DNA of 64,000 bases, from contig JBDTZG010000010.1 in the NCBI GenBank assembly GCA_040005235.1, positions 1 to 64,000 of the forward strand, read 5' to 3'. The position numbers were made by a program, and so were the translations under genes. Below the pieces are notes generated by a model, which made no database searches, was not told the origin of the DNA, and was given only the letters and a program-made list of their open reading frames with translations. This DNA is from Acidobacteriota bacterium. GTDB taxonomy: Bacteria > Acidobacteriota > Thermoanaerobaculia > Multivoradales > UBA5704. Positions 1 to 64,000 of this stretch are shown here, piece after piece (within the stretch, counting starts at the first letter, position 1; every line of letters begins with the position of its first letter).

Positions 1-173
1 GGCTCAGTGGACCTGAACCTCAGGAAAACGGCCCTTCTGCCACGGGCTGCTAGGAGTCTTCTCCGGAAGCCTGGTCCCCGACCCCGACCGCCCCGGCCGG
101 CTCTACACCGGAACCCTCGGAGCGAGCGTGCTGCGGCTGGAAGATCGGTAGCGAAACTTTGAAGGAAGAGGTT

Positions 174-254
174 CCCGGGCGGCCGAGCTCCAGCTCGACC
201 GCTTGGGCGACCTCTCCTGCTTCAGGTGCCGAGCTGGTGCTCAGCGATCCCGGG
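174..254. repeat. REP-like palindromic element (family 1)
   Basis: Inverted arms GCCGAGCTCCAGCTCG ... CGAGCTGGTGCTC(A/G)GC. A closely similar copy lies at 24052-24132 and a half copy at 25223-25249. Confidence 0.75.
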
Positions 255-285
255 CTTCGCGAGGTCGAGGCGCTCACGCTCAAAC

Positions 286-588
286 TGCCGTATCACAGCG
301 ATCCCGACATCCTCGGCGGAACTCCGGTGTTCGTGGGCACTCGCGTTCCCGTCAGCACACTGATGGAGTACCTCGAGGCCGGCGATCCTCTGGATGAGTT
401 CTTGGAAGATTTTCCCTCTGTGGAGCGCTCTCAGGCGGTGGCCAGCAGAACCTCGGTGCCTCAGGGATCGCCGTGATGTCATCCACGCGGTCTCAAATCG
501 CCTCGGTGATCTCGTGCCGATGGTGCCGTTGGTGGTCGAGGCATTGGCGACAACCAAGGCAGGTACGGTGAATCATTTGAGAGCCTAA
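286..588 (+). pseudogene. Decayed DUF433 antitoxin / DUF5615 PIN-like toxin pair fused by a deletion
   Basis: DPDILGGTPVFVGTRVPV..LEAG..EFLEDFPSV is a DUF433 core without a native start. Near 442 the sequence switches to QQNLGASGIAV then, after a frameshift, VIHAVSNRLGDLVP..., which resembles a DUF5615 C-terminus. Confidence 0.7.
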
Positions 589-634
589 CGCTCCCGGGCT
601 TCGACGGCGGGTTTCAGCGGTAAGGAAAGCGCGG

Positions 635-666
635 GCCGCGCTCCCGCGGGGTGGCGGGAGCGCGGC
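635..666 (-). terminator. GC-rich hairpin between convergent genes
   Basis: 13-bp perfect stem GCCGCGCTCCCGC / GCGGGAGCGCGGC just downstream of the protease stop codon. Confidence 0.55.
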
Positions 667-680
667 TTGGGCTCTTTGGA

Positions 681-1643
681 TCAGAAACCGCAGCCGTCGG
701 ACGGCGGTACGTCGGCGAGGATGTCGACGTTCGGCAGGGTGTTCCAGCGCATTGAGAAGTCGAGCACGTTGCCGTTGGGCGGGAAGAGCATCGCGTTGTG
801 AATCCGATCGACCGCTCCGGGGGTGAGGCGCGAGGCCCAGAGGCGGCCGGCTTGGCATTCGGAGACGGGGCTGCCGATCAGGACTCCGACCAGTTGGCGC
901 TGGCCGGCGATGAAGACGTAGACCGGCGAGCCGCTCTGGCCGCCGACGCCGTCGTTGGTGAGGAAGAAGAGACCCTTCTCGCCGCCGTCCTGCCAGACCG
1001 CCGTGGTGTCGAGGAAGTTGTTGGCCGAGCCCGTCTGCCAGAGGGTGCCGATGTTCTTGTCGCCGGGATAGCCGATTGAAAACGGCGTGAGGTCGCCGAC
1101 CGTCGCCCACGACTGGTAGGAAAACGCCATCGGCACCGCCCCCGCGATGGGGTTGGCCAGCTCGATGATCGCGTAGTCGAGCGCTTTGTTGGTGGTGGTT
1201 CCCGCCCCCGTGTAGTCCGCGGGGACAAAGGTGCGCAAGGCGTAGTGGTCGCCGAACGGCCGGCTGCACGGCCCGGCGTTGAATTGCGCGAGACGGAAGC
1301 GGATGGGTCCCTGACGGAAGTCGTTGTTGCCGTCGATCACGCAATGCGCCGCGGTGAGGACGTACTTCGAGCCGATCAGCGTGCCCGAGCAGCCGGGCGC
1401 CCCCGAGAGATCGAGCCGGCCGACGTGACGCCAAGGAGAGTTGGCCGAAAGGGCGACGGCCGCGGTGGTCGGCCCCTGGACCCGATCGTCGCAGCCGAGG
1501 ATCTGGACCGATGCCGAGCATTGAGAAAGACAGGCGGTGATCTGCGCCGCGGCCGGCGGGAGCGGTGCCGCTAGCACCACGAGAGAAGCGAAAGAGGCGA
1601 AGCGGGCGGCGCGGCGGACGGTATGAGCGACGGGGGTCAACAT
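681..1643 (-). CDS. Secreted trypsin-like (S1, V8-type) serine protease
   Basis: Signal-peptide-like N-terminus. Catalytic motifs TAAHC, LDYAII and GGQSGSP, plus GYPGDK. Start chosen at ATG 1643. Confidence 0.88.
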   Translation of the reverse strand: MLTPVAHTVRRAARFASFASLVVLAAPLPPAAAQITACLSQCSASVQILGCDDRVQGPTTAAVALSANSPWRHVGRLDLSGAPGCSGTLIGSKYVLTAAHCVIDGNNDFRQGPIRFRLAQFNAGPCSRPFGDHYALRTFVPADYTGAGTTTNKALDYAIIELANPIAGAVPMAFSYQSWATVGDLTPFSIGYPGDKNIGTLWQTGSANNFLDTTAVWQDGGEKGLFFLTNDGVGGQSGSPVYVFIAGQRQLVGVLIGSPVSECQAGRLWASRLTPGAVDRIHNAMLFPPNGNVLDFSMRWNTLPNVDILADVPPSDGCGF

Positions 1644-1887
1644 GGCGGCGATCTCCGGGTGCGGCGAAACGAAGACTGGGCAACTCCGGCCTTCACACCC
1701 CTGAACGAAGCTCACGCTCGGAATCCCTCACCTCGGGAAAAACCAGGCAGGTGCCCGGCCCGGAAGCCGAGCCGGGCACCTCGTGCTCCGCGCCGCCGGG
1801 GCGGCACAAGGATTTCGCCAACGACACCCCCTCCGCTTCCGTATACCTCCCCGTCCCCGAGAGGACCATCCGCAGAAAGGGCTCGCG

Positions 1888-3873
1888 ATGCGCCGCACCT
1901 ATTTGAAGACCGGAACCTGCCTTGGCGCGCGAGTCGCCCTAGCTGCGGCCGCGCTCGCCCTGCTCGCCGCCGTTCCTGCTGTCGCCGCGAACTGGAAATC
2001 GGCCGGTCCCGCAGGGGGGTTCAATCGCATCGCCCAGGCTCCGAGCGAGCCGGGCCGGCTCTATGGCGGGACGTCGGCCGCCGGGGGATTCGGCAGCCTC
2101 GACGGCGGCCGGAGCTGGCGCCCTCTGCCGGGCCTGTCGGGCCTCGCCGCGCCGATCTTAGAAGCCGTGGCCGTGGCGCCGGACGACGCAGACACGGTCT
2201 ATTTCTTCTCGCACGCCAACGAAGGCGACCAACTCCTCCGCAGCCGCGACGGCGGCGCTCACTTCGAGCGGCTGGTCAATGGATTGACTTCGGGGGCGAC
2301 ACAATTCACGGCCCTGGCGATCGCACCTTATGACGCGCGCATCCTCACCCTCGGCACGAACGACGGCGTGTTCCAAAGCGACGACGGGGGGGACCTCTTG
2401 CACAGCACCTCGTTCTCCGGCCAGGAGATTCAAGGGCTGGCGTTCGATCCGAACGGACCACGTAACGTGATTGCCGTCGTCAATACCGGGTCGAGCGCGC
2501 CGTCGGTCTGGCTCAGCCGCGACGGGGGCCTGAGCTGGAGTGTGACCGCCGGCCCGGACGGCGGATTTCCGTTCCTGCGTCCCGTGTTCGATCCGGTGCA
2601 GATCGGTACCCTCTACCTGGTCTCGGGATTTCGCCTGTTCCGATCCCCTGATCTCGGCGCCACCTGGACGGAAGTGCCCACCGGCCGCAACGACATCACG
2701 GACGTTGCGGTCCTGTCCGACGGCACCTTACTCGCAGCGAGCTTTTCCGGCATCTACCGGAGCGCCGATGGCGGGGCCGGATGGTTGTCCTCCGGTCCCG
2801 AGCCGGCCTCAATCCGCCCGGCGCAGCCGGTCTTCCGGATCGACCCTCTATCGGACGGTGCCGCGGTGGGCGCCTTCGCGCTCGGATCGAGCGGGCTCTG
2901 GCGCACGGACGACGGCGGCGAGACCTGGTCCGAAGCCAGCCGCGGGATTCGCGCCCACACCGTGATCGGCCTTGAAGCGGGGTCCGCGATCTACACCAAC
3001 CTGGACGGCGCGGGCGTCTTTCGCAAAACGACCGCGACGGGTCCCTGGGTGAAAACCCATCCGGGAACGACGCTGCCGCTGCCGGGCCTCGACTACTCCG
3101 CCGATCACCTCCGACTGCTAGCGGTCGATCCGCGCAATCCCAACATCGCGCTAGCCGATTTCGGCAGCCGCCTGGTCCAAACCCGAGACGGCGGCCTCAC
3201 CTGGCCGACCCGGCTACCCGCCACGCCGGACGCTTTCGGGTTGAACATCAACGCCGCCGTCTTCGCGCCGAGCAATCCGAAGTACGCGTATGTCTCGGCC
3301 CTCAAACTGTCGAGCGTTGACGGCGCGGAGAACACCCTCTGGCGCAGCCTCAATCGCGGATTCACCTGGGAAAAGGTCAACGCCTTCGGCAATCTCCTGG
3401 CGCTCGCGGTCGATCCGCGCAACCCCAAGAAGCTCTACGCGGCGAGCAACGCCACCTTCGCAGTGAGCGAGAACGGCGGCGTCAGCTGGCAAACGATCGG
3501 CCGTGGTCTGCCGACCCGCATCAGCCCGAGCCGCTCGATCCGCATCGACCCCGGCGATCCCCAGCACATTTATCTTTCGACCCGTCCCGGCGTCTGGGAG
3601 AGCCGCGACGGCGGCACGACGTTCCACCACCTGGGAACCAATCTCGGCAACGTTCTCGTCAATCGCCTGGCGCTTGACGCTTCCGGTCTCTACGCCAGTC
3701 TCCCCGATCGCGGCATCTTCCGCTGGAACCTGACCTCCCGAATCTGGCAGCCGGTCGGCAACCGGTTTCCCGCCGCCAACTTCAGCGGAACCTTCGTCCT
3801 CGATCCCCACCGCCCGGGGCGTCTCTGGGCCGCCACCTTCGGCGCAGGGTTGTTCAGCCTGGAGCCGGAGTAG
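1888..3873 (+). CDS. Secreted BNR/Asp-box (VPS10-like) beta-propeller protein
   Basis: Signal peptide ending AVA. Many S-x-D-G-G-x-(S/T)-W repeats and VDPRNP motifs. Confidence 0.88.
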   Translation: MRRTYLKTGTCLGARVALAAAALALLAAVPAVAANWKSAGPAGGFNRIAQAPSEPGRLYGGTSAAGGFGSLDGGRSWRPLPGLSGLAAPILEAVAVAPDDADTVYFFSHANEGDQLLRSRDGGAHFERLVNGLTSGATQFTALAIAPYDARILTLGTNDGVFQSDDGGDLLHSTSFSGQEIQGLAFDPNGPRNVIAVVNTGSSAPSVWLSRDGGLSWSVTAGPDGGFPFLRPVFDPVQIGTLYLVSGFRLFRSPDLGATWTEVPTGRNDITDVAVLSDGTLLAASFSGIYRSADGGAGWLSSGPEPASIRPAQPVFRIDPLSDGAAVGAFALGSSGLWRTDDGGETWSEASRGIRAHTVIGLEAGSAIYTNLDGAGVFRKTTATGPWVKTHPGTTLPLPGLDYSADHLRLLAVDPRNPNIALADFGSRLVQTRDGGLTWPTRLPATPDAFGLNINAAVFAPSNPKYAYVSALKLSSVDGAENTLWRSLNRGFTWEKVNAFGNLLALAVDPRNPKKLYAASNATFAVSENGGVSWQTIGRGLPTRISPSRSIRIDPGDPQHIYLSTRPGVWESRDGGTTFHHLGTNLGNVLVNRLALDASGLYASLPDRGIFRWNLTSRIWQPVGNRFPAANFSGTFVLDPHRPGRLWAATFGAGLFSLEPE

Positions 3874-3951
3874 GAGGAGTCGGCGGCGCAAAACCGCGCG
3901 GAATCAAACTCCAGCTTGATCCTATCGCCGCATAGGGTTACGCTCCGAACC

Positions 3952-4245
3952 ATGCAAGTGGTCGCGATGCAGGAACTTGAGGATCACCTCGGCGAGTACG
4001 TCCGGCGTGCTCAGGCAGGAGAAACGCTCCTGATCACCTCCCACGGTGAAGTCGTTGCCGAGCTTCGCTCCTCCAAGCTCGACCCCGCGAGCGATGCCCC
4101 TTTGAGCGGCCTCCAAGAGCTGGTTCGCCGAGGGACCGCACACGGTGTTGTCCGTAACGATCCCTCGCAGTACCGGACTTACGAACGGGTAACGAACAGC
4201 ACCACCGCCCAAGATCTCCTGAACTGGGATCGCAACGATCGGTGA
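3952..4245 (+). CDS. Phd/YefM-family antitoxin
   Basis: ELEDHLGEYVRRAQAGETLLITSHGEVVAEL pattern. Stop overlaps the next GTG start (GTGA). Confidence 0.8.
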   Translation: MQVVAMQELEDHLGEYVRRAQAGETLLITSHGEVVAELRSSKLDPASDAPLSGLQELVRRGTAHGVVRNDPSQYRTYERVTNSTTAQDLLNWDRNDR

Positions 4246-4376
4246 TCGTTTACGCGGAGTCGAGCGCCGTGCTGTCCTGGCTGTTCGGCGAGCCGCGGGG
4301 GTCTGAGGTCCGCAGCATCCTGGAAAGTGCCGAGTTTGTCGTCACCTCGGATCTCACGCTGATTGAGGTCGACTGA
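4242..4376 (+). pseudogene. Truncated PIN/VapC toxin (N-terminal 44 aa only)
   Basis: MIVYAESSAVLSWLFGEP...TSDLTLIEVD then TGA. There is no room for the remainder before the convergent RluA-family gene. Confidence 0.72.
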
Positions 4377-4403
4377 ATATCGCCCGTACCCGAAGCTGAA
4401 GCC

Positions 4404-5387
4404 CTACCGTCCGCCCTTCCGGCCCGCCCGCAGCCGGTCCAGGATCTCCAAGAAATCCTCCGGCGGCGGCTCGTCGAATTGGAGCCGGGCGCCGCTGTGG
4501 GGGTGGTCGAAGCCCAGCTCGGCGGCGTGGAGCATGGGGCGGGAGGCGACGATCCGCGGCGATTTTCCGGCGCCGCGAATGTAGACCTTCTCCCCCACCA
4601 GCGGGTGTCCGTCCTCGGCGAGGTGGATGCGGATTTGATGGGTGCGGCCGGTTTCGAGCTCGCATTCGACCAAAGTCGCCCCGGCGAGACGTTCGATCGG
4701 GCGGATGCGGGTGGCCGCGCGCTTCGCTTCCCTGGGCGGTCCTCCCGGTCCGCGCCAGGAGCCGCGCAGGCCGTCGCCCCGGTCTTCGACCAGCCAGCTC
4801 TCGATGTCGGCGGCTTCGACGTTCCCCTCCGCGATCGCGAGATAGCGCCGTAACGCCGCATGCTCGCCGAGCTGCTCTTGGAGCTTGCGTTGGGCCGGGA
4901 TGTTGCGTGCGAAGACGACCAGGCCGGAGGTCTCCTTGTCCAGGCGCTGGACCGCCCGCAGGGTGAGGTTCGGCTTATTTCCCTTCGCCGTCTCCCGCCG
5001 CCTCAAGGCGACGCGGGTGAGCGCGATCAGGGTGTCGCGGTCCTTGTCCTCGAACGGCACGGTGAGGACCCCCGCGGGTTTGACCACCACGGCGACGTCC
5101 GGATCGGAATGGACGATCCGAATCACCGGCACCGAGGGCACTCCCCCGGGCCGCGTCGCGGCGATCTCGATCTTGCTCTCGGCCTCGGGCCGGAACGCCG
5201 CCTCGCGCTCCACCCGACCGTCGACCGTCACCCCCCCGGCCACGATCCGCTCCCGCGCCGCGCGCCAGGAGAGTCCCGGCTCCGACTCCCTCACCCGCGC
5301 CGCGAGCGTTGGAATCTCAAGACCCGGCGCCTTCTCGGGTAGGGGTTTCGGCTTCGGCTTTCTCGGCCGCTTTCTCATCACTGGCAT
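4404..5387 (-). CDS. RluA/RluD-family pseudouridine synthase with S4-like N-terminal region
   Basis: KPAG, QRLDKETSG (catalytic Asp), TGRTHQIR and LHAAELGFDHP motifs. Confidence 0.93.
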   Translation of the reverse strand: MPVMRKRPRKPKPKPLPEKAPGLEIPTLAARVRESEPGLSWRAARERIVAGGVTVDGRVEREAAFRPEAESKIEIAATRPGGVPSVPVIRIVHSDPDVAVVVKPAGVLTVPFEDKDRDTLIALTRVALRRRETAKGNKPNLTLRAVQRLDKETSGLVVFARNIPAQRKLQEQLGEHAALRRYLAIAEGNVEAADIESWLVEDRGDGLRGSWRGPGGPPREAKRAATRIRPIERLAGATLVECELETGRTHQIRIHLAEDGHPLVGEKVYIRGAGKSPRIVASRPMLHAAELGFDHPHSGARLQFDEPPPEDFLEILDRLRAGRKGGR

Positions 5388-5488
5388 CTTCTGGGGCTCT
5401 CCTCTCGCTCAGTGTATCTCGCGCCCCCCACCCAGCCCCTTCCCGGCCCCAAGCCGCGCTGATACACTCCAAACAATCCGAAGATTCG

Positions 5489-6127
5489 ATGATGGACTCC
5501 AAAGAGTTGCAGGCGATTCTCCAACGGGCGCTCGCGGGCGACCCGGCAGCGCAATGCGAGCTGGTCGACCTGCTCACCCCGGTTATCCAGAAGCGGGTCG
5601 CCCGCGCGCTGCTGAAGTACTGCCAGGGTCCTTCGGGTGCGCGCAACGTTCACCAGGAGGCGGGGGATCTTACCCAGGAGGTCTTCTTCTACCTGTTAGC
5701 CAAGGATGCGCGCGTGCTGCGCCGGTGGGACCCGGAGCTCGGTCTGTCGCTCCTGAATTTCGTCGGCTTGGTGGCAGAGCGGCGTGCCTTGTGGATCCTG
5801 CGCGGCAGGCTGAGCCCCTGGATCGACGAACCGACGTTGATCGAAGAGCTGCCGGACCAGCCGTACAGCGGCGACAATCCGGAGCGGGCAGCGTCCTCAC
5901 GCGAGATCCTGCGGCTGCTGCTCGATCAGTTAAAAGATCGCCTCTCTGCCGAGGGTTGGCACATGTTCGACCTGCTCTTCCGGCAGGAGCTGTCGCCAGC
6001 AGAGGTCGCCCAAAGAACCGGCAAGAGCCTGGCCGCGGTCTACAAATGGCAGAGCCGGTTGAGCCAGTTAGCGCGTCGTATTCTCGCCGAGTTGTCGAAT
6101 TCGGACGGAGAACCGCAAAATCCCTGA
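5489..6127 (+). CDS. ECF-type RNA polymerase sigma-70 factor
   Basis: Region 2 DLTQEVF and region 4 HTH LSPAEVAQRTGKSLAAVYKWQSRL. Confidence 0.88.
   Translation: MMDSKELQAILQRALAGDPAAQCELVDLLTPVIQKRVARALLKYCQGPSGARNVHQEAGDLTQEVFFYLLAKDARVLRRWDPELGLSLLNFVGLVAERRALWILRGRLSPWIDEPTLIEELPDQPYSGDNPERAASSREILRLLLDQLKDRLSAEGWHMFDLLFRQELSPAEVAQRTGKSLAAVYKWQSRLSQLARRILAELSNSDGEPQNP
6092..6123 (+). promoter_or_regulatory. Candidate ECF promoter, copy 1 (inside the sigma 3' end, upstream of the anti-sigma gene)
   Basis: TTGTCGA-16 nt-GCAAAATCC, same spacing as the three other copies. Confidence 0.7.
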
Positions 6128-6128
6128 C

Positions 6129-6929
6129 ATGAGAGAACGACCGACGATGGATGACACAGGACTCCTACGCGATCTGGCCCGCGCCGCCCGTGAAGAAGAG
6201 GCGGAAGAGCGCGACCTTTGGGATCGCTGGGACCGCCTGACCGACGGCACGCTGTCGCCGGAAGAGGAAGCCGAGCTCCGAGCGTTGGCCCAAAGCTCTC
6301 CCGAAGCGGAGCAGGCCTACGAGGCGTTTCGCCCGCTTTCCCCGGAGTTCCGCGCCAAAATGGTGGCCGAGATCGGGCCGATGATCCGACCGTCTCTGTT
6401 CATCCGCTGGCGCGACGCCTTCATCCGTTGGCGCGACGCACACCTCGTCGTGTGGCGTGCCGCCTATTCCGGATCGGGGCTCGCGTCAGCGGCGGCGGCG
6501 CTGTACTTCATGGTGTCGCTTCCTGCCGTGCCGTTGTTCGTGGTCGAACTCGAGCCGGTCTTGGCTATTCGCGGCGATTCGACGGTCTTCACACCGGGCG
6601 GAGGGTTCAAAGCGACGGTCTGGCCGGAAAAAGAGACTTCATCCCGGTCCCAGATCAACCTCCGGTGCTACATCGAATCCAAATCTCCCGCGGCCAAACC
6701 GCTTCGCGCAATTCAATGCGTCGTCGCCGAGCGCTTGAAAACGGGCTGGATGTCGATCCAAGGGCGCCTTCCCAAAGACCAATCGATCGGACCCTCGACG
6801 CTCTGGCTCGTCTTCGCCTACTCCGGCAATCAACCCGACTTGGACGAGGTCGGAAAAGTCGCGAAAACGCACACCAAAAGCCGAGATTGGAAGGCTGTAC
6901 CGAGTCCGATGGAAATCCGGGCGCCATGA
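6129..6929 (+). CDS. Putative membrane-bound anti-sigma factor
   Basis: Starts 1 nt after the sigma stop. Helical N-terminus with GTLSPEEEAELR (anti-sigma-like), one hydrophobic segment (LASAAAALYFMVSL), then a beta-rich C-terminal domain. Alternative start at 6147. Confidence 0.65.
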   Translation: MRERPTMDDTGLLRDLARAAREEEAEERDLWDRWDRLTDGTLSPEEEAELRALAQSSPEAEQAYEAFRPLSPEFRAKMVAEIGPMIRPSLFIRWRDAFIRWRDAHLVVWRAAYSGSGLASAAAALYFMVSLPAVPLFVVELEPVLAIRGDSTVFTPGGGFKATVWPEKETSSRSQINLRCYIESKSPAAKPLRAIQCVVAERLKTGWMSIQGRLPKDQSIGPSTLWLVFAYSGNQPDLDEVGKVAKTHTKSRDWKAVPSPMEIRAP

Positions 6930-6933
6930 TGCG

Positions 6934-9519
6934 ATGACCCCGCGCCGCATCCTGCTCGTCGGCTTGATCATTTTAACTCTGGCGGCAGCCCTGCCTAGCG
7001 GCTGCGGGACTCCAGCTCCAGCTCCAGCTCCCCCGCCTTCCTATCTCAGCGTCGAGTTTACCGGCTGCTTGGCCACCGCATCTCCGGGGTCCGTCTGCAT
7101 CCTCGACAAAACGCGACGCCTCACCCTTTGGGTGCCAGAGTCCATCGAGTCGGAAATCAAGATCCGTTCCGGAGGTTGCAACCTTGAGGGGGAAGGGGAG
7201 CCCAGCGACGAAGGAGTACGGTACATCGTCACGATTCCCAAAGGGGCGGAGCGGATCGAGGTCGTCCGAACAAGTCAAGTAGGCGGAGAGGCGCGCTGGA
7301 CCCTCGCCGTCGCGGGACCGCGTCCCCTCAAGAAGGGGGAGAACGATGTTCAAGGCGAAATCAACCGAATTACAGCCATGCTTTGGAAATCGATTCAAGA
7401 CCTTCGATTCGCGGAAGTACATTCCGGCTTGGACCGCCTTGATCGACTCGCCCAGGAGACGAGGCTCCCCTCCATCTCGCGATACTACCTGGCCTATTAC
7501 AAAGGTTTGCTCGCGGGCAAGGAGGAAGACTACCGCCAGGCCCTCTCCGAGTTGACACGCGCTGGAACGATCGCTCGACAGGTGAATCTACTGAGGGAGG
7601 CCTGGGTCGCCGACGAAGCTCTTGCGCTTCGTTGGACCGAGCTGGGCCGGGCCAAAGAAGTTTCGGAGGTATATGAACGCCTGTCAAAGTCACCCGCCGC
7701 CAAGGACGGCTGTGAACGCGGCCAGCTCCTGATCAACTGGGCCTGGGCCACCTTGCTCGCGCGAGAAGCTGGAGGATTTCCCGTTGCCGGGCTGGCAGAG
7801 CCTTTGCCTCTCCTTGACAGGGCTTCGAAGGAGCTGCGCGCGGAGACGAAATGCACATCGAGCCTCTACTACGATCTGCATTTCAATCGGGCGCTCGCCG
7901 AGCTCCAAGCCGATCGCCCCAAGCTCGCGGCCGAGGCACTCGCAAACGCAAGCGCCTTCGACGAAGGGACCACCTTTTTTCAAACTCTCTGGGAGCTCGA
8001 CCTCGAAGCGCGGCTGGAAATCGAGCGTGGCGCCTCTCGTCGAGCCCTCGAAATCTATCGGCAACTGGAAGTTCAGGCTCGCCACGCGGGCTCTCCCGAT
8101 GGTCAGTTGCGCGCCGCGGTGGGAAAGGCAAAGGCAAAGGCCGCACTCGGAGACAGCGAAACGGCCTTGAGCCTCCTTGCCCACGCGGAAGACTTGCTCA
8201 ACCGCGAGAGCCTGCAGATTCCGCTTCACGAAGGGCGGGAGACCTTCGTATCGCAACGGGAGGGAGTGGAAAGCCTGGAGATCGGGCTCCTTCTAGAATC
8301 GGGAAGGAACGCCGACGCCCTTGCCGCCGCGCGTCGAGCCCGAACCCGATTCCTGATTCAGCTCGCCTCCGCGGAGCGCGTGGCGGGCCTATCGCCCTCC
8401 GATCGAAACGTTTGGAGTCGGGCGATCAACAGCTATCAGACAAAGCGCGGCCAAGCCGATGAAATGGCGCGCAACGAACGCTTCCTTTTCGCCTCTCAAC
8501 TCGGCCCCAACCGAGCCGCGCAGAAGGCCCTGGTCGCTGAGGGCGAGCATGACCTCGAGCAGGCGTTCGCACTTCTCGGTGATCTACCTCAGCGTCAGAC
8601 GCCCTCTCCTCCTCGGCCAGGCGAGCTGTTGCTGGCTTTCCACCCGATCCAAAACGGCTGGGTCGCATTCTCCTCGGATGGCAAGAGAGTCGCGTCGAAC
8701 GCTTTCGATCTGACGCCGGCTCTCCTCCAGAATCCCGCCGCGCTGTCCAAGGAGGTGCTCGCACCTTTCCACGATGCGATCCTCCGAGCCAAACGCATCC
8801 GTATCCTGCCGTACGGCGCGCTTCGTGAAATCGATTTCCACGCCTTGCCTTTCGACGGCGACGTCCTCCTCGCAGCACGGCCCGTGGTTTACGGCCTCGA
8901 CCTTGCCGCGCCGCGCCGCGCACAGTCCCGCGGCGCGCCGAAGCGAAAAATGGCCCTGCTGGTCGACGATCCCAACGACAACCTCCCCGCTGCACGGCGC
9001 GAGGCCGAAATAACCGCCCAAGCGATCGGACGCTGGAAGCGACCTTGGGATGTAGTCCGGCTCACCTCTACAGGCGCCACCAGCGAGGCGATCTGGAAAA
9101 ACCTCGCCAAGGCGGACCTTTTTCATTTTTCGGGACACGGCACGTTCGGTGGAATCGGCGGTTGGGAAAGCGGCCTCCGAGTCGCCGACAAGGGAGAATT
9201 GACCGTCGGCCAGCTACTCGTAGTCCCCCGATCGCCTCGCTGGATCGTGCTCTCGGGATGCGATACGGCGCGGGCGGCAACGGATACCCGGATCGAGGGA
9301 TTCGGCCTCGCGAACGCCCTGGTTCTTGCCGGAGCAGAAAGCGTGATCGCTTCCGTGCGGCCCGTGGTGGATCGAACCGCCCCCTCATTATTTGGCCACC
9401 TCTACGGCGATTGGGACGGTGAAAGCGATCTGGCCGAAGCTCTCCAGCAGGCCCAGCTCGCCTGGAGGCGGGAGATGCCGAACGTCGACTGGCAGAGCTT
9501 CCGGATCATCGAGCCGTAA
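6934..9519 (+). CDS. TPR-CHAT (caspase-like peptidase) protein, probable lipoprotein
   Basis: Signal peptide with LPSGC lipobox-like motif and a helical TPR-like middle. CHAT motifs LREIDFHAL, NLPAARREA, FHFSGHG (His), VLSGCDT (Cys), GLANALVLAGA..VIAS and WQSF. Confidence 0.9.
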   Translation: MTPRRILLVGLIILTLAAALPSGCGTPAPAPAPPPSYLSVEFTGCLATASPGSVCILDKTRRLTLWVPESIESEIKIRSGGCNLEGEGEPSDEGVRYIVTIPKGAERIEVVRTSQVGGEARWTLAVAGPRPLKKGENDVQGEINRITAMLWKSIQDLRFAEVHSGLDRLDRLAQETRLPSISRYYLAYYKGLLAGKEEDYRQALSELTRAGTIARQVNLLREAWVADEALALRWTELGRAKEVSEVYERLSKSPAAKDGCERGQLLINWAWATLLAREAGGFPVAGLAEPLPLLDRASKELRAETKCTSSLYYDLHFNRALAELQADRPKLAAEALANASAFDEGTTFFQTLWELDLEARLEIERGASRRALEIYRQLEVQARHAGSPDGQLRAAVGKAKAKAALGDSETALSLLAHAEDLLNRESLQIPLHEGRETFVSQREGVESLEIGLLLESGRNADALAAARRARTRFLIQLASAERVAGLSPSDRNVWSRAINSYQTKRGQADEMARNERFLFASQLGPNRAAQKALVAEGEHDLEQAFALLGDLPQRQTPSPPRPGELLLAFHPIQNGWVAFSSDGKRVASNAFDLTPALLQNPAALSKEVLAPFHDAILRAKRIRILPYGALREIDFHALPFDGDVLLAARPVVYGLDLAAPRRAQSRGAPKRKMALLVDDPNDNLPAARREAEITAQAIGRWKRPWDVVRLTSTGATSEAIWKNLAKADLFHFSGHGTFGGIGGWESGLRVADKGELTVGQLLVVPRSPRWIVLSGCDTARAATDTRIEGFGLANALVLAGAESVIASVRPVVDRTAPSLFGHLYGDWDGESDLAEALQQAQLAWRREMPNVDWQSFRIIEP

Positions 9520-9544
9520 CGTTTCAGCTCGATCTCGCGCCCAA

Positions 9545-9576
9545 TTGTCAAATTCAGACAGTTGGCGGCAAAAGCC
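9545..9576 (+). promoter_or_regulatory. Candidate ECF promoter, copy 2 (upstream of the S8 protease)
   Basis: TTGTCAA-16 nt-GCAAAAGCC, followed by a GAGGAG RBS. Confidence 0.72.
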
Positions 9577-9599
9577 TCTTATCGGAAGAGGAGATCCTT

Positions 9600-11729
9600 A
9601 TGAGATCCATCATGAAACGCCGGTCACGTTGGTTGAGTTGGTCGTTCGCAGTCGCAATTCTGTGCGCAGGCTGCCAGATTCGTCCCCAAACCCCCGTCGA
9701 TGTTCAAACCGCCGTCAAGCAGTCTTATCCAGCCTGGTCGTTCATCGGCCTCAAGAGCAACCCCGACAAACAATGCCCCGGGATTGATGAGAAAAACTGG
9801 GAGGTCCACGAGCTCTTCGAAAAGCCTGGCCAGGCTTTGGGGAAGGCCGAAGCGCCTCTGAGAGAAGCCGAGGAATCCCTCACGGCTGGTAGTCGTTCCA
9901 AAATTGCGATACCCGATCCATTCGGACACACCAACCGAACCTTGGAACAGGTCCGAACGGACATGAAGCGATTCTGCCTCTATCGCTGGATCGGCGCTGA
10001 GGGGAAGGCACGCATTCCAATCGGATCGATCGCTGACCTGGCCCGGCTCGACGCCGATCCGATGGCTTTGGCCACATCCGCCGAGCCGGCGCTCGCTCGG
10101 GTCCTTCAGCCCCGTCTTTCAGATCATTTTTTCCGCGAGGTCGGCCGCACCGGAATCTCGCTGCCGATCGACGAGAAGGCGCCGAAGGTTCGTCTGGCGT
10201 TCCTTGACAACTTCCCGACGACCCCCGATGGAGATGGCCCTCCCGCCGACGTGGAGGAGTCCCCTCCCGCCGTAGGATGCCCCTCCAATCATGGAGATTT
10301 CCTACGTCTCCTCGGGCGGGCAATGACCTGCGAGGATCAAGGTTGCGCAGCCGAGATCCGTAGCCGCCTCGCGTTGGCCTATCGAAAGTTCGATCCGACC
10401 AGCGGATTCCTTTCGAAGCGCAGTACCGAATGCGGTGGGTATTTCGGCAACCTGGAGGACCTGGCACAGGCCATCCGGGAAGAGGTCCAGGACTGGCAGA
10501 AAGCAAACGCCCAGCAAGAGAAACCGAGTCCGCTCGTCTTAAATCTTTCGCTCGGCTGGGATGGTCGCCTATTCGGCGGCATCACCCAGAACGGGGATAA
10601 TGTTCCTTTCTGCAAACTCCCCGCGGGGCAACGAGCCGTTTACGACGCGCTGGACGAAGCTCACATCCTTGGGGTGCTGGTTTTCGCAGCGACCGGCAAT
10701 GACAGGGGAGGCCCGGTGCCGCTGGAAGGCCCTCTTTTGCCAGCCGCTTGGGAGCGGACGACGCCGGGAGAGGCCGAGGCCTGCGAGGGGGTGCAACGAG
10801 ACTACCCGTTGGTCTACGCCGTTGGCGGTCTGCGATCCGACGACCAGCCCTTGGCCAATGCCCAGCGACCCGGCGCTATGCCGAGCCTCGCCGCGTACGG
10901 CGACCATGCCGCCCTGGGCGCCTCAGGTCCCTATTGGCCGACCGGAACCTACACCGGAACTTCCGTCGCCACCGCGATCGTCTCTTCGACCGCCGCGGTG
11001 ATCTGGCATGCCAATCCCACCAAGAGCGCGGAGCAGGTGGTAAAGATACTCCGCAGCACACTTCCCGTCTCAGGGCTCCAGGCTGGCTTTGGGTTTTCAC
11101 CGACCGGCGCGCTCGCCGGACCGAATTCGGTTTGGCGAGTGTCCCTCTGCTCGTCACTCGCAATGGCCGGTAATTCGCTGGGCACCTGCTGCGCGCCTCA
11201 AAAACCCAGGCCGCCGCAACTCTCCCACCTGCTCAATCTGCCGCCGGGAGAGGCTTGGCCAGCCCTCACTCCGCGGGAGATTCCGAAGTGCAAAGGCCCA
11301 AACTCCACCGAGCCAGTAAATCCAGCGCCCGATGTCGACGTTTACTGTCCTTCAGACGCATTGCTCGACATCGGATCGATCCCGGCCGCTCATCCGCAGC
11401 CTGGAAACGACCCTTGCCCCAACTGCGCTGATCCTCCCCGCAGGGCGTTGGCGTTACTGACCCCGACCACGGAGCATGTTCTCTATCTCGAGATCGCACC
11501 CAACTGGCCCGAGGATCGAGAATTGCTTTCCGCGACGTTCGAGACCAATACTGCAGATCACTCGTCCTACTTCATCAAAGGTCCTTTCCTCCGGGGAGCG
11601 GCTCGCGAAGTGGTCCTGCCGGGAAGTATCTTCCCCTTCAATTCGGATACGAAGGCAATGATCAGCTGGAGAGTTCTGATTGATGGTGTTTCTTACTCCT
11701 TGCGAACTCCCGTGTTCATCGCGAACTGA
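9600..11729 (+). CDS. S8 subtilisin-like serine protease, probable lipoprotein, Cys-rich
   Basis: Lipobox-like CAGC. Catalytic LAFLD, NHG and GTSVATAIVS motifs, VLNLSLGW, and oxyanion AATGN. Alternative start at 9612. Confidence 0.85.
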   Translation: MRSIMKRRSRWLSWSFAVAILCAGCQIRPQTPVDVQTAVKQSYPAWSFIGLKSNPDKQCPGIDEKNWEVHELFEKPGQALGKAEAPLREAEESLTAGSRSKIAIPDPFGHTNRTLEQVRTDMKRFCLYRWIGAEGKARIPIGSIADLARLDADPMALATSAEPALARVLQPRLSDHFFREVGRTGISLPIDEKAPKVRLAFLDNFPTTPDGDGPPADVEESPPAVGCPSNHGDFLRLLGRAMTCEDQGCAAEIRSRLALAYRKFDPTSGFLSKRSTECGGYFGNLEDLAQAIREEVQDWQKANAQQEKPSPLVLNLSLGWDGRLFGGITQNGDNVPFCKLPAGQRAVYDALDEAHILGVLVFAATGNDRGGPVPLEGPLLPAAWERTTPGEAEACEGVQRDYPLVYAVGGLRSDDQPLANAQRPGAMPSLAAYGDHAALGASGPYWPTGTYTGTSVATAIVSSTAAVIWHANPTKSAEQVVKILRSTLPVSGLQAGFGFSPTGALAGPNSVWRVSLCSSLAMAGNSLGTCCAPQKPRPPQLSHLLNLPPGEAWPALTPREIPKCKGPNSTEPVNPAPDVDVYCPSDALLDIGSIPAAHPQPGNDPCPNCADPPRRALALLTPTTEHVLYLEIAPNWPEDRELLSATFETNTADHSSYFIKGPFLRGAAREVVLPGSIFPFNSDTKAMISWRVLIDGVSYSLRTPVFIAN

Positions 11730-11747
11730 CCGTCCACTTTCCTCTCA

Positions 11748-11777
11748 AGCCCCGCCCGCCCGGGCGGGGCTATTCTC
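11748..11777 (+). terminator. Hairpin, possible intrinsic terminator
   Basis: 10-bp perfect stem AGCCCCGCCC / GGGCGGGGCT after the S8 stop. The T-tract is weak. Confidence 0.5.
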
Positions 11778-11820
11778 GCCTGTATACCTTGATACCCTTT
11801 TTCATCAAATCTCCTTCAGA

Positions 11821-11852
11821 TTGTCAAGAAATTCTCATGCGCAGCAAACACC
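11821..11852 (+). promoter_or_regulatory. Candidate ECF promoter, copy 3 (upstream of the small-protein pair)
   Basis: TTGTCAA-16 nt-GCAAACACC. Confidence 0.72.
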
Positions 11853-11987
11853 TCTTCGAAGGCGCTGACCTGAAATCAGGCGGCGAGGCTTACGGGTACG
11901 GAGTCAAGACCGCAGTCGACTCGAGCAACGATCTGCGGCTCGATCTTGGTTGGCCACCTTCTCACACAAAAAGCAAGGAGAGCTGAA

Positions 11988-12239
11988 ATGGCGTTCAACA
12001 ATGTTGGGTTTGGAACGATCGCGCCTGGAACAAGTCAACGCTGGTTCTATTCCTTCGGCGGCACGGATCACGGAGCGCAGTACTGCATGGCCAATCCGCT
12101 GAATCCCGGGGCCTGCCTTCAGGTGAACGATCAGACCAAGTGCAAGAACAGCGACGGTACCATCACCTACTGGGTCACCATCCGAAACATCGGCAGCTTC
12201 ACGACCAACTTCAACATTCAAGGCGGCGGTCTGTCTTGA
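11988..12239 (+). CDS. Small (83 aa) beta-rich hypothetical protein
   Basis: AAGGAG RBS and ATG. Gly/Asn/Thr/aromatic-rich, 3 Cys, ends QGGGLS, no signal peptide. Confidence 0.8.
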   Translation: MAFNNVGFGTIAPGTSQRWFYSFGGTDHGAQYCMANPLNPGACLQVNDQTKCKNSDGTITYWVTIRNIGSFTTNFNIQGGGLS

Positions 12240-12255
12240 CCGAGGAGAGCCAAAA

Positions 12256-12507
12256 ATGAAAATGACGATCATCGTCGATGCCGCCGGAAGAGTCGTAGGC
12301 GCAACTCAGTCGGTGGCCATCGCGAAGGGCGCAAAGGCTTCTACGATCGAAGCCGGAGTCGTCGCGGATCCAGGCCAGAGCGTTCATGAGGTCGAGGTTT
12401 CCGACGAAGTGGCACACCTGGCGGGGCCGGATCTTCTCGAGCGTCTGGCAGGCGAAGGCGGCCTGAAGAAGGCCTTGAAGTCACTCGTAACCGCAGGCCA
12501 GGCGTAG
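12256..12507 (+). CDS. Small (83 aa) hypothetical protein
   Basis: GAGGAG RBS, 16 nt after the previous stop, protein-like composition. Confidence 0.75.
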   Translation: MKMTIIVDAAGRVVGATQSVAIAKGAKASTIEAGVVADPGQSVHEVEVSDEVAHLAGPDLLERLAGEGGLKKALKSLVTAGQA

Positions 12508-12625
12508 CGGTTTCAGAGCGGTTCAGGAAGGCAAGAGGGGCGCCGCATCGCTTGCGGCGTCCCTTGATGCGTCTGTCCCGCTTCCTCAATTGGCCTCCCG
12601 GAATTCCTTTCGTTTCACCTTTTCC

Positions 12626-12657
12626 TTGTCAAACATTCCTCGCCCCAAGCAAACACC
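12626..12657 (+). promoter_or_regulatory. Candidate ECF promoter, copy 4 (upstream of the metalloprotease)
   Basis: TTGTCAA-16 nt-GCAAACACC. Confidence 0.72.
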
Positions 12658-12742
12658 CTGACAGGGGACCAAAACCTCCGCGGGCGCATCGCCTTCGGGA
12701 AACCACCCCACGGGCCGAGCGCCCGGTCAGGAGAAAATCATC

Positions 12743-14809
12743 ATGTCTTCGGCAGACCCCACTGCGGCGGATGACCGCGATAACCTTTCTTTGGAAGAGA
12801 TGGACGGAGCGATGGTCCTGGCCGATGGCGTGGGCCAGGTACCGAGTGGCGACCCGAGCCAGGGGGACGAAGCGGACGGGGCGGCGATCAGCTTGCCCTC
12901 ATTGGTCCGCCCGGTCAGCGGCCGCTATCGCAATACGACCGGCGGCTTGCAGCTTGAGCTGCGGGTGGACGTCGACCGCGCCCGACCGATGAAGCGGGTC
13001 TCCGGCGACTTCTACTTCACCAGCGGCTCGACCACCAGCTACTTCGGCTCGTTCGCCGTCAACTCCCCCTCCATCACGGTCACCGTCACCGACGTCACGA
13101 TCAAAGGCCTCGGCAGCTTCACCTGGGCGGCCGGCGCGCCGGTGGTTCAGGTCACCATCCCGCGGCGAACGATCTTTCAGCCGCAGGCACCGGCCACGCT
13201 CCGTTTCTTCCAAACCAACGGATCGCCGGGCGCGGTCTATGTCTGCACGTTCGAGTCGATCTACTTCCGCACCGTGCGGATCGAAACCGATCGCGTGTCG
13301 GACGTCTCGACCCCCATCCTCGCCAGCTACAACACCGGCTCGCTGCCCTCCGGCGGCTCCGCGAGAAACTTGAGTGTCGTGTCCGCCTATGCCGAAGCCG
13401 GCATTCAGATGATCCCGACCGCGGGGAGCGATGTGATCAACGTCGGCGAGGCCGGCGGAAACTCGATTTGGAGCAATGCCGAGCTGCACGCCTCGATGCA
13501 GCAGCACTTCACCCTTTGGAAGGATCTCCCCCAGTGGGCGGTCTGGCAGCTAGTGGCGCAGAACCACGAATTCGGGTCGGGACTCTACGGCATTATGTTC
13601 GATCAGCAGGGCAAGCAGCGCCAGGGATGCGCCGTGTTCCACGCCGGGATCGGCGGCACGACCGCCGACAAGTTGCGCCTACAGCTCTACACCTACGTCC
13701 ACGAGCTCGGTCACTGCTTCAACCTGCTGCACTCCTGGCAGAAAAGCCTTGCCAATCCCCCGGCGCTCAACCGGCCCGCCGCCCTGTCCTGGATGAATTA
13801 CCCGTGGTATTACCCCTTCGGCAACTCCTCCGGCAACGCCGCAGCCTACTGGGCGAGCTTCCCGTTCCAGTTCGACAACGAAGAGATCGTCCACCTGCGC
13901 CATGCCTTCTACAACAACATCGTGATGGGCGGTAACAACTTCATCGTCGGTTCGGCGCTCGGCCGCGACGTGCTGGCCGATTCGATTCGCGACGATTCGG
14001 GGCTCACGTTCACGATTTCCACCCACCAACGGAGCTTCGCGCTCGGTGAGCCGGTGGTGGTCGAGCTGGCACTTTCCACCTACGACCCGCGCGGGCGCCG
14101 CGTCCACAAATGGCTTCACCCGAACTGCGGCCTGGTCAAGATCGTGGTCGAGAAACCGAGCGGCGAAGTGGTCGGCTACGAGCCCGTCATCGACCATCTG
14201 GTGGGCGAGAACGAAACCATCCTCTACCCGGGCGAGCAGATCACCGACAGCGCCTACATCGGCTTCGGCAAAGAGGGTCTCACCTTCGACCAGCCCGGCA
14301 ACTATCGGCTGCGCGCCGTCTACGCTGCGCTCGGCGGCTCGCAGGTCCTGTCGGAGATGCTCGACCTACGCGTCCGGTATCCGGTCACGGCGGCAGCTGA
14401 AGAGCTCGCCGATCTGTTCATGGGCGACGAGCAGGGAACGTTGCTCTATCTGCTCGGCTCGGATCACGAGTCGCTGCGGCGCGGCAACGATGCGTTCGAT
14501 CTGGTGCTCGACAAACACGGCAAGAGCGACCTTGCGCAATACGCCCGCCTGGTCAAAGGGGTGAACGCGGGCCGGGCGTTCAAGACCGTCGATCGGGACG
14601 CGTCGGCCGGCGTTACGGTGCGTCCGGCGCAACCGGAGGAGAGCGCGAGCCTGCTCTCGGCCGTCGCGTCGTCCGGGGTTCTCGATAGGGTTTCGAACGA
14701 GATGGTGCTCACCCAGCTCGCCGCGGTCCAATCGCTCGGCGGCAATCCGGAGGCCGCCGCCACGACCTTGGGCAAACTTTCGGCGAAGAAGACCCGCGGT
14801 CCAAAGTAG
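12743..14809 (+). CDS. Zinc metalloprotease (metzincin-like), no signal peptide
   Basis: HELGHCFNLLH (HExxHxxxxxH) and a Met-turn-like SWMNYP. AGGAG RBS. Confidence 0.85.
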   Translation: MSSADPTAADDRDNLSLEEMDGAMVLADGVGQVPSGDPSQGDEADGAAISLPSLVRPVSGRYRNTTGGLQLELRVDVDRARPMKRVSGDFYFTSGSTTSYFGSFAVNSPSITVTVTDVTIKGLGSFTWAAGAPVVQVTIPRRTIFQPQAPATLRFFQTNGSPGAVYVCTFESIYFRTVRIETDRVSDVSTPILASYNTGSLPSGGSARNLSVVSAYAEAGIQMIPTAGSDVINVGEAGGNSIWSNAELHASMQQHFTLWKDLPQWAVWQLVAQNHEFGSGLYGIMFDQQGKQRQGCAVFHAGIGGTTADKLRLQLYTYVHELGHCFNLLHSWQKSLANPPALNRPAALSWMNYPWYYPFGNSSGNAAAYWASFPFQFDNEEIVHLRHAFYNNIVMGGNNFIVGSALGRDVLADSIRDDSGLTFTISTHQRSFALGEPVVVELALSTYDPRGRRVHKWLHPNCGLVKIVVEKPSGEVVGYEPVIDHLVGENETILYPGEQITDSAYIGFGKEGLTFDQPGNYRLRAVYAALGGSQVLSEMLDLRVRYPVTAAAEELADLFMGDEQGTLLYLLGSDHESLRRGNDAFDLVLDKHGKSDLAQYARLVKGVNAGRAFKTVDRDASAGVTVRPAQPEESASLLSAVASSGVLDRVSNEMVLTQLAAVQSLGGNPEAAATTLGKLSAKKTRGPK

Positions 14810-14889
14810 AACCGTAGAGGCGAGTATGCTTCCGCGGGCCGGGTTCCGTGCCCGGCCTGCGGTTTTCCCCTGGAGAAGAGAGGTTTACC

Positions 14890-15183
14890 ATGCGTCTAAA
14901 CGTCAAGTTGCGCGACGGTTTCCTGAACGATACGGTCATCGCCACCGTGAACGGCAAAGAGGTTTTTCAAAAAGCCGGAGTGCAGACCGACCTTTCCCTC
15001 TCGTTCGCGGATGGTTTCGAGATCGAGGTCGAAGATCCGGAGGTCGAGCTGGGAGTCGCCGTAGCGGGCGGACCGCGGGCGACGCGGAAGGTTCGGCTGG
15101 CCGAGACACCGTTCGTGGAGGTCAGTAAGAACGCCGGGGATCTGGAGATCCGCGCCTCGGCGGAAGAGGTTCCGATGATGTGA
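14890..15183 (+). CDS. Small acidic beta-rich hypothetical protein
   Basis: GAGAGG RBS, 97 aa, directly downstream of the metalloprotease. Confidence 0.7.
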   Translation: MRLNVKLRDGFLNDTVIATVNGKEVFQKAGVQTDLSLSFADGFEIEVEDPEVELGVAVAGGPRATRKVRLAETPFVEVSKNAGDLEIRASAEEVPMM

Positions 15184-15235
15184 GCCGTTTCGGCTCGTTG
15201 CGTCCGTCTCTTGATAGAGGGGAGGGAAAGTTCTC

Positions 15236-16624
15236 ATGACACCCAGAAACCACTTCACCTGGCCGCCGCCCGGCGACGAGGACAAGCAGTTCCATAACGA
15301 GGTCGCGGCGCCTGCGGTGATCTTGCAGGCGCTCGGGGCGGACATCACAGTTAACCCGCCGCGCGAAAACCTCGCGCAGGCGCGGCTCGCTTCGCGGCCG
15401 AAGTCGTTGGCAGAGTGGCTCGAGACGAAAGATTCCGACGGTTCCGGCCTGGCGTTGGGCGGCGGCCGAAGCTGGAATCATCCGCAACTCTTAATGGCGG
15501 CGCGCGGCCTGGTGCTCGGCGATTGGGGCGACGCGGGCAAGCTGATGGCGATGCAGGCGGGGCGAATCCCCGGCGATGGGATGGAGGCATTTCTCGACGG
15601 CGAGGAGCCGCGGAGCACCGATTACGATCCGTACCGCTGGGCGGCCGGGCTGATCTTTGCGAGCGACAAAGCGCCGGCCGAAATCCGGGAGGATGCGCGG
15701 ACGGTGCTGCGGCGCCAGATGGGCCTGGCTCTCCTCGGTGCGGTCGCCTGGACCGACGAAGGGGACGAGTTCCGCAATGCCAAGGGCGCGCCTTACTATC
15801 GGGGCCCCACGCTTTCGCCGGTTGGCGAACGATCGCCGAAGACTTCGAATCCAGACCTGCTCGGTCTGTTTTGCCGCCTCGTCCTGGGCCGTGACGACCT
15901 TTGTGATCGCGACGGGTGGGCCTGCACGGTAGCCGACCTCGTCGGCATCGAGGCGCTCTTTTCGCCGCTCGATCTCGAGACGATCCACATGCCGAACCCG
16001 GCCCTCAAGTTGATCGACGACGCGAAAGTGCACGGGGAGTTCCGGTTCGTCGAGTACCCGGAAGGGCGCCTGGTGATGCGCCCGAACCAGCTGAACTCGA
16101 ATACCCCTTCGGCTCTCTGGAGCTTTGCCGACCATGTGACGAAGCGGCAGGTGCGCGGCTTCCCGTTCGATCCGAGCCGGAAGAACCGCGGCGCAGGCGC
16201 CCCCAGGTCGGTGGGATGCACGATCGAGGACGGCGAAGTCGTCGCGCGGAGCACCGACCCGCAATTCACCGCGCGGTTCAAGCTCCCGACGTCCGAGCCG
16301 CTTTGGACGGTCGTGATCGACGGCAACGGCGCCCGATTCGAAACCGGCGTCGGAACGCCACCCGGACCGGTCACTCCTCCCCTGCCCGATTCCCCGCCGG
16401 TCGATCGGCCTCCGGTCCCCGAGATCGACATCGAGGGAATCGTCGCCCAGGTGATCGCCCTCGGCGCACAGGACGACCAGACCGATCCGGCCGTGGCACT
16501 CGTGAGGGCCGAGGATTGGCAGGCGGCGAGCGCAGCCATCGGCGGCATGTTGGTGCCGAAAAAACGGATACCCGTCCGGGACGCCCTCGCCAAGCGGCTG
16601 GCGGATCTGGCGGAGGACGACTAG
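15236..16624 (+). CDS. Hypothetical protein with Pro-rich linker and short helical C-terminal domain
   Basis: 462-codon ORF with GGAGG RBS and GC-rich third positions. No motif recognised. Confidence 0.75.
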   Translation: MTPRNHFTWPPPGDEDKQFHNEVAAPAVILQALGADITVNPPRENLAQARLASRPKSLAEWLETKDSDGSGLALGGGRSWNHPQLLMAARGLVLGDWGDAGKLMAMQAGRIPGDGMEAFLDGEEPRSTDYDPYRWAAGLIFASDKAPAEIREDARTVLRRQMGLALLGAVAWTDEGDEFRNAKGAPYYRGPTLSPVGERSPKTSNPDLLGLFCRLVLGRDDLCDRDGWACTVADLVGIEALFSPLDLETIHMPNPALKLIDDAKVHGEFRFVEYPEGRLVMRPNQLNSNTPSALWSFADHVTKRQVRGFPFDPSRKNRGAGAPRSVGCTIEDGEVVARSTDPQFTARFKLPTSEPLWTVVIDGNGARFETGVGTPPGPVTPPLPDSPPVDRPPVPEIDIEGIVAQVIALGAQDDQTDPAVALVRAEDWQAASAAIGGMLVPKKRIPVRDALAKRLADLAEDD

Positions 16625-16640
16625 AGGGTTCGAAAGCTAC

Positions 16641-16670
16641 GCTCTCACCCCCGACCTCGGGGGTGAGGGC
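16641..16670. terminator. Hairpin (terminator or REP-like)
   Basis: CTCACCCCCGA / TCGGGGGTGAG stem between two genes. Confidence 0.4.
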
Positions 16671-16695
16671 CGCCGCCTCTGCGATAATCACCCGC

Positions 16696-17250
16696 ATGCT
16701 CCCCATCCGTCTGCTCGCGATCTCCGGCAGCCTGCGCGGGGAATCCTCGAACGGCTCGCTGCTGCTCGCGGCGCAGGCCCTGGCGCCCGAAGGGGTGGAG
16801 GTCGTTCTCTACGGCGGAATGGGCGACCTGCCACTGTTCAATCCTGACCTGGACGAAGATCCGGGGCCGCCCGCGGTGGTCGATCTGCGCGACCAGCTCC
16901 GCGCCGCGGACGGCGTGATCATCTCGTCGCCCGAGTACGCTCACGGTGTTCCGGGGGCACTGAAGAACGCGCTCGACTGGGTGGTGGGAAGCGGCGAGCT
17001 GGTGGACAAATCCGTGGCGCTGTGGAACGCCTCCCCCACCTCCACCTACGCGCACGCGGCGCTGGTCGAGATTCTCACGGTGATGAGCGCGAGGCTGCTG
17101 CCCGAAGCGTCGATCGCGATTCCGCTCCGGCGCGGCATGAGCGCCGAGGAGATTGCGGAGGATTCGGATTTCGCCGAGATGATCCGCGCGGCGCTGGCGG
17201 GGTTTTCGGCACCCGGGATCAGCCCGGTAGCGGAACGAGCCGTTCCTTGA
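16696..17250 (+). CDS. NADPH-dependent FMN reductase
   Basis: ISGSLR..SSN, LPLFNPD and SPEYAHGVPGALKNALDW motifs. Confidence 0.92.
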   Translation: MLPIRLLAISGSLRGESSNGSLLLAAQALAPEGVEVVLYGGMGDLPLFNPDLDEDPGPPAVVDLRDQLRAADGVIISSPEYAHGVPGALKNALDWVVGSGELVDKSVALWNASPTSTYAHAALVEILTVMSARLLPEASIAIPLRRGMSAEEIAEDSDFAEMIRAALAGFSAPGISPVAERAVP

Positions 17251-20200
17251 CCGTCCCGGCACCGAGCAGATTTTCGATCGACGCCACCAGCTCGCGGCCG
17301 AGGTCGATCGAAAAGGCGTCGCGGGTGCTGATGCGGTGGGTTCGTTCGCCCGCGCGCACCTCGAACGTTACCGGGATTGCGCCCGGGTTTTCGATCAGCA
17401 GGTCGCGCAGGCGGAGCATCTCTTTGGGGGGGAAATTCTCGGGCACCACCAGATCGACCCCGGCGACGATCTTGCCGCTGCCGAGCGACAGCGCCGTGAT
17501 GTCCATCGCCGACAGCTCGACGTCACTTCCCCGCTCGCGGACCTCGCCCCGGATCAGCACCACGGCTTCTTCGGTCACCATGTGGTTGAACTGCTGCATC
17601 TGGTTCGCGAACAGGGTCACCGGTATGCCGCCGTGCAGGTCTTCGAGCACGAATCGGCCCATGAAGCGGCCGGCGTTCGGCCCCATCTTGATTTTGGTCT
17701 TGCGGATCTGGGTGATCAGACCGCCGATCGTCACTTCCCCTTCGAAGCCTTCCTTGACGTCGGCCGTGGTGTGGGTGGCGAACCGCGCGAGATCCCCTTC
17801 GTAGGCAGAGAGCGGATTGCCCGAGAGGTAGAGGCCGAGCGTCTCCTTCTCGGCCGTGAGCACGTCGCGCTCCGACCATTCGGGCACCGAGGCGTCGATC
17901 CGCGGCTCGTCGCCGGTCGTGTGGCCCGACCCGCCGAAAAGGCTCGACTGGCCGGCGTCGCGTTCTTCGCGCTTGCGCTGGCCGTAATCGAGCACCCGGT
18001 CGAGGGCGGCGAGCTGCGCCGCGCGATGGGCGCCGATGTGGTCGAACGCTCCCGCCTTGATCAGGCACTCGAACACCTTGCGGTTCGCGACCCGGCCGTC
18101 GAGCTCGGCGGCGAGATGCGCGAGGCTGCGGAACTTGCCCAGCCGGCGCCGCGCGACGAGCAGCTCTTCGACGGCGTTTTCGCCGACGCCTTTCACGCCG
18201 CCGAGCCCGAAGCGGATCGTCTCGCCCGCGACCGTGAAGTAGTAGTCGCTCTCGTTGATGTCGGGCGGCAGCACGGGGATGCCCATGTTCTTGCACTCGC
18301 CGAGGTATTTGGCGATCGACTCCGACGACGACAGCTCGGAGTTGAGCATCGCGGCCATGAACGCCACCGGGTAATGCGCCTTCAGGTACGCGGTGCGATA
18401 GGCGAGCATCGCGTAGGCGACGCTGTGGCTCTTGTTGAAGCCGTAGCCGGCGAACGGCTCGATGTAGTCCCACAGCTCGGTCGCCTTCTGGCGGGCGACG
18501 CCGCGCCGTTCGGCGCCTGCCGCGAACTTCTCCTTCTGCTCGGCCATCATCGTTTCGTTCTTCTTGCCCATGGCCTTGCGCAGCACGTCCGCTTCGGCCA
18601 TCGAGAACCCGGCGACTTTGACCGCGATCAGCATCACCTGCTCTTGGTACACGATGACGCCGTAGGTCTCTTCCAAGATCTCGCGGGTCTCTTCGAGCGT
18701 GTAGACGACCTTTTTCTGGCCGAGCTTGCGCTTGATGTACTCCTCGACCATGCCGACCGAGAGAGCGCCCGGCCGGTAGAGCGCGTTGAACGCCGCCAAA
18801 TCCTCGAATTTGCTCGGCCGCGCGCGGCGCAGCAGATCGGTCATGCCGCGCGATTCAAACTGGAAGATGCCGCTGGTGCGCCCGTCGCAGAAGACCTTGA
18901 ATGTATCGAGATCGTCGAGCGGCACTTCGTTCCAGTCGAGATCGATCCCTTGGTGCTTGAGGATCTTTTCCGCGTCGTCGATCACCGTGAGAGTGCGCAG
19001 GCCGAGGAAGTCCATCTTGAGCAGACCGAGCTTCTCGATTACGTTCATGTCCCACTGGGTCATGATCTGCTCTTCGTCGCCCTTGACCACCCGGTAGAGC
19101 GGCACCAGCTCGTCGAGCGGCCGGGGGGTGATCACGACGCCCGCGGCGTGGACCGAGGCGTGGCGCGTGAGCCCCTCCAACCGAGAGCCGACCTCGATGA
19201 CCTGACGGACCTCCGGGTCGCGCGCCGCCTCGGACTTGAGCGGCTCTTCCTTCGCCACCTCGGCGAGCGACTTGGTCATGTCGGGGATCATCTTGGCGAT
19301 CCGGTCGACCTTGGCGTAGGGCATTCCCATCACCCGGCCGACGTCGCGGATCACCGCCTTGGCGGCGAGGGTTCCGAACGTGATGATTTGCGCCACGTGA
19401 TCGCGGCCGTATTTGCCGGTCACGTACGACAGGACCTCGCCGCGTCGCCGCATGCAGAAGTCGATGTCGATGTCGGGCATGCTGATCCGCTCGGGATTCA
19501 GGAAGCGCTCGAACAGCAGGTCGTACTGGAGCGGGTCGATGTCCGTGATCCGCAGGGCGTAGGAGACCACGGAGCCCGCCGCCGAGCCGCGCCCCGGCCC
19601 CACCGGCACTCCCGTCTCTTTCGCCTGGCGGACGAAGTCCCAGACCACCAGGAAGTAGCCGGGGAAGCCCATCTTCTTGATCACGCCAATCTCAAAGTCG
19701 AGCCGCTCGCGGTAGATTTTTTCGTCCGTCTTCACCAGGCCGGCGGCGCGCGGCTTCCTCAACTCCTGGAGGCGGCGTTCGAGGCCCTCTCGCGCAACCT
19801 GTTCGAAATAGCCGTCGAGCGTCTCGCCGGCCGGCACCGGAAACTCCGGCAGGTGGAACGTGCCCGTCGGGATCACCAGGTTGCACTGCTCGGCGATCCG
19901 GAGCGTGTTTTCGATCGCCGCGTGGTCGTTGGGAAACAGCTTGTGCATCTCGTCGGCCGACTTCATGTAGAAGTTGTCCGACGCGTAGCGCATCCGGTCC
20001 GGGTCCTGGAAGGTCTTCTGGGTGCCGATGCAGAGCAGGACGTCGTGGGCGAACGCGTCGTCCTTCTTCAAATAGTGGCAGTCGTTGGTGATCACGAGGG
20101 GCACGCCGTTCCGCTGGGCGATCCGCCGCACGGCGTCGGCCGCCAGGCGCTGCTCCTCGATCCCGTGGTCCTGCATCTCCAGGTAGTAATTCCCCTCCCC

Positions 20201-20695
20201 GAAGATCTCCAGGTGCTCCTTGACGGCGGCCTCCGCCTCCTTCTCGTGGCGGCCGACGACCTTCTCGTTGATTTCCCCCTTCAAACAGGCGGAAAGGCAG
20301 ATCAGCCCCTCGGCGTGCTTGCGCAGCAGCTCCTTGTCGAGCCGCGGCTTGTAGTAGAAGCCTTCGAGGAACGACGCGGAGGTGAGCTTGAGCAGGTTCT
20401 TGTAGCCGATCTCGTTCTTGGCCAACAGCACCAGATGGTTCGAAGAACCACGCCCGGGAGTGCGATCCAGCCGACTCCCCTGGGCGACATAGGCCTCCAT
20501 CCCCAGAATCGGCTTGATCCCCGCTTTCTTCGCCTTGTTGTAGAAGTCGATCGCCCCGAACATGTTGCCATGGTCGGTCAGAGCCACGGCAGGCTGCCCG
20601 GCCGCCACGGCGGCGGCCATCACGTCGTCGATCCGGTTCGCCCCGTCGAGCAGGCTGAACTGGCTATGGAGGTGCAGGTGAACGAAGTCGGACAT
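17219..20695 (-). CDS. dnaE: DNA polymerase III alpha subunit
   Basis: PHP HLHLHS..SLLDG, GPGRGSAAGS, MPDIDIDF, KMDFLGL and YGFNKSHS motifs, 1158 aa. Confidence 0.98.
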   Translation of the reverse strand: MSDFVHLHLHSQFSLLDGANRIDDVMAAAVAAGQPAVALTDHGNMFGAIDFYNKAKKAGIKPILGMEAYVAQGSRLDRTPGRGSSNHLVLLAKNEIGYKNLLKLTSASFLEGFYYKPRLDKELLRKHAEGLICLSACLKGEINEKVVGRHEKEAEAAVKEHLEIFGEGNYYLEMQDHGIEEQRLAADAVRRIAQRNGVPLVITNDCHYLKKDDAFAHDVLLCIGTQKTFQDPDRMRYASDNFYMKSADEMHKLFPNDHAAIENTLRIAEQCNLVIPTGTFHLPEFPVPAGETLDGYFEQVAREGLERRLQELRKPRAAGLVKTDEKIYRERLDFEIGVIKKMGFPGYFLVVWDFVRQAKETGVPVGPGRGSAAGSVVSYALRITDIDPLQYDLLFERFLNPERISMPDIDIDFCMRRRGEVLSYVTGKYGRDHVAQIITFGTLAAKAVIRDVGRVMGMPYAKVDRIAKMIPDMTKSLAEVAKEEPLKSEAARDPEVRQVIEVGSRLEGLTRHASVHAAGVVITPRPLDELVPLYRVVKGDEEQIMTQWDMNVIEKLGLLKMDFLGLRTLTVIDDAEKILKHQGIDLDWNEVPLDDLDTFKVFCDGRTSGIFQFESRGMTDLLRRARPSKFEDLAAFNALYRPGALSVGMVEEYIKRKLGQKKVVYTLEETREILEETYGVIVYQEQVMLIAVKVAGFSMAEADVLRKAMGKKNETMMAEQKEKFAAGAERRGVARQKATELWDYIEPFAGYGFNKSHSVAYAMLAYRTAYLKAHYPVAFMAAMLNSELSSSESIAKYLGECKNMGIPVLPPDINESDYYFTVAGETIRFGLGGVKGVGENAVEELLVARRRLGKFRSLAHLAAELDGRVANRKVFECLIKAGAFDHIGAHRAAQLAALDRVLDYGQRKREERDAGQSSLFGGSGHTTGDEPRIDASVPEWSERDVLTAEKETLGLYLSGNPLSAYEGDLARFATHTTADVKEGFEGEVTIGGLITQIRKTKIKMGPNAGRFMGRFVLEDLHGGIPVTLFANQMQQFNHMVTEEAVVLIRGEVRERGSDVELSAMDITALSLGSGKIVAGVDLVVPENFPPKEMLRLRDLLIENPGAIPVTFEVRAGERTHRISTRDAFSIDLGRELVASIENLLGAGTVKERLVPLPG

Positions 20696-20796
20696 GGGAT
20701 TAGCGAGTAGGGGCCTGACGGTTCAAAACGACGACGACTGGGGCCGGTTAGGAGGATACCAGATGGGGGGCGGGGGGCGGCGGCTGGTCAAAGTCG

Positions 20797-20894
20797 ACGG
20801 TCCTGTAGGGGCGCCCCCCCGTGGGCGCCCAGGGAGGCCACGAGTGTCGAACACCCAGCAGGGCGGTCACGGGGGGCCGCCCCTACAGGACCGT
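20797..20894. repeat. REP-like inverted pair (GTAG family)
   Basis: ACGGTCCTGTAGGGGCG ... CGCCCCTACAGGACCGT, 17-bp perfect outer arms with internal hairpins. Confidence 0.75.
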
Positions 20895-20909
20895 GTGAGG
20901 CTGCGCGAG

Positions 20910-21072
20910 CCCCGCGAGCGGTTGAAACCGCTCGCTATGTTACGTCGTCCCTACGGGACGAGACGCTGACGTTGCGCAGGTGCAAGGCTCTGCCCATGGC
21001 CGAGGCGGCGGCGCGGTCAACGTCCCGGCAGGGACGTCGTATCGTAGCGAGCGGTTTCAACCGCTCGCGGGG
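20910..21072. repeat. REP-like long inverted pair
   Basis: CCCCGCGAGCGGTTGAAACCGCTCGCTA...GTCCC..CGGGACG at 20910-20960 and its reverse complement at 21021-21072. Confidence 0.75.
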
Positions 21073-21142
21073 ATCGGGACAGCCGCGGCGCCTGGGCCCC
21101 ACCAAAACCGCCGCCGAGACGGCCGCGGTCCCAGGAACAGCC

Positions 21143-23995
21143 TCAGCCTGCCACCCCCAACGCCTCCTCCGCATCCGCCAGCTCCTCCAACCGGCGCCCA
21201 TACCCATGCTTCTCGATCAACCGCTTGGCCACGGCCAGTTCATCACGATCGCCGAAGAGACGGCCCCGACAGAGCGCGATGTCTGCCAGGTATAGTGGCA
21301 TCGGACCCCGCTCCGCGATCTCTTGCGCCTCGTCCAGATTAGCGCGGGCGGCGGCCGGATTGCCTTCGAGAAAGAGAAGCCAGGCTCGGGTGAGTAGGCC
21401 CCGCGGGATATGGTGCGTTGTGCCTGCGCGGCGGAGGCCATCAACGGCCTGTTCGATTTCTGCGTTGGCGGGGCCAAGTTCGGAGCCACTCAGAATGGCC
21501 CGATAGAGCGCCGCACGGCCGAGAGTAAGGTGGTCGAGGGCGACCATGAGGATGGAGTCCTGGTTACCGCCGCCCTGCAAATTTCGCCACTTGTTAACAG
21601 TTACCCGCTCTTCGACCTCGCGGATCGTCTCCAAGAGCGCATCCCACCCTCTCCGCTCATTCTTGCTGTATCCCCTCGCAGCTAATTCAGCCTTGGCGAG
21701 AAGGAGATCGCAGAACTGGAAGCCACGCAACGAGTAAGGCAGTGAGTTCTCAGACTGATCCTCGACCTGGACCCTCTCGGCCTCGCGGAAGAGCGCCAAA
21801 GCCTCGTCCCGGCGACCCGCGTGGTGAAGTGCGTCGCCGTACGTAGAGCGCCTGCCTATCCGAACAAGAGTATTCCCGCTACGTTCGGCGAACGCAACGG
21901 CCTCCTCGGCGTCCCGCACTGCAGAGGGGACATCTCCCAGCGTGAGTGCCAGCTCGCTCAGATTGCTCAAGTATTTTGCCGCGTTCTTCCAGTCCCCCGA
22001 CTTCGCGGCACGGTCAAAGCCGTCTCGCATTGGCTCCTGCGCCTCGGTCAGCCGACCCAAGGCTCGAAGGCAGAAAGCACAATCATTTAGGAGCGCGGCC
22101 TGATCGGCTTGGGTGACCAAAGGAGAGACTCGGCGCCAAAGAGACTCGAAAAAGCTGGCGATGGCTCCAAGGTCCGCACCAAACGCCCCAAGGTTTTTGA
22201 CGCTGAAATAGCCGCTCCTGCCAGAGCCTCGGTTAATGCGCGCGCGGTACACATCTGTCAATGTTTCCTGCTGACGCTCGGCGTGGCAGCCGTGGGATAC
22301 AGCCTGGTAAAGGGGCTCGAGACCTTCGAGCGTGTCGGGCTGGTACGGGGTCGTATCCCGCAGGTGCTCGAACAGCCGGCCATGCGCGGAGTGCCAGACT
22401 TCGGGGGTTTTCTCCCGGAGCTGGCGGGCGAAGTACTCGCGGACGAGCGGGTGGGCATCGAGAGTGGCGCCCTCCTTAGAAACGAGGCCGCGGTCGGCTA
22501 GACGCGAAACGGCAACGTTCCATGATCCATCGGAGACGCCAACGAGCGAATCAGTGAGTCCCGAAATCGCCGGCTCGCGGCGCAGCGCGAGGAGGCAGGC
22601 TTGATCGGCGGGCCGGTCGAAGAGACCGAGCAGCCGAAGCACGGCGAGCTGCCGGGCCGCCAGATCCGTTGTCTCCCCAAGAAACCAACGCTCGTAGGCT
22701 TCGATCGTCCGAAACGCGTGGCCTCCCTGTATCTCCCGGTCGGCCTCTTCGAATCCCACCAAATCACGCTTTCGGACATCGCTCTCATGCGCGTCGTGGA
22801 GGTACGAGCCGAGCAACTGGAGCGTCAGCGCATGGCCGTCCATCTCCTCGACGAGAGCTTCCTTTTCGGTCAGTCTTCCCTTCACCTGAAGCTTTTCGAG
22901 AAACGCCACCCCGGCAGTCGTGCTCAGCCGCTCCAACGACCACTCCGGTGCCGAAACGCCTCGGTACGCCGCGAGATCCTTAACGCTCTCGCGCGTCGTT
23001 ACAACGCATAGCCCGGGATTCTGCGCGGCTAAGCCACGTAGTAGCGCCGTGACTCCCGGATCTTTCAATTGCCCTGCGATCTCTTTAGGGCTCGACGGCG
23101 GGTACTGGAGCGGCTCCAGCCCGTCGAGAATCAAAAGTGCCTTCCTCCGCGCCACGAACGTAGCGAGCTTCGCGCCCTTTTCCCACCCGGACATCGCACT
23201 GCTCGCGAACTTCTCCCCTTCCTCCTCCCCGAAGAACCGGAGCGCCGCCGCGATGAATGGCTCGCCCGAGGCGGAACCTTCTTCCCTCGTGCCCTGGCTG
23301 TAGAACGACCAATCGAAGTAGTCGGCCCCGCCGAGATCCTTCTCTGCCGCCCATTTCGCGACCAGGGAGGTCTTACCAACACCACCCCAGGCAACCAGCG
23401 TGACGACGTGGATCTTCGGATCGGCCCAGGTGGCGTCCAGCTTCGCCAGCTCGGCTTCTCGGCCGAAGAGGTGCTCGGCGACATGGGTGAGTCGGGTGGG
23501 GGCGAGCTTGGGTGGCCGTCCGGAAGTTCTCGGCCAATATCGTGGCAGAAGGCGATCGAGCAACTCTTGGCGCTGATGAATCTCGTGCCAGATCCGCCCC
23601 CAAGGATAGACCTCAACTTCGAACAGACCCTGCGCCAGGTGGGCCGCCGTGATCTCCCGCGCCCGTTCGAGAATCCTTCCATCAGCGGCGCTCGTCGTCG
23701 CCAAGATGTAGCGCGAGAGGGCCGGCCGGAAACTGAGCGCGGCTCGCACCTCCGCTTCCAGATCCCCAACCGTCAGTTTCGAGCCGAGACGCACCTCTCG
23801 CTGTTTGCACTGAACACCGACCCATCGCCCGCCTTCCCTGCCGTACAAGTCGACGCCGTTCTGCCCATAACCCGAGCGGCCGTTCTGCGTAGCTCCGCCC
23901 TCCGCCTTCCAGATCTCTTGCCAGAGATCGAGGCATAGCAATTCAAATGCGCCGGATTCAGTGGGCGGAGGCAGCCTCTCCAGATGCGAGGTCAT
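21143..23995 (-). CDS. PD-(D/E)XK nuclease - STAND NTPase - TPR protein (NLR/Avs-like architecture)
   Basis: N-terminal FELLCLDL..GRSG.GQNGVD..VGVQCK (restriction-endonuclease-like), Walker A GGVGKT, Walker B LLILDG, GHALTL, HPLVREYF and C-terminal TPR helices. Confidence 0.85.
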   Translation of the reverse strand: MTSHLERLPPPTESGAFELLCLDLWQEIWKAEGGATQNGRSGYGQNGVDLYGREGGRWVGVQCKQREVRLGSKLTVGDLEAEVRAALSFRPALSRYILATTSAADGRILERAREITAAHLAQGLFEVEVYPWGRIWHEIHQRQELLDRLLPRYWPRTSGRPPKLAPTRLTHVAEHLFGREAELAKLDATWADPKIHVVTLVAWGGVGKTSLVAKWAAEKDLGGADYFDWSFYSQGTREEGSASGEPFIAAALRFFGEEEGEKFASSAMSGWEKGAKLATFVARRKALLILDGLEPLQYPPSSPKEIAGQLKDPGVTALLRGLAAQNPGLCVVTTRESVKDLAAYRGVSAPEWSLERLSTTAGVAFLEKLQVKGRLTEKEALVEEMDGHALTLQLLGSYLHDAHESDVRKRDLVGFEEADREIQGGHAFRTIEAYERWFLGETTDLAARQLAVLRLLGLFDRPADQACLLALRREPAISGLTDSLVGVSDGSWNVAVSRLADRGLVSKEGATLDAHPLVREYFARQLREKTPEVWHSAHGRLFEHLRDTTPYQPDTLEGLEPLYQAVSHGCHAERQQETLTDVYRARINRGSGRSGYFSVKNLGAFGADLGAIASFFESLWRRVSPLVTQADQAALLNDCAFCLRALGRLTEAQEPMRDGFDRAAKSGDWKNAAKYLSNLSELALTLGDVPSAVRDAEEAVAFAERSGNTLVRIGRRSTYGDALHHAGRRDEALALFREAERVQVEDQSENSLPYSLRGFQFCDLLLAKAELAARGYSKNERRGWDALLETIREVEERVTVNKWRNLQGGGNQDSILMVALDHLTLGRAALYRAILSGSELGPANAEIEQAVDGLRRAGTTHHIPRGLLTRAWLLFLEGNPAAARANLDEAQEIAERGPMPLYLADIALCRGRLFGDRDELAVAKRLIEKHGYGRRLEELADAEEALGVAG

Positions 23996-24051
23996 GACCG
24001 TTTCTCGTTTCTCTGAGTTACAGCGCAGAGCGTAACACTTGAAGGACATCC

Positions 24052-24132
24052 CCTGAGAGCGCCGAGCTCCAGCTCGTCCGCTTTGGCGACCTCGACCGCT
24101 TCGATGCCGAGCTGGTGCTCGGCGCTCCCAGG
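24052..24132. repeat. REP-like palindromic element (family 1)
   Basis: GAGCGCCGAGCTCCAGCTCG ... CGAGCTGGTGCTCGGCGCTC, homologous to 174-254. Confidence 0.75.
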
Positions 24133-24155
24133 TTTCACTCCGCCGGGCGTCGATT

Positions 24156-24584
24156 TCAATGAAGAGGATGGCGCCAATGCAGGCCGGGGAACTTGGCGAA
24201 GTCGCTGTCGGTGGAAATCCATTCGCAGTCGGATTCGATGGCCAGGGCCGCCAAATGCGCGTCGGTCACCAGGTTGCCTCGAGCGTTCACCGCGCGGCAG
24301 AGGTCGGAAAAGATGCTCCAATGGCGCGGTCCGGCCGAAACGGGGACGCAATTCGGAAGGGAACGGATCGCTTCGCCGAAGGCCAGCGCCACTTCGATCG
24401 GGGTTGGTTGGCTGAAAATCCTCGGGTTCGTCACGACTCGGACGAAGCCGCTCAGAACGACATCCGCCATCCCGAAAGGCTCGGCGCCGTTCAGGGATTC
24501 TTGGAGCCAGTTCTGGTAGAACGAGAACTCGGGACCGTCTTTTCGGTGGGCATAGACCAGGACGTTGACGTCAAACAGGAGCAT
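24156..24584 (-). CDS. vapC: VapC-family PIN toxin
   Basis: DVNVLVYAHR, GNLVTDAHLAALAIE and STDSDFAKFPGLHW motifs. Confidence 0.9.
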   Translation of the reverse strand: MLLFDVNVLVYAHRKDGPEFSFYQNWLQESLNGAEPFGMADVVLSGFVRVVTNPRIFSQPTPIEVALAFGEAIRSLPNCVPVSAGPRHWSIFSDLCRAVNARGNLVTDAHLAALAIESDCEWISTDSDFAKFPGLHWRHPLH

Positions 24585-24822
24585 CGTCCTGATCCATCAG
24601 GTCGAGCAGAGTAGCGGTGTGGTCGAGGTCTACTCCGGGTCGCAGCCAGCCGGAGCCCCAGGTAGGCAACTCTTCGGTCGGCTTCGAAGGACGCATGCTT
24701 CGCTCTCTGAGAAGGAGGCGCAGAGCCTCTTCGACCAGGGCCTGAAGCGTGGCGCCGCGAGCGATGGCAAAGCGTTCGGCCTCGGTAAGCAAATCCCCTT
24801 CCAAATGGATCTCTGTCCTCAT
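24571..24822 (-). CDS. VapB-like RHH antitoxin
   Basis: MRTEIHLEGDLL..TLQALVEEALR..LRPGVDLD, overlapping the vapC start. Confidence 0.85.
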   Translation of the reverse strand: MRTEIHLEGDLLTEAERFAIARGATLQALVEEALRLLLRERSMRPSKPTEELPTWGSGWLRPGVDLDHTATLLDLMDQDDAPV

Positions 24823-24908
24823 GCTGAAAAGATACTCCCGAGGCCGGGGCCTGTCCAGCGCGGCTGTCTGGTTTCCGTCGGGCATGAGACTCTTAGCGGC
24901 CGGCAGAC

Positions 24909-25221
24909 GAGAATCGCCGCCGGGGTCGAGAGAATCTCGGAAAGGCGCACAAGAATCTCCGCCGGGCGCAAGAATCTTCGCCGGGGTCGGGAGAATCGCC
25001 GTCGGGGTCGATCCCATCGCCGATGGGGTCGAGGTATTCGCCGAAAGTCGCACAAGAATCTGCGTCGGCCGCACAAATCTCACCGATGGGGTCGTGCCCA
25101 TCGACGTTGGGATCGAGGTATTCGTCGTTGGGAGCCTGCCCAACGGCGTTGGGAACGAGCCCATCGAAGAAAGTCGCACAAGAATCTGCGCCGGGCGCAC
25201 AAGAATCCGTCTTGGGATCGG
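24909..25221. repeat. Degenerate 21-bp tandem array (15 units, one of 19 bp)
   Basis: Units such as GAGAATCGCCGCCGGGGTCGA, AAGAATCTGCGTCGGCCGCAC, GCCCATCGACGTTGGGATCGA and AAGAATCTGCGCCGGGCGCAC in 21-bp register. Confidence 0.8.
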
Positions 25222-25370
25222 CGCCGAGCTGGTGCCCGGCGATCCCAGGAGAAAGCCTTCCCGACCCGATTCCCCCGCCCACCTCGCGTCTCTCGCTAGG
25301 ACTCCTCCCACTCGGTGCCGGCGACCGGAACCGAGCGGTTCGATTCAACCGAGACCAGGAAAGAGGAAAC

Positions 25371-26135
25371 ATGCTCAATCTCCGCTCCACCCTTGCAACG
25401 GCTTTCGTCGCCGCCGCGCTCCTTCTCGCGTCCACCGCCCAGGCCGAGCTTTCGAGGGCCGACAAAAAGAAGGCCGAGAAGATGCTTGCCGGCACTCTCT
25501 ACCTGCGGATCGACGGCCCATGCACCCAGGGACGCCAGCCGTTCGGCGTCTTCTTGAGCCCGCTCGTCGAGGTCTCGCCGCGGGGGGTCAACACCGATGC
25601 GGACCAGGGAGCCTCGTTCGGCTGGTACCACGCGAGCAGCACGGTCTGGGAGGTTCGGGTGAACGACACGGTCGAGCTGGATGAAACGGACTGGGACGAA
25701 GACACGGTCGAGATCGAGCTGACCGGGGTGGGCAAGACGGACGGCCACGACACGGTCGTCAAATTCACCCAGATCCGATCCCTCGCCGACTTCGAGGCGG
25801 CGTACAAGCTCACGTTTTCGAACCACCCGCTCCAAGACGAGCACCCCGACTGGCCGGAGAACATCCGCCAAGCGATCGCCGATCGGAAGCTCCTGCCGGG
25901 GATGAACAAGCGGCAGGCCTTCTATGTGGTCGGCAGCCCTGAGCAGGTCGACCAGGCGACCGAAGGGGAGAAGAAGGTCGAGACCTGGACCTTGCGCAGG
26001 AAGGGAATGGAGATCGGGTTCTTCGGCATCGATACCGGCGATCCTTCCGCCCCGGCCCAGAAGCTCCGCTTCGAGGACGGCCTGTTGGTCACGAGCAACG
26101 TCCACAATCCGAATCAGATCGACCTGGATCACTAA
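25371..26135 (+). CDS. Secreted protein with SmpA/OmlA-like C-terminal domain
   Basis: Signal peptide ending AQA. IRQAI..LLPGMNKRQA..VGSP..ETW...LRFEDGLL pattern. GAGG RBS. Confidence 0.8.
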   Translation: MLNLRSTLATAFVAAALLLASTAQAELSRADKKKAEKMLAGTLYLRIDGPCTQGRQPFGVFLSPLVEVSPRGVNTDADQGASFGWYHASSTVWEVRVNDTVELDETDWDEDTVEIELTGVGKTDGHDTVVKFTQIRSLADFEAAYKLTFSNHPLQDEHPDWPENIRQAIADRKLLPGMNKRQAFYVVGSPEQVDQATEGEKKVETWTLRRKGMEIGFFGIDTGDPSAPAQKLRFEDGLLVTSNVHNPNQIDLDH

Positions 26136-26221
26136 ACGCGCCCCCAAACCTTCCCCCCTTCCCCCGCGTAAGCTTCTCGAAGTCGAATCGTTTTTTCGAT
26201 TCCGGGGGGAGGGATTTCCCG

Positions 26222-26395
26222 TCGCTCGCCCTATCGCGCTTCCTTTCCGGTCTGCTCTACGGCGTCAGCGCGACCGAAGCGCCGACGCTTGCGGGGGTCT
26301 CCGCCCTGCTGCTCTTGGCGGCGCTCGCCGCCTGTCTCATCCCTGCCCGAAGGGCGGCCCGGACCGACCCGATCGTGGCGCTTCGGGCGGAATAG
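26222..26395 (+). pseudogene. C-terminal remnant of an ADOP/MacB-type ABC permease
   Basis: Translates SRFLSGLLYGVSATEAPT...AALAACLIPARRAARTDPIVALRAE*, the typical C-terminus of the family. No start codon or upstream body is present. Confidence 0.8.
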
Positions 26396-26580
26396 GAAGG
26401 AAGAACGAGGCCAGCGCAACGCCGAGACCGTAGGGGCGCACGCCCATTGAGAGCGCTGCCGCCCCTGGGAGGCCGTTTCTTCGGAGGGTACCCGGTTTGG
26501 CGCCTGGGCGCCGGGTCGGATAGATTGTCGCCAGATCCCGCGGCGTACCGGCAGGCGGCGCCCTTCTGGAGCCTTCCCTT

Positions 26581-26949
26581 ATGAGCTTTTCTCTGGCGAA
26601 CCCGTTCGTCTCGGCCCTGCTGGGCGCGCTCGTCGGGCTCGCGGCCGGTTGGCTCTGGCGGAACCAGCGGGTCCGCGAGCAGGCTCGCGAGCTGGCCGCC
26701 TGCCGGCCTCGGGTCGCCCGGCTTCACCAGGTCGAGGAGATCCTCGCCGAGAGGAACGGCGAGCTTGCGGCGCTCCAGACCGAGCTGGGCGATTTGCGGG
26801 AGCTGCGAGAAGCCCAGACGAAGGCGACTGGTCCGGCCATCGCCTCTCTACCCGCCCAGCAGGCCGCGCAGGCACCGCAGCAGTCTTCGCTCCCCTTGGT
26901 CGGCGATTCCCCCAAGCGCCGGAAGTCCGGATCTCGGGCCTCGTCCTGA
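26581..26949 (+). CDS. Small membrane-anchored coiled-coil protein
   Basis: N-terminal hydrophobic helix followed by a heptad-like segment. Confidence 0.6.
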   Translation: MSFSLANPFVSALLGALVGLAAGWLWRNQRVREQARELAACRPRVARLHQVEEILAERNGELAALQTELGDLRELREAQTKATGPAIASLPAQQAAQAPQQSSLPLVGDSPKRRKSGSRASS

Positions 26950-27009
26950 CCTTTTAAATCGCATCCTATGAACGGCGCCGACAGAAACCCGGCCCCGCGG
27001 AGAACCGAC

Positions 27010-27900
27010 ATGAATAGAACGATCCGTACCTCGCTCATCGCATCGACCCTCGCCCTTTCGGCCCTGCTTGGGCTGGGGACGTCCGCCGCTTCGGCCAAAG
27101 AGCTCGGACCCTTGAACGTGAAGCTTCGCTATGCGCCGCAGGAGGGCGTCGGCACCAACTCGCCCACGCTCGAAGCGGGGATCTCCGATCACCCGATCCG
27201 AGTCGAGATGGCGGAAGGCCGCACGGTCGCCGACCTTGCGGTGATCGGCGAAAGCACGGACGACGACGACCGGGTCTGGCCGGTGCGCGCGACCAACGAC
27301 CCGATCGAGTGGAGCAAGGAAGTGCTGGCCAAGAACGCCGGCGATTGGGGGATTCGGGTGGACGACGGCGCGCCGGTCACCTTGGTAGGCAAGCTCACCC
27401 GCTTCCGGGTGATCGAGAGCAACAAGGCGGTCGGCTCGACCTACAACGCCGAAGCGCAGTTCACCTTCGAGCTGCGCGACCGCAAAGGGGGGCTGCTCTG
27501 GGAAGGGACCGGCGCGGGCGACGCTACCCGCTACGGCAAAGCGCGGAGCGAGGACAACGTGAACGAGGTCTTTTCCGACGCCGCCCAGGAGGCCTTCGCC
27601 AGCGCGCTCGCCGACACCAAGCTGCAGGAGGCCTGGCTGGGCAAGAGCGGGCCGATGTCTACCCCCGCGATGGCGCAAGCCACCTCCTCGGAACGGAAGG
27701 CCGGCGACATGCTCACACCGGAAGCCATGCTCGAAGAGCTGGTGAAGCTCCAGAAGAAGGGCTTCGACGCCGATCTGCTGGTCGGTTTCGTCGACCAGAA
27801 GGGGCTCTCGCGTTCGCTCTCCTCCGACGACCTGCTCGCCTGGAAGAACGCCGGGATGCCGGATTCGGTGATCAAGGCGGCGTTGGCGAAGGGCAAGTAG
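27010..27900 (+). CDS. Secreted hypothetical protein (YajG-like fold possible)
   Basis: Signal peptide, strong codon bias, short C-terminal domain LLAWKNAGMPDSVIKA. Confidence 0.75.
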   Translation: MNRTIRTSLIASTLALSALLGLGTSAASAKELGPLNVKLRYAPQEGVGTNSPTLEAGISDHPIRVEMAEGRTVADLAVIGESTDDDDRVWPVRATNDPIEWSKEVLAKNAGDWGIRVDDGAPVTLVGKLTRFRVIESNKAVGSTYNAEAQFTFELRDRKGGLLWEGTGAGDATRYGKARSEDNVNEVFSDAAQEAFASALADTKLQEAWLGKSGPMSTPAMAQATSSERKAGDMLTPEAMLEELVKLQKKGFDADLLVGFVDQKGLSRSLSSDDLLAWKNAGMPDSVIKAALAKGK

Positions 27901-27901
27901 G

Positions 27902-28789
27902 CTAGCCGGCGGCGACGATTGGCAGCCGGGCCGACGCGCCGAGCGAAAGTCCGAGCCGGCCGGCCCCGGCGTAGACGTTGAACCGGTCGCCGCGGAGAAA
28001 CCCGACCAGCGTGACGCCGAAACGCAGGGCCAGCTCGACCGCGAGGCTGCTCGGGGCGGAGACCGCGCAGACGATCGGGACACCTGCGGCGAGCGATTTC
28101 TGGAGGATCTCGTAGCTCGACCGGCCGGAGACCAGGACGATCCGGTCGCTCCACGGCAGCTCGCCCGCGCGAAGCGAGGCTCCCACCAGCTTGTCGAGCG
28201 CGTTGTGGCGGCCGACATCCTCGCGCACGCTAAGCAGCTGGCCCGAGGCGTCGAACAGCGCCGCGGCGTGGAGACCGCCGGTCGCGTCGAACAGACCTTG
28301 CGCGGCGCGCAGGCGATCGGGCAGCGCGGCGATCACCTCTCGATCGACGCGCGGGCCGGAGCCGGCCGGGCGCTCCACCCGCAGCGCCAGCCCTTCGAGC
28401 GCCGCCTTGCCGCAGACGCCGCAGGCGCTGTTCGAGAAGAAGTGACGATCGAGCGGCGCAAGGTCGGGCTCTAGCCCCTGCGCCAAGGTCACCTCGACGA
28501 CGTTCGCCTCGGTCTCCGCCTCGGCCGAGTGATCGCCGGCCGAGAGCGCCACGACATCCGCCTCGCTGCGGATCACCCCTTCGGCGAAAAGGAAACCAAG
28601 GCTCAGCTCCGCATCCGCCCCCGGCGTGCGCATGGTGACCGCGACGGTCGTCTTTCGATCCTCTCCCCAGAGGAGGCGGATCTCCAACGGTTCCTCGGTC
28701 GCGAGCGCATCGTCGCGGGTTTCGGAGGCCATTCCGGCGACGCGCACCAGCTCGGTCGGTGTGGTGGATCTCGAAGAGCGCAGGTTCAT
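27902..28789 (-). CDS. fdhD: Formate dehydrogenase accessory sulfurtransferase
   Basis: EEPL, TMRTPG, SACGVCG, TGGLHAA, REDVGRHNALDK and SAPSSLA motifs. Confidence 0.95.
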   Translation of the reverse strand: MNLRSSRSTTPTELVRVAGMASETRDDALATEEPLEIRLLWGEDRKTTVAVTMRTPGADAELSLGFLFAEGVIRSEADVVALSAGDHSAEAETEANVVEVTLAQGLEPDLAPLDRHFFSNSACGVCGKAALEGLALRVERPAGSGPRVDREVIAALPDRLRAAQGLFDATGGLHAAALFDASGQLLSVREDVGRHNALDKLVGASLRAGELPWSDRIVLVSGRSSYEILQKSLAAGVPIVCAVSAPSSLAVELALRFGVTLVGFLRGDRFNVYAGAGRLGLSLGASARLPIVAAG

Positions 28790-28813
28790 CGTCCCGAAGC
28801 TTGGCACAGAACC

Positions 28814-29746
28814 CTAGGAACCATGAGGCTCGCCCTGTGGAATAGGAAGCCGCGCGCTCTCGGTCGATTCGATCCAGGTCTTCATCAAGGTCGCCGCAAG
28901 GATCACCGCGCCCCCGGCGAGCGACCAGGCGCTCGGCTGTTCATGGTGGATCAGCCAGGCCCAGATGGGATTGAGCACCGGTTCGAGGAACAAGAGCAGC
29001 GAGGTCTCGAACGCCGGCACGTGGCGAATCGCGCGGGTCATGAAGACATAGGCGACGCCGATCTGGAAGATGCCGAGGTAGGAGACCACCGCCAGATCGA
29101 CCGCCGAGATCGAGCCGATCGGAAAGATGAACGGCAGGCAGGCGAGACAGGCGAACGCGTTACCCCAGAGCGTCGCCGAGGCGGGCGATCCCCCCGGGTC
29201 CGCCGCCTCCCCCGACCGGCTGAGCAGGCGCAGCCCCATCACCGTGACGCCCCAGAACAGCCCGGCGGCGAGCGCGAGGACGTTGCCCAAGAGCGGGCGG
29301 GGGGCGGTCGCCGAGGACGGGTCGAGCCCGACGAAGAAGAGGCTCAAGCCCACCACCAGCAGGGCGACGAAATAGAGGTCGCGCCGCTTCACCCGCTCGT
29401 GCAGCAGCCAAGGGCTGAGCAGCAGCACGTAGAGCGGCGCGGTCGACTGGAGAAAGATCGAGCTGGCCGCCGTGGTCATCTTGTTCGAGAGGACGAACAG
29501 AATCATCGTGATGGCGTGGGCCGCCGCCACCAGGAGCGTCCGCGGGCGGGGCCTGCGGCGTGCCGCGGGGAGCATCATGTAAAGCGCCAAGGTGGCGATC
29601 CCGGCGCGGAAACAGGCGACCTGCCAACCCGACAGCGAAGCGGCCTTGACCGCGGCGCCGCCGGTCGAAAACAACGCCGCCGCGGCGAGCACGCCTAGCC
29701 GGCCGCCGAGCGCGACGCGCGAAGGAGAGGGAGGGGATTTCGCCAT
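28814..29746 (-). CDS. EamA/DMT-family transporter
   Basis: About ten hydrophobic segments, with IFLQSTAP and LEPVLNPIW motifs. Confidence 0.9.
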   Translation of the reverse strand: MAKSPPSPSRVALGGRLGVLAAAALFSTGGAAVKAASLSGWQVACFRAGIATLALYMMLPAARRRPRPRTLLVAAAHAITMILFVLSNKMTTAASSIFLQSTAPLYVLLLSPWLLHERVKRRDLYFVALLVVGLSLFFVGLDPSSATAPRPLLGNVLALAAGLFWGVTVMGLRLLSRSGEAADPGGSPASATLWGNAFACLACLPFIFPIGSISAVDLAVVSYLGIFQIGVAYVFMTRAIRHVPAFETSLLLFLEPVLNPIWAWLIHHEQPSAWSLAGGAVILAATLMKTWIESTESARLPIPQGEPHGS

Positions 29747-29943
29747 GCCGGCGGGATTGTATGCCGGCTGCTCCGGCATCGAGGGACTTGACCGCCGGCC
29801 AAGTCACCGCCAAGGCGGCAGTCATGGACAACCCCAGGGTGAGGTGATATATCTAAACTAAATTAACCAGTTTACATTGACGACCTTTTCCACGGAACTG
29901 CCACGGTGCCATAGTTGATTGCCACACAGGGAGGGTTTTCATC

Positions 29944-30219
29944 ATGCTGGCTGAGTACAAGACAAAGACGAATATCGGTGTAGGCCTCGGCATTATTGGC
30001 CAGCTTGTGGGCCGCACCCTCGTCGGGAAGGGTGAGACAGGCGGCGGCCTGTATTTGATTCTCGGCTTGGTGTTGATCCTGGCGGGAGTCGTCTCTTTCA
30101 TCTGGGGCTGCTGTTCGTACGCTGTTGGTAAAGGATATTCGTCTTCCTATGGCTTTCTTGGGCCACCGAATTCCGGTCCCACCACGCCGTTTTCGCCGCC
30201 ACCGTCAAATCCCCGCTGA
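29944..30219 (+). pseudogene. Small membrane protein, apparently 3'-truncated
   Basis: Hydrophobic protein up to WGCCSYAVGKGY...GFLG, then an abrupt switch near 30162 to Pro-rich, non-protein-like sequence. Confidence 0.5.
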
Positions 30220-30369
30220 ACGAAAACGCCGATTCGGGAGTCGGAGGCGGCACCTTTCTTCCCTTGGTCCGCCGATGTCCCGCCCGCCATCTCCTCCGGC
30301 GGGGCGGGCCGGAGGGCCGCGCACCCGGTCGGACTTATTGACTCTTGCCAATATCTAGATTGACGGGCA

Positions 30370-31227
30370 GAAGCGCTCGACGACTCGGAGCTGGACAGCG
30401 CCCTCTCCGACGCGCTCCCCACCCTGTCGATGACTCCCGGCGAGCTCTATTTCGGCGACAACTTCGACCTCTCCTACGAGCTGCCGGTGGCCGCGATCTA
30501 CCGCAACTTCAAGTTCGAACCCGACGCGCACGACTTTGGGGCGAAGCGGGTGATCGGTCTCAACATCCCGGCGGGAGGCGGCGTGACCGACGCCGAAAAG
30601 GTGATCGCGCGGCTGGCGATTCATCCGAACACCGCGCGCCACATCGCCACCAAACTGCTCATCTACTTCTGGGGCTACGAGCCGCCGGCCACCTACGTCA
30701 ACCGGGCAGCCACCGTGTTTCGCAATACCGGCGGCGACATCAAGGCGATGCTCCGCACGGTCCTCCAGCGCGCCTGGATGGAAACCGCCCCGGCCAAGCT
30801 GAAGCGGCCGTTCCATTACGCCGCCTCCGCCGTGCGCGCGACGTTCGGCGCGGTGGACGATCCCGGGCCGCTGTTCGATCATCTTTCGGACTCCGGCCAC
30901 CTCCCCTACTACTGGTCGCCGCCGAACGGCTATCCGGACACGCGGGTCTATTGGTCGGGATTTCTGCGCAACCGGTGGAACTTTTCGCTCGATCTTTCGT
31001 CCAGCGATTCGCTGGGCATCCGCATCGATCTCGATCATCTGCTGCCGAGAAACCTCACCCCTCAAGCGCTCACCACGCGGATCAACGCGCTGGTCGCGAA
31101 CGGCAAGCTCGCGCCGGTGACGCAGAACGCCGTGCGCGATTTCCTGCGCGGCGGACAGCGAACGGCGCAGCGGGTCCACGAAGCGCTCGGCCTCGCTTTG
31201 GCTTCTCCCGATTTCCAAGAATTTTGA
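30370..31227 (+). pseudogene. DUF1800-family gene, 5'-truncated with an internal in-frame deletion
   Basis: C-terminal motifs HDFGAK, HPNTARHIATKL, KLKRP, PPNGYPD and LASPDFQ are present. AAIYR runs directly into NFKFEPDAHD near 30504, without the RQLxE/FWxxHF/NENYARE core. An in-frame stop lies at 30361. Confidence 0.7.
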
Positions 31228-31251
31228 TTGACCGCGACCCGGAGAATTTCG

Positions 31252-32547
31252 ATGAGCAAGCACGACGAACAGAAGGGTTGCGCCGAATTCAATCATCTTT
31301 CGCGGCGGAAGTTTCTCGGCCTGTCGGCCGGCGCGCTCGCCGCGGCCGCCGCTCCCGCCTGGCTGCCGAAAGTCGCGTTCGCGACGACCGCCGACGGCTC
31401 GCGCGACGTGCTGATCTCGATCTTTCTCCGTGGCGGCGCGGACGGCCTGACTCTCGTGGTGCCGCACGGTGAAGACGCCTACTACGACCTGCGGCCGACG
31501 CTTGCGATCCCACGGCCCGGTAGCGGCGCCAACTCGGCGATCGACCTTGACGGCTTCTTCGGCCTGCCGCCCGCGATGGCCGCGCTCAAAGAGGCGTACG
31601 ACGACGACGCGCTGCTGTTCGTCCACGCGACCGGCTTGCCCGACCCGACCCGCTCGCATTTTTCCGCGATGTATTTCATGGAGGTCGGCCGCCCCTCGCC
31701 GCCCACGTCCCTGTTCACCGGATGGCTGGGCCGGCATCTCGCGACGACTCCGGCGGCCGTGCCTGGAGCGCCGTTGCGCGCCCTCGGCCTCGGCTACGGT
31801 CTGCCGCGCAGCCTGGTCGGCGCACCGCAGACCGTGCCGGTGCGCGACCTGGGCGACGTCGGCCTGGCGGGCGACGAGGCCCTAGCACCCGGCCGGCGAC
31901 GAGCGCTCGACGCGATGTACGCGGCGGCGACCGACTCGCTGCTCAAGGCGTCGGCGAACAACACGACGCGGACGATCGACCTGCTCCAGCGGATCGATTT
32001 CGCAGGTTACCAGCCGGCCGGCGGCGCCGAGTATCCGGACGACGAGTTCGGCAACGCGATCAAATCGACCGCGGCGTTGATCAAAGCGCAGGTGGGTGTC
32101 GAAGCCGCGACGATCGACCTGTCCGGCTGGGACAGCCATGAGGAGATGGGCGCGATCGACGGCGACCTCGCGGTCCTGATGACCAGCCTTTCCCGCGGCC
32201 TCGCAGCGTTCCACAAGGATCTCTTCACCAGCGGGTTCGATCGCGTGGTGGTCACCGTGCAGTCGGAGTTCGGACGGAACGCAAACGAAAACGCCAGCCG
32301 CGGCTGCGATCACGGCCACGGCGGAGCGATGATCGTCCTCGGCGGCCAAGTCGCCGGAGGGCGCATCCTCGCCGACTGGCCCGGTTTGGCGCCCGATAAG
32401 CTCTACGAAGAGCAGGACCTGCAGATCACGATCGACTACCGGGACATCCTCGCCGAGATTCTCCAGAAACGTCTCGGCAATACGAATTTGGCGGCGGTGT
32501 TCCCTGATCCGGGATACAGCCCAAGCTTCAAGGGTGTGATTCGGTAG
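31252..32547 (+). CDS. DUF1501-family Tat-exported protein
   Basis: Twin-arginine signal SRRKFL. FLRGGADGL, RSHF, GWDSH, SEFGR and DHGHG motifs. Confidence 0.92.
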   Translation: MSKHDEQKGCAEFNHLSRRKFLGLSAGALAAAAAPAWLPKVAFATTADGSRDVLISIFLRGGADGLTLVVPHGEDAYYDLRPTLAIPRPGSGANSAIDLDGFFGLPPAMAALKEAYDDDALLFVHATGLPDPTRSHFSAMYFMEVGRPSPPTSLFTGWLGRHLATTPAAVPGAPLRALGLGYGLPRSLVGAPQTVPVRDLGDVGLAGDEALAPGRRRALDAMYAAATDSLLKASANNTTRTIDLLQRIDFAGYQPAGGAEYPDDEFGNAIKSTAALIKAQVGVEAATIDLSGWDSHEEMGAIDGDLAVLMTSLSRGLAAFHKDLFTSGFDRVVVTVQSEFGRNANENASRGCDHGHGGAMIVLGGQVAGGRILADWPGLAPDKLYEEQDLQITIDYRDILAEILQKRLGNTNLAAVFPDPGYSPSFKGVIR

Positions 32548-32551
32548 ATTG

Positions 32552-32953
32552 CTACTGCCGAGCATCCTGGCGCTGCACCGAGCCAGGCCAGTCAAGAATC
32601 TTCTGATCGGCGGTCAACAGTCGGTCACCCCGCAATAAGGCCGTCGAGGTGATCAAGCGATCGGCAGGATCGCCATGAAATTCCTCGAGCGACGCGGCGG
32701 CGATCCCGATCCCGCCATCGACGACGATCTCTCGTACGCCGGCCGACAAAAGATCCTGTCGCCAGGCATGAACCGGGATGGCAAGCTCGAGACGCCCCTT
32801 CTCGATCAGCATCGCGGTTTCCCAGAACGAGATCGCCGAGACCCCAAGCTCACCCGCCTGGTGGGCTTCGTCAATGGCCGCCCGAGCTTCCACCCCAAGT
32901 CTGGAATCTGCGCTGTCGAGCCAGATCAAGACGTGGGTGTCGAGCAGGATCAA
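32552..32953 (-). CDS. vapC: VapC-family PIN toxin
   Basis: LLDTHVLIW, SAISFWE, HGDPADRLI and LLTAD motifs. Confidence 0.92.
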   Translation of the reverse strand: MILLDTHVLIWLDSADSRLGVEARAAIDEAHQAGELGVSAISFWETAMLIEKGRLELAIPVHAWRQDLLSAGVREIVVDGGIGIAAASLEEFHGDPADRLITSTALLRGDRLLTADQKILDWPGSVQRQDARQ

Positions 32954-33177
32954 CGCTCGGCGTCCCAGGTTTCGTCAAGAGGCGACAGGATGTCACCGCA
33001 GATCGTCAGGGAACCGCGATGGCGCCCGAACAGAGACGACGATCGGTCCGGGTAGGGAGACAGCAAAGAGATTGGCTTGCCGTGCTTGGTAATCACGAGT
33101 TGCTCCCCGCTTTCTGTCACTTCTTCCATGAGTTGGAGGCACTTGGCCTTGAACTCAGAAGCCTTGATGGTTCGCAT
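32950..33177 (-). CDS. Phd/YefM-family antitoxin
   Basis: IKASEFKAKCLQLMEEV..ITKHGKP. 4-nt overlap with the toxin gene. Confidence 0.9.
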   Translation of the reverse strand: MRTIKASEFKAKCLQLMEEVTESGEQLVITKHGKPISLLSPYPDRSSSLFGRHRGSLTICGDILSPLDETWDAER

Positions 33178-33202
33178 AAGCCCTCCCGCGCCATCTTCCA
33201 CC

Positions 33203-33216
33203 ATGGTCACGACCAT
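33203..33216. promoter_or_regulatory. Palindromic operator candidate for TA autoregulation
   Basis: ATGGTC-AC-GACCAT about 25 nt upstream of the antitoxin start. Confidence 0.5.
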
Positions 33217-33263
33217 AGTCAATATGCGCTGATTAGTCGGGTTCTCGGTCCTGCGCGCGGGTT

Positions 33264-34214
33264 TTACGGCGCTCCCTTCGTCCGCACGTACACCCCGTCG
33301 AACTCAGGGATCCAGCTTTTCCCCCGGTCGGCCGACCGCTCGATGAATTGGCGTACTCGGTCCGTGCCTTCGGCCGTGTAGGTCATGCGAAATCGGGCCG
33401 GCTTGCCGTCCGGGCCTTTGCCCTCGCGTAGAAAGCGGAGGGACGCGCCCTCCGCTTCGCCAGTCCACTCCTGCACCTCGCCCTTGGAATCGACGTAGCG
33501 TTGCGACCACTGCTTCGTCGACGCCGACCAGGCGCTCAAAGATTGGCCGGCGTAGGCGCCGTCGTTCTGGACGTAGTCTTCGTGGATCGCGCAGCCGTTC
33601 AAGATCGACGTGATGTGGCTGGTCGCCACCGACTTTCCCGCCGGAACCTGCACGTCCCAAACCCCGACCCAGAACCCGAGCTGGCCATACTCCGGAGATA
33701 CCGAGCAGGGATCGACCTTCTTCTTCACCTCCAGCACCAACTTGGCAAAGCGAAGATCGGAGCGGATCGGCTCGAAGTCGGGATCCTTCTCCACCACTTC
33801 GAGCCGTGTCAAGCCGAGCTTCACCGCCTTGGACAGCTCCGCGAGCGCGGCGTCTTTCTTTCCCCATCGAGAAAGCACTCGCGAGAGGCGCGTCGCGATC
33901 GCCACAGGAGCGTACCCCGCGCTCCCCGCCTGGGTGTAGGTGTTGAACGCCTCCTGCCATTGCCCCAGCGCATGATGTGCGGCGCCGAGGTTGAACCAGG
34001 CTTGCGCGTTGCTCGGCCGCGCGAAGGTGATCGCTTCATAGGCCTCGATCGAGCCGGCCCAGTCTTTGGACTCAAACAGCGCGGCGGCTTTCGCTTCCGG
34101 CTCGCTCGGCGCCGCGGCGGGGGGATCTTGCGCCAAGCCCACCTGCCCCGCCAGCGCCCAGGACAAGACTCCAAGTACAAAACCCCGCATCGGACGCGCG
34201 TTGCTGACGAACAT
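33264..34214 (-). CDS. Secreted TPR protein with C-terminal beta-barrel-like domain
   Basis: Signal peptide, TPRs (AWFNLG), DPDFEPIRSD and C...EY.QLGFWVGVWDV motifs. Confidence 0.8.
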   Translation of the reverse strand: MFVSNARPMRGFVLGVLSWALAGQVGLAQDPPAAAPSEPEAKAAALFESKDWAGSIEAYEAITFARPSNAQAWFNLGAAHHALGQWQEAFNTYTQAGSAGYAPVAIATRLSRVLSRWGKKDAALAELSKAVKLGLTRLEVVEKDPDFEPIRSDLRFAKLVLEVKKKVDPCSVSPEYGQLGFWVGVWDVQVPAGKSVATSHITSILNGCAIHEDYVQNDGAYAGQSLSAWSASTKQWSQRYVDSKGEVQEWTGEAEGASLRFLREGKGPDGKPARFRMTYTAEGTDRVRQFIERSADRGKSWIPEFDGVYVRTKGAP

Positions 34215-34289
34215 TTCGACCTCCTGGAAAGCGAAAAGCACCGGGCGCAGGATATCAAACCAGCCGGCCGGCCCCGGATCGCTACCGTC

Positions 34290-34895
34290 TCAGGAGCCTT
34301 CCTTCGGCGACCCTGGAAGATCGAGCCGAATCCGGCCGTCGCCCCCGAACCGGAGCCGGATCTCGCCGTCGCGATCGGTGCGTAAAACGCGAAGTCCGCG
34401 CGCGGCGAACCGCTCCAGCACCTCGGGCGAAGGATGGTAGTAGGGATTCTTCGGCCCGACCGAGATCAACGCCCAACGGGGATCGACCGCGTCGAGTAGG
34501 AATCCAGCCGACGAGGTTCGGCTGCCGTGGTGCGCCACTTTGAGCACGTCGGATCGCAGGCGTTCTTGCGGCAGATCGAGCAGGCGCAGCTCTCCTATCC
34601 GTTCGACGTCTCCGGTGAGCAGCACCCGCCGACCGTACACCTCGGCGGAGAGAATCAGCGAACGTTCGTTCTCGGCGGTTCCACCCCGTTCCACCTCCTC
34701 ACGCGATGGCCCGAGGACGCTCAGCCGCCAGCGCCCGACGCGGCCACGAGCCCCCGCGACGAACGTGCGGACCCGCGCGCCGGGGACCGAAAACAGCTCG
34801 CCCGCGCAGCCTTCCGCCGGCCAGCCCGGCGCGGTCCAGATCTCCCCAATGTCCAAATAGGACGAAAGATCGACCAGGCCTTGGCAGTGATCTGA
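34290..34895 (-). pseudogene. comEC: 3' part of comEC/rec2 (metallo-beta-lactamase domain), interrupted by the integrative element
   Basis: The frame reads DHCQGL...ENERSL...LLTGDVE...LKVAHHGSRTSS...ISVG..NPYYHP...RTDRDGEI. Similarity stops inside the HxDxDH motif. Confidence 0.88.
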
Positions 34896-36451
34896 TTGCC
34901 GTGCCTTTTTGCCAGGCCTTTGGGGGAAGGGGGGCTGGAGGGAGGGGTGCTCGACGGAGATGTCCCAAAGGGAGGGATGGTAGGCGGAGGTGTATAGGCG
35001 AGGTTGATTTCGATCTCCCCCTTGCCTACGACGATCCGCTCGACCACCTGCTCCACGATTTGCCTCCGATCCTCAAAGGGAAGCTGCGGCCATCGGGCAT
35101 ACAGAGACCCCGCTTCGACGACAAAGCCGGCAGCGGAGACCTGCTGGATCTTGAGGAAGTCAACCTCCCCCTGAAGGCGAGGAATCTCGGTATCGAGCTG
35201 GGAGGCTCGTTCCTCAAGCGGACGGTGGCGCTCCCCAAACGACTTGGTTGAGAGCCCCTCGTCCTGATAGAGCCGGTAGAGCTTGTCCATTTCAGAGGAC
35301 ACTCGGGTGCGCTCCCGCAAGAGCGCTACTAAGAGATCCTCCTTCTGGCACAGTGCCTCATCTCCTTCCGAGAGGTATGCCGCGACCTCCTGAGGGTCGA
35401 GGAAAAAGTCTCGGAGCTTTTCGTGAAAGACCTGCTCAAGGTCCGCAGTCGGGATCTTGTTATGACACCCTCCCAGCCTGCTGTTGCAGATGTACTTCGG
35501 GCTGTTGGACGGGACGCGCATCTTCCGGCCACAGGAGCAGAAGGTGACGCCAGTGAAGAGGTGAACCGCCGGGCGGCCTGTCCGCTTCACCTTGGCGAGG
35601 CGGTCTTTGAGGTATGCGTTGCACTCTTCCCAGATCTCCTCGGACACCACCGGCTCAACGTTGGTCCATACCCATTCGTGCTCGGGCTTGATGAGTCGCT
35701 TCACGCCGTCGCTGCGGGAGTAGTTGGCGCGATGGAGCCCCTTGGCGACCGGGTTGGTGAGGAGTTCCCGGATGGTCATGTCCGCGAACAGTTGCCCCTT
35801 CCTCGTCCGATATCCAGCCTCGTTGAGGAGGCGGGCAACCCGGCCGATGAGACGATGCTCCCGGAAGAGTTCAAAGACGAGCTTCAGAATCGGAGCTTCG
35901 CTCGGATCGGGCATTAGCCGCGCCTTGTTCTCCCAGCGGTATCCATAGGGAGCCTTCCCCGCGACTGGTTTCCCTAACTTGGCCCGGATCGGCACCGATG
36001 CCGCTATCCGGGCGGAGATTTCCTCTCGCTCCCACTCGGCAAGGGCCGCGATGAGCGTGTAGAAGAAGCGGCCGGCCGGGCTTGAGGTGTCGATCGACTC
36101 CGCGAGGGAGATGAGGTCGGCCCCTTCCCGCCGGAAGATGTCGGCGAACTCCAGAAGCTCCTTGGTGTTTCGAGCCAACCGAGCGAGCTTCGAGAAGATG
36201 AGGCCGGTGATCGTGCCTTCCCGTACGTCGGCAAGCATCTCGATCGCTTCGGGCCGGCCCATAACGGACTTCCCTGAGATCGCATCGAGCCGGTACACCT
36301 TGGCGACAGTCCAGCCCTTCATCTCGGCGTACATCCGGGCGCGAGCTTCATGGGTCTCCGGGCTCTCACCCTTGACCTGATCCTCGGTTGAGACCCGAAT
36401 CCAGAGTCCTACTTGTTTGCCTCCTATGCTATTTGGCTCCTGCAGTTTCAT
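34721..36451 (-). CDS. Large serine recombinase (integrase 1)
   Basis: Catalytic IRVST, SKLARLAR, APYGY, Zn-ribbon CSCG...C..C and coiled coil. The C-terminus runs across the att-like site. Confidence 0.93.
   Translation of the reverse strand: MKLQEPNSIGGKQVGLWIRVSTEDQVKGESPETHEARARMYAEMKGWTVAKVYRLDAISGKSVMGRPEAIEMLADVREGTITGLIFSKLARLARNTKELLEFADIFRREGADLISLAESIDTSSPAGRFFYTLIAALAEWEREEISARIAASVPIRAKLGKPVAGKAPYGYRWENKARLMPDPSEAPILKLVFELFREHRLIGRVARLLNEAGYRTRKGQLFADMTIRELLTNPVAKGLHRANYSRSDGVKRLIKPEHEWVWTNVEPVVSEEIWEECNAYLKDRLAKVKRTGRPAVHLFTGVTFCSCGRKMRVPSNSPKYICNSRLGGCHNKIPTADLEQVFHEKLRDFFLDPQEVAAYLSEGDEALCQKEDLLVALLRERTRVSSEMDKLYRLYQDEGLSTKSFGERHRPLEERASQLDTEIPRLQGEVDFLKIQQVSAAGFVVEAGSLYARWPQLPFEDRRQIVEQVVERIVVGKGEIEINLAYTPPPTIPPFGTSPSSTPPSSPPSPKGLAKRHGNQITAKAWSIFRPIWTLGRSGPRRAGRRKAARASCFRSPARGSARSSRGLVAASGAGG
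34876..34919. other. Candidate att (recombination) site at the comEC/element junction
   Basis: Imperfect inverted repeat AGGCCTTGGCA ... TGCCAGGCCT centred at 34897-34898, where comEC similarity ends. Confidence 0.65.
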
Positions 36452-36624
36452 GGATTGTCTCCATCTGCTCTAGGTTATGATTGCGTGAGGTAGAAAGAAC
36501 AGCATCCCGCGGTAAGAGTACGGATGATTTTCTCGCGCTCAAGGCGCCGAAAAGTGCCAGAACGGCATTCATTCAAGGATGATCCTCCGTCCGGCTACCT
36601 TTCGACGGAGACAAGGAGGTTTTG

Positions 36625-36867
36625 ATGGACGCTAGCAATGTCACCAATAGCGTCGGACTCGTTCTCGATATCCTCGGCGCGTTTTTGGTCTGGCAGTACG
36701 GATTGCCGGCCGTAATGGAGCCTGGTGGAACTCGATACCGTAGCCGTTCCGGAAGTGACCCGGAAGGTCCGAGCACGGAGAAATTGCAATATCGAGCAAG
36801 ATCCAAGGCAGGTTTTGGTCTACTCATGGCGGGATTCATCTTGCAGTTGCTAAGCAATTTTCTCTAG
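36625..36867 (+). CDS. Small two-TM membrane protein
   Basis: AAGGAGG RBS and two hydrophobic helices. Confidence 0.7.
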   Translation: MDASNVTNSVGLVLDILGAFLVWQYGLPAVMEPGGTRYRSRSGSDPEGPSTEKLQYRARSKAGFGLLMAGFILQLLSNFL

Positions 36868-36896
36868 TGGCATCGTGGTTTTGGTTACGGAGAGGG

Positions 36897-37784
36897 ATGG
36901 ACATTCTGATGGCAAATGAACTCAAAGATCACAATGACGGTGAAAGGGACGGAGCCAATGCGTCATTCTTTGACGAAGTAGGATTGAATTGGAATCCGTT
37001 CCTATCTGAGGCCTATAAGAAGGGGTTTCGGAATGGCATGGCGAATAAACCCCGCAGAACGGCCAAGGAGTCATCACCCACGGCTTCGTCGAATGCATCA
37101 AGCGATGATGGACTGTGGCCTATCGCGTTAATCTTATACTTAGCTTTCGGCGTAGTATGGATCATATTTGTGATTATTGGATGGGCTATTAGTCGGCCTT
37201 GGCGATTTGCCGTTGGCGTGCTATTCGTATTATTTTTTGCAATATTACATGACATGGCATCCATACCTCAAGATTACTTTCTGCCATTCTCCAACTACAT
37301 CAACACTTTTCGCATATCTGACAATCCCACTCCGCCAGTTCCATCAACACCCATCCACAAAGAACCGGAACCATCGGATTCACCTTTCGTATCCCTTGGT
37401 CATTTTTCTGGCGACTCATATGAACTAGAGCTTTACCGAGACGATGAATCAGGCGGCCAAGTCATGGGCCTGATCACGGCTTTTCCTCAAGATGTCAGCA
37501 AAATGCCATCGGTAGGAGAGGTATACGATGTAGTAGGAACTGGCAGCGACGGACCACTGAGTTTCCGAACAACCTGGGTGGACTATTTGCCCTCTTTCAG
37601 AGGCAATGTAAACGGGGATCAAATCGAAGGCGACTATGACACGACCTTCGAGACCGAGCCGCGACACGTAATCTTCCGACGCTATACGCCTCAAGACGCC
37701 ACGACCTATGCCAACCGCGAGGAATGGTCTAAGCATGTCGCCGAGCAACTCGCATGTTGTGGACCAGGAACAACCGATCAGTAG
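36897..37784 (+). CDS. Hypothetical membrane protein
   Basis: AT-rich ORF with two TM segments, a Pro linker and a C-terminal beta domain. Start uncertain. Confidence 0.7.
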   Translation: MDILMANELKDHNDGERDGANASFFDEVGLNWNPFLSEAYKKGFRNGMANKPRRTAKESSPTASSNASSDDGLWPIALILYLAFGVVWIIFVIIGWAISRPWRFAVGVLFVLFFAILHDMASIPQDYFLPFSNYINTFRISDNPTPPVPSTPIHKEPEPSDSPFVSLGHFSGDSYELELYRDDESGGQVMGLITAFPQDVSKMPSVGEVYDVVGTGSDGPLSFRTTWVDYLPSFRGNVNGDQIEGDYDTTFETEPRHVIFRRYTPQDATTYANREEWSKHVAEQLACCGPGTTDQ

Positions 37785-37804
37785 AGGCTTCGGGTTCCTG
37801 CCGC

Positions 37805-40800
37805 TCACTCCTCCTTCTGAAGTCTGCTCATGCTGCGCGCCAGGATTTCGGCGACTCGGTTGGAGCGCCCGTCTCCCGGGTGTTGGTAGCGGACTTTCAC
37901 CTTGTACCCGGCAACCACGTCTTCTTGCTCCTCAGCCGGCTGACCTGAAAGCCATGCAAGAAGTTCCTCCGGAGTGAATATATGGACGCGCCCGAGATCC
38001 TCAGCCGAAAGCGCCTCTGCAAGCGCTTCGCGGAGCTTTGAGAGGCGCCCCTTCTTGAGGGAAACCATGGCGACTTTCTGAAAGCCTGCCGCCAGACACT
38101 TCCTGACGTTCCCGACCTCATACTCAAGAGGTGTGGTAATCGAGATCTCGCAGGCGATGCGTGCGTCCCCCCGATACAGCGCGACATCGATGCTCTCTCT
38201 GCCGCCGGCAATCTGCTCCTCCACCACTGCTCGGAAGCCCTGCTCTTGCGCCCACCGCTTGATGAGTTCTTGGAGGTAGGTATGCTCCGGCCCTCCCTTG
38301 CCCGGTCGGCGTGGCTCGAAAGGCGGCTCCTTCTGAAGACCATCCGCTTTCGAATGTTGAAGCGGCGGCGTCCCCGCTTCGCGAGCCGGCGTCACGGGAG
38401 GCGTTTCAGCCCTTGGTGCTGGTGCATCTCCTTTCCGCGGCTCTTCGGGTGAAGGACTCGGCCGCGCTGTAGCTTCCTCTGAGCGCCGGGCGCCCCACCG
38501 CGAGAGCGACCGGACCCGAATCTCCCGGCGTCGTGCGTCCCGTGCTTCAGGGTCCTCTCGCTTGGCATAGACCGTACGAAGGTTGAAGTCCTGCTCCTTC
38601 CGGCCGACCCGGCATACAGCCTCGCCGGTGCCGAGGTTCCCCAGATCGTCCGCCTCGAAGAAGGAGAACCCTTGCGCCAATGTGCGAGCGTCTTCGTCTC
38701 CCAGGCGGAAACAGATCCTGGTATATGCGTTCCCCAACACCGCCCGCTCCACTTCGGGGACGGTGCTATGGAGCTGGTAGAGGTCTTGGTGAGCGACAGT
38801 CAGGCCGAGACGGTATTTGCGGGCGCCGGAGAAAAGCGCCGCCATGGAGGGTGTCGCCAGGTTGTGGAACTCGTCGAGATAGAGGTAGAAGGGCTCGCGG
38901 GCCGATTCCGGTTGGTCCTGCCGCAGGAGGCAAACCTGGTGGAGCTTGGAGACCAGGAGCGAGCCGAGAAGCGCCGCATTCTCTTCGCCGATAGCGCCCT
39001 GTGAGAGCTTGGCGAGAAGAATCCGCCGGTCATCGACGACGCTCCGGAAGTCCAGGGGCTTCTCGACCGCGGTCACCACGCCGCGCAGAAGCCTTCCGCG
39101 CAGGATTGTATCGAGCCGCGTGAGGATCGATGCCTGAGGTTTGCCCGAGAGCATCGGAAACTCGGTCGTCCAGAAGTTCCGCGCGTACTCGTCTCGGACG
39201 GTTGTGAGGAACTCTCGCCTGAAGCTCGCATCCACCAGAAAGCGCCGGAGATCGAGGAGCGTCCCGCCCCGCTCTGACTCCAGGAAGGCGAGGATCGCGT
39301 TCGCCAGAACCGCCGTCATCTGGTCGCCCCAGGAGGTCGCGAGCCGCCGGAAGACCGCGACCAGATCCGAGGCGAGCATGTCTTTCTCGGCTTCGGAATG
39401 AGAGGAGAGCATGTTCCAGCCGACGACAAAGTCCGGCTCGGCAGGATCGAAGACAATCACGTCTTCCGCCCGGTTTTCGGGAATCGCCCCAAGTACCTCA
39501 TCGATGAGGTCACCGTGCGGGTCGATCACACCGACACCATGTCCCGCCGCAATGTCCTGGAGGATCATCGACACCAGAAGCGTTGACTTGCCAGTGCCCG
39601 AAGCGCCCACGACGTGCGTATGCCGCATGCGGGCGTCCGTCGAAAGCCGAGCTTCACGCTCCACTCCCGCGTGGACGTTGTATCCGAGAAAGATCCCACG
39701 AGAAAGCGCCTCGGCAGGAAGCGCCTTGGTGCGGGTGGTATCTCGATTCACACCTTCAATCGAGGGGGATGGCAGGTGTACCAGAGACACCAGCTCCGGG
39801 AGCGAGAGGAGCATGCCCGAGCGATGCGTTGTTCGCAGGATCACGTCGCCGAGCACTTCGTCGCTGCCGCCAATCCCGAATGGCACGAATTCGTTGTCGC
39901 CCCTGGTTGCACCCGAAAGCGCGCCGAGCGCGCCAGAGAGGAGGGTCCACAAACGCTCTTCTCTCTCTGCCCGGGCGACCAGACGGACAGCGACCGCGAA
40001 GAGCGGCGCGGACATCTTCTCTCTGGCGAGCTTGGTGACTTCGGGGGCGTCCGCGAAGAATGGATCGCCCGAAGGGGTGACCACCGAGCGAACCACGCTC
40101 TCCGCCCACGGCGCCCTCACCCCCTGAAAAAGGACTTGGAGAATTGCAACCTCGCCGGAAACGGTCTCCGCAAGCGCGCCAATGACCGCAGTCAAGGGGT
40201 CGAGCGAGAAGTTTCGGGGACGGTCAAGCGGCAGCATGAACTCGCGCGAGAGGCCAAGCTCGACGGCGGAGAAGACACCCTCGGCTCCCGCTTCCCATGC
40301 GTTCAAGAGGAGATCCGGTCCCTTCTCCAAAGCGATCTCCGGGAAGAAAGCTCGAAGTTGGGAGGACAGGATCGTGATCGCGTCACGTCGGGCGGTGAGG
40401 AGAACCGACACCCGCCCGCCCGAGCCGACCAGCTCCATCGACAGAGGCGAATGGACAGCAGCCAGACTCTTGAGCAAGCCTTCGGAGGCCGGTGCGGTGA
40501 CGGAGAGATCCTTTGGCAGGAGTAACCGTAGCTCGACAGGTTCTCCGTCCTCGTCGCCGCTCTCCGGCTCCGGCTCTTCGAGTTCGGGCGGAGGCGCCGG
40601 CTCCTCCCGTTTCTGAGAGAACCGTGCGAAGAAAGATGAGAGCCAGGTGTGATGCCTGCCGTCATCGACGGCAGGCGCGGTGTGACTCAGAAACCGGAAA
40701 GGAGTGAAGGGAGGCTCAAGAGAGACGGGGAACGGGTAGCTGTTTCGCCCGCGGCCCCGCCGCTCCCACCGGTAGAAGTGGCGGGTGCGCTCTTCAATGC

Positions 40801-40807
40801 TCGCCAT
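37805..40807 (-). CDS. VirD4/TraD-like (HerA/FtsK superfamily) ATPase with C-terminal PD-(D/E)XK-like domain
   Basis: HTHVVGASGTGKS, IDPHGDL, YLDEFH and RKYRLGLTVAHQ motifs. The tail has H..LQ..IK...E....IDV....IACEIS. Confidence 0.88.
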   Translation of the reverse strand: MASIEERTRHFYRWERRGRGRNSYPFPVSLEPPFTPFRFLSHTAPAVDDGRHHTWLSSFFARFSQKREEPAPPPELEEPEPESGDEDGEPVELRLLLPKDLSVTAPASEGLLKSLAAVHSPLSMELVGSGGRVSVLLTARRDAITILSSQLRAFFPEIALEKGPDLLLNAWEAGAEGVFSAVELGLSREFMLPLDRPRNFSLDPLTAVIGALAETVSGEVAILQVLFQGVRAPWAESVVRSVVTPSGDPFFADAPEVTKLAREKMSAPLFAVAVRLVARAEREERLWTLLSGALGALSGATRGDNEFVPFGIGGSDEVLGDVILRTTHRSGMLLSLPELVSLVHLPSPSIEGVNRDTTRTKALPAEALSRGIFLGYNVHAGVEREARLSTDARMRHTHVVGASGTGKSTLLVSMILQDIAAGHGVGVIDPHGDLIDEVLGAIPENRAEDVIVFDPAEPDFVVGWNMLSSHSEAEKDMLASDLVAVFRRLATSWGDQMTAVLANAILAFLESERGGTLLDLRRFLVDASFRREFLTTVRDEYARNFWTTEFPMLSGKPQASILTRLDTILRGRLLRGVVTAVEKPLDFRSVVDDRRILLAKLSQGAIGEENAALLGSLLVSKLHQVCLLRQDQPESAREPFYLYLDEFHNLATPSMAALFSGARKYRLGLTVAHQDLYQLHSTVPEVERAVLGNAYTRICFRLGDEDARTLAQGFSFFEADDLGNLGTGEAVCRVGRKEQDFNLRTVYAKREDPEARDARRREIRVRSLSRWGARRSEEATARPSPSPEEPRKGDAPAPRAETPPVTPAREAGTPPLQHSKADGLQKEPPFEPRRPGKGGPEHTYLQELIKRWAQEQGFRAVVEEQIAGGRESIDVALYRGDARIACEISITTPLEYEVGNVRKCLAAGFQKVAMVSLKKGRLSKLREALAEALSAEDLGRVHIFTPEELLAWLSGQPAEEQEDVVAGYKVKVRYQHPGDGRSNRVAEILARSMSRLQKEE

Positions 40808-40815
40808 GCCTCACG

Positions 40816-41511
40816 CTACGCCGTGGCTGCCGCCTCGTCGGCGTCGGGCCGCAGCTCCTCGTCGCCGAGGCGCCTGAGTCCCTTCTCCTCCCGCAGATCG
40901 TTGATGACCTCGTTGACGGCCGAGCGCACGGAGTCTCGAAACATCATGGCGGTGTCGAGTCGGTAATACGTGAGGGGGTTGAAGAAGAACACGTACAAGC
41001 GGCCGATGATCGGGAGCATCATTACCCCCTCTTCGTCACCGATCAATCCCTCCTGCATCAGGTACCCCATCGAGAGGAGGACCATGGCGTACAGGATGTA
41101 TGGGATCACCAGAGCCACCAATACACCGCCGAGACCATCTGGCCTCATCAGCGAGGTCATGATGAGGAGAATCCCGGTGACGCATGCCGCCACGAAGAAG
41201 ATCCCGAGTGAAACCAGAATCCCAAACCTCGGAGGTACGCGGGCAAGCCACCAGGAGAAGAAGTGCCCGCCGCCATACGGCGCCGAGCAAATGTCGAAGG
41301 CAATCCGCTTCCGTCGGACCCGGAGGTACTCGCGTTCCGCCGTTCCGACACCACCCTCCTTGAATCGCTCGCGGGACATCGAGATTTCCGGAAGATTTCG
41401 TTCTCGGACCGCCTGCTCGACAGCTGCGTAAAAATCCTGGGTTGAGGTCGAGAAGCCCTCGAAGAGCATGTGCCAGTTGGACAGCACCAGTCCGTTAGGA
41501 TTGCTTGGCAT
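40816..41511 (-). CDS. Membrane protein cotranscribed with the VirD4-like gene
   Basis: GGAGG RBS, two TM helices, ends 8 nt before the ATPase start. Confidence 0.8.
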   Translation of the reverse strand: MPSNPNGLVLSNWHMLFEGFSTSTQDFYAAVEQAVRERNLPEISMSRERFKEGGVGTAEREYLRVRRKRIAFDICSAPYGGGHFFSWWLARVPPRFGILVSLGIFFVAACVTGILLIMTSLMRPDGLGGVLVALVIPYILYAMVLLSMGYLMQEGLIGDEEGVMMLPIIGRLYVFFFNPLTYYRLDTAMMFRDSVRSAVNEVINDLREEKGLRRLGDEELRPDADEAAATA

Positions 41512-41544
41512 TGCAGCCCTCCTCCGCTCTGAAGTGATATTCAG

Positions 41545-44500
41545 TTAAGGCGTTCTACAAAGGGATATTGGACGACTCGTGCCCCGCTCTAGATACTCAC
41601 CGTCGAGGCACATCTGTAGCCCAGATTGCACAAGCGAGAGTCGAAGCTCCGCATCGTTGTCGAGCGGGCGAATTGCGCGAAACTCCGTTTCAGTAGCGTA
41701 AATCACTATCAGATCTTGTGTCGGTGGATTTGCCCCCGCTATTAAGATGCGCGCAGAAACCTCGCCGTTGTTTTCCTCAATATAGAGAACCGAAGGGTAC
41801 GTCGCGATCGTACCCTCCCACGTACCAACCAAGGGGTGTGCTGCCTCCGAAAAATAGCCGTTAGCGTCGAGAATCAGATGAACGGAACCGCCAGAGAGAG
41901 TAGCGAGTGATGCCAGCTCTCCGTTCGACGACAACCCAAGAACGGCGTTGTTTGTACGTGTTTGGCTGGATCGGAAGTTGATCGTGGTGGTCGTCGGTAC
42001 AGCTTCGTCTGCCGGGAACAGAGTTATGAACCCGCCAGACGAGCCCGCTACGGCTGAAGCGTTGATCGACACAGCTTTGGCCGCTACAGGAATACCGCAC
42101 ATTCCACCCGCGGAAAATATCTTCGTTACGCCAGAGAAAAGCGGCGCTGGCCCCTGGCGGGTGTCCGCGAATCTGCAGGGTGTCACTGAATAGAAATCGA
42201 GCGCTTTTGGCTCGTAGATCGCGACATCGTCAATGTACCACCCGTCACCTGTTCCAGCCGCATTGGTTACGAGTTCAAACGCGATCACTACCAGTGTCTT
42301 GCCAGCGAGAGCGCTCAGATCAATGGTCACCTTTGTCCATCCAGTACTCGTACCGGAGAATGTCCGTACTACTTGCTGACTGAAACTACCATCGTCTGCA
42401 CGCACCCAAACCCTCCCAACGTCGCCGCTATCAGCGAACTGGTAGCGGTGCCAAAACGAAAGTTGCACCGCATGCCGATTCCTGAGGTCCAATCCCCCAA
42501 TCGCAATGAACGCTTCGGTATTGTTGGCATAGTTTCCTAATGGGCTGTCGGTCCATGAATGGGTTGGGCTATGTGCGCTTGATTGCGTCAGCGCCCAAGT
42601 GCTTTGGTAATTCCACCTAGGCCCGCTCTCCATGTCATCTTCGAAGATCATCGGACGCATGCCGTCCTCGCTGATAATCGTCACGACCGCCGATCCAGGA
42701 GAACCCACCGTATAGGCCAAGCTAGGCTGAAGCGAGAGCACGACCGTCTCGTCGTCCTCAACGTAGAAATCGTCAGCAGGAAACACGGGAATCGTGAAAG
42801 CAGAGACACCAGCGGGGATCGTTACGGTGCCCTGGCCCAAGCTATGGTCAACTCCCATGATCGCCGTACCGAGAATCGTGTATGTGACAGAGAGTGCCGA
42901 CGCAGTGCTTCCTGTTCTTTGAATTAAAAACGTACCCGACGTCATGGGGTTCTCCGTCGCTGTGACGTCTGTTGCAGTCACGCTAACGACAGGAAGGGCG
43001 CCTGGGCCACATGCCAAAGTGGCGAAGGAACGATCCCCACCTTCTGTGGTCTCAAAGGAATTGAAAGCTACTGCCCTGAAGTGGTAGGTCGTACCACAGG
43101 CCAAACCTTCGAGAGTCACCGAGGTAGAAACATTCGCCGATCCGGATCCCGCGTTGAGGTCAAGCGTTGTCTGCCCATACGAGGACGTAGTTCCCCATTT
43201 GAAGTAGTAGCGGGTACTGACGCCGTTCGGGTTGATGGTCGCGTTCAAGACCACAAGGCTTCCACTAAAAACCCCGGCCTCGTCCGTGGTAACAAAAGGC
43301 GGGCCCACACCACCACACGCCAAGGTAGTGAAGGTGCGATCAACGCCATCAGTAGTGCCAAAGGCGTTAATAGCAAAGGCTCTGAAGTGGTAGGTGGTTC
43401 CACACACTAACCCCTCCAGTGTCAGCGCGATAGATATCACCGAACTTCCAGAGCCTGCGCTAAAATCGACTGTTGTGTGATCGTATGATGTCGTTGTGCC
43501 CCATTTGAAGTAGTAACGGGTCTCTGAGCCTCTAGGATTTACTAGTGCGTTTAGGACTGCACTATTGCCGGTAATCGCTCCAGCTTCCTGCGTAGTCACG
43601 CTCGGCGCACTAGAGCCTCCACCGCCCGAGCAGGCAGTGGTTCTAAAATCTCGCAAGCTTCCGGCAGGCGCTTGCCCGACTGAGTTACTAGCGTGTGCCC
43701 GAAAGTAGTACCTCGTGCCGCACTCCAAGTTGTACACGCTTATGCTAACGGTCCGATCTTGAGTCCCGCCACCGATTGCAATGTGCTCTGTCTCATCATT
43801 CGGAGTCGAATCGTCGGCTTCCAGATCAAACCAAACTTCAGTGTTGGCCCCACCTGGGTTAGCAGTCATGTTGAGACGGGCGCTTGACTGATTGATTTGA
43901 TCTGCAACAAGCGTCGTTACCTGCGGTGCTGTGCTGGAGGGCAGTGAAATATCCAGCCGAACATCGTCTACACGGAAAATGGTCGGTTGGCTATCGTTGT
44001 TAGTCGTTCCGAGGAAGTGAAGTCGAATCGTCTGGCCGACGAAGTTGATCAGATTGAACTCACGCCTTACGTATCCGCTCGATGCGTCCTGGTTCGAATA
44101 CAACCGCAAGCTCGACAGAAAGCTGCCGCTGGATTTTTGGAGAGTTGCGTTCAGGAAATCTTGCGCAGCTCCCCCTGTAGGCTCGCTGGTCGAAATGCTT
44201 GTCCAGAATGATAGCGTTGCAGCCGTGGCATTCGCGGGAATCGCGACCTGCTGGTAGAGTGTGCCGTTGAGGTTGTTTCCAGGAGAGCCGCTGGCAGTTG
44301 AAAGGTATGCGTACCCCGGACCATCGTGGAAATTCGGGAAATCATCGGTCGCGTGAAAATCTCCTGAGTGCGTCCAGAAGTCAGAATCATCCGCAAAGGT
44401 TCCGTTGCGGATAAGGTTCTGTGTACCGCTTCCGCCGCCGCCGCAGGTGGCTGTGGTGAACGAGAGAATCTGACCGGGAGTGGCACCGCCAACCCCATTC

Positions 44501-45735
44501 TGTGCCCTGGCTCGGAAGAAGTAGGTCTTTCCGCAAGTTAACCCGCCTTGAGTGATGCTCGTTGAGATTGGACTGGTTCCTGATCCGACAGACTTCTGCG
44601 GAGTGGTGCAGCAGAAGCTCGTATCGGTGTCGTAGTCAAACCAAATCGTTGTGGCGCTCCCGTTAGGATCGACCGTGAGATTTAGAGAAGCGCTGCCCTG
44701 GCTTAGTCCTGTGGCAGCGCCGGTAGTAACAGTTGGTGCCGCAGGTGGCTCACAGCTTCCATCGGCCAGAGGAATACACTGCCCTCCAACAGGGACAAGA
44801 TAGTTGTCCTCTGACAAGCCGCGAATGCTCCCCCAGTTAACGTCCCACATTTTCCAGCAATAGCTGCTGTGCGTTAGTGTCGTACTACTAACGACTACAG
44901 TTCCAAGAGATCCTGCAGGAACCTGGCCGATTACCGCCCCGGAAGTCGTACTACGGACATTGATTGACTGACTCGCTCTTACTGGAGTGCCAACTGCAAT
45001 GTAGCCGAATTTCCTGCGATATGCTTCAACGAGCGACATATAGGGCGACACGGGCCGTTCAATTCCATCGAGCCCCAAAATGGCAATCTCGAAATGTAAA
45101 TGGTATGTAGTCGTCGGTGCTCCCAATCGATCAACGTTGGAAACTAAGCCTAAGGTAGTGCCGGGCGAAACTATCGCCTGAGCGCTTACCTGCGTTGATT
45201 TCATGTGCAGATACGAATAGATCAAGCCGTCGGAGCCTTGCACCACCACATATTGGCTCTCTGGATTACCGGCTGGCACATGGATGACTCGACCACCTGA
45301 TGCCGATACCACCCAATGAAGCTCATCGTGGCAAGTTTCTGGTCGAATATCTTGACCGGCGTGATCGTCTCCTGGGTCTTCTCCACATGCCGAAACATTT
45401 TGGCCGCCCGATCGTTTTTCACAGAAGTTGTCATGCCAAGGGTAGGAGTAGTTTGAGGGGCAACACTGCAAAAGCGATATCGGCGACGAGCACGGAAAGC
45501 CCGGCTGATCACCGCCGGGGTTATAATTCTGCGAGTTGGCGAACCCAAAACCTTGTAGGGGAAAGATAATTCCGGGAGCCTGAACAGCGCAGTCCCGTTT
45601 TCCGAAACCACTGCTGTCAGGATACAGCTGCCCTGGAGGGGAATAAGTAAAGTCAGCGCCCCAACTTAGCGACGTTCCAAAACTCAGTGTGAAGAGCAAG
45701 AAATATCTGCATAACCTAGCGATACTGTTTAGCAC
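41545..45735 (-). CDS. Large secreted modular M23-family peptidase
   Basis: Signal peptide. HAGQD, YLHM and HLHF M23 motifs. Four FN3-like repeats (PxVTT...L.CG..Y.FRA.A.N), a Calx-beta-like domain (D...EDDETV), two jelly-roll-like domains and a TPCR..DTR C-terminal domain. Confidence 0.85.
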   Translation of the reverse strand: MLNSIARLCRYFLLFTLSFGTSLSWGADFTYSPPGQLYPDSSGFGKRDCAVQAPGIIFPLQGFGFANSQNYNPGGDQPGFPCSSPISLLQCCPSNYSYPWHDNFCEKRSGGQNVSACGEDPGDDHAGQDIRPETCHDELHWVVSASGGRVIHVPAGNPESQYVVVQGSDGLIYSYLHMKSTQVSAQAIVSPGTTLGLVSNVDRLGAPTTTYHLHFEIAILGLDGIERPVSPYMSLVEAYRRKFGYIAVGTPVRASQSINVRSTTSGAVIGQVPAGSLGTVVVSSTTLTHSSYCWKMWDVNWGSIRGLSEDNYLVPVGGQCIPLADGSCEPPAAPTVTTGAATGLSQGSASLNLTVDPNGSATTIWFDYDTDTSFCCTTPQKSVGSGTSPISTSITQGGLTCGKTYFFRARAQNGVGGATPGQILSFTTATCGGGGSGTQNLIRNGTFADDSDFWTHSGDFHATDDFPNFHDGPGYAYLSTASGSPGNNLNGTLYQQVAIPANATAATLSFWTSISTSEPTGGAAQDFLNATLQKSSGSFLSSLRLYSNQDASSGYVRREFNLINFVGQTIRLHFLGTTNNDSQPTIFRVDDVRLDISLPSSTAPQVTTLVADQINQSSARLNMTANPGGANTEVWFDLEADDSTPNDETEHIAIGGGTQDRTVSISVYNLECGTRYYFRAHASNSVGQAPAGSLRDFRTTACSGGGGSSAPSVTTQEAGAITGNSAVLNALVNPRGSETRYYFKWGTTTSYDHTTVDFSAGSGSSVISIALTLEGLVCGTTYHFRAFAINAFGTTDGVDRTFTTLACGGVGPPFVTTDEAGVFSGSLVVLNATINPNGVSTRYYFKWGTTSSYGQTTLDLNAGSGSANVSTSVTLEGLACGTTYHFRAVAFNSFETTEGGDRSFATLACGPGALPVVSVTATDVTATENPMTSGTFLIQRTGSTASALSVTYTILGTAIMGVDHSLGQGTVTIPAGVSAFTIPVFPADDFYVEDDETVVLSLQPSLAYTVGSPGSAVVTIISEDGMRPMIFEDDMESGPRWNYQSTWALTQSSAHSPTHSWTDSPLGNYANNTEAFIAIGGLDLRNRHAVQLSFWHRYQFADSGDVGRVWVRADDGSFSQQVVRTFSGTSTGWTKVTIDLSALAGKTLVVIAFELVTNAAGTGDGWYIDDVAIYEPKALDFYSVTPCRFADTRQGPAPLFSGVTKIFSAGGMCGIPVAAKAVSINASAVAGSSGGFITLFPADEAVPTTTTINFRSSQTRTNNAVLGLSSNGELASLATLSGGSVHLILDANGYFSEAAHPLVGTWEGTIATYPSVLYIEENNGEVSARILIAGANPPTQDLIVIYATETEFRAIRPLDNDAELRLSLVQSGLQMCLDGEYLERGTSRPISLCRTP

Positions 45736-46285
45736 GATTCCCTCCTACATAGGTGAGCGAGCTAGCAAAAGTGCGAAGGTAATCATCGTCTGCGCAGAGG
45801 GTTGATATTCTTGAGTCGCAAGAAAGAAGTACTAAGTTAGCCGTGTCGTATTGACGCCATGAAAGCCACCAGATACCCGCTTCGTCTCTTCTGATGTCTG
45901 CTGGAACTCCACGAATTGTATCTGTAGGTGGAGATGCCGAGGTCACAGTGGAAGATCGAGCATGACGGAAGTCCTGTCCCGTTATAGTTAGACTGATTCC
46001 CTTACTCCTAGGCAAAACAACAGCGGAGTACGATGAATCGTCCACCACGACTGAGATACCGTCTAAAAGCTCTGGGTCCGAAGGAAGTAGTACCGGCACC
46101 GGCGATGAATCTATTGTTGCTATCAGAGCTGGGGGTAGCTGTTGTCGAAGTGAGTCGTTTCGATCAGGGAGGGAAGATATTTGATTTTTACTATCCTGCT
46201 GCGCCAGAAGAGCCGTGCCTGCGAATAAGACAATCGCGGCAAAAACAGGCCAGCGTCCAAGCTTTGAATATCGCCAATGTTCCAT
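45716..46285 (-). CDS. Secreted hypothetical protein overlapping the M23 gene start
   Basis: Signal peptide, SPVPVLLP motif, two C-terminal Cys. Start uncertain. Confidence 0.7.
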   Translation of the reverse strand: MEHWRYSKLGRWPVFAAIVLFAGTALLAQQDSKNQISSLPDRNDSLRQQLPPALIATIDSSPVPVLLPSDPELLDGISVVVDDSSYSAVVLPRSKGISLTITGQDFRHARSSTVTSASPPTDTIRGVPADIRRDEAGIWWLSWRQYDTANLVLLSCDSRISTLCADDDYLRTFASSLTYVGGNRAKQYR

Positions 46286-46571
46286 ATGCACAATATTATC
46301 TCCTATGCGAACGTGGTGCAAATTACGAAGATGCTCCTGAGGATCTCTCGTCTGGAGCTATACGCTCGCGAGAGATTAGGCCCAGAGCTGCGCGACACAT
46401 TCCGTATACGTGTAAGCGCTGAAGGCGCATTGATCGGCACAGCGCCTATTCCTCAATAGCCGGCCGCAGACACCTCCCCACACTTCCTCCCCCTCGAACA
46501 CCTCTTCCTACAACCTACAAGCGCAGGCCGCGGGAAACTAGCTTCACGGGTCGCGAGGAAGGCTTGGAGGG

Positions 46572-46790
46572 TTAATCGTAGAAGAACAGGAGGGGCTTGC
46601 CGTAGAGGTCGGCAAGTTCTTGCAGCTCAATGGGATCTATACGCCGCTCTCCGGTCTCGATCCTGGAGATGTACTTCTGAATCGCACCCAATGCCGCGCC
46701 TGACTCCTCCTGGCTGAGTCCAGCGGCCAAGCGAGCCTCTCTGAGCCGCAGCAGGAGCTTGCGGTAGCGCTCTGGGTGTCGTGCTGCCAT
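46572..46790 (-). CDS. XRE-family HTH regulator
   Basis: LREARLAAGLSQEE...YISRIETGERRID. Confidence 0.9.
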   Translation of the reverse strand: MAARHPERYRKLLLRLREARLAAGLSQEESGAALGAIQKYISRIETGERRIDPIELQELADLYGKPLLFFYD

Positions 46791-46821
46791 GGGAGCATGG
46801 GTTTATCCCCCCTTGCTCGCC

Positions 46822-46853
46822 TAGACCAACTTCGTCTAGACTATCATCGTCTA
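46822..46853. promoter_or_regulatory. Tandem palindromic operator (2 x TAGAC-N7-GTCTA, 15-bp period)
   Basis: TAGACcaacttcGTCTA (46822-46838) and TAGACtatcatcGTCTA (46837-46853) between divergent genes. Confidence 0.7.
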
Positions 46854-46927
46854 ACAGGGCGTACTCCCCCAAGGGCACCTCTTCCAGGGTCTTTGGTCGG
46901 CAACCACCGAAAAGGAGGAATCCCTGT

Positions 46928-47392
46928 ATGAATCGCAGAGCTCGTTCCGCCGCCGCAGTCTTCATCCTCTCCCTCATATCCTTCGCCTGTGGCGGAGGTG
47001 GTGGGGGTGGAGGCCCCACCGATCCGCCCGCGCCAAGCGGCAAACGGTTCCAATTCACCGTTGTCGCCGCACCCGGCAACTTCGAGGGTGGCATTCTTGA
47101 AGGAGCCATCTTCTTCGACGATCGGGAGGTCGGCCGTACCGATTGGAGTAGGGCCGGAGGCCCATGTGAGTTCCCTTGTGAAGTTCTCGGAGACGTGCAG
47201 GGAATCCCGCCGGGCAGCCACGTCGTGCGCTTTACCGTGGTTCGCCAGGAACGTGCCCTCATGTTCTACCAAATCATCCTGAGCGGTTTCGTCATTGATC
47301 CCGTAAGCGGGAGCCGCACACAGATCAACCGGGTCTCAGACAGGGTTCGGCTGCGCGCAGGGGAGAGCGTCAACTTCACCGTGACGATCTAG
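46928..47392 (+). CDS. Lipoprotein of unknown function
   Basis: AGGAGG RBS, lipobox ISFAC followed by a poly-Gly linker. Confidence 0.8.
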   Translation: MNRRARSAAAVFILSLISFACGGGGGGGGPTDPPAPSGKRFQFTVVAAPGNFEGGILEGAIFFDDREVGRTDWSRAGGPCEFPCEVLGDVQGIPPGSHVVRFTVVRQERALMFYQIILSGFVIDPVSGSRTQINRVSDRVRLRAGESVNFTVTI

Positions 47393-47579
47393 CCGATCGA
47401 GCTGATTGGGCTTCGAGGAGGTGGGCGAGCCCCTTTATTTAGGGTCTCTCGTTCACCTCATTCATTGCTGCCGGCCCTACTAGCGCTATCATCTAAGATG
47501 TCGAAAGCGGCACGATGGTAGGCCATCTCGTGACGCTGGTTTCTCCTTTTTTGCGCTTGTACCCATATGGTCCTCCGAG

Positions 47580-48158
47580 ATGAGCCCTATGCCCGATGAC
47601 TCTCCCATCACCGAAAATCTCCTTTCCTGGAGCGGTGGCGATCCGGCTGGCCTTGAGGAGGTCATGGCCCTGGTGTACGCCGACCTGCGCGAGATGTCGC
47701 GACGCGCGCTCAGGGGCGAGCGCGAGGCCCATACGCTAAATCCAACGGCCCTCGTGCATGAGGTGTACATGCGACTGGCGAAACTCAAGCGGGTCTCGTG
47801 GGAGAACCGCAAGCCGTTCTTCGCCTTCGCCGCCCGGCTTATGCGCAGAGTTCTCGTGGAGCATGCGCGGGCCGCGAACGCGATCAAGCGCGAAGGATTC
47901 GGAAGGCGGGTGGATCTCGAACTCGACGACCTGCCAAACGGCAGACAAACACTGGACGCCCTTCTTCTCGATGACGTGCTCACCCGGCTAGAAGCGCAGG
48001 ACCCCTTTCTCGTACGGCTCATCGAGCTGCGATTCTTCTCGGGGCTCACCGAGGATGAGGCGGCGGCGGTACTCGCGGTGCCACGCACTACTGTGCAACG
48101 AGAATGGCGCGTCGGGAAGCTCTTGCTTGCGGAGATGCTCGGAGGAACGCAGGGGTGA
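47580..48158 (+). CDS. ECF sigma factor, kinase-associated type (TIGR02999-like)
   Basis: LVYADLR, HTLNPTALVHEVY, MRRVLVEHAR, ELRFFSGLT and VQREW motifs. Confidence 0.92.
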   Translation: MSPMPDDSPITENLLSWSGGDPAGLEEVMALVYADLREMSRRALRGEREAHTLNPTALVHEVYMRLAKLKRVSWENRKPFFAFAARLMRRVLVEHARAANAIKREGFGRRVDLELDDLPNGRQTLDALLLDDVLTRLEAQDPFLVRLIELRFFSGLTEDEAAAVLAVPRTTVQREWRVGKLLLAEMLGGTQG

Positions 48159-51100
48159 TCGATCTAGGGCGGTGGAACGAGATCAAAGAGATCGTGCAGG
48201 CAGCGCTCGACCTGCCCGAAGAGGAACAAGCGGCCTATATCAAGGACACCTGCGAGGGCGATGTCGAGCTGCAAAACCAGGCAGCCGTTCTCCTATCCGT
48301 CTCAGCGACTCAGGCCGACGCCTACGACAACCTCGTCGTCAGGCCGCCGAACTTCTACGCTCCGGAGTTCAAGGATGGCGATGAGATCGGCCCGTACAAG
48401 ATCCTGCGCCCATTGGGCAAGGGTGGCATGGGAAGCGTATACCTCGCCGAGGACACGAGGCACGACCGACAGGTCGCCCTCAAAGCCCTTACCTTCCGCA
48501 GCCAAGTTCCGATGCGCGAACAGCGAGCCCTCGCCAAGCTCAACCACCCCAACATCGCCGCCCTCTACGACAGCGGACAGACAGCCGACGGATCTCCTTT
48601 CTTCGTCATGGAGTTCGTGGATGGCGTGCCCATAACAGAGTACTGTGAGTCGCATAGTCTCTCGGTAAAGAAACGCCTGCGCCTCTTCTTGGCGGCTTGC
48701 GAGGCGGTCGCCTATGCGCACCGCAACCTCGTCGTGCATCGTGACATCAAGCCGGGAAACATCCTGGTCACCGACGATGGCATGCCGAAACTCCTCGACT
48801 TCGGCATCGCAAAGAACCTCTCCCCGTCACTCCTGGAGGGGACAATAACTGCCCAAGCAGATCGCCCGATGACCATCGCATTCGCGAGCCCCGAGCAGCT
48901 CTCCGGTGATGTCACATCGACGTCGACCGACATCTATTCGCTCGGTGTCCTCCTCTGCTTAATGCTAACGGATCGCCTCCCGTACCCGGTGAAGAGCCTC
49001 CATGATCTTCCATGGGCCGTGCGGAATATGGAACCCGAAAGACCAAGCCAGCTCGTGCGGAAGCCAGCGCAAAATGAGGAAGATATCGAACTGGTTCCCG
49101 CATCGACTGTACCGCCTTCCCGAAAGCTCGTGCGCTCCCTAACTGGGGATCTCGACGCAATTGTTCTCAAAGCTCTTCGCAAAGAGCCCGAGCGTCGCTA
49201 CCAGACCGTCGCCGAACTCGCAGCCGATATTGGTCGCCATTTGAACGACGAGCCGGTGTCTGCCAGAAAAGGGTCGAATCGATATCGGGCAGGGAAGGTC
49301 ATTCAACGCCATCCGATTGGCGTAGCTGTGGGTGGCATCGTTACGCTTGTTCTCTTGGGTTTTTCGATTTTGCTTCTGGGACAATACCGACGCGCGCTCC
49401 GGGGAGAACGCCAAGCTTCGAATCAAGCAGAACGTACCCGACACGTGAATCGCTTTGTCATCAATCTTCTTCGCAGGACAAATCCCTTGGACCAGCTCAG
49501 CGACTCAAATGCGTCAATAGAGGAGCTTCTCGACCAATCATCCCGAACTATCACGACGAGCCTGAATGACTATCCTGACATCAAAGCTTCCCTCCTCAGT
49601 GTACTCGGGGAAATATTAGATGGCCGGGATGATGATGCAAGAGCCAAACGCCTCCTGGAGCAGGCGCTCGAGCTTCAACGGCGCGGACCGCGCGACTTGT
49701 CTCTCGCTGAAACTCTCCAACGATATGGGACTGTCCTGACGAGTCTGGGGCAGTACCGAGAATCGGATGCCATCCTGGCCGAAGCGAAAGACATCGTAAC
49801 TACAACCGCGGAACAAGGAGATCCAGTACTTGAGTCACATATTCTATTGGCAGCCGCGATTAACAGGATTCATCAAGCTGACTTCGACTCCGCTCGCCAA
49901 CTTTCTCAAGAAGCACTCCTCTCTCTCCGCCACTCGCCCAACAGTCTCCCAGAGCTGGCGACGTCGCTCCTCGCCCTTGGCCGAATACTCGCAGAGAAGG
50001 ATCGAGATGCGGAAGCCGAGGCACTTTTCCGCCAAGCGCTCTCCTATGCTGAGAGAATGCACGATGCAAGAAATCTACACGTCGGACTAATAATGGATTC
50101 CTTAGGTGGCCTCCTATACAAGCGAGGTGACTACACTAGTGCTCAAAAGATGTACCTTCAAGCACTAGATATTGAGCGCACCACAATGGGCGTCGGCAGT
50201 GAGAGCTATGCAACTACGCTTCATAACCTCGGCGCGAACGCGTCCGCTCAAGGGCACTATGATGATGCGCTGGAAAAGTACATGCAGGCGGTTGCGATAT
50301 ATGAAAAAAAACTTCCCCCGAACCATCAACGTACTCTCATAGCACGAAATCAGCTGGCCACTACTCTCGTGCAACTTGGCCGACATGATCTCGCTGAGAA
50401 ACAACTTCTAGAGATTCTTACCACGGAACGGGCAACGCTTTCAAATAATCACCCTGCGGTCGCCTCGACTCTGAACAACCTAGCATACCTCTACAGCGAT
50501 CAGGGCCGATTTCAGGAGGCGGAGATTTGCTATAAGGAAGCTCTGGATATATTTCTAGGGCTAGTCGGTCGCAATAGCCGGCCCGTTGCGACAATGCATG
50601 GCAACCTTGGAAATATCGCCCGCAACAAAGGAGAGAACCGAATTGCGAGGCGCCACTTTGAAGAGGCACTAGAGATAACGCGAGGAATTGACGGGGGAAG
50701 AATTCCAGATACCGTTACAGCCCTGTCAAACCTCGCAGCCTTCTATATTTCAACCGGTGAGCTGACCAAAGCTCATGAACTTGTTACTGAGGCGGTCTCA
50801 CTCGCCGAATCGGTGGTAGGTCATGCTAACCCACTTACCGGGTCTATCCACTCCCTGGAGGCAAAACTCCTCTTGGCTGAGGGTGATATTCCGGGGGCGC
50901 TTTCACAAGTTCGACAGGCGCGAGCGATCTTGTTAGGAACTGTTCCCGAAAAGGATTGGAAGGTTGCTATCACAACTAGCCTGCTCGGAGCGGCCCTTGG
51001 CCAGTCAGGTCGAATCGAAGAGGCCGAGAAGTTACTTCTTGGGTCGCTATCCGAACTTCGCAGAATCAAAGGTCCCCACTCGCTTCCTGCTCTAGAGGCT

Positions 51101-51169
51101 CAGGAGAGAGTCCGCGTGTTCTACAAGAGCATCGGGCGTGGCGGCGCGGCTGCAAAGTATAGGAGGTAG
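48155..51169 (+). CDS. Membrane Ser/Thr protein kinase with C-terminal TPR repeats
   Basis: LGKGGMG, VALK, HRDIKPGN, DFG and ASPEQ motifs, one TM helix, many TPRs. GTG start overlaps the sigma stop. Confidence 0.93.
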   Translation: MIDLGRWNEIKEIVQAALDLPEEEQAAYIKDTCEGDVELQNQAAVLLSVSATQADAYDNLVVRPPNFYAPEFKDGDEIGPYKILRPLGKGGMGSVYLAEDTRHDRQVALKALTFRSQVPMREQRALAKLNHPNIAALYDSGQTADGSPFFVMEFVDGVPITEYCESHSLSVKKRLRLFLAACEAVAYAHRNLVVHRDIKPGNILVTDDGMPKLLDFGIAKNLSPSLLEGTITAQADRPMTIAFASPEQLSGDVTSTSTDIYSLGVLLCLMLTDRLPYPVKSLHDLPWAVRNMEPERPSQLVRKPAQNEEDIELVPASTVPPSRKLVRSLTGDLDAIVLKALRKEPERRYQTVAELAADIGRHLNDEPVSARKGSNRYRAGKVIQRHPIGVAVGGIVTLVLLGFSILLLGQYRRALRGERQASNQAERTRHVNRFVINLLRRTNPLDQLSDSNASIEELLDQSSRTITTSLNDYPDIKASLLSVLGEILDGRDDDARAKRLLEQALELQRRGPRDLSLAETLQRYGTVLTSLGQYRESDAILAEAKDIVTTTAEQGDPVLESHILLAAAINRIHQADFDSARQLSQEALLSLRHSPNSLPELATSLLALGRILAEKDRDAEAEALFRQALSYAERMHDARNLHVGLIMDSLGGLLYKRGDYTSAQKMYLQALDIERTTMGVGSESYATTLHNLGANASAQGHYDDALEKYMQAVAIYEKKLPPNHQRTLIARNQLATTLVQLGRHDLAEKQLLEILTTERATLSNNHPAVASTLNNLAYLYSDQGRFQEAEICYKEALDIFLGLVGRNSRPVATMHGNLGNIARNKGENRIARRHFEEALEITRGIDGGRIPDTVTALSNLAAFYISTGELTKAHELVTEAVSLAESVVGHANPLTGSIHSLEAKLLLAEGDIPGALSQVRQARAILLGTVPEKDWKVAITTSLLGAALGQSGRIEEAEKLLLGSLSELRRIKGPHSLPALEAQERVRVFYKSIGRGGAAAKYRR

Positions 51170-51230
51170 GCTTGGAACTCTGCCAGCCCTTCCTGAGGTA
51201 CGAGGCGCTATTGTAATTCTGACTTAACCG

Positions 51231-52391
51231 CTAGGTCCAGGCACTAAATGGCTTGCTCGGCTCCCCCTCGATCATGAGCCGCAGGTAGGCCGAGAAGTTC
51301 GGCAACGACAGGAGGTCGTTCGCCTCGAAGGTGGGCGACAGCTCCCGTGCGACGGTTGGGGCGTCCAAGGCTCCCACCCGGAAGGAGATGAACGTCCCCG
51401 CGTTCCCGAAGACCGCATCTCGTACCTCAGTTTCAAGCTGGGAGAGGTACTGATGGGCCAGGATGAGATTGAGCCGATACTTCCGCAGCTCGGAGAGCAT
51501 GGTCGCCAGGGTGAGTGTCGCGAAGGTGTGGAACTCGTCGAGGTACAGGTAGAAGTCTCTGCGCTCCTCCACCGGCCGATCGGCGCGCTCCATCGCCGCC
51601 AGGGAGAGGTGCGACACCAAGAGCGATCCGAGAAGCGCCGCCGGTCCCTCCCCCAGCTTGCCCTTGGCGAGGTTCACCACCAGGATCTTTCCCTCGTCCA
51701 TGATGTGGCGAAGGTCAAAGGAGTTGTGCTTGCCGCTGAGGACGGAATGCAGGAGGGGATCGGTCAGGAAGGCGCCGACCTTGTTGAGGAGCGGTGCGGT
51801 CACCACCGCTCGAAATGCTGGCGAGTACCCCGCGAACTCCTTCTCCCAAAACGCCCGGACCATCTCATTGGAGACTCGCCGTACGAGCGTTCCTCGGAAC
51901 TCGCGATCCGAGAGAAGCCGTGGGATATCGGCAAATGAAGCATCGCCCGCTTCCAGGAGCGTAAACACGACGTTCCGGAGGAGATGCTCCAGGCGCGGCC
52001 CCCACTCGTCCGGCCATAGCTTCTTGAACACTTCGACCAAGCCCGCTGTCGCAAGTGCCTGTTTCTCTTTTGGGATGTCAGCGAAGGGGTTAAAGTGCCA
52101 GACGAACGACTTATCGGGCACGTTGAGGTAGATGAGGTCTCCACGCCTCTTGGAAGGAACCTGGGACACGATCTGTTCCGCGAGGTCGCCATGTGGGTCA
52201 AAAAGCGCGAGCCCTTCCCCAGAAGCGATGTCTTGAAGCACGAGCGTCTTCAAAAGCGTTGACTTGCCGGTGCCTGTCTTCCCGATCATGTATATGTGAT
52301 TGCGGCGGTCGGCCCTGCGGATACCGAAAGGTGTTCCTGCGTTGCGGTGATTGGCACGGGCAAAATATGTGATGTCACGGTCACGATGCAT
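51231..52391 (-). CDS. Second VirD4/TraD-like ATPase (catalytic domain only, no TM segment)
   Basis: GKTGTGKS, FDPHGDL, YLDEFH and LRKYRLNLILAHQY motifs. Confidence 0.88.
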   Translation of the reverse strand: MHRDRDITYFARANHRNAGTPFGIRRADRRNHIYMIGKTGTGKSTLLKTLVLQDIASGEGLALFDPHGDLAEQIVSQVPSKRRGDLIYLNVPDKSFVWHFNPFADIPKEKQALATAGLVEVFKKLWPDEWGPRLEHLLRNVVFTLLEAGDASFADIPRLLSDREFRGTLVRRVSNEMVRAFWEKEFAGYSPAFRAVVTAPLLNKVGAFLTDPLLHSVLSGKHNSFDLRHIMDEGKILVVNLAKGKLGEGPAALLGSLLVSHLSLAAMERADRPVEERRDFYLYLDEFHTFATLTLATMLSELRKYRLNLILAHQYLSQLETEVRDAVFGNAGTFISFRVGALDAPTVARELSPTFEANDLLSLPNFSAYLRLMIEGEPSKPFSAWT

Positions 52392-52468
52392 GTCACGATC
52401 ATGAGTGACCTTAGCCGTTCTTCAAAGAATCCAAAAAGAGCCATTGCGGACTGATTGTCACCCCATAC

Positions 52469-52499
52469 AAAAAGCTCCCTCGGTTAAACCGTGGGAGCT
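52469..52499 (-). terminator. Intrinsic terminator
   Basis: AGCTCCC.CGGTT / AACCG.GGGAGCT stem followed by a T-run on the minus strand. Confidence 0.65.
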
Positions 52500-52552
52500 G
52501 AAAGAACAAACATCATCCCTTCAGAGAGACAGTGGGCTTCATCGCCGCTCCC

Positions 52553-52837
52553 TCAATACTCGTCCGGGAGCAGGAGACACGTCGAGGAGCGATCGGCTTC
52601 GGTGACCACCCACAGCTTGACACCTTGTGAGGTGTAGTACGACGACATAAGGCGACTACCAGTCATGAGGGCAAGGGTGTTGGCCGCTTTGTCTTCGTCT
52701 GACAGCTCGCCCCAATCGCCGGCGACATGCCGGTCAAGGTAGAGGCTGGGGGCCTCGCCACCCTCCTTAAGGGCTGCGAGGGCTTCTGGTGTTGCCACGA
52801 TACGTCCGAGTTCAAATAGCAGCGCGGTCAGGATCAT
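52553..52837 (-). CDS. Conserved plasmid/ICE-type small protein
   Basis: LG.IVATP, RH..GDWG, D..AN..AL and TEADRS.T..LLPDEY motifs. Confidence 0.82.
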   Translation of the reverse strand: MILTALLFELGRIVATPEALAALKEGGEAPSLYLDRHVAGDWGELSDEDKAANTLALMTGSRLMSSYYTSQGVKLWVVTEADRSSTCLLLPDEY

Positions 52838-52880
52838 GAAGATCCTCCTTTCGTCGTTGGTTTTGGTTGGAGGTTTGGAG

Positions 52881-53717
52881 CTACGCGACTGCCCGAGCGG
52901 GCGTGAGGTCGGATAGACGTTCCGCTTCGTCGAGCAGGTAGGAAACGCACCGACACGTCCGTTCGAGGAGTTCGGTACAGACCGGCAACACCTTCCGGTC
53001 GTGCTTTTTGCAGTAGATCTCGATGTACCGGTAGGCGCCGCCTGGATCGCTCTTGTCGGGATGTCCGAGGCACTCCAGAAGGATCGCGCCGCCGAGCTCC
53101 GCTACCACCTCGCTTGCCAGTCCTTGACCGGTATGCGTTCCGAGGCGGTGATCGGCCGCGTGTACCAATTCGTGCGCCCAGGTGGAGAGGTTCTCGGTTG
53201 CAAGGCCGATCCCCACGCCGGCCGAGAAGTAACCAAGCGCTTCGGGACTGTCCCTGATGGAATAGGTACCCACCGACAGACCCCAGGCCAGGGCAACCTC
53301 GATCAACGGGAGGGCGCTGAGGAAAGCCGCTTCATCCTCGGCGCCAGGAAGTGGCTTGCCGTGCGTCTGGAGATATCCAAAGACGGCGATCGGCTGGTAG
53401 CCGATCAAAACCCTCCGGTCTGCATTTCCGCTCTCTTGAGAGCCGTCCTCATCCTTCTTGAGCCTTGGTGCGAGGATGTAGAAGGAACGGGCGCCCTTCT
53501 TCACGTTTCGACCGAGTTGCTCCCACTGCCGGAACCCTGCCGCGTACACATGCCCACGGAGTATTCCGACGGTGCGGTTAGTCCACGTCCAGTGCTTCGA
53601 GGGAACTTCGATGTCTCGCCGGATGAATACTTGGGCGAGCGCTGCCGGCAGGGCCCCGGTCTGAAAAGCCGTGAGGAGGTCGTGTGCGATGGCTTGGATC
53701 TTCTCGTTCGCCGCCAC
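52881..53717 (-). CDS. ardC: ArdC-like antirestriction / ssDNA-binding protein
   Basis: GFRQW..LGRNVKKG...ILAP, HELVH zincin motif and EVVAE. Confidence 0.78.
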   Translation of the reverse strand: MAANEKIQAIAHDLLTAFQTGALPAALAQVFIRRDIEVPSKHWTWTNRTVGILRGHVYAAGFRQWEQLGRNVKKGARSFYILAPRLKKDEDGSQESGNADRRVLIGYQPIAVFGYLQTHGKPLPGAEDEAAFLSALPLIEVALAWGLSVGTYSIRDSPEALGYFSAGVGIGLATENLSTWAHELVHAADHRLGTHTGQGLASEVVAELGGAILLECLGHPDKSDPGGAYRYIEIYCKKHDRKVLPVCTELLERTCRCVSYLLDEAERLSDLTPARAVA

Positions 53718-53727
53718 GGCCAGCCTC

Positions 53728-53976
53728 CTAGATCACACCCGCGAGAATGAGGGCGCTGGTGACCGTTCCTGTGTCGCACACCTCGCACCACCCCGCATCC
53801 TGGTCAGGTTCGTATTCGGTGATGTAGTCGCATCCACCGTTGGTGCAGATGCCCGGCACCACGCTGTCGATGGCAGCGCTATCGAGCAACTCATCGACAC
53901 TCATGCCGTTTGCGTCCGCAAGCTCCTCCAGCTTCGTTGTCCGCAGTTTCCGATCTATCGTTCGCCGTTCGTACAT
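53728..53976 (-). CDS. Small Zn-ribbon-like protein
   Basis: C....C and CEVC pairs, GGAAG RBS-like sequence. Confidence 0.7.
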   Translation of the reverse strand: MYERRTIDRKLRTTKLEELADANGMSVDELLDSAAIDSVVPGICTNGGCDYITEYEPDQDAGWCEVCDTGTVTSALILAGVI

Positions 53977-54086
53977 CCCACTTCCTCCTTTCCCGTGGTT
54001 GTGGTGATACTTCGTCCTGTGAATGGACACACGTGCGCCATAGGCACTGCTCCTTTCGTCCTCTTGATTGGTCCAGCAGGGAGCTG

Positions 54087-54563
54087 TTACTTCGACAACG
54101 CAGCGAGCGCGAGCGACACAGCGTCAAAGATGTTCATGCGCTCGTCTTCGCTCATCCAGGGTTTGCGGAACCGCGGGAGTCGCGGAGCAAGCTCGGGAAA
54201 AACTCGGGAGATTGCTTCGGCGATCTCTTGCTTGGTGACCGCCGGCTTAAGTACATCTCGCACACGCGCTCGCGAGACGCGAACAACGGGGAGCCCCCGA
54301 TGCTTCGCGAGATCCTCAATATCTTTGATGAGATGACACGCCCGCGTCCTTCGTCGCGTGCCACGGCCGTCCTCAAGAACTAGGAGGTCAGGGAGGCACC
54401 GATCGAATAATTGTTCTGCCCGGGAGAGGATCTTGGCGTCCGTACGCAGGAGCACATGGACCAATCCCCAATCGATGAGATCCTCAGACCCTTCAAGCAC
54501 CGCGTAAGCAAAGCCGCGCGTAGTGGGATCGATCGCAACGACTCGTATCGTCTGATGCTTCAT
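54087..54563 (-). CDS. RuvC/RNase H-fold nuclease-like protein
   Basis: VVAIDP..RGFAYAV, LVLE, TKQEIA and FDAV acidic motif layout. Confidence 0.7.
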   Translation of the reverse strand: MKHQTIRVVAIDPTTRGFAYAVLEGSEDLIDWGLVHVLLRTDAKILSRAEQLFDRCLPDLLVLEDGRGTRRRTRACHLIKDIEDLAKHRGLPVVRVSRARVRDVLKPAVTKQEIAEAISRVFPELAPRLPRFRKPWMSEDERMNIFDAVSLALAALSK

Positions 54564-54577
54564 GAAAACTATAAGGA

Positions 54578-54922
54578 CTAATTCCGCACGCGTCGCACCA
54601 GCCCTTCAAGGAAGAGACGCTTGTGCCGAGTCGCCGACGACTCATCGCCTAATCGAACAAGCTCTCCAATGAGTCGAATTGCTCGTTCTTCGATCAGCGA
54701 ACGTGCTCTCTCATATTCCCCTGGGAAGAGTGCTGAAGCCGGCACACCGAAGAGAGCCTCGTAAGCGAATGCATGAGGGAGAGAAAGCCCTCGGCGTGCA
54801 GCCTCGTGTCGAGAGACTGTCGTACTTGAAACAGCGTCAATGAGCGCCGCGACTTCCTTCTGTGAAAGGCCAGCGCGTTTGCGGTGCGTGCGGAGGTATG
54901 TGTGTAATGATGCCTTCGACAT
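54578..54922 (-). CDS. XRE-family HTH protein
   Basis: LRTHRKRAGLSQKEVA..VSRHE. Confidence 0.82.
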   Translation of the reverse strand: MSKASLHTYLRTHRKRAGLSQKEVAALIDAVSSTTVSRHEAARRGLSLPHAFAYEALFGVPASALFPGEYERARSLIEERAIRLIGELVRLGDESSATRHKRLFLEGLVRRVRN

Positions 54923-55033
54923 GGCGCCGCTAATGATATTGTTTGACAGATAAGAAAAAAGATATCGAAATGTGCCGCTCTGGCACGTTGTGAAACCGTA
55001 AGAAGAGCCGCCGTTCTGGCGGCTGGTGCAAGC

Positions 55034-55168
55034 GTGGACTTCGTGGACGTAGGGGACGTTCCTCAGGCATCCGAGAGCTGGCGAGGTCAAGCAATATGGC
55101 CCTGATTTGGCCTAGCGGTTCACCGCCGCGCCGTCCTCTTCCTCGTCCCCGATGTCCCCTATGTCTAC
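55034..55168. repeat. Two convergent triplets of 9-bp iteron-like repeats
   Basis: Plus strand GTGGACTTC GTGGACGTA GGGGACGTT (55034-55060). Minus strand GTAGACATA GGGGACATC GGGGACGAG (55168-55142). Confidence 0.6.
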
Positions 55169-56491
55169 CTGCGGTGTGCTCGCTGAAGGCATGACGTTGT
55201 ATCGCTTCGCAAGCTTAGTAAGACGTTCCATGTCTTCTCCGGGTAACACGTAGTTGCCCTGGCGCTTGCGAGGCGAAAGCCCAAGGCGCCGGAGAATGGC
55301 CCCAACAGCACGGGGTGACAGAGGTGCCCCACCGTCATTCCCCGAGAGCTGTCCTGCGATTAACTTCACGGGGACCACTCCCGAGAACCTCTCTCGCAAG
55401 GCAAGGGCGGCGGCTACAACATCGGCCTCAATCGAGTCACTCCGCAGGTTGCGTAGATTGATACTCGCCTGCCGTGCAAAGGCAAGGAGCCGCACCCGGC
55501 TATTCTCGTCATCAACCGAAGCCAGGAGTGATGCAAAGACCTGGGCGATCCGGGGTTCAAGCGTACGGAGTTCGGGGATATCAAGAGCATCCGTCCGGCC
55601 CGCTTCCCGGAGGCGGTACATCAAAAGCTGATTGCGGATTGTGAGGGCCTGGTGCTCGAATTCGGGCGGAAGATTGAGCGGGATGTCCGATCGGACATCG
55701 CCCTGTCCCAGATGCGCCGTGATGCAGCGGCTCTCTAGGGCCGGATCATCAAAGTAGTGGCGGGTCGAAATGAGCTTCGGACCGAACACCTTGAATGCCC
55801 GAGGATTGAACTCCCCTGTGGGGGTAGTATCGGTTCGCAGCACCGGAAAGCCCTTGGCGTTGCCATTGTTGAGGATCTTCACAATCTCGGCCTTTTCGTC
55901 CGAGAACCGGAAATCACCCTCGTCCAAGACCAGCGTCCCACCGACGGCATCGAGAATCCGAAACAGCGGGGACACGGTCGATGCTCCAGAGGCAAAGATA
56001 GGCCGGTAGACGATCGAGCCCACGGTGGTGAGGAAGCGTGATTTGCCAGAGCCGTAGTCGCCCAAAACCCGCAGGTATGGGAGGTCGGGAAAGTCGTCGT
56101 ACCGCCACGAGAAGCACACGTAGTGAGCGGCGACTTCCTCGAAGTCTGGCGGAAGGTCAACGTAGCGATGGATGAAGCCGCGCACCAGCGCACGAAGTAC
56201 CGGCTCAGCCTGGTACTCCGTTGCTTCAGACGGAAGGAGGATCGCCTTGTGGGTTATGAGGTTGTTCTCTGCCGAGTACGGCACGAGGAGCCTGCCGTTG
56301 GGAAGCTCGACGCTTTCCGCTTCCCGAGCTTCTCCGTCCCGCGCGACGACAAAGAGCGTTTTACGCTCCTGCGGACGGTATAACAGCTCGACCATTGTGC
56401 CGTCAGGAAGACGCGCCGAGACCGCCGGCAGTTTGCGCCCGGACTCCTGCCGCTCTGTCTTCGCCGCGTCTTTCTTCGTTTGATCCTGCAT
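55112..56491 (-). CDS. P-loop NTPase, probable replication (helicase/primase-associated) protein
   Basis: Walker A GDYGSGKS, Walker B LVLDE, ILNNG, ALESRC and a C-terminal wHTH-like segment. Confidence 0.72.
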   Translation of the reverse strand: MQDQTKKDAAKTERQESGRKLPAVSARLPDGTMVELLYRPQERKTLFVVARDGEAREAESVELPNGRLLVPYSAENNLITHKAILLPSEATEYQAEPVLRALVRGFIHRYVDLPPDFEEVAAHYVCFSWRYDDFPDLPYLRVLGDYGSGKSRFLTTVGSIVYRPIFASGASTVSPLFRILDAVGGTLVLDEGDFRFSDEKAEIVKILNNGNAKGFPVLRTDTTPTGEFNPRAFKVFGPKLISTRHYFDDPALESRCITAHLGQGDVRSDIPLNLPPEFEHQALTIRNQLLMYRLREAGRTDALDIPELRTLEPRIAQVFASLLASVDDENSRVRLLAFARQASINLRNLRSDSIEADVVAAALALRERFSGVVPVKLIAGQLSGNDGGAPLSPRAVGAILRRLGLSPRKRQGNYVLPGEDMERLTKLAKRYNVMPSASTPQVDIGDIGDEEEDGAAVNR

Positions 56492-56598
56492 CCTCCTACG
56501 ATATGCACGATCGAGTTACGAACAAGGAGGGGGTTTCTTCTCTTCCGGCACGAAGCGGTTTCTTTTTTCGTTAGCCTCGATCCTCTATCGTCGCTCTC

Positions 56599-56781
56599 AT
56601 GAACGCGGCTCCCGATCCATCCGACGATTTCGTCATCACCTTCGCACCGGACGCAACGCCCGAAGAGGAAGAGCGCTTCCTCACCGAACTTGCGCATGCA
56701 ATTATAGCGATTGCACGGCATCTTGTCGCTCAAGAGGACGAACAGTCCGACGGGAGCGAGTCGGACACTATCGAGTTCTAA
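56599..56781 (+). CDS. Small acidic protein A upstream of recombinase 2
   Basis: 60 aa, paralog at 58582-58773. Confidence 0.6.
   Translation: MNAAPDPSDDFVITFAPDATPEEEERFLTELAHAIIAIARHLVAQEDEQSDGSESDTIEF
56623..56709 (+). repeat. 87-bp direct repeat, copy 1
   Basis: Identical to 58603-58689 except for one base (ccG/ccC). Confidence 0.9.
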
Positions 56782-56823
56782 GACGCTTGCCAAATTCGGT
56801 CAAGGCTGTATCATCAAAAACCT

Positions 56824-58563
56824 ATGCCCAATGATTCGCGCGCTCTCATATATCTGCGCGTCTCAACTGATCGCCAGGCGCAAAAGGGTATCGCAATCCC
56901 CACCCAAGAAGTGCAGTGTCTTTCCCATGCAACCCAACAAGGATACGTCGTGGATGCAAAGACAGATATCTACATTGACGGCGGCGAGAGTGCCCGCACT
57001 ATGGATCGACCGGCGCTCTTAGATCTTCTCACCCGTTGCAAAGAGGACGATGCCGTGCGTGCGATTATCGTCTACGACGTCTCACGGCTTGCACGCAACC
57101 GTCTCGACTTCGCCATCATCAAGCAGGCCCTCCGCAAGGCAGGAGTAACCCTCATCTCCGCGACAGAGCCGATCAACGATAGCCCCGAGGGACAGATGCT
57201 TGAGGGAGTGCTTTCGACGGTTGCCGAGTTCTTCTCCGCTCAGAGCGGACGCAAAGTACAGGCGAATATGCGCCGCAAGGCGGAGGCCGGGGGCTGGCCC
57301 AATCTCGCGCCGTACGGATACGTGAATCGAAAAGGAAAACTACCAGACGGGGAAATACGCGCCTGGATCGAGCCGCAACCCGAGGAAGCTCGATGGGTCA
57401 AAAGAGCGTTTGAGCTGTTCGGAACCGGTGGGTACTCGGTCAAGGTTCTTGCACGTGTCCTCCACAAGGATGGATTCGTGGTACGAAGTGTTAGGAACCG
57501 GAAGTCCAAAACGCTTCATAATTCCCAGCTTGAACGGATACTCCGCAACAAGCTCTACATCGGCATCATCGAATGGGGAGGAGTCGTCAATGACCATGGA
57601 ACCCACGAAAAGCTCATTGACCCTGACCTCTTCTATCGCGTGCAAGACTTGCTCGCCGTGCGCTCCCTCTCGGTCACCCGCGTGCGCCGTCACCGCTCCC
57701 TGTTCAAGAGATTCGCCCGGTGCGGTGAATGCGGGTCACCAATGACGATTGACGTAAAGGAGACCTCGACAACCCGCTCGATCCGCTACCTGAGGTGTCG
57801 GAAGATCAAAAAGTGCAGCCAGGCTTACTTCGCCGAGGAGGTGTATACCGAGCAGCTTGAAAGGCTCGTGCGGCGCGTCGAGCTACCAGCGAAAGCCGTT
57901 GAGACTCTCCTGGAGAAGGTCAAACAAGTCTCCGGCACAGACGAGCAGGTGCAGGAGCAGGTACGAACTCGCCTTCTGCGGGAGCGTGAGGTGGTGGAGC
58001 GGAGACAGCAGAACCTCCTTGTGCGTACCCTTGACGATGATCCGCGCAATGAGGCCCAGCGTTCGCTCTATGAGCGAGTCCGCGGGGAACTCGCACAAGA
58101 ACATGAACGTCTGACACGGGAACTCGGCCGTCTCAAACTAAGGCTCGACAGAGTTTCACGAATCTTGATGATGGCTCTTGAAATTACAGGCTGTTCGAGC
58201 CGCGCGTTTGAGGCTGACGCAGATCCCGATTACAGAGGGATCATCGCACGTGTGATTTTCAAGGGAGTGCAAATGTGCGACGGGAGAATCGTCGATGCGA
58301 AGCTCACTGCCCCACTAGCCGCCTTTCGCAGATGGGCAGGCGAAAAGCCGTTGGAGCGCTTGGCCGATTTGGCCCTACTCTGTGCGCGTGACGGGATGCT
58401 AGTAGACGGTTGCGCAAAGCGACCGGAGCGGCACGTTTCGCTCTCCACGATCCGTCGGGATCTTCTCCGACTCGAAAAATCACTTACTCCAGAACAAGAA
58501 GCGGAAATCGAATCCTGCTATCACGAGCTGCGAGGCAGAAGGTTGCTATTATCTTCGGTATGA
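56824..58563 (+). CDS. Large serine recombinase (integrase 2)
   Basis: YLRVST, DVSRLARN, APYGY, CGECG...C..C Zn ribbon and coiled coil. Confidence 0.93.
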   Translation: MPNDSRALIYLRVSTDRQAQKGIAIPTQEVQCLSHATQQGYVVDAKTDIYIDGGESARTMDRPALLDLLTRCKEDDAVRAIIVYDVSRLARNRLDFAIIKQALRKAGVTLISATEPINDSPEGQMLEGVLSTVAEFFSAQSGRKVQANMRRKAEAGGWPNLAPYGYVNRKGKLPDGEIRAWIEPQPEEARWVKRAFELFGTGGYSVKVLARVLHKDGFVVRSVRNRKSKTLHNSQLERILRNKLYIGIIEWGGVVNDHGTHEKLIDPDLFYRVQDLLAVRSLSVTRVRRHRSLFKRFARCGECGSPMTIDVKETSTTRSIRYLRCRKIKKCSQAYFAEEVYTEQLERLVRRVELPAKAVETLLEKVKQVSGTDEQVQEQVRTRLLREREVVERRQQNLLVRTLDDDPRNEAQRSLYERVRGELAQEHERLTRELGRLKLRLDRVSRILMMALEITGCSSRAFEADADPDYRGIIARVIFKGVQMCDGRIVDAKLTAPLAAFRRWAGEKPLERLADLALLCARDGMLVDGCAKRPERHVSLSTIRRDLLRLEKSLTPEQEAEIESCYHELRGRRLLLSSV

Positions 58564-58581
58564 ATAGACTAACCGATACAC

Positions 58582-58773
58582 ATGCAAGCAGCAGAACCCT
58601 TGGACGATTTCGTCATCACCTTCGCACCCGACGCAACGCCCGAAGAGGAAGAGCGCTTCCTCACCGAACTTGCGCATGCAATTATAGCGGTCGCAAAGCA
58701 CCTCGTTGATCAAGAAGATCTCGTAGCGGCTGAACAAGCAGGAGAAACTTCTGATTCAGAACACACCCTGTGA
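58582..58773 (+). CDS. Small acidic protein A' (paralog of 56599-56781)
   Basis: Shares DDFVITFAPDATPEEEERFLTELAHAIIA. Confidence 0.6.
   Translation: MQAAEPLDDFVITFAPDATPEEEERFLTELAHAIIAVAKHLVDQEDLVAAEQAGETSDSEHTL
58603..58689 (+). repeat. 87-bp direct repeat, copy 2
   Basis: See 56623-56709. Confidence 0.9.
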
Positions 58774-58820
58774 CCACCCGAAGGGGGTGATGTGTGCCAC
58801 AGTGGTACTAAGTCCTGTCT

Positions 58821-58997
58821 TGTGCGCGTGATGGGGTGTTAGTAGACGGTTGCACAAAGCAACCGGAGCGGCACATTTCCCTCTCTACCATGCGTCGCGA
58901 TCTAATTCGGCTTGAAAAGTCGCTCGATCCAGAACTAGCTGCCGATATCGAGTCCTGCTATCACGAACTGCGCGGCAGAGGCACATTTGCGACCTAA
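58821..58997 (+). other. Diverged duplicate (B') of the recombinase-2 3' segment at 58381-58563
   Basis: Open frame CARDGVLVDGCTKQPERHISLSTMRRDLIRLEKSLDPELAADIESCYHELRGRGTFAT*, with 43 of the first 53 aa identical to the recombinase tail. Confidence 0.8.
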
Positions 58998-59003
58998 CTA
59001 CAA

Positions 59004-59825
59004 TTAACTTTGGCCTCTAGTCGAAATTCGCCTACACCACCCTGCTACATCTTCGGGCACCGCGAGAACGAGGCGGTGTCCATGCATCTGTGCGAACTGA
59101 GAAGCCGAAGGTAAAAAGCGAGAGGTGGTTACAAAGAGTCCGCGGCTTGCTTGTTGGTGCTCGACCACTCCGTAGAGAGCAGCGACAGCTTCGAGCTTAA
59201 CAGGGTATTGCGGGTCGTATCGTTTCGCCTGCACCAAAGTGACAAGCTCGCCGATCGAATCCTTCTGGACGAGACGAATATCGACTCCGGCATCCCCGCT
59301 GCCTGGACCGAGTTCCGTGTGAGACCCCTGATTCCGAAAGATAGCGTCGAGAAGATATTCAAACTTTCGCCACTCTAGTTGATGGAGTTCATTAGGATGT
59401 AGCCCAAAATATTCAATTAGCTCATCATTTACCGTCTTAAAGTCTGGCGTTACGACATGGCATACATGCGCAAACCTGGAATTTGCATAAAGAAGCTCAA
59501 AATGCCTCAATTCATTAAGTTTCTCACGCGATCTCCGCAGCCTATCTTGCCGAAGACCGTTTGGATATTGCTGATAGGTTTCAATGTCGTCGATGGCGTG
59601 ATAGTTAGCGAAATCCGTGCCATCATTGACAAAAACTGCCCGATATTCGGCGAGCTGCTCATCTATTCGCTCTTCTTCTCCTTTAGCTCTCCCTTCTTCT
59701 TCAACAATGCGAGCCATTTCGGATTGCAGAAATCTTTCAAATCCGTTGTGCGGTAAGACCGCGAGCAGTTGCTCTATCGTTATCGTCTCGTCCTCCAAGA
59801 ACCTATGAAACAGTTCTAGATTCAT
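59004..59825 (-). CDS. Mrr-like restriction endonuclease
   Basis: LEWRKFE, D.GVDI, LVQAKRY and VTTSRF motifs. AT-rich. Confidence 0.87.
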   Translation of the reverse strand: MNLELFHRFLEDETITIEQLLAVLPHNGFERFLQSEMARIVEEEGRAKGEEERIDEQLAEYRAVFVNDGTDFANYHAIDDIETYQQYPNGLRQDRLRRSREKLNELRHFELLYANSRFAHVCHVVTPDFKTVNDELIEYFGLHPNELHQLEWRKFEYLLDAIFRNQGSHTELGPGSGDAGVDIRLVQKDSIGELVTLVQAKRYDPQYPVKLEAVAALYGVVEHQQASRGLFVTTSRFLPSASQFAQMHGHRLVLAVPEDVAGWCRRISTRGQS

Positions 59826-60355
59826 TAAGCGTTATCTCAAAACTGAGAATTGTTTTGATTGACCGCTGTCTTTGTAGAAGAGGTGTCCACCAAATGATCC
59901 ACATTCTTCCTGTAGCGCACAGGGTAGTGTGTTCTCGTGTCTAGCCAGCGGCGTCTGATGAGCGGCAGAGAATACTGGAGAAAATATAGCGGCACATCGT
60001 ACATGGCGCAAGTTCTTTCTACGCCCACTCATTACGACATGGCAAAGAATGCATCCAGCGATCAGCGGCAAATGAAGAGAGTCTCAACGTAGATCTAACG
60101 GCAAAATCTCCTGAAATGGCTGCCGGGGAGAACCGACGTTTACCCCGCCGGTCCTTGGCGCTCCACTTACGTTCCGCAATTTCGTCACATTTCGGGCTCT
60201 CAAAGGCCGCAAACAAGGCGTAACTCGGTCGGTTTGTTGCGACTATCAAGAACATCCGTCCACTGAGGGCATCCCGGCCGCACTGTAGAGCCACAGGCGG
60301 CCCCTCATCCTGGGAGTCAGGAAGCGAGCGGAAGCCGTCTCGAAAGGTGTTCGGG

Positions 60356-60628
60356 ATGGTCCGTCGAACTGTCGTCCTTGTTGCGTCCTTCCTTCTGGTG
60401 GCCTCAGCGGCGCTTGCAGCAGGCGCCTCCCGCGAGTCTCGATCTCTCTGGGAATCGTTTTCGACAAGATCTTTCCTGGAATCAGTCCGTGTCGCGCTCA
60501 GCGGTCTCCTTCACGATCCGATCGGTCTCTTTGCGAACAATGGCAGCGAGACCGATCCAAACGGCAAGCCTCTCGCGTCGCCGCCGGCAGGAGTTGGAAA
60601 CGGCGGCACATCTCCTCAGGCCCAGTGA
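60356..60628 (+). CDS. Small secreted peptide precursor with G-x-x-x-DPNG motif
   Basis: Signal peptide ending ALA, amphipathic middle, NNGSETDPNG, own terminator. Confidence 0.7.
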   Translation: MVRRTVVLVASFLLVASAALAAGASRESRSLWESFSTRSFLESVRVALSGLLHDPIGLFANNGSETDPNGKPLASPPAGVGNGGTSPQAQ

Positions 60629-60643
60629 TTGATGTCTGTGCTC

Positions 60644-60678
60644 GGCGGAGGCCAAATTATCGGCCTCCGCCTCTTTTT
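60644..60678 (+). terminator. Intrinsic terminator
   Basis: GGCGGAGGCC / GGCCTCCGCC stem followed by TCTTTTT. Confidence 0.8.
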
Positions 60679-60750
60679 GTCCCGGATGACCCCTTGAAGC
60701 TCACCTCCAAGAGTAAGACACTACAGCTCTAGCGCGAAAGGACACAGGGG

Positions 60751-62115
60751 ATGAATGATCTGCATCTGAGTCGGGAGCTTCTTCGTGCCATCGCGGCCGG
60801 CGACCTTCCCCCTCGCACACTTCTCGACATGGCCCTCCCACACCTGTTCGAGCTTTGCCCGCACTGTGCCTCGGAGTGGGATTCGTATCAGCGCGAGATG
60901 CGGACGCGCCCGGGAAGTTACGCGGGCGCCTTCGCGATTCTTCCAGCCCTCCTCGAACGGGAACTTCCCAAGGCACAGGCAGAGGAACACCAAGCCCGCA
61001 AGGATCTCCAAGTCCTCTTGGGCCTCCCCGAGGACCAGCGTATTTCGCGTGTTCGTCGCTCCTATCGACGCTTCCGGACACCGACTCTGGCCCAACTCCT
61101 TGTTATCGAATGCAGGAAGCGGTTGAGTTCCGTTCCCCGCGAGGCCTACCATTTAGCGGATCTCGCTCGCGAGGTCACAAACCAGGTTCCCGAGTCACCG
61201 ATCGCCCGCGAGCTGCGGGCGCTTTCGTTTGGCGAGATGGCAAACGCCATCCGGGCCGTCGGTGATCTCCCACAAAGCGACCGCATCTTCGGCCAGGCTC
61301 GCTACTTCACCGTGGTTGGCGGGGTAACCGATCCAGAGATCCTGGCACGGCTCGACTCATTGGAAGGCTCACTGCGACTCGACCAGGGCCGCTACCGTGA
61401 TGCCGAAGAGATCCTCGGCAGGGCGCGGCTTCACTACGAGCTCATAGGCGACCGTCCTGCGGTCGGGCGAGTGCTCATGCAGCTCGCGACGGTGTACCGC
61501 CGCAGTGGAGAGACTTCACGCGCAGTGCGGCTCGGGACAGAGGTCGTCGGATACTTCGACCCTGAGTCCGACCTTTGCCTCTATCTCGCCGCCCGGCGGA
61601 ACCTCGCGGACTACCTTGGCGATTATGGGCGCGGGAGGGAGGCCCTCGCGATTCTCGACGAGGACGAGGTGCGGCATCGCTCCCTCGGAGAGCCCCTTCT
61701 CCAGATCCGCTACACCTGGATTCGCGGCAAGATCGCTATCGGTCAAGGAGAATTCGAGAGCGCGGCGCGCCTTCTTGCCGCGGCGCGCGATGTCTTTCTT
61801 GGCTCCCAGAAGGAGTTTGACACCGTTTTGGTCTCACTTGATCTTGCCCAGGCCTATCTTGGTGCCGGACGCCTGGAGGAGACGAAGCGAATCGCCTCGG
61901 AAATCGTGCCGCTCTTCGAGGCGAATGAGCTGCATCGCGAGGCATTGGCGGCCGTTCTCGTTTTTCGCGACGCCGCCGAGCGCGAGACGCTTACGGTCGA
62001 TTTCCTGCGAGAGATGGGAACATTCCTCGAAGCCTCCCGGACAGATCATTCTCTGCGATTCGAGCCTGGCAAGCGTCTGAATCCACGGGGACGGACACTT
62101 AGCAATGACGCCTGA
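60751..62115 (+). CDS. Cytoplasmic TPR protein with N-terminal HxxxxCxxC Zn-binding motif
   Basis: HLS...PHLFELCPHC followed by helical TPR repeats. No signal peptide. Confidence 0.85.
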   Translation: MNDLHLSRELLRAIAAGDLPPRTLLDMALPHLFELCPHCASEWDSYQREMRTRPGSYAGAFAILPALLERELPKAQAEEHQARKDLQVLLGLPEDQRISRVRRSYRRFRTPTLAQLLVIECRKRLSSVPREAYHLADLAREVTNQVPESPIARELRALSFGEMANAIRAVGDLPQSDRIFGQARYFTVVGGVTDPEILARLDSLEGSLRLDQGRYRDAEEILGRARLHYELIGDRPAVGRVLMQLATVYRRSGETSRAVRLGTEVVGYFDPESDLCLYLAARRNLADYLGDYGRGREALAILDEDEVRHRSLGEPLLQIRYTWIRGKIAIGQGEFESAARLLAAARDVFLGSQKEFDTVLVSLDLAQAYLGAGRLEETKRIASEIVPLFEANELHREALAAVLVFRDAAERETLTVDFLREMGTFLEASRTDHSLRFEPGKRLNPRGRTLSNDA

Positions 62116-62279
62116 GACCGATGGTTTTCGCACTATGCGCCGACGCCTCTTAACGCACAGCGAGACATGCACATATCTGAATTTGACGCGATGCGCGTGA
62201 AGCGACAGACTTCTTGACGTTATGATGCTTTTGCCCATTTTCCAGTAATGCTTTTACTCAACACCAATAGGAGACATCA

Positions 62280-63014
62280 ATGCGCTACATTCTCGCTTTC
62301 TCAATACTCCTGATCGCCGCTTCCTCTCCACACGCGAGTGCCTTGGATATTAGAACGACACCATTGCCTTCTGTCACTGCTGCAACGGTCTCTACGCAGT
62401 TTGGCTACACCACAGCCCAAGCCAAAGGAATGTTGGACTTAACCCAGAAAGAACTCTGGTCTCTCGTACCACCGAATCCGACGGCATGGACAACTTCCAC
62501 TTACGCTCTGAGAACTCGAATGAATACGGCTCTTGGGACGCAGGGTTTCGACAGTCCACTTGCAAATGTAATCATCAATTCTTGCAAGGTTTATGCTCGC
62601 GATGCTCGTCACTGTGTCATATTTGCGTCGGCGGTCGCCTGTGCTGAAAGTAGCTGCGGTCAGACATATAGCACTTCTGCTTATGCAATTTTCGGCCTCA
62701 AAGATAGCAACAGCCAACCTATTAAATACTCGTCAAGGACGCATGCGGTCATTGATTGGGTGAAGAGGTATAATGTCAGCTGGTTCGTTGCTGACGAAGG
62801 TTATTTTTACGGATTCTGCAAAAAATACGGCTCGACCTTCCTTCCGCATTGCGACAACGTAGGCACAGACTATTATGCAAATTATTTTTACTCGAACAAG
62901 AAGGGCCGGTATCCTGCGTCGAATTATTGCGGCTCTGAGAGCGGCTCCTCCACTCCTGGTTATTGTCCAAACGGATTCGCGAATTCCAAGGCGGCGTACT
63001 TGAAGGTCAAATGA
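62280..63014 (+). CDS. Secreted protein, possibly lysozyme-fold (glucosaminidase-like)
   Basis: AGGAG RBS and signal peptide. AVACAESSCG...IFGLK layout resembles the lysozyme-like Glu motif. Confidence 0.6.
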   Translation: MRYILAFSILLIAASSPHASALDIRTTPLPSVTAATVSTQFGYTTAQAKGMLDLTQKELWSLVPPNPTAWTTSTYALRTRMNTALGTQGFDSPLANVIINSCKVYARDARHCVIFASAVACAESSCGQTYSTSAYAIFGLKDSNSQPIKYSSRTHAVIDWVKRYNVSWFVADEGYFYGFCKKYGSTFLPHCDNVGTDYYANYFYSNKKGRYPASNYCGSESGSSTPGYCPNGFANSKAAYLKVK

Positions 63015-63255
63015 CCTCGATTTCCGATTCTAGAGTCCAGACGCAATCCGCGGATACCATGTGAACATGCTCTTCCACTCTCGAATGCCACCGCTCCACA
63101 TGTGGCCGGAGATCGCAGCAGACCGCCGTCATGGCAAGCAATGCACTCATGACGCGCTTCCTACGCGGCTATTCTGCGGGAACAGAGCTATCTCAATTAC
63201 GGAATTCGGGCCGCGGTGTGAGGAGCACCTCAGGCCGAGCTAGCAGCAAGCCGCC

Positions 63256-64000
63256 TCACAAAGCAATCCTGAGTTGGCTGGGTGAGGCTTCCAAGGTTCT
63301 TGAACCTCCCGGAGAAGGCTTCGCAGGAATGAAGGGGCGATCAATCCACTGTTTATAGGCAGCGATGTTACAGGTAAGGAGTGCGTCCACCAACCTGTTT
63401 GCTTCCGGGTCAACTCCTTCCCACTTAATCCGCCGCGACATCAACCGCGCCCTTTTCCTCTTGATAGAATTCATGAAGGGCCTCGAATCGCTTATCGTCC
63501 AATCGGTAAAGAGTCGAGAGATCTCTCCCCTGAATTGTGCAGCTCCAACAGCAACAAGGTGCAAAGGCCGCTTCAGAGCATCCTGAAGCCGTGCTAAGTG
63601 GTGCAGGGCATCGCGCCCTCGCGCCGGATTCGCGAGACCGGTCTGGAACTCTTTCGAGACCATCGTGATCTCTTCGTGAGTCTCCAAAAATTCGAGCCAG
63701 TATTGCCAGTCTCGTAGAGTAACAGCCTGAAGATATGGAATGATTGGAATACCACGTGCACTCCATTCCCGAGCACAGACCAAGGAGCGCTTTCGGTTGT
63801 AGAGATGCTGGGGCCGAGGATGGCGTAACGAGAAGGAATAGTTTGGAACTATTGCTCCGCTAAAACCCATTTTCGCGAGTGAAGCAAAAATCTCTTCGTT
63901 CCTGTCTCCCCAATAGCGCTCAATGACATCATCCAGACCAATACCTACCAACAACAGCTTTGCTGTTGGTCGCAGCTTGAACCGTTCTCGGATTGCACTG
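63256..64000 (-). CDS. DUF4417-like protein (5' end outside the window)
   Basis: PNYS....P...LYN.KRS......GIPIIP pattern. The frame is open to the window edge. Confidence 0.55.
   Translation of the reverse strand, partial: SAIRERFKLRPTAKLLLVGIGLDDVIERYWGDRNEEIFASLAKMGFSGAIVPNYSFSLRHPRPQHLYNRKRSLVCAREWSARGIPIIPYLQAVTLRDWQYWLEFLETHEEITMVSKEFQTGLANPARGRDALHHLARLQDALKRPLHLVAVGAAQFRGEISRLFTDWTISDSRPFMNSIKRKRARLMSRRIKWEGVDPEANRLVDALLTCNIAAYKQWIDRPFIPAKPSPGGSRTLEASPSQLRIAL

Follow-up and report, generated by a model that had tools for sequence, protein, structure and literature searches.

The closest known system to the locus described here is DdvS/DdvA of Myxococcus xanthus, ahead of Craspase (PMC6061681, PMC11506125; PDB 8ROT, 8RW5). 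According to the model proposed in the DdvA study, a periplasmic CHAT domain makes the site-1 cut as first protease, RseP cuts next, and an ECF sigma factor is thereby released (PMC11506125). RseP accepts DdvA as a substrate once the outer domain is missing; activity of the CHAT part has never been observed, and mutants of the catalytic dyad equal the wild type in the absence of signal (PMC11506125). The three-helix motif found in separase and Csx29 is missing from the CHAT domain of DdvA. A test of the model was beyond its authors' reach, because the signal is not known and because enzyme and substrate are one protein. In Craspase, it is the C-terminal domain of Csx30 that mediates binding, and the cut falls within a small loop there (PMC10028731). 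For ECF54, regulation by the subtilase and TPR-CHAT proteases has been proposed but not put to the test (PMC7826278, PMC8999054).

Here we analysed a locus within a 64,000-nucleotide stretch of DNA from an Acidobacteriota bacterium (the window). It is a conserved four-gene unit, found in soil Acidobacteriota and myxobacteria, that combines an alternative sigma factor, its putative membrane inhibitor, a caspase-like protease predicted to be exported, and a subtilisin-like protease. The enzyme and its presumed substrate form distinct soluble domains here, and both a cut residue (Arg148) and a promoter for a reporter are predicted, which makes the question raised by DdvA directly testable in vitro and in E. 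coli. Literature searches found no paper describing this cassette, within a coverage that left out most subscription papers and does not establish absence from print.

Gene order and conservation

An initial annotation of the window had described three coupled genes with gaps of 1 nt and 4 nt. These ORFs were recovered, all on the plus strand, and the triad is real, but a fourth gene, the S8 subtilase, had been missed. Conservation places the start of the middle gene at Met7, position 6147 (114 of 119 family members), and the annotated 1-nt gap may therefore not be the real one. The features are as follows.

5460..5468, plus strand: candidate housekeeping promoter of the sigma gene, a sigma70-type extended -10 (TGnTACACT) suggested by the sequence
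5489..6127, plus strand: ECF sigma factor P0001, 212 aa (TIGR02937 above cut-off)
6093..6122, plus strand: promoter-like motif P1, TGTCGAATT-N13-GCAAAATC, inside the sigma gene at its 3' end and ahead of the genes for anti-sigma and CHAT
6129..6929, plus strand: single-pass anti-sigma candidate P0002, 266 aa (folding model, complex score with sigma)
6570..6572, plus strand: Arg148 codon of the anti-sigma candidate, a possible scissile or recognition residue by its conservation
6934..9519, plus strand: exported lipoprotein TPR-CHAT protease P0003, 861 aa (Pfam CHAT, folding model)
9546..9575, plus strand: promoter-like motif P2, TGTCAAATT-N13-GCAAAAGC, in the gap between the CHAT and S8 genes (fixed spacing, matrix match)
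9600..11729, plus strand: S8 subtilase P0004 with signal peptide and probable lipoprotein Cys25 (Pfam PF00082, E 2.5e-10)
11822..11851, plus strand: promoter-like motif P3, ahead of the 83-aa ORF (clade matrix match)
11988..12239, plus strand: 83-aa protein, predicted regulon member (ribosome-binding site and motif upstream)
12627..12656, plus strand: promoter-like motif P4, ahead of the 688-aa ORF (clade matrix match)
12743..14809, plus strand: 688-aa protein, probable metalloprotease and predicted regulon member (HExxH-type zinc motif HELGHCFNLLH in the sequence)

A gene-neighbourhood survey, one of the checks suggested in the initial annotation, revealed that the triad is conserved. Among 80 related loci, mostly from Acidobacteriota and Myxococcota, the middle gene directly follows the sigma gene in 77, while the CHAT gene comes next in 54 and lies elsewhere in the locus in 11 (65 in total). 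All five genomes checked among those without an adjacent CHAT gene encode one elsewhere, four of them at E < 1e-200. Across 251 genomes of the class, each of the 12 strong CHAT matches adjoins a middle gene or is fused to it in frame. The S8 subtilase gene comes after the CHAT gene in 49 of 54 loci.

The sigma factor, its candidate inhibitor and the TPR-CHAT protease

P0001 matched the sigma70-ECF model TIGR02937 over residues 38-192 with 43.9 bits (cut-off 42.9), and its 212 aa agree with an ECF sigma factor of about 200 aa that consists of sigma2 and sigma4 only. Since the Pfam sigma models gave no match to P0001, we regard it as a divergent ECF sigma factor. The best PDB match of the sigma family profile was an ECF sigma factor (9isn, E 2e-7). 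Single-sequence PDB searches with the sigma or the CHAT protein returned nothing relevant; matches came only through family profiles.

The middle protein P0002 was modelled (pLDDT 88) with a zinc-free four-helix N-terminal domain (about residues 9-82), a membrane segment (about 113-135) and an Ig-like outer domain (131-266), in line with the single transmembrane helix and external domain first annotated. The predicted outer-domain beta-sandwich matched known structures with Z up to 9.5 (rmsd 3.4, 115 aligned). P0002 has a single hydrophobic segment; family-wide, a KD of at least 1.6 is reached in 108 of 119 members, and K/R residues are more numerous before the segment than after it in 106 of 119. 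The sigma:anti-sigma interaction, whose modelling had been proposed as a check, received a complex score of 0.79, versus 0.00 for the best control; this mark is reached by 116 of 157 solved pairs and by 2 of 215 mismatched pairs. At least 90% of the contacts agreed between model runs, with a partner pLDDT of at least 81. The model thus supports P0002 as an anti-sigma factor whose helical domain would grip both sigma2 and sigma4.

Arg148 is the most conserved residue of the outer domain (117 of 119 middle proteins; 77 of 78 aligned proteins). Its neighbours vary, it is retained in CHAT fusions, and it is followed by a small residue and then by a loop of variable length rich in small residues. 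We consider Arg148 a candidate cut site, although it could also be a structural residue, a binding residue or a subtilase site.

None of the 119 middle proteins matched a Pfam family, PF14326 included. HxxxCxxC was absent from all 119, and 116 have no Cys within the first 95 residues. The family profile gave no meaningful PDB match, and no sequence homology to Csx30 was found. Among Atlas neighbours at 0.92, 63% carry zf-HC2 and 33% DUF4384; the family profile yielded one match of the zf-HC2-TM-DUF4384 type, with E 1e-4 in a tiny set and an hhalign probability of only 12%. A myxobacterial sigma/DUF4384/Peptidase C14 triad (L094) has Arg-Gly at the place matching Arg148.

The third protein, P0003, carries a CHAT domain (Pfam PF12770, residues 603-848, E 2.9e-29). 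Its model (pLDDT 89.6, pTM 0.87) predicts a beta-sandwich (41-127), TPR helices (139-546) and the CHAT region (564-861), with three short helices at 595-618 and two long helices at 488-546; structure search matched the fold to Csx29, DdvA, separase and gingipain. The TPR repeats, already assigned by the first reading, were missed by Pfam but are present in the model and in a profile search. Likewise the proposed dyad of His735 (FSGHG; 9136-9138) and Cys776 (LSGC; 9259-9261) was found, intact in 66 of 66 CHAT proteins. The lipoprotein-type signal also held: Cys24 (7003-7005) is kept in 47 of 52 aligned CHAT orthologues, with P0003's own lipobox, PSGC, atypical at -3. In-frame anti-sigma-CHAT fusions occur in L058, L061, P0085, P0102, P0148, G025 and G181, and the five sequences inspected have no second membrane segment ahead of the TPR-CHAT part. 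As these natural fusions carry one membrane helix, the CHAT part should lie outside the cytoplasm. From signal peptide, Cys24 and fusions we predict that P0003 is exported and extracytoplasmic. This genome holds 25 CHAT matches.

In separase, the Asp that binds the P1 Arg sits 41 residues after the catalytic Cys. Position +41 after the CHAT Cys is variable (A14, R11, P10, N5 of 52), and Csx29 cuts after Met or Leu; an Arg specificity of CHAT is thus not established. The conserved acidic residues are E690 (50/52), D813 (52/52) and D634 (51/52), and the separase S1 position is not clearly kept. Asp813 was considered as the S1 Asp and dropped, since it follows the Cys by 37 rather than 41 residues; we take it to be, more likely, the general CHAT Asp.

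Promoter motifs and predicted regulon

The predicted promoter of the sigma factor is GTC(A/G)(G/A)-N16-GC(G/A)AA; such a motif, which defines the output of the unit, was absent from the initial annotation. By a pattern test, 46 of 79 loci carry a P1-type motif at the corresponding place in the sigma gene, versus 0-2 of 79 with other spacers. At a looser 8-bit threshold other spacers reached up to 17 of 82, and the pattern test was used instead. Within the P1 box, 41 of 62 Ser codons are the rare TCA, versus 27 of 908 in the sigma gene bodies. Of 50 CHAT-S8 gaps, 39 score above 10 bits, the spacing being identical in every case; among 250 shuffles one does. A clade matrix built from relatives alone placed its top four matches in the genome within this locus (P2 first, P1 second, P4 third, P3 fourth), while the matrix score alone does not separate sites from background genome-wide (6 matches above 20 bits versus 1-5 with other spacers).

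Upstream of the sigma gene, a TAN(A/T)(A/C)T hexamer was found within 90 nt in 35 of the 49 loci examined (19% of shuffles); a generic scan for sigma70 promoters and terminators found nothing above chance. Autoregulation of the sigma gene was mostly rejected, since 3 of 80 loci carry the motif in the 200 nt preceding that gene; in L058, L059 and L061 it lies farther upstream.

All four catalytic residues of the subtilase (Asp203, His231, Asn367 and Ser455) are present in 51 of 51 subtilases. Neither the 83-aa nor the 688-aa protein matched Pfam. In L007, the same motif as P4 lies 86 nt ahead of an 89% identical counterpart of the 688-aa gene. One Atlas neighbour cluster of the 688-aa protein carries Peptidase_M10 on 11% of its members, a lead only. 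The predicted regulon comprises 34 genes, 20 of them without a Pfam family; 7 of the 14 annotated ones are protease-related.

Proposed mechanism and relation to known systems

Gene order, conservation, the dyad, the fusions, the motif and Arg148, all read from the sequence, lead us to propose a trans-envelope ECF signalling unit with CHAT as its first protease. The sigma, anti-sigma and regulon part of this proposal is very probably right; for the whole chain of steps we see about an even chance. In this proposal, a housekeeping promoter drives the sigma gene, and the single-pass middle protein would hold the sigma factor with its helical N-terminal domain, in keeping with the modelled folds and binding. 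We infer that the CHAT lipoprotein docks on the Ig-like outer domain. Binding of an extracytoplasmic protein or peptide, the presumed signal, by the TPR region would let the CHAT dyad cut the loop at Arg148, detaching most of the outer domain, and RseP would then cut the membrane helix and free the sigma factor. An RseP-type M50 protease is encoded in this genome. P1, in the sigma gene's own 3' end, would drive the anti-sigma and CHAT genes as negative feedback and reset, and other sigma promoters would serve the subtilase gene and additional targets, most of them exported or proteolytic. Asp directly follows the lipoprotein Cys in only 1 of 47 CHAT lipoproteins. By the E. coli sorting rule, lipoproteins without this Asp go to the outer membrane. 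The predicted outer-membrane location counts against the proposed mechanism.

P1 would make CHAT sigma-induced, which also fits an output or shielding role. The TPR-CHAT lipoprotein might be a co-receptor that binds the outer domain through Arg148 and blocks cleavage until a signal removes it and another protease cuts first, its CHAT activity being aimed at itself or an outside substrate. Predicted co-induction with the anti-sigma gene suits such a negative regulator, DdvA without its TPR-CHAT domain becomes exposed to RseP while dyad mutants still repress (PMC11506125), and the Arg specificity of CHAT is unproven. However, the dyad is invariant, the variable loop behind Arg148 fits a scissile loop, and the anti-sigma retains its own folded outer domain, as modelled, as a steric block; we consider a shield unlikely, though with a real chance. 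That the subtilase cuts at Arg148 in positive feedback, with CHAT upstream maturing or activating it, appears distinctly improbable. It is exported, intact and usually placed after CHAT, and in SAVED-CHAT/PCaspase a CHAT protease activates a second protease (10.1101/2023.06.23.546230). Yet all observed fusions join CHAT to the anti-sigma and none involves the subtilase, loci with no subtilase within the fetched DNA (L054, L062 and L064-L067 among them) retain Arg148 and CHAT, the subtilase has its own predicted sigma promoter, as for an output gene, and its prodomain has no Arg conserved at 80% before residue 198.

A defence output, with the unit acting as an anti-phage sensor like DdvS/DdvA or Craspase, is compatible with CHAT as first protease and concerns the output alone. 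Both closest structural relatives act in defence (PMC11506125, PMC10028731), and more than half of the predicted regulon genes have no Pfam family. But a PADLOC search at 1e-25 matched only 3 of 136 flanking ORFs, each through a generic kinase or AAA domain, array-like repeats occur in just 4 of 80 loci, and half of the annotated regulon genes are protease-related. The unit had been called CRISPR-free: the array scan and the 22 scanned ORFs of the window gave no CRISPR array and no Cas match, so the label holds for the locus, but not for the genome, where cas1 and RAMP genes lie on other contigs. None of the listed motif matches is at these cas loci, and we judge a defence output improbable.

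If CHAT is the first protease, many uncharacterised TPR-CHAT proteins of Acidobacteriota and Myxococcota would gain a physiological role, and caspase-like signalling would operate outside the cytoplasm, controlling secreted proteases rather than defence. It is possible, though we lean against it, that the unit represents a broad undescribed envelope-signalling class, whose membrane anti-sigma factor has a dedicated first protease, exported and caspase-like, that cuts a loop of the Ig-like domain at a single conserved Arg. This class may extend to the myxobacterial sigma/DUF4384/Peptidase C14 triads; its sigma gene would be constitutive, with the promoter of its inhibitor in its own 3' end, and paralogous systems within a genome would be insulated by shifted promoter sequences.

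With RseA/DegS/RseP regulated intramembrane proteolysis (PMC11506125, PMC10028731) the unit shares a class I-like helical domain modelled to grip sigma2 and sigma4, a single membrane helix and, by prediction, the loss of an outer domain as the first step. The first protease predicted here is a co-encoded clan CD cysteine protease rather than one of the DegS or PrsW type. The unit had been framed as a counterpart of type III-E Craspase (Csx29/Csx30/CASP-sigma; PMC10028731; 10.1101/2022.08.17.504292; PMC9729208). The TPR-CHAT fold is indeed shared (P0003 versus 8eey_B: Z 30.2, rmsd 13.5, 556 aligned), and the middle protein has a Csx30-like layout: its N-terminus is helical and modelled to bind the sigma factor, and its C-terminal domain is rich in beta structure; in Csx30 the latter domain bears the cut loop. 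But that framing missed the nearest precedent, DdvS/DdvA, and also ECF54. Craspase, whose loci include Cas7-11 (gRAMP), Csx30 and a CRISPR array, acts in the cytoplasm, is switched on by Cas7-11 together with target RNA and cleaves after Met or Leu, whereas here the locus has no Cas partner, the protease has an export signal and the anti-sigma candidate spans the membrane.

ECF54, as described (Casas-Pastor et al. 2021, PMC7826278 supplement; PMC8999054), shares the sigma, subtilase and TPR-CHAT genes, and TCAG is common to the -35 elements (GTATCAG versus TGTCAG here). That description, rather than sigma phylogeny, sets the two apart: ECF54 is 100% actinobacterial and listed with no putative anti-sigma factor, with a carboxypeptidase-regulatory-like domain at +1 and a -10 of CTCC, whereas the present unit belongs to Acidobacteriota and Myxococcota, with a membrane anti-sigma candidate at +1, a CHAT protein predicted to be exported and a -10 of GC(G/A)AA.

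DdvS/DdvA and this unit have in common an ECF sigma factor, a single-pass anti-sigma factor and a periplasmic TPR-CHAT part with a His-Cys dyad, here predicted. In the PDB, the CHAT family profile matched DdvA best (E 6.7e-13, versus 7e-4 for Csx29); DdvA also gave the highest TM-score by query against P0003 (0.44), and its overall layout recurs in the fused members of this family. However, TPR-CHAT and anti-sigma form one polypeptide in DdvA but separate ORFs here, where CHAT is usually its own lipoprotein; the zinc-binding CHCC anti-sigma domain of DdvA contrasts with a domain without zinc ligands, and its helical scaffold with an Ig-like domain bearing Arg148 and a second beta-sandwich. DdvS acts on GTAA-n16-CGT and a CBASS/CRISPR regulon, as opposed to a different motif and, by prediction, a subtilase and secreted proteins; ddvS is autoregulated, whereas the sigma gene here mostly has no motif of its own upstream. 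In effect, the unit looks like DdvS/DdvA made of two proteins beyond the sigma factor, the periplasmic TPR-CHAT part having become a lipoprotein in its own right.

A conserved four-gene cassette

All three open reading frames of the initial annotation are real and their gaps of 1 and 4 nt were confirmed, but the triad it described is incomplete in extent: it omitted a fourth gene, an S8 subtilase recognised by Pfam, which starts 80 bases 3′ of gene 3.

5489-6127, + strand: ECF sigma factor (gene 1)
6129-6929, + strand: membrane protein, candidate anti-sigma factor (gene 2, middle gene)
6934-9519, + strand: TPR-CHAT protein (gene 3)
9600-11729, + strand: S8 subtilase, 709 aa

Gene 1 exceeded the cut-off of the NCBIfam ECF model by a narrow margin, while gene 2 matched no family in Pfam and NCBIfam searches. 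The catalytic dyad read in gene 3 was borne out by a Pfam CHAT match that includes His735 and Cys776. The closest relatives of the window (G000:C104:1-64000) are Thermoanaerobaculia. The same genome (G000) encodes a second, paralogous four-gene locus (G000:C5:41771-48135) and, about 11 kb downstream of it, a third related subtilase (G000:C5:59344-61500). Within G000, the middle gene occurs only at the window locus and at this paralogous locus.

A sigma-based scan confirmed 87 places, and the best 80 of these 87 were kept for counts. Among them, the middle gene directly follows the sigma gene in 77 loci. In 54 of the 80 the CHAT gene is the one after it; in 11 it is found elsewhere in the fetched sequence, in 6 it is lost to a contig end, and 9 lack it. 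The triad is conserved in other genomes, among them the cultured strains Sorangium cellulosum So ce26 and Polyangium fumosum DSM 14668 (loci L052, L068). A subtilase follows in 49 of the 54 loci with CHAT next. Five of the nine CHAT-less loci were checked, and all five genomes encode a CHAT relative elsewhere (four at E < 1e-200 along almost the full profile, the fifth at 3e-84). Across 251 sampled genomes of the class, each scored for three candidates and including kin that are not independent, 10 carried the middle gene and 8 a CHAT orthologue, and all 12 CHAT matches adjoin or share a frame with the middle gene. The distribution of the cassette is patchy and its genes are tightly linked.

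Several neighbouring features were recorded. At 14848-16624, ORFs of 111 aa and 462 aa, neither of a known family, come after a 688-aa gene; at locus L005, a protein closely homologous to the larger of the two comes after the subtilase. The region 34721-58563, with lower GC (0.51-0.63), two large serine recombinases and two TraD/TrwB-type coupling proteins, is probably an integrated mobile element. The whole genome contains 25 CHAT-domain matches, mostly in proteins of 800-1300 aa.

Predicted topology and the candidate anti-sigma factor

A hydrophobic leader followed by Cys24 is found in 47 of 52 CHAT orthologues; a few others carry a signal peptide but no Cys. Throughout its family, the middle protein has a single hydrophobic segment with a positive-inside bias, in agreement with the one transmembrane helix originally noticed. 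In L058, L061, P0085, P0102 and P0148, middle protein and CHAT are fused in frame, and the stretch joining them contains no further membrane segment (the membrane segment of P0085 scores below the 1.6 threshold), and they are likewise in frame in the class-sample genomes G025 and G181. Because both split and fused forms place it so, the protease is predicted to lie on the outer side beside the outer domain of the anti-sigma factor, and the leader, Cys24 and these fusions sustain the exported, lipoprotein-type CHAT of the initial annotation as a predicted location.

The model of the CHAT protein (pLDDT 89.6, pTM 0.87) comprises a small beta-sandwich, TPR helices and the CHAT domain. Fold searches with it returned Csx29, DdvA (PDB 8ROT) and separase. 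Csx29 ranked top on Z (30.2 versus 25.6) and DdvA on TM-score (0.44 versus at most 0.36); by sequence profile, DdvA is much nearer (E 6.7e-13 versus 7e-4 for Csx29).

For the middle protein, the model (pLDDT 88) shows four helices at residues 9-82, a helix at about 119-129 and a beta-sandwich at 131-266, which is generically Ig-like (best Z 9.5 in the structure search). Zinc ligands are absent from the protein. A complex model of residues 7-90 with the sigma factor scored 0.79, versus 0.00 for the best control, a result that may owe something to likeness with solved sigma/anti-sigma complexes. Of 157 solved pairs 116 attained this mark, and of 215 mismatched pairs 2 did. Runs agreed in at least 90% of contacts, with partner pLDDT of at least 81, and the contacts involve sigma2 (14-74) and sigma4 (138-199), centred on a conserved EAFRPL motif. 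The modelling supports binding of sigma by the middle protein. In P0109, the N-terminal helical domain of the anti-sigma factor is fused with a kinase of the Ser/Thr type (Pfam PF00069), and it therefore serves another signalling layout too.

The best-conserved residue of the outer domain is Arg148, kept in 117 of 119 family members and in 77 of 78 in the loci. Variable residues precede it, and Gly, Ser or Ala and then a loop of variable length follow, a pattern that fits a protease site. In Csx30, the C-terminal domain is the part that is bound, and the cut falls in a small loop there (PMC10028731; 10.1101/2022.08.17.504292). Separase holds the P1 Arg by means of an Asp at position +41 from the Cys (PMC9729208; PMC10317155). 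Position +41 is variable in the CHAT family, which has an invariant Asp at +37. This variable position counts against Arg148 as the cut site of CHAT, whose preference for Arg is putative.

Two loci (L026:8217-8804 and L032:8108-8743) encode a membrane segment and Ig-like domain alone, lacking the sigma-binding part, just upstream of the sigma gene; these copies are possibly decoy substrates or remnants. A myxobacterial triad (L094:516-3209) consists of an ECF sigma factor, a DUF4384 membrane protein and a Peptidase C14 caspase with signal peptide. Its middle protein has Arg-Gly soon after the membrane segment, like the anti-sigma factor of the cassette, a likeness of place rather than an established homology.

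A promoter-like motif and its predicted regulon

The gap before the subtilase contains a two-part motif with consensus TGTCAGAAA-N13-GCGAA. Its score is above 10 bits at 39 of the 50 loci, with a single spacing throughout, versus 1 of 250 shuffles, a count that is partly circular because the motif was learned from those same gaps. An independent test is given by a second copy within the 3′ end of the sigma gene, found in 46 of 79 loci versus 0-2 with other spacers and usually 19 nt upstream of the anti-sigma start. The rare codon TCA makes up 41 of 62 Ser codons in this copy versus 27 of 908 in sigma bodies, and selection therefore acts at the DNA level. Additional copies stand, across the loci, in front of genes lying downstream of the cassette. 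Among the 34 ORFs behind such copies, 20 have no Pfam family and 14 have one, seven of them protease-related (five S8, one trypsin and one fungalysin/thermolysin propeptide). The motif is mostly missing before the sigma gene itself (present within 200 nt in 3 of the best 80 of 87 loci), where a sigma70-type -10 hexamer occurs in 35 of 49 loci versus 19% of shuffles.

In a quick tree, the window sigma falls in a clade of seven members (SH-aLRT 100), and both motif copies of this clade read GTC(A/G)A...GCAAA; the shift amounts to one or two events and is not statistical evidence. With a matrix built from 11 sites of six relatives, the window left out, the top four sites in the 6.2-Mb genome were 9546, 6093, 12627 and 11822, all in the window locus. 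Genome-wide, the matrix score alone is not decisive (6 sites above 20 bits versus 1-5 at other spacers); clustering of sites and their position before genes decide, rather than score. The paralogous cassette has the commoner form GTCAG...GCGAA, as does the third subtilase, and the two sigmas of G000 appear to use different promoter variants. Form, a 16-nt spacer, placement and co-variation lead us to infer that the motif is the promoter recognised by the cassette's sigma; spacers of 14-17 nt are given for ECF promoters in PMC6061681.

Two loci (L027:3210-3935 and L045:8179-9075, minus strand) have another sigma gene of the same wider family upstream, transcribed divergently. The motif stands 6 nt ahead of its start, which hints at a cascade of sigma factors. 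L051:3879-8045 is a single open frame running from cysteine-rich repeats through an S8 domain, an Asp/Thr-rich stalk and a sorting-signal-like end into sigma without a stop, explained either by loss of the stop codon or by misassembly.

Putative mechanism and relation to known systems

We propose that sigma would be produced constitutively and captured by the membrane anti-sigma factor. The partner TPR-CHAT lipoprotein would detect an outside protein signal and cleave the anti-sigma factor at Arg148; RseP, which is encoded in G000, would finish the release, and freed sigma would switch on the subtilase, further exported enzymes and the anti-sigma factor that inhibits it. We judge this whole chain, from constitutive sigma to induction, to have an even chance of being correct. 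A shielding role of the CHAT protein is rather unlikely in our estimation; the catalytic His and Cys are kept in 66 of 66 CHAT proteins. That the subtilase and not CHAT cuts the anti-sigma factor seems quite improbable to us. The four catalytic residues are kept in 51 of 51 subtilases.

Defence as the output of the cassette is improbable. Regularly spaced CRISPR-array-like repeats do lie less than 9 kb from the cassette at L043:2828-3100 and L055:16029-16800, and array-like repeats occur in 4 of the best 80 of 87 loci. PADLOC matched 3 of 136 flanking ORFs, all via generic domains (the ORFs are codon-bias calls cut to 450 codons, some of which may be false or incomplete). The window itself is free of arrays and Cas matches, as first described. 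Elsewhere G000 has several arrays, among them one accompanying cas1 on contig C68 and one accompanying a type III-like RAMP cluster on C18; none of the listed motif matches falls at these loci.

In the literature searched, we found no paper on this cassette family, which does not imply its absence from print. According to the supplement of PMC7826278, ECF54 has subtilase and TPR-CHAT neighbours but no anti-sigma factor; a proteolysis proposal for this group is repeated in PMC8999054. DdvA of Myxococcus xanthus is a zinc anti-sigma factor fused to a periplasmic TPR-CHAT; its study proposes CHAT as the first protease, demonstrates that RseP acts and records no activity for CHAT (PMC11506125). 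By predicted mechanism, DdvS/DdvA and the cassette are alike in working, but the fusion, zinc domain, promoter and regulon of the former are missing from the window locus. The cassette is neither ECF54 nor Craspase. It is real and conserved, a variant of a known design with CHAT cleavage as its putative key step.

Follow-up and report, generated by a model that had tools for sequence, protein, structure and literature searches.

The locus considered here, which lies in a 64,000-nucleotide stretch of Acidobacteriota DNA (the window), raises the question of whether a short repeated motif ties a sigma factor, a membrane protein that may restrain it and a series of proteases into one regulon, and how such a regulon would be switched on.

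Four copies of a bipartite motif are confined to one locus

The sigma factor gene (5489..6127, + strand) encodes an ECF-type protein of 212 aa that matches TIGR02937 with 43.9 bits against a cut-off of 42.9. As is characteristic of ECF (group IV) sigma factors, the protein is short and has only regions 2 and 4 of the sigma-70 family, and the profile of its family matches sigma-ShbA (PDB 9isn) over its length (E 3e-6), the sole PDB match of that profile at E up to 0.1. Consistent with the initial annotation, which described four exact copies of one motif on a single strand with equal spacing and no further copy in the window, a search with TTGTCRA-N16-GCAAAnnCC returned four exact matches, all on the + strand. 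Copy 1 (6092..6123) sits within the 3' end of the sigma gene, in its final codons (L-S-N-S-D-G-E-P-Q-N-P-stop), ahead of the probable anti-sigma and TPR-CHAT genes; by analogy with the -10 numbering given for sigma-ShbA (PMC12019637), its transcript would start near 6127-6130. The other three copies are intergenic: copy 2 (9545..9576) lies 23 nt ahead of the start of an S8 subtilase gene, copy 3 (11821..11852) 135 nt ahead of that of a small-protein gene, and copy 4 (12626..12657) 85 nt ahead of that of an HExxH protein gene, with an orthologous site and leader present in the related locus L005. No motif copy was found upstream of the sigma gene itself.

The same pattern had no match in 100 dinucleotide shuffles of the window, a test that overstates the case because these four copies had themselves supplied the pattern. 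Allowing two mismatches added a single window site, at 49455 within a kinase ORF (shuffle mean 0.77). The genome-wide scan called for at the outset (6,224,448 bases in 140 contigs) likewise recovered the four window copies only, with the strict pattern as with the shorter TTGTCRA-N16-GCAAA, and spacers of 15 or 17 instead of 16 gave no genome-wide match. When matrices were built from sites in other loci, one from 67 downstream sites identified the four copies alone at a score of at least 10 in window positions 1-20000, and one from 44 embedded sites, meaning those inside sigma genes, gave the same outcome.

Several candidate remote targets were rejected. Thirteen genomic near-matches lie inside called genes, in antisense, or at a gene end with no same-strand gene behind, and a fifth match to a pattern one base shorter, at position 23457 of contig C18, forms the first codons of a short ORF, with the next called same-strand gene 436 nt away. 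This shorter pattern had matches in 14 of 41 genomes (27 matches vs 2 for a reversed control); 8 of the 20 loci fetched for it proved to be family loci, and most of the others were chance-like. A scan for sigma-70 promoters and terminators stayed at shuffle level overall, with none at the four copies, and Rfam models had no match over 5300-17300.

The motif recurs as a promoter-like element in related loci

Of the homologous loci, 80 were kept (titles mostly Acidobacteriota or Myxococcota, none Actinobacteria), and 45 of 82 related loci carry the motif at the 3' end of the sigma gene. Cultured bacteria with a locus of the family include Polyangium fumosum DSM 14668 (L066) and Sorangium cellulosum So ce26 (L050). 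The expectation that homologues keep a motif at this position thus holds, while the idea that each locus has its own does not: the family shares YTGTCAR-N16-GCRAArrCC, of which the four window copies are the local form and which most relatives read as TGTCAG rather than TTGTCAA, with a clade-specific variant described below. In 42 of the 45 loci the anti-sigma start follows 8-23 nt behind the motif, the spacing being exactly 18 nt in 23, and 44 of the 45 have no copy upstream of the sigma gene. In 6 loci the sigma stop codon falls within the motif, which indicates that the constraint acts on DNA. Neither an embedded nor an upstream site was detected in 29 of the 80 loci.

Conservation extends beyond the sigma gene. 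A matrix trained on embedded sites only found a site in 39 of 51 gaps between CHAT and S8 genes (12 had none), and in 1 of 51 antisense gaps. Among 443 genes used as controls it scored for 5, which include two S8 genes from rearranged loci. A loose pattern run over the 82 loci gave 79 sense vs 20 antisense matches in the 704 kb downstream of the sigma genes, and 19 vs 17 in the 698 kb upstream. Conservation across 76 downstream and 44 embedded sites also covers bases that the search pattern left free, AAA at positions 8-10 and C at 32, and an unguided repeat finder returned the motif as its top family in L009 (6 copies) and L018 (4). A bipartite motif with a rigid spacer, oriented ahead of its target genes, is what is expected of an ECF regulon. 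Taken together, the genome scan and the conservation in relatives bear out the initial proposal of a locus-confined ECF-type promoter, with one copy placed at the 3' end of the sigma gene to drive the anti-sigma and CHAT genes. Judging from these sequence comparisons, it is very probable that the sigma factor encoded at 5489-6127 uses the motif as its -35/-10 promoter and has no regulon members in this genome outside the locus.

Motif variants follow the sigma clade

The genome contains 53 matches to the sigma70-ECF family, 39 of them above the cut-off, and another sigma factor is therefore formally possible as the reader of these sites. One such paralogue, on contig C5, has three sites that are all G/G at positions 7 and 26, the two bases by which they differ from the window motif, where all four sites are A/A; no credible site was found in the genome beyond these two loci. 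Across the family the A/A variant follows one sigma clade, and the other copies of a locus share the base of its embedded copy in 64 of 69 cases at position 7 and 66 of 69 at position 26, a covariation that in a quick tree goes back to a small number of independent events, namely a single 7-row clade and the pair L025/L043; Fisher values for it are inflated by kinship. Exceptions are a G/G site in the A/A locus L003 and the mixed locus L046. A clean residue code in the sigma factor was considered and rejected, since L025 and L043 have A/A sites with G-type region-4 residues, and L027 and L028 G/G sites with residues resembling the A type. With both an A/A and a G/G system, the genome provides a natural experiment on how orthogonality arises between ECF paralogues.

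A probable anti-sigma factor and a TPR-CHAT lipoprotein

Behind copy 1 lies a gene for a probable anti-sigma factor of 260 aa (6147..6929, + strand; the start at 6147 is preferred to 6129 because relatives begin MDD), with a helical N-terminal domain, one hydrophobic segment and an Ig-like C-terminal domain. It has no match among Pfam, NCBIfam or PDB profiles, and fold searches returned only a generic Ig-like sandwich for the C-terminal part (best Z 9.4). Its feature neighbours include clusters (score 0.92) in which 63% of the members have zf-HC2; the N-terminal domain has no Cys in the window protein and no conserved Cys or His in the family alignment. From its sequence and setting, we consider it likely, with good confidence, that this membrane protein holds the sigma factor. 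In the loop just outside the membrane, Arg142-Gly143 (6570..6575, + strand) is a candidate site-1 cut: the first column is Arg in 31 of 32 aligned relatives, and the next position is Gly in 25 and Ser in 5.

The TPR-CHAT protein (6934..9519, + strand; PF12770) has a signal peptide, a lipobox-like Cys24 and an intact His735/Cys776 dyad. The dyad is kept in 49 of 49 cases and the Cys24 column is Cys in 43 of 49; signal peptide and lipobox-like Cys suggest export to the outside of the inner membrane. The CHAT family profile has DdvA (8rot) as its best PDB sequence match (E 5e-13), although the single window sequence had no match in the PDB, and fold matches are to Csx29 and DdvA. The anti-sigma and TPR-CHAT ORFs overlap or abut in most loci and form a single ORF in L056 and L059, both from Haliangium. 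A predicted complex between the Ig-like domain and the TPR-CHAT protein scored 0.56 (best of 3 controls, 0.00), with runs agreeing in at least 98% of contacts and partner pLDDT of at least 77. Of 157 solved complexes, 116 attain the same mark, as do 2 of 215 mismatches, scores of up to 0.60 at that mark being found in only 18 of the 157 solved complexes and in both mismatches, counts that hold only roughly for alignments made in this analysis. The model, the one direct test of gating, thus lends weak support to such a complex, and the initial description of the system as "caspase-gated" is one that we retain in conditional form. The genome also encodes an RseP family protein (300.7 bits), and whether the CHAT protein gates the anti-sigma factor as site-1 protease, with RseP then freeing the sigma factor, is in our judgment evenly balanced.

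A fixed subtilase and exchangeable cargo

Copy 2 precedes the S8 subtilase gene (9600..11729, + strand; PF00082), whose product has a signal peptide, a lipobox-like LCAGC and the Asp, His and Ser motifs. A GC-rich, terminator-like hairpin follows (11748..11771, + strand; z -3.6), with similar hairpins 3' of S8 in L003, L005 and L006. Behind copy 3 are genes for two 83-aa proteins on the + strand: the first (11988..12239) belongs to a widespread unnamed family (unnamed Atlas clusters, 0.96-0.97), with no signal peptide seen and one weak partial match among 60 relatives, and the second (12256..12507) has no family match. The pair is followed by a terminator-like 13-bp hairpin (12535..12565, + strand; z -3.2 for the gap). 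Copy 4 precedes a gene for a 688-aa probable zinc metalloprotease (12743..14809, + strand; HELGHCFNLLH) from another widespread unnamed family, with no signal peptide seen, 1300 homologues among 8000 scored candidates, a weak match to myroilysin (E 0.007) and a version in L005 that is 89% identical. The absence of signal peptides from the HExxH and small proteins is a poor fit to a secreted-protease purpose.

The fourth transcript may stop at a 12-bp hairpin and TTTT (14833..14861, + strand; gap z -2.8). The initial annotation counted three small proteins as output; this stands for the pair behind copy 3, and the third, of 97 aa (14890..15183, + strand; also 3' of the HExxH gene in L005, at 76%), is an uncertain member because it lies behind this hairpin and its UUUU. 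A gene for a 462-aa protein (15236..16624, + strand; 24 homologues among 8000 scored candidates), found at the 3' end of L001, L003 and L006 and in L003 directly behind its own G/G site, is a possible further member. Cargo varies between loci, in units bounded by hairpin and motif. PADLOC models, which cover modelled defence genes only, matched none of 34 non-CHAT proteins at E 1e-4, and the CHAT domain gave a weak match to BovA models.

Proposed mechanism and alternatives

The motif, its conservation and placement, the anatomy of the genes and their fusion forms are observed here; transcription, sigma binding, cleavage, signal and purpose we infer. At rest, a sigma factor made at low level from another promoter, with none of the motif type in front, would be held by the membrane protein encoded at 6147-6929. 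A signal outside the inner membrane would lead the TPR-CHAT lipoprotein to cut the anti-sigma factor, most likely after Arg142, whereupon RseP would cut within the membrane and the freed sigma factor would fire the four promoters. Copy 1 would resupply the anti-sigma and CHAT proteins and not the sigma factor, giving negative feedback and re-arming, from which a pulsed response is expected. Copy 2 would yield the S8 lipoprotein as the family's fixed output, and copies 3 and 4 would drive exchangeable cargo units, each bounded by a hairpin. The system most plausibly serves to degrade protein when an external protein or cell is encountered, as in predation, competition or envelope attack. As a whole, this protease-gated split switch with its own promoter and cargo is in our estimation probable.

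The most substantial competing explanation accepts the promoter and the anti-sigma factor and denies the CHAT protein its gating role: S8 or a general periplasmic protease would cut the anti-sigma factor, or the Ig-like domain would bind the signal, with the TPR-CHAT protein acting as shield, sensor scaffold or output. That the CHAT gene sits behind copy 1, like an output, that S8 is the most constant target, that the complex score is weak, and that the only role demonstrated for the TPR-CHAT part of DdvA, in the cited account, is steric hindrance of RseP (PMC11506125) all speak for it. The invariant dyad and the near-invariant exposed Arg in the anti-sigma factor do not, and the overlap, abutment or fusion of the two ORFs ties CHAT activity to the anti-sigma factor; we give this explanation a real, if clearly minor, share of the probability.

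The remaining alternatives concern the motif. It is unlikely that the C5 paralogue or another ECF sigma factor is the main reader of the sites, with the local one redundant or cross-talking: the two motifs are only two bases apart, L003 holds a discordant site and ECF genes are numerous, yet the four window sites are uniformly A/A, the form that tracks the local sigma clade, and credible sites are limited to the two loci. Still less probable is a non-sigma operator or a recombination signal for cargo cassettes. Cargo does differ by locus in hairpin-and-motif units; however, the motif is non-palindromic, has one orientation, a set distance to the anti-sigma start and a rigid 16-nt spacer, resembles the sigma-ShbA promoter in its -10 half as that is described (PMC12019637), and also occurs inside the sigma gene and before S8, where no cassette can be meant, and no longer repeat common to the copies is present in the window. 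Finally, copy 1 encodes a recurring S-x..R/Q tail, and TTGTCAA reads TTGACAA on the minus strand, which places TTGACA there at three copies, so copy 1 might simply reflect conservation of the protein, with chance or an antisense sigma-70 -35 element accounting for the other copies. This is contradicted by the stop codons inside the motif and by the embedded-matrix sites in non-coding gaps; the prevalence of TGTCAG among relatives and the lack of minus-strand sigma-70 sites at the copies also argue against it, and we regard it as scarcely credible.

Comparison with known systems

The initial statement that such a system had not been described was too strong, as there is precedent for each of its pieces in DdvS/DdvA, the ECF54 neighborhood and E. 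coli rseAP3 (PMC6061681, PMC11506125, PMC7826278, PMC8595263); our literature searches found no further description of this switch family. As far as the cited accounts describe it, DdvS/DdvA of Myxococcus xanthus, with a TPR-CHAT anti-sigma factor and four local promoters (PMC6061681, PMC11506125), shares with the protease-gated switch proposed here an ECF sigma factor, a single-pass anti-sigma factor (probable here), four locus-confined, sigma-dependent promoters with a 16-nt spacer (very probable here), a periplasmic TPR-CHAT part with a His-Cys dyad (predicted here) and RseP proposed for the second cut. The anti-sigma and TPR-CHAT proteins are separate here, fused only in L056 and L059; an Ig-like domain is present; and the CHCC zinc-binding cytoplasmic domain of DdvA is absent, with no zinc ligands. 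The promoters differ (TGTCAR-N16-GCRAA here vs GTAA-n16-CGT; PMC6061681), none of the motif type precedes the sigma gene, and S8 and varied cargo take the place of CBASS/CRISPR genes as output. In the account available, mutating the dyad of DdvA made no difference at rest, and cleavage by CHAT was not observed (PMC11506125).

ECF54 sigma factors also lie beside TPR-CHAT and subtilase genes, with proteolytic control proposed (PMC7826278, PMC8999054). That group is described as 100% actinobacterial, whereas the loci here are mostly from Acidobacteriota and Myxococcota, and it is said to lack an anti-sigma factor and to have a carboxypeptidase-regulatory-like gene at +1 (PMC7826278); the +1 gene here encodes a helical domain, a membrane segment and an Ig-like sandwich with no Pfam match. 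Its predicted promoter, GTATCAG / CTCC, has only TCAG in common with ours, and that with the G variant (PMC7826278). The E. coli rseAP3 promoter resembles the promoter predicted at copy 1 in being sigma-dependent, lying inside the sigma gene and driving the anti-sigma operon without the sigma factor. As reported, however, it lies >230 nt before rseA, compared with about 18-23 nt here, and is accompanied by another sigma-E promoter ahead of rpoE, whereas nearly all embedded-site loci here have no upstream copy (PMC8595263).

Craspase (Csx29/Csx30/CASP-sigma) likewise has a TPR-CHAT protease, Csx29 being one of our fold matches, and has been demonstrated to cleave a separate anti-sigma factor, with three sigma motifs in its own locus; it is cytoplasmic and RNA-triggered via Cas7-11, with no membrane anti-sigma factor in the cited account, and a CRISPR effector is not part of the window locus (PMC10028731). 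Streptomyces sigma-ShbA (ECF40) shares the 16-nt spacer and G-C-G-A at the start of the -10 element; it is a distant match, reported with a -35 of CGTAAC, no anti-sigma factor and hrdB as target (PMC12019637).

Against this background we tentatively suggest, as a reading that is less likely than not, that these loci form a split DdvA-like family in Acidobacteriota and Myxococcota, in which an exported, caspase-like CHAT lipoprotein cleaves a separate membrane anti-sigma factor within the conserved Arg-Gly loop, with wiring for negative feedback only through the promoter in the sigma 3' end, paralogues insulated by two promoter bases, and swappable promoter-cargo-hairpin units behind a fixed subtilase. 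In DdvA, as the cited work presents it, protease and target share a single polypeptide and the inducing signal has yet to be identified, which leaves unsettled whether CHAT acts as the first protease (PMC11506125). Here enzyme and substrate are separate, conservation marks a candidate cut site and the promoter is a ready reporter; if the suggestion is true, no earlier periplasmic CHAT protease would have had a site-1 role with its cut site named, and the division into two proteins would make the unsettled cutting step of DdvA assayable. The motif would, moreover, label locus by locus the uncharacterised proteins that the switch turns on.

Results and discussion

The motif is confined to the locus and conserved in its relatives

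The initial annotation placed four copies of TTGTCRA-N16-GCAAAnnCC on a single strand, and a pattern search of the window confirmed their positions (6092-6123, 9545-9576, 11821-11852 and 12626-12657), all on the + strand. It had seen no copy elsewhere in the window; a genome-wide scan found no further one in the whole 6.2 Mb, even with the final nnCC dropped, and spacers of 15 or 17 gave zero matches in this genome. Because the pattern was derived from these same four copies, we gave weight to held-out tests, in which matrices built from other loci recovered the four copies and nothing else at a score of at least 10 in the first 20 kb of the window. The local ECF regulon is real and well supported, and the predicted promoter function of the copies is strongly indicated.

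Our sigma search confirmed 87 loci, of which 80 were kept; the window and a paralogous locus on contig C5 of the same genome bring the set to 82, with the closest relatives being Thermoanaerobaculia (Acidobacteriota) by title. The family motif reads YTGTCAR(AAA)-N16-GCRAArrCC, AAA being the first spacer bases. Across the 82 loci, a loose pattern, composed after the sigma 3' ends had been viewed, gave 79 sense vs 20 antisense matches downstream and 19 vs 17 upstream, and conservation extends to bases that it left free. Another matrix count gave 77 sense and 2 antisense sites downstream, the sense side being circular and of lower weight. Trained on embedded sites only, a matrix found a site in 39 of 51 CHAT-to-S8 gaps; the antisense figure was 1 of 51, and among control genes it was 5 of 443. 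In 35 mapped loci almost all sites lie in gaps ahead of same-strand genes. The suggested check for a motif in the sigma 3' end of homologous loci proved positive mainly within Acidobacteriota, where 40 of 44 rows (by title; window and C5 included) carry an embedded site scoring at least 14, vs 5 of 38 others.

Organization of the locus

The sigma gene (5489-6127; TIGR02937) is followed by an anti-sigma candidate (6147-6929; 260 aa) whose N-terminal part is helical and whose C-terminal domain is Ig-like; it also has one hydrophobic segment (mean hydropathy >1.6 for 28 of 32 relatives). It belongs to no curated family, and zf-HC2 anti-sigma clusters are among its feature neighbours. The TPR-CHAT (6934-9519) and S8 (9600-11729) proteins that follow each have a signal peptide and lipobox-like cysteine. 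Next come a pair of 83-aa genes and then genes for a 688-aa HExxH protein and for proteins of 97 and 462 aa; no product of these five had a family match. S8, the small pair, the gene for the HExxH protein and the 462-aa gene each have a strong hairpin behind them, so that copies 3 and 4 each head a unit of their own.

A 21-nt tandem duplication (6400-6441), also present in relative locus L001, encodes FIRWRDA twice ahead of the anti-sigma membrane segment. The HExxH gene leader (12658-12745), which forms a long stem (z -2.7), is kept in locus L005 and matched nothing in Rfam. Upstream of the locus, trypsin-like and BNR-repeat proteins (681-3873) lack a motif copy. Elsewhere in the window, a second ECF-like sigma lies immediately 5' of a Ser/Thr kinase with TPR repeats (47667-51169), and a VirD4/TraD-like coupling protein, a 1396-aa protein (matches: peptidoglycan-endopeptidase-like, choice-of-anchor J) and a large serine recombinase (37805-45735 and 56824-58563) show signs of a mobile element.

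The embedded copy and two wirings

The sigma stop codon falls within the motif in L005, L006, L031, L047, L057 and L061. In 14 of the 45 loci with an embedded site it lies 1 nt past the motif; in 19 it lies 19 nt past, overlapping the anti-sigma start, and the other 12 have it elsewhere. The distance from motif to anti-sigma start is 8-23 nt in 42 of the 45. We read the embedded copy, from these sequence comparisons, as a DNA element. Among 80 loci with sufficient upstream DNA, 44 have the embedded site only, 6 a pre-sigma site only, 1 both and 29 neither, counts on which kinship among loci inflates any test but from which it follows that two wirings exist. One, in some, mostly myxobacterial, loci, is ordinary sigma self-activation; in the other, that of the window's clade, the promoter would renew the inhibitor and CHAT, not sigma. 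The initially proposed feedback through a promoter in the sigma coding sequence is supported for the anti-sigma and CHAT genes, and would not resupply sigma itself. Two loci (L054:5172-11427 and L076:5170-11490) are rearranged to CHAT, S8, sigma, anti-sigma with the site before S8, so that sigma may be self-activated via the S8 promoter.

Proposed gating by the CHAT protein

How the sigma might be released can be approached from the CHAT protein, whose dyad (His735/Cys776) is kept by all 49 aligned proteins, the alignment leaving out L045 and L075 (no usable start), L013 (interrupted) and loci in other orientations. CHAT and anti-sigma ORFs overlap or abut in most loci, and in two Haliangium loci they are fused, as in Myxococcus DdvA, which is also the best PDB sequence match of the CHAT family; the CHAT model resembles Csx29 and DdvA in fold. 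The anti-sigma could instead be cut by S8 or a general protease, and for DdvA no cleavage by CHAT is reported (PMC11506125); dyad invariance, ORF overlap or abutment and the Haliangium fusions speak for CHAT gating. A modelled complex of the anti-sigma's Ig-like domain with CHAT (0.56 vs 0.00 for the best control) lends this gating weak support: the mark was reached by 116 of 157 solved complexes and 2 of 215 mismatches, and at 0.60 or below by 18 of 157 and both mismatches, counts that apply roughly to the alignments used here. Arg142 of the anti-sigma, on a loop some 20 residues outside the membrane, is kept by 31 of 32 rows. Separases cut after Arg but craspase sites differ (PMC11506125), so Arg142 as the candidate site-1 cut is a guess. 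RseP, the proposed second protease, is present in the genome.

Paired promoter variants

Motif positions 7 and 26 are both A in the window form (A/A) and both G in most relatives (G/G). A/A characterizes a sigma clade of 7 rows (SH-aLRT 100, quick tree) and is found separately in L025/L043. The remaining copies of a locus agree with its embedded copy at position 7 in 64 of 69 cases and at position 26 in 66 of 69, counts that take in the window's three; window sites are 4/4 A/A and C5 sites 3/3 G/G. By record titles, 6 of 7 A-clade loci have a G-type paralogue in the same genome (L001/L033, L002/L039, L003/L036, L004/L038, L005/L019 and window/C5), and none was seen for L006. This suggests that promoter variants insulate paralogues, with about two independent events behind it. 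L003 and L046 are exceptions to the pattern, and no clean residue code separates the forms.

In L025 (3207-4688) and L043 (8638-10110), an A/A site precedes a second sigma-like gene divergent from the family sigma; in L001 (8305-9830), a G/G-type site precedes a gene that is divergent and encodes a copper amine oxidase domain. In genome G006, an A/A site (L090:1501-1531) lies in a gap 86 nt ahead of a gene with ricin-B-like repeats, read from sequence, on a different contig from that genome's sigma locus (L099); this gene is a possible remote target.

Outputs vary beyond S8

S8 is constant among loci and the genes beyond it vary. A scan of 57 proteins, made up of 48 neighbours, 7 anti-sigmas and 2 fusions, placed further S8s directly behind sites, along with a class 3 lipase, a trypsin-like protein, a barrel-domain protein and a protein with a thermolysin-type propeptide; many genes in this position had no family match. 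The first small protein had one weak match among 60 relatives. L005 has the same post-S8 hairpin as the window, with the HExxH promoter coming directly after it, which makes the small-gene unit of the window look like an insertion that brought along a promoter and hairpin of its own. S8 (35-44% identity), anti-sigma (36-54%) and CHAT (46-60%) are more divergent within the clade than sigma (62-76%) and shared cargo (69-93%). The HExxH protein is a member of a large, as yet unnamed family spanning phyla. In four loci, motif copies are followed by members of one recurrent cargo family that lacks a Pfam match (L015:7935-10250, L018:19366-20556, L022:17088-17858 and L037:14130-16433).

Comparison with known systems

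The initial annotation did not recognise the system as described. In openly searchable literature (further including PMC8999054, PMC10028731, PMC12019637, PMC8195603 and bioRxiv 2023.06.23.546230), we found no description of this family, motif or wiring, and further ECF classification groups may cover the family. An embedded anti-sigma promoter is already known for rseAP3 (PMC8595263), and ECF54 (PMC7826278) shares the CHAT-plus-subtilase neighbourhood but differs in range and motif. The window system would work like the Myxococcus xanthus sigma DdvS and its TPR-CHAT anti-sigma DdvA (PMC11506125, PMC6061681) but differs in fusion, zinc site, motif and cargo. Notable here are a testable candidate CHAT site-1 step, feedback-only wiring and paired promoter variants.

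Follow-up and report, generated by a model that had tools for sequence, protein, structure and literature searches.

The same unusual layout, in which a recombinase gene is followed by a second, displaced copy of its own 3' end, is found in unrelated soil bacteria and suggests that DNA has been swapped in and out at a site lying within the recombinase gene. The DNA concerned is a stretch of 64,000 nt (the window) from Acidobacteriota bacterium GCA_040005235.1 (JBDTZG010000010.1:1-64000), whose genome is 6.2 Mb. The explanation that we prefer, with confidence that falls a little short of even, is that the recombinase gene rec contains a recombination site, and that a tail-first remnant of a related unit, consisting of a small gene A and rec, recombined there and displaced the old tail.

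The plus strand of the window carries, in this order, A (56599-56781), which encodes an acidic protein of 60 aa with the C-terminal motif ..TIEF; a promoter-like site, TTGCCA-16-TATCAT, between A and rec (56787-56814), with a motif that is conserved across loci; rec (56824-58563), which encodes a large serine recombinase of 579 aa; A' (58582-58773), a 63-aa paralogue that forms a repeat with A; and B' (58812-58997), an orphan second in-frame copy of the rec tail, which matches rec residues 517-574 at 76% identity. On the minus strand, a gene for a 459-aa P-loop protein (55112-56491) lies divergent from A, and the first cargo gene after B' encodes an Mrr-type restriction endonuclease (59004-59825; Pfam Mrr_cat, E 2e-25). 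The A-recombinase-B-A'-B' architecture described in the earlier note, its ORFs and positions included, is confirmed.

Two direct repeats underlie this arrangement. The first (58381-58539 and 58821-58979) is 159 nt long with 82% identity and a spacing of 440, and the second (56614-56738 and 58594-58718) has 89% identity, a spacing of 1980 and an 87-nt core that is 98.9% identical. The sequence TGTGCGCG is the start of both tail copies, at 58381 and 58821, and the unit of 440 bp between the two cores (58381-58820) consists of tail B, A' and ~100 bp of unique DNA. The site pattern occurs at these two positions and at no other in the window, versus 0 expected from 100 shuffles. No third copy of the repeats or of the tail was found in the 6.2-Mb genome, even with a tail profile at E<=10, and no tRNA or known RNA was found at the site. 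Both positions are the first base of a TGT codon, so that a crossover in the shared core would yield an in-frame gene joining the N part of rec to B'. Misassembly is ruled out by contigs from two sequencing runs that bridge att2 (the second putative site, below) and the B/A' joint, and by two other assemblies with the same layout.

By its domain content rec is a large serine recombinase, with a resolvase catalytic domain (Resolvase PF00239, E 2.5e-28, residues 7-158) followed by Recombinase (PF07508, E 7.7e-13) and zinc-ribbon (Zn_ribbon_recom PF13408, E 8e-7) domains, and with a YLRVSTDRQ motif that is nearly invariant among 30 homologues. Its family, seen in soil and rhizosphere assemblies only, bears two marks, a C-terminal tail of ~60 aa and, upstream, the small gene A. 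In rec, residues 1-519 make up the N part, which ends at 58380, and tail B comprises residues 520-579. A tail is present in all of the ~27 homologues of 62-78% identity, and A was found 5' of rec in 10 of the 11 family loci with upstream sequence. The two go together, as evidenced by L027 and L028 (46% identical to rec), which have neither; L038 (47% identical) has no tail, with only 65 nt of upstream sequence there for A. In AF2 models, A is predicted to form one strand and a long helix (pLDDT 82), and the tail region has a mean pLDDT of 50. Viral contigs yielded five relatives, all of 23-30% identity and none in the rec family; among 400 further genomes sampled from the phylum there was no tail carrier, and a small-protein search with B' in a word-indexed database returned no candidate.

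The P-loop protein of 459 aa, for which neither Pfam nor PHROG gave a match, is a conserved backbone neighbour, in that an ORF of 400-490 aa occupies its place, by position and size, in L024, L025, L026, L032, L036 and L037. The A-rec unit was seen always beside this neighbour and never away from it, which counts against an independently mobile unit of 2 kb. Across homologues, tail identity correlates with N-part identity (r 0.68), which indicates that tail exchange is rare; one pair, P0015 and P0021, has a tail identity of 0.82 versus 0.66 for the N part, 3.5 SD above the trend.

Judged from its sequence, B' is a start-less, displaced rec tail that still keeps coding sense. In the window, B and B' are identical at 39 of 48 residues by BLASTP and at 43 of 54 counted from the Cys codon, close to the 43 of 53 counted previously; the corresponding values are 46/54 in L024 and 39/54 in L026, the two other loci with a B' copy. 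The dN/dS ratio for B versus B', a check proposed in the earlier note, is 0.20 in the window, 0.12 in L024 and 0.39 in L026, with dS of 0.69, 0.99 and 0.49, respectively. Were substitutions random at this level of divergence, identity at so many residues would have a chance of 1e-4, <5e-5 and 0.004 in the three loci, and the joint chance that all three B' copies would be free of stops is 0.018. B' has no conserved start codon; the L024 copy has no in-frame ATG, GTG or TTG, and an in-frame stop (TAA in the window) lies exactly three codons ahead of the B' Cys codon in 3/3 loci. The ATG or GTG said to overlap a stop in both copies is not conserved, and the reading SGTKSCLVRVMGC followed by a stop, which had been likened to a recombinase end, exists and is meaningless, the frame that matches the recombinase being the other one.

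A tail copy that is start-less yet coding is consistent with a silent donor, which would renew or vary the expressed tail by gene conversion, in the manner of pilS or vls and with no site-specific step. Gene conversion does act here: the cores of A (56623-56709) and A' (58603-58689) are identical at 86 of 87 positions in otherwise diverged genes, and this identity, on sequence grounds, reflects recent conversion. However, a dS of 0.5 to 1.0 between B and B' points to tails untouched by recent conversion, there is a single donor copy only, and no reason is evident for varying a recombinase tail. Such a donor would also leave A', the conserved arm of att2 and a contig break at 58381 unexplained, and is highly improbable as the origin of B'. 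For the preferred explanation, the tails themselves pose a difficulty, since B agrees with the phylogeny of the N part slightly more closely than B' does in the window (r 0.78 versus 0.68) and in L024 (0.82 versus 0.77), a pattern that is reversed in L026. The better tracking by B is a misfit with B as the newcomer, unless B' drifted once displaced.

The putative recombination site inside rec, att1 (58355-58409, plus strand), is marked by the repeat boundary, by synonymous conservation and by the contig break. Its core TGTGCGCG occupies 58381-58388, with TTGGCCGATTT in the left arm and CTAGTAGACGG in the right arm. At the second putative site, att2 (58797-58849, plus strand), the core TGTGCGCG at 58821-58828 lies between a conserved, non-coding left arm, CCACAGTGGTACTAAGTCCT (58797-58816), and the right arm TTAGTAGACGG. 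The TACTAA and TTAGTA arms noticed earlier at the second site are present, 27 nt apart; the TAYTAA-27 nt-TTAGTA geometry is identical in the window and L024, so that arms are found at att2 in 2/3 loci. Within the genome and the loci, L024 alone shares this arm and spacing, and no motif resembling the arm lies upstream of A. By hand count, the left arm is identical at 20 of 24 positions between the window and L024, conserved despite saturation of the synonymous sites of A'. Over nine rec genes, loci without A'-B' included, synonymous-codon identity peaks at the site, with 0.59-0.67 at att1 and 0.63-0.67 at residues 505-534 versus a mean of 0.47, and a weak dyad centred in TGTG/CGCG matches at a mean of 10.5/26 positions over 11 rec sites versus ~6.5 by chance. 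By these sequence features, att1 and att2 look like real recombination sites rather than a chance duplication.

Large serine recombinases pair attP with attB, short sites (40-50 bp) of imperfect symmetry with a 2-bp crossover, whose half-sites differ in geometry. Unlike such pairs with unlike arms, att1 and att2 share a right arm, the two right arms being collinear homologues, and comparison of the half-sites by eye and by dyad scores assigned the arms to neither type; canonical attP/attB logic appears to be a misfit, and this is counted against the preferred explanation. Elsewhere in the window, a core-like match of 13/16 on the minus strand, at ~59910-59925, is probably due to chance. A role for att2 as attR of the conjugative island in which rec resides was rejected, as the island ends 8 kb further right.

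The A-rec-A'-B' layout was found in three of nine related loci, judged loci being those of the family with at least 389 nt of downstream sequence. The three are the window, L024 and L026, and their rec proteins are only 67-69% identical. The other six (L025, L032, L034, L035, L036 and L037), different strains whose relatedness is 65-79% identity, are without A'-B', and the tail is followed directly by cargo that is variable and mostly of the defence type. Deleting the 440 bp of the window would give, in frame, the layout of these six loci. A search for more copies of the site had been proposed, and they exist as the same layout in L024 and L026, with none further in the 6.2-Mb genome. The abrupt start of similarity, likewise pointed out earlier, holds at 58381 and 58821 and is not universal: in L026, DNA similarity to rec extends ~25 nt to the left of the core, with frame-breaking indels.

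If the preferred explanation is correct, the recombination site of rec would lie within the rec gene itself, at codon 520 (att1, 58381), and this site would be intact, with the N part and tail contiguous, since a second recombinase, LSR2, rather than rec inserted the island. Related tail-first DNA, most likely a circular A-rec unit of ~2 kb or a derivative of it lacking the N part, would have recombined into att1. Because the crossover would fall within the gene, the incoming DNA would supply its own tail (B) and then its own A gene (A'), leaving rec whole, and the resident tail (B') would have been shifted 440 bp downstream, without a promoter or start codon and still joined to its original cargo, Mrr and beyond. 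The 440-bp piece would then represent a non-autonomous, att-bounded remnant, and recombination between att1 and att2 would free a 440-bp circle and restore an in-frame N-B' gene. The anatomy, its recurrence, the island context and two kinds of constraint, one on the coding sense of B' and one on the DNA of the site, are direct observations, from which we infer that rec acts at att1 and att2, which of the tails (B or B') is the original, and that att2 is still able to recombine. As to the earlier proposal that excision swaps B for B', the frame is indeed preserved, and no 440-bp deletion joint or circle junction was found in the contigs of four runs, contigs being a form of data in which rare forms are missed.

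A serious contender, though on balance rather unlikely, is tandem duplication of the ~2-kb A-rec unit followed by loss of the second catalytic part, with no site-specific step. Here, two intact copies with their sites in direct repeat would be unstable, and the only arrays to survive would be those in which the second site has lost its left arm, so that deletions would end immediately to the left of the core; B' and A' would be functionless relics. The spacing from A to A' does equal the unit length, at 1980 in the window and ~2000 in L024 and L026, and the left ends range from 0 to ~25 nt upstream of the core. L026 is without the left arm conserved in the window and L024, its spacer matches nothing, and its right flank in its relatives shows only multi-copy repeats and no boundary. 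When a profile of the tail was run against 1.84 billion representatives, 15 matches were obtained, and among the 11 of these that were examined, P0121, P0126, P0127, P0128 and P0131 are metagenome proteins that consist of a tail without a recombinase body; the existence of such orphan tails is counted in favour of the preferred explanation. P0126, P0127 and P0128 are truncated or decayed, as relics would be, P0121 and P0131 retain 5-8 codons of the N part, P0131 has the site-region peptide twice in tandem, and in P0023, a recombinase, the reading frame is lost right after the core. The variable left ends of L026, P0121 and P0131 fit deletions better than a single fixed crossover. Duplication is also in keeping with the absence of an in-frame ATG from A' in L026, with the lack in A' copies generally of the ..TIEF end conserved in A, and with the tails, as B is slightly closer to the N part than B' and, in two loci, protein change is faster along the B' branch.

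What tells against duplication is the DNA between the A' core and the second site (~100 bp, 58719-58820), which matches neither the A 3' end nor rec, so that a plain deletion is insufficient. In L024 and L026, dS between A' and the local A is saturated, and by hand count the A' cores are nearer to the A genes of other loci; A' in these loci is, by this comparison, foreign and not copied from the local A. The left arm of att2 was kept between the window and L024 in spite of saturated neutral sites, all three B' copies are open, and the B' branch, summed over the three loci, shows 21 non-synonymous versus 19 synonymous changes, which by a rough estimate is below the unconstrained expectation. 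In addition, three lineages would require repeated similar deletions. The equivalents of the 440-bp unit are 512 bp in L024 and 640 bp in L026, and each of the four arrays seen begins with a tiny unit (72 to 640 bp) that is without cargo. The earlier description of the 440-bp piece as a minimal non-autonomous element stands in so far as the piece is att-bounded, and it is better seen as what an A-rec unit of ~2 kb leaves behind when it has lost the N part, and not as a primary element in its own right.

Two further runs, X3 and X4, from other samples of the same study, contain ~10% of the query words, and bear on duplication in opposite senses. Their contigs cover only the B-A' segment, at 100% identity, and none falls on the N part. 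In an X3 contig, B is followed by a gene of the A type, whose 3' end is likewise that of A, together with the rec promoter region, an arrangement like that of an undeleted tandem or of a low-coverage chimaera formed through the 87-nt core. The X4 contig spans 58381-58659 and breaks precisely at 58381, the first base of the core, which argues against duplication and is counted in favour of the preferred explanation.

According to the earlier note, B' and Mrr open the next cassette of an integron-like array, and in its full form this would mean that tail-bearing cassettes pile up in rec, that the tails and A paralogues are functional (for instance, in altering directionality or target choice), and that B is exchanged for B' in a programmed switch. 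Such docking shares all the points in favour of the preferred explanation, and is in agreement with the variable, defence-type cargo right behind the tail in every locus, with the co-occurrence of A and the tail, and with the P0015/P0021 pair, where tails far more alike than the N parts fit an exchange of tail plus cargo. Nevertheless, there are just two sites in each of the three array-bearing genomes, so that no more than one insertion is seen, with none after Mrr, the first units are all tiny and cargo-free, and the tail otherwise follows the N part, exchange being rare. With no excision product in the contigs of the four runs, and with a tyrosine integrase, attC and Pc all absent, the cassette proposal was not borne out, and an integron-like platform of this kind is quite unlikely. 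The resemblance to integrons is one of outline only, in that promoter-less units are added serially at a site beside the recombinase gene or, in this case, inside it. Unlike integrons, rec is a serine and not a tyrosine recombinase, attC, attI and Pc are missing, the repeated sequences are tails of genes, each unit includes a portion of the recombinase gene, and no array extends beyond two sites; the rec locus is not a member of the integron class.

SCC and SCCmec are serine-recombinase islands at rlmH, and together with islands in tRNA and tmRNA genes they provide the closest parallel. According to excerpts of the cited papers, the Islander logic for tRNA and tmRNA islands is that the 3' end of the target gene is restored and a displaced fragment left behind (PMC4383910); the Dehalococcoides ssrA islands are associated with a CcrB-like serine integrase, DsiB, and have a 15-bp element-side motif upstream of the repeat for which the target has no aligning sequence, and remnants that are flanked by att sites and lack an integrase are termed 'cis-mobilizable elements' (PMC3146451). 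Tandem stacking is known as well. As in DsiB and SCC islands, a large serine recombinase is present and the gene that was interrupted has its end renewed by the inserted DNA; as in target-restoring islands generally, the old end persists at the boundary, which it marks as a start-less direct repeat, rec with tail B being intact and B' beginning at the same codon. An element-side motif also lies just upstream of the repeat, here CCAYAGTGGTAYTAAGTCCT, as in the excerpted account of the DsiB islands. The six of nine related loci without A'-B' are the counterpart of empty sites, in relatives rather than in the same strain, and neither excision nor integration was observed, the contigs of the four runs showing no joint and no circle. 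In contrast to islands in tRNA, tmRNA or rlmH genes, it is the gene of the recombinase itself that is interrupted; what is repeated is an entire domain of 60 codons under protein-level constraint, rather than 15-20 bp, and the insert is only 440-640 bp, with two sites only.

An att site within the recombinase gene has precedents among tyrosine recombinases. For instance, int of myxophage Mx8 contains attP, and integration gives it a new and unrelated 3' end (PMC6070905), and archaeal integrase genes of the SSV type hold their own att site and are split on integration (PMC7253208), as described in excerpts of these reports. The putative site in rec is likewise within the coding sequence, where recombination would rewrite the C-terminus; in contrast to Mx8 and SSV, rec is a serine enzyme, and the tail that the partner DNA brings would be a homologous one, which leaves the protein whole. 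With the phiC31, Bxb1, A118/LI and SPbeta integrases, as far as excerpts of the literature describe them, rec shares the Resolvase, Recombinase and zinc-ribbon domains, and it differs from canonical large serine integrases in its additional tail of ~60 aa, which is specific to the family and contains the putative site, and in a dedicated small upstream gene, A.

If the site is active, any DNA that recombines there would have to bring along a portion of the recombinase gene, and enzyme and substrate would be coupled, a tie by a shared gene part that is not described for serine recombinases in the excerpts of the literature searched. An active site would also explain the re-sorting of backbone and cargo in conjugative elements of soil bacteria, and the 440-bp piece would be a natural example of a minimal element that is moved by a large serine recombinase, a class of enzymes widely used as genome-engineering tools. 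A broader reading, unlikely when taken as a whole, is that the 3' end of rec docks tail-bearing circles, that the tail plus A' is a hyperparasite, and that the site shuffles cargo. In that event, the tail-A' piece would borrow the recombinase of a conjugative element and keep the enzyme alive with a spare tail, A' without its ..TIEF end could retune rec, a cargo block starting with a tail would be exchanged between related elements, and the locus would be a serine-recombinase counterpart to the integron platform. If, on the other hand, the layout is a mere relic of duplication, it is ordinary wreckage, and the fact that it recurs, with breakpoints that cluster at one codon, would still indicate a recombination-prone site.

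The element in which rec is embedded is a conjugative island of 32 kb in comEC, extending from 34,893 to C104:66,851. Homology to seven relatives of the genus ends at 34892, and in four relatives empty sites join 34892 to C104:66852. The left junction, 34892/34893, lies inside the last 57 codons of the gene for a second large serine recombinase, LSR2 (34721-36451, minus strand; assigned by Pfam domains and 29% identical to rec), so that LSR2 has its att site in its own gene, the island junction being 57 codons before its stop. The LSR2 junctions have a 2-nt overlap, as in canonical large serine integrases according to excerpts of the literature, and no duplicated tail was found nearby. By these junctions, LSR2 is the integrase that put the island into comEC; with rec internal to an island inserted by LSR2, the rec site is not joined to the chromosome. 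A candidate in which rec straddles the attP of the whole island, with islands stacked, was rejected, since no third tail is present at the left end or in the genome, and also in view of the co-variation of tails with N parts and of the LSR2 insertion. Inside the island, a block at 60.1-62.1 kb is found in different places in relatives.

Gene A (56599-56781, plus strand), an ORF for a 60-aa protein, precedes rec (56824-58563, plus), an ORF whose 579-aa product has the three domains typical of a large serine recombinase. Downstream lie an A-like ORF, A' (58582-58773, plus), and B' (58812-58997, plus), an open frame whose product is 76% identical to rec residues 517-574 and which forms a second copy of the tail B (residues 520-579) that ends rec behind its N part (residues 1-519). 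These relationships are reflected in two direct repeats, one of 82% identity with a spacing of 440 (58381-58539 and 58821-58979) and one of 89% identity with a spacing of 1980 (56614-56738 and 58594-58718), and the window has two occurrences of the site pattern, where 100 shuffles gave none. The ORFs, the repeats and the pattern count confirm the order A - recombinase - B - A' - B' with two sites that was described in the earlier note. Misassembly is excluded, because the joints are bridged by contigs from two runs and the layout is also seen in two independent assemblies. The cores of the two putative recombination sites, att1 and att2, start at 58381 and 58821, in each case on the first base of a TGT codon, so that crossing over within the core they share would yield an in-frame fusion of N part and B'. 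No further copy of the site, the unit or the tail was found in the 6.2-Mb genome, even at E<=10, nor a third tail anywhere in it; with two sites only, the locus is not an integron, and the integron-like accretion suggested previously is not supported.

A word-indexed search returned 137 proteins, about 27 of which are 62-78% identical to rec and all carry the tail (consensus ..LADLALLCAPxxxLVDG....IESCYxELRGRxLLP), covering 98-100% of rec, or 90-93% for two shorter ones. A second group of homologues, with 41-51% identity over about 85% of rec, is without the tail. When the DNA of 11 loci besides the window was compared, A was present upstream of rec in 10 of the 11 with upstream sequence, the sole exception being L039 (56% identical), where the contig stops before the tail. 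Two loci at 46% identity (L027 and L028) have neither A nor tail, and a third at 47% (L038) lacks the tail, its 65 nt of upstream sequence being too short to judge A. A minus-strand ORF of 400-490 aa, matched by position and size, lies ahead of A in six of seven loci scanned, with no family match. A conserved motif, (T/C)GGCAC-N9-10-TTCTTTT, was seen by eye about 40-60 nt before the A start in 6/9 loci (56540-56575 in the window), and differs from the promoter-like TTGCCA-16-TATCAT before rec. The canonical order backbone-A-N-tail-cargo is found in six loci, and the genes after the tail differ in each locus, several being of defence type: Mrr in the window, SMODS and SLATT in L032, TIR and a ParA-like ATPase in L026, and GNAT in L036. 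Tail identity tracks N-part identity (r 0.68, all pairs). The tail-bearing family is rare, with no tail in a sample of 400 other genomes of the phylum.

The arrangement A-rec-A'-B' was found again in related genomes, namely in two other Acidobacteriota assemblies (L024 and L026) whose rec genes are 69% and 67% identical to that of the window. In both, an A paralogue immediately follows the stop of rec, and the two tail copies are spaced 512 bp (L024) and 640 bp (L026) apart. It is thus present in three of nine loci with at least 389 nt of downstream sequence, A'-B' being absent after rec in L025, L032, L034, L035, L036 and L037. A tail profile run against 1.84 billion representative proteins gave 15 hits, and the 11 examined comprise full or end-cut recombinases and tails without a body (P0121, P0126, P0127, P0128 and P0131). 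In P0131 the site-region peptide (..FDLGxLCAPNxxLADG..) occurs twice in tandem and is followed by a tail, and in P0023, a full recombinase, the frame is lost right behind ..LCA, which corresponds to the core, and regained near the end. All six proteins are singletons, and the contigs of P0121, P0128 and P0131 are 13, 4.6 and 6.1 kb long. A tail-end-like peptide, LQADVEYCYHRL, is present four times in another metagenome representative, P0133.

The A' genes are paralogues and not fresh copies of A. The ending ..TIEF, or a near variant of it, is present in every A gene and in no A' gene; between A and A' of L024 and L026, synonymous sites are saturated and dN is 0.26-0.37, and by a hand count the A' cores of both loci resemble A genes from elsewhere more closely than the A beside them. 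An in-frame ATG is missing from the A' of L026. A and A' of the window share an 87-nt core that is identical at 86 of 87 positions (A 56623-56709, A' 58603-58689) within genes that have otherwise diverged, the result of a recent gene conversion. Assembly graphs of public runs break at this core, and one contig is exactly 1980 nt long.

Judged from its codons, B' cannot be an independent gene, though its coding sense is kept. The B' frame of L024 contains no ATG, GTG or TTG, the GTG chosen by the ORF finder in the window and L026 is the Val codon of the conserved LVDG, and an in-frame stop lies exactly three codons ahead of the Cys codon in all three loci. The dN/dS of B versus B', a check proposed in the earlier note, is 0.20 in the window, 0.12 in L024 and 0.39 in L026, with dS of 0.69, 0.99 and 0.49. 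On the B' branches of the three loci, a rough parsimony count on saturated data with other tails as outgroups gave 21 non-synonymous and 19 synonymous changes, against a roughly estimated three-quarters non-synonymous without constraint. Under random substitution at the observed divergence, the numbers of residues shared by B and B' (43/54, 46/54 and 39/54) have P values of 1e-4, <5e-5 and 0.004, and the joint chance of all three frames remaining open is 0.018. Such constraint would mean either that B' is still used, or that the divergence mostly arose while both tails served working recombinases.

Several features point to a DNA site. Among identical residues of nine rec genes, the fraction of identical codons is 0.47 overall and peaks at 0.63-0.67 at residues 505-534, the highest value in the whole gene, and the peak is also seen in loci without A'-B'. 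The non-coding arm that precedes the second core reads CCACAGTGGTACTAAGTCCT in the window and CCATAGTGGTATTAAGTCCT in L024 and is identical at 20 of 24 positions up to the core (hand count), unlike the A' genes of the same two loci, which are saturated at synonymous sites. TAYTAA and TTAGTA stand 27 nt apart around the second core in both; this pattern is absent from the rest of the genome and from the other loci. Dyad scores give a weak centre in TGTG|CGCG. In L026 the conserved left arm of att2 is absent; the DNA stays similar to rec for about 25 nt beyond the left edge of the core, interrupted by indels that break the frame, and no match was found for the 270-nt spacer.

On the reading that fits best, a short stretch of DNA with a tail first and an A gene next separates the N part from the old tail in three lineages, and this order is the signature of insertion at an intragenic site by DNA that restores the end of the gene. 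Circular permutation of A-N-tail gives the order tail-then-A, which makes an N-less remnant of an A-rec unit of about 2 kb the simplest identity for the insert. Insertion of end-restoring DNA with a tail and A at a site inside rec is the best explanation we can offer, tentatively and with a little less than even confidence. The earlier interpretation is partly supported, its integron-like array not. Against insertion are the absence of arrays longer than two, the variable left ends (L026, P0121 and P0131), the slightly better tracking of the N part by B than by B' in two loci, and the lack of a recombination product in contigs. The two partner sites of large serine integrases usually have unlike arms, which counts against insertion here as well. 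The chief competing model has the A-rec unit duplicated in tandem and then shortened by deletion, loss of the left arm of the second site being needed for an array to survive. This would account for the variable left ends, but leaves unexplained the conservation of the arm, the foreign origin of A', the unique 100 bp of the 440-bp unit and a contig break at 58381. A third model, in which a recombinase gene straddles its own site and stacked islands leave copies of its tail behind, suits LSR2, the second serine recombinase of the window, but in its simple form not rec, for which the genome has no third tail and tail identity goes with that of the N part.

The population data are Logan contigs, and the 440-bp deletion, a further proposed check, did not appear as a joint in any of them. 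Two runs from other samples of one study (X3 and X4) hold about one-tenth of the query's words, and their contigs cover B-A' only, at 100% identity, with none for the N part. The X4 contig (279 nt, 58381-58659) begins with the first base of the core, as graph branching gives when the same B adjoins another left side. The X3 contig runs from 58412 to 58689, then through 53 unmatched letters, the exact length of 56710-56762 in A, and then through 56763-56811 with five mismatches, so that B leads into a gene of A type, with the end typical of A, and then into the rec promoter region. Another strain may have a second, complete unit after B, or the contig may be a chimaera formed at low coverage through the 87-nt core common to A and A'. 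As all these contigs come from a single study, the hints are suggestive and fall short of proof.

To return to insertion at an intragenic site, islands of the tRNA and tmRNA kind are known to show the same end-restoring signature. Target-restoring insertion by serine recombinases, with a displaced fragment and stacking, occurs in SCCmec. The same three features are described for the serine-recombinase ssrA islands of Dehalococcoides, together with an element-side motif just upstream of each repeat, and in the restored gene end and the placement of this motif the rec locus resembles what is reported there (PMC3146451). Sites inside the integrase gene, at which recombination rewrites the end of the enzyme, are known for tyrosine integrases, namely Mx8 (PMC6070905) and the SSV type (PMC7253208), whereas rec is a serine recombinase with its own gene as target. 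The combination here, which adds a constrained whole tail domain as the repeat and a 440-bp non-autonomous insert, did not turn up in full-text literature searches, mostly at abstract level.

The locus lies within a conjugative island. Homology of seven genus relatives to the window ends exactly at 34,892, and in four with empty sites (G003, G006, G004 and G002) the sequence left of this point runs straight into contig C104 from 66,852 onward, with a 2-nt overlap at the junction in G003; the island is therefore 34,893-66,851, about 32 kb, its right end (C104:66,851) lying beyond the window. It splits comEC and carries coupling-protein-like, ArdC-like and RuvC-like genes. Another large serine recombinase, LSR2 (34721-36451, minus strand), is the island's own, its gene straddling the left junction (34892/34893) 57 codons before the stop, so that its last 57 codons, the present C-terminus, are chromosomal DNA. 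With rec situated 8 kb inward from the right end, the insertion was not made by rec, which explains why its N part and tail are unbroken; att2 as the island end is ruled out on the same ground. Homologues of LSR2 occur in both other genomes with A'-B', in that of L024 (G061:C17:212811-214478, 53% identical, one internal TAA), where it lies, as LSR2 does in the window, to the left of rec and on the opposite strand, at a distance of 12-14 kb, and in that of L026 (G063:C13:9457-11085, 56% identical, two internal TGA stops); the genome of L025, a locus without A'-B', yielded none.

Three smaller observations concern other parts of the window. On the minus strand at about 59910-59925, between the Mrr gene and the following block, CACTACCCTGTGCGCT matches the att1 left arm and core in inverted orientation at 13 of 16 positions, probably by chance. 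Within the island, 60076-62088 holds a small ORF and a TPR protein with an anti-sigma-like start, and is 67-81% conserved in six genus relatives with different neighbours each time. The 2.8 kb of 29770-32553 are absent at the syntenic place in G003, where 71 nt join the ends, and partly present in other relatives, making this another short variable stretch next to a PIN/Phd toxin-antitoxin pair.
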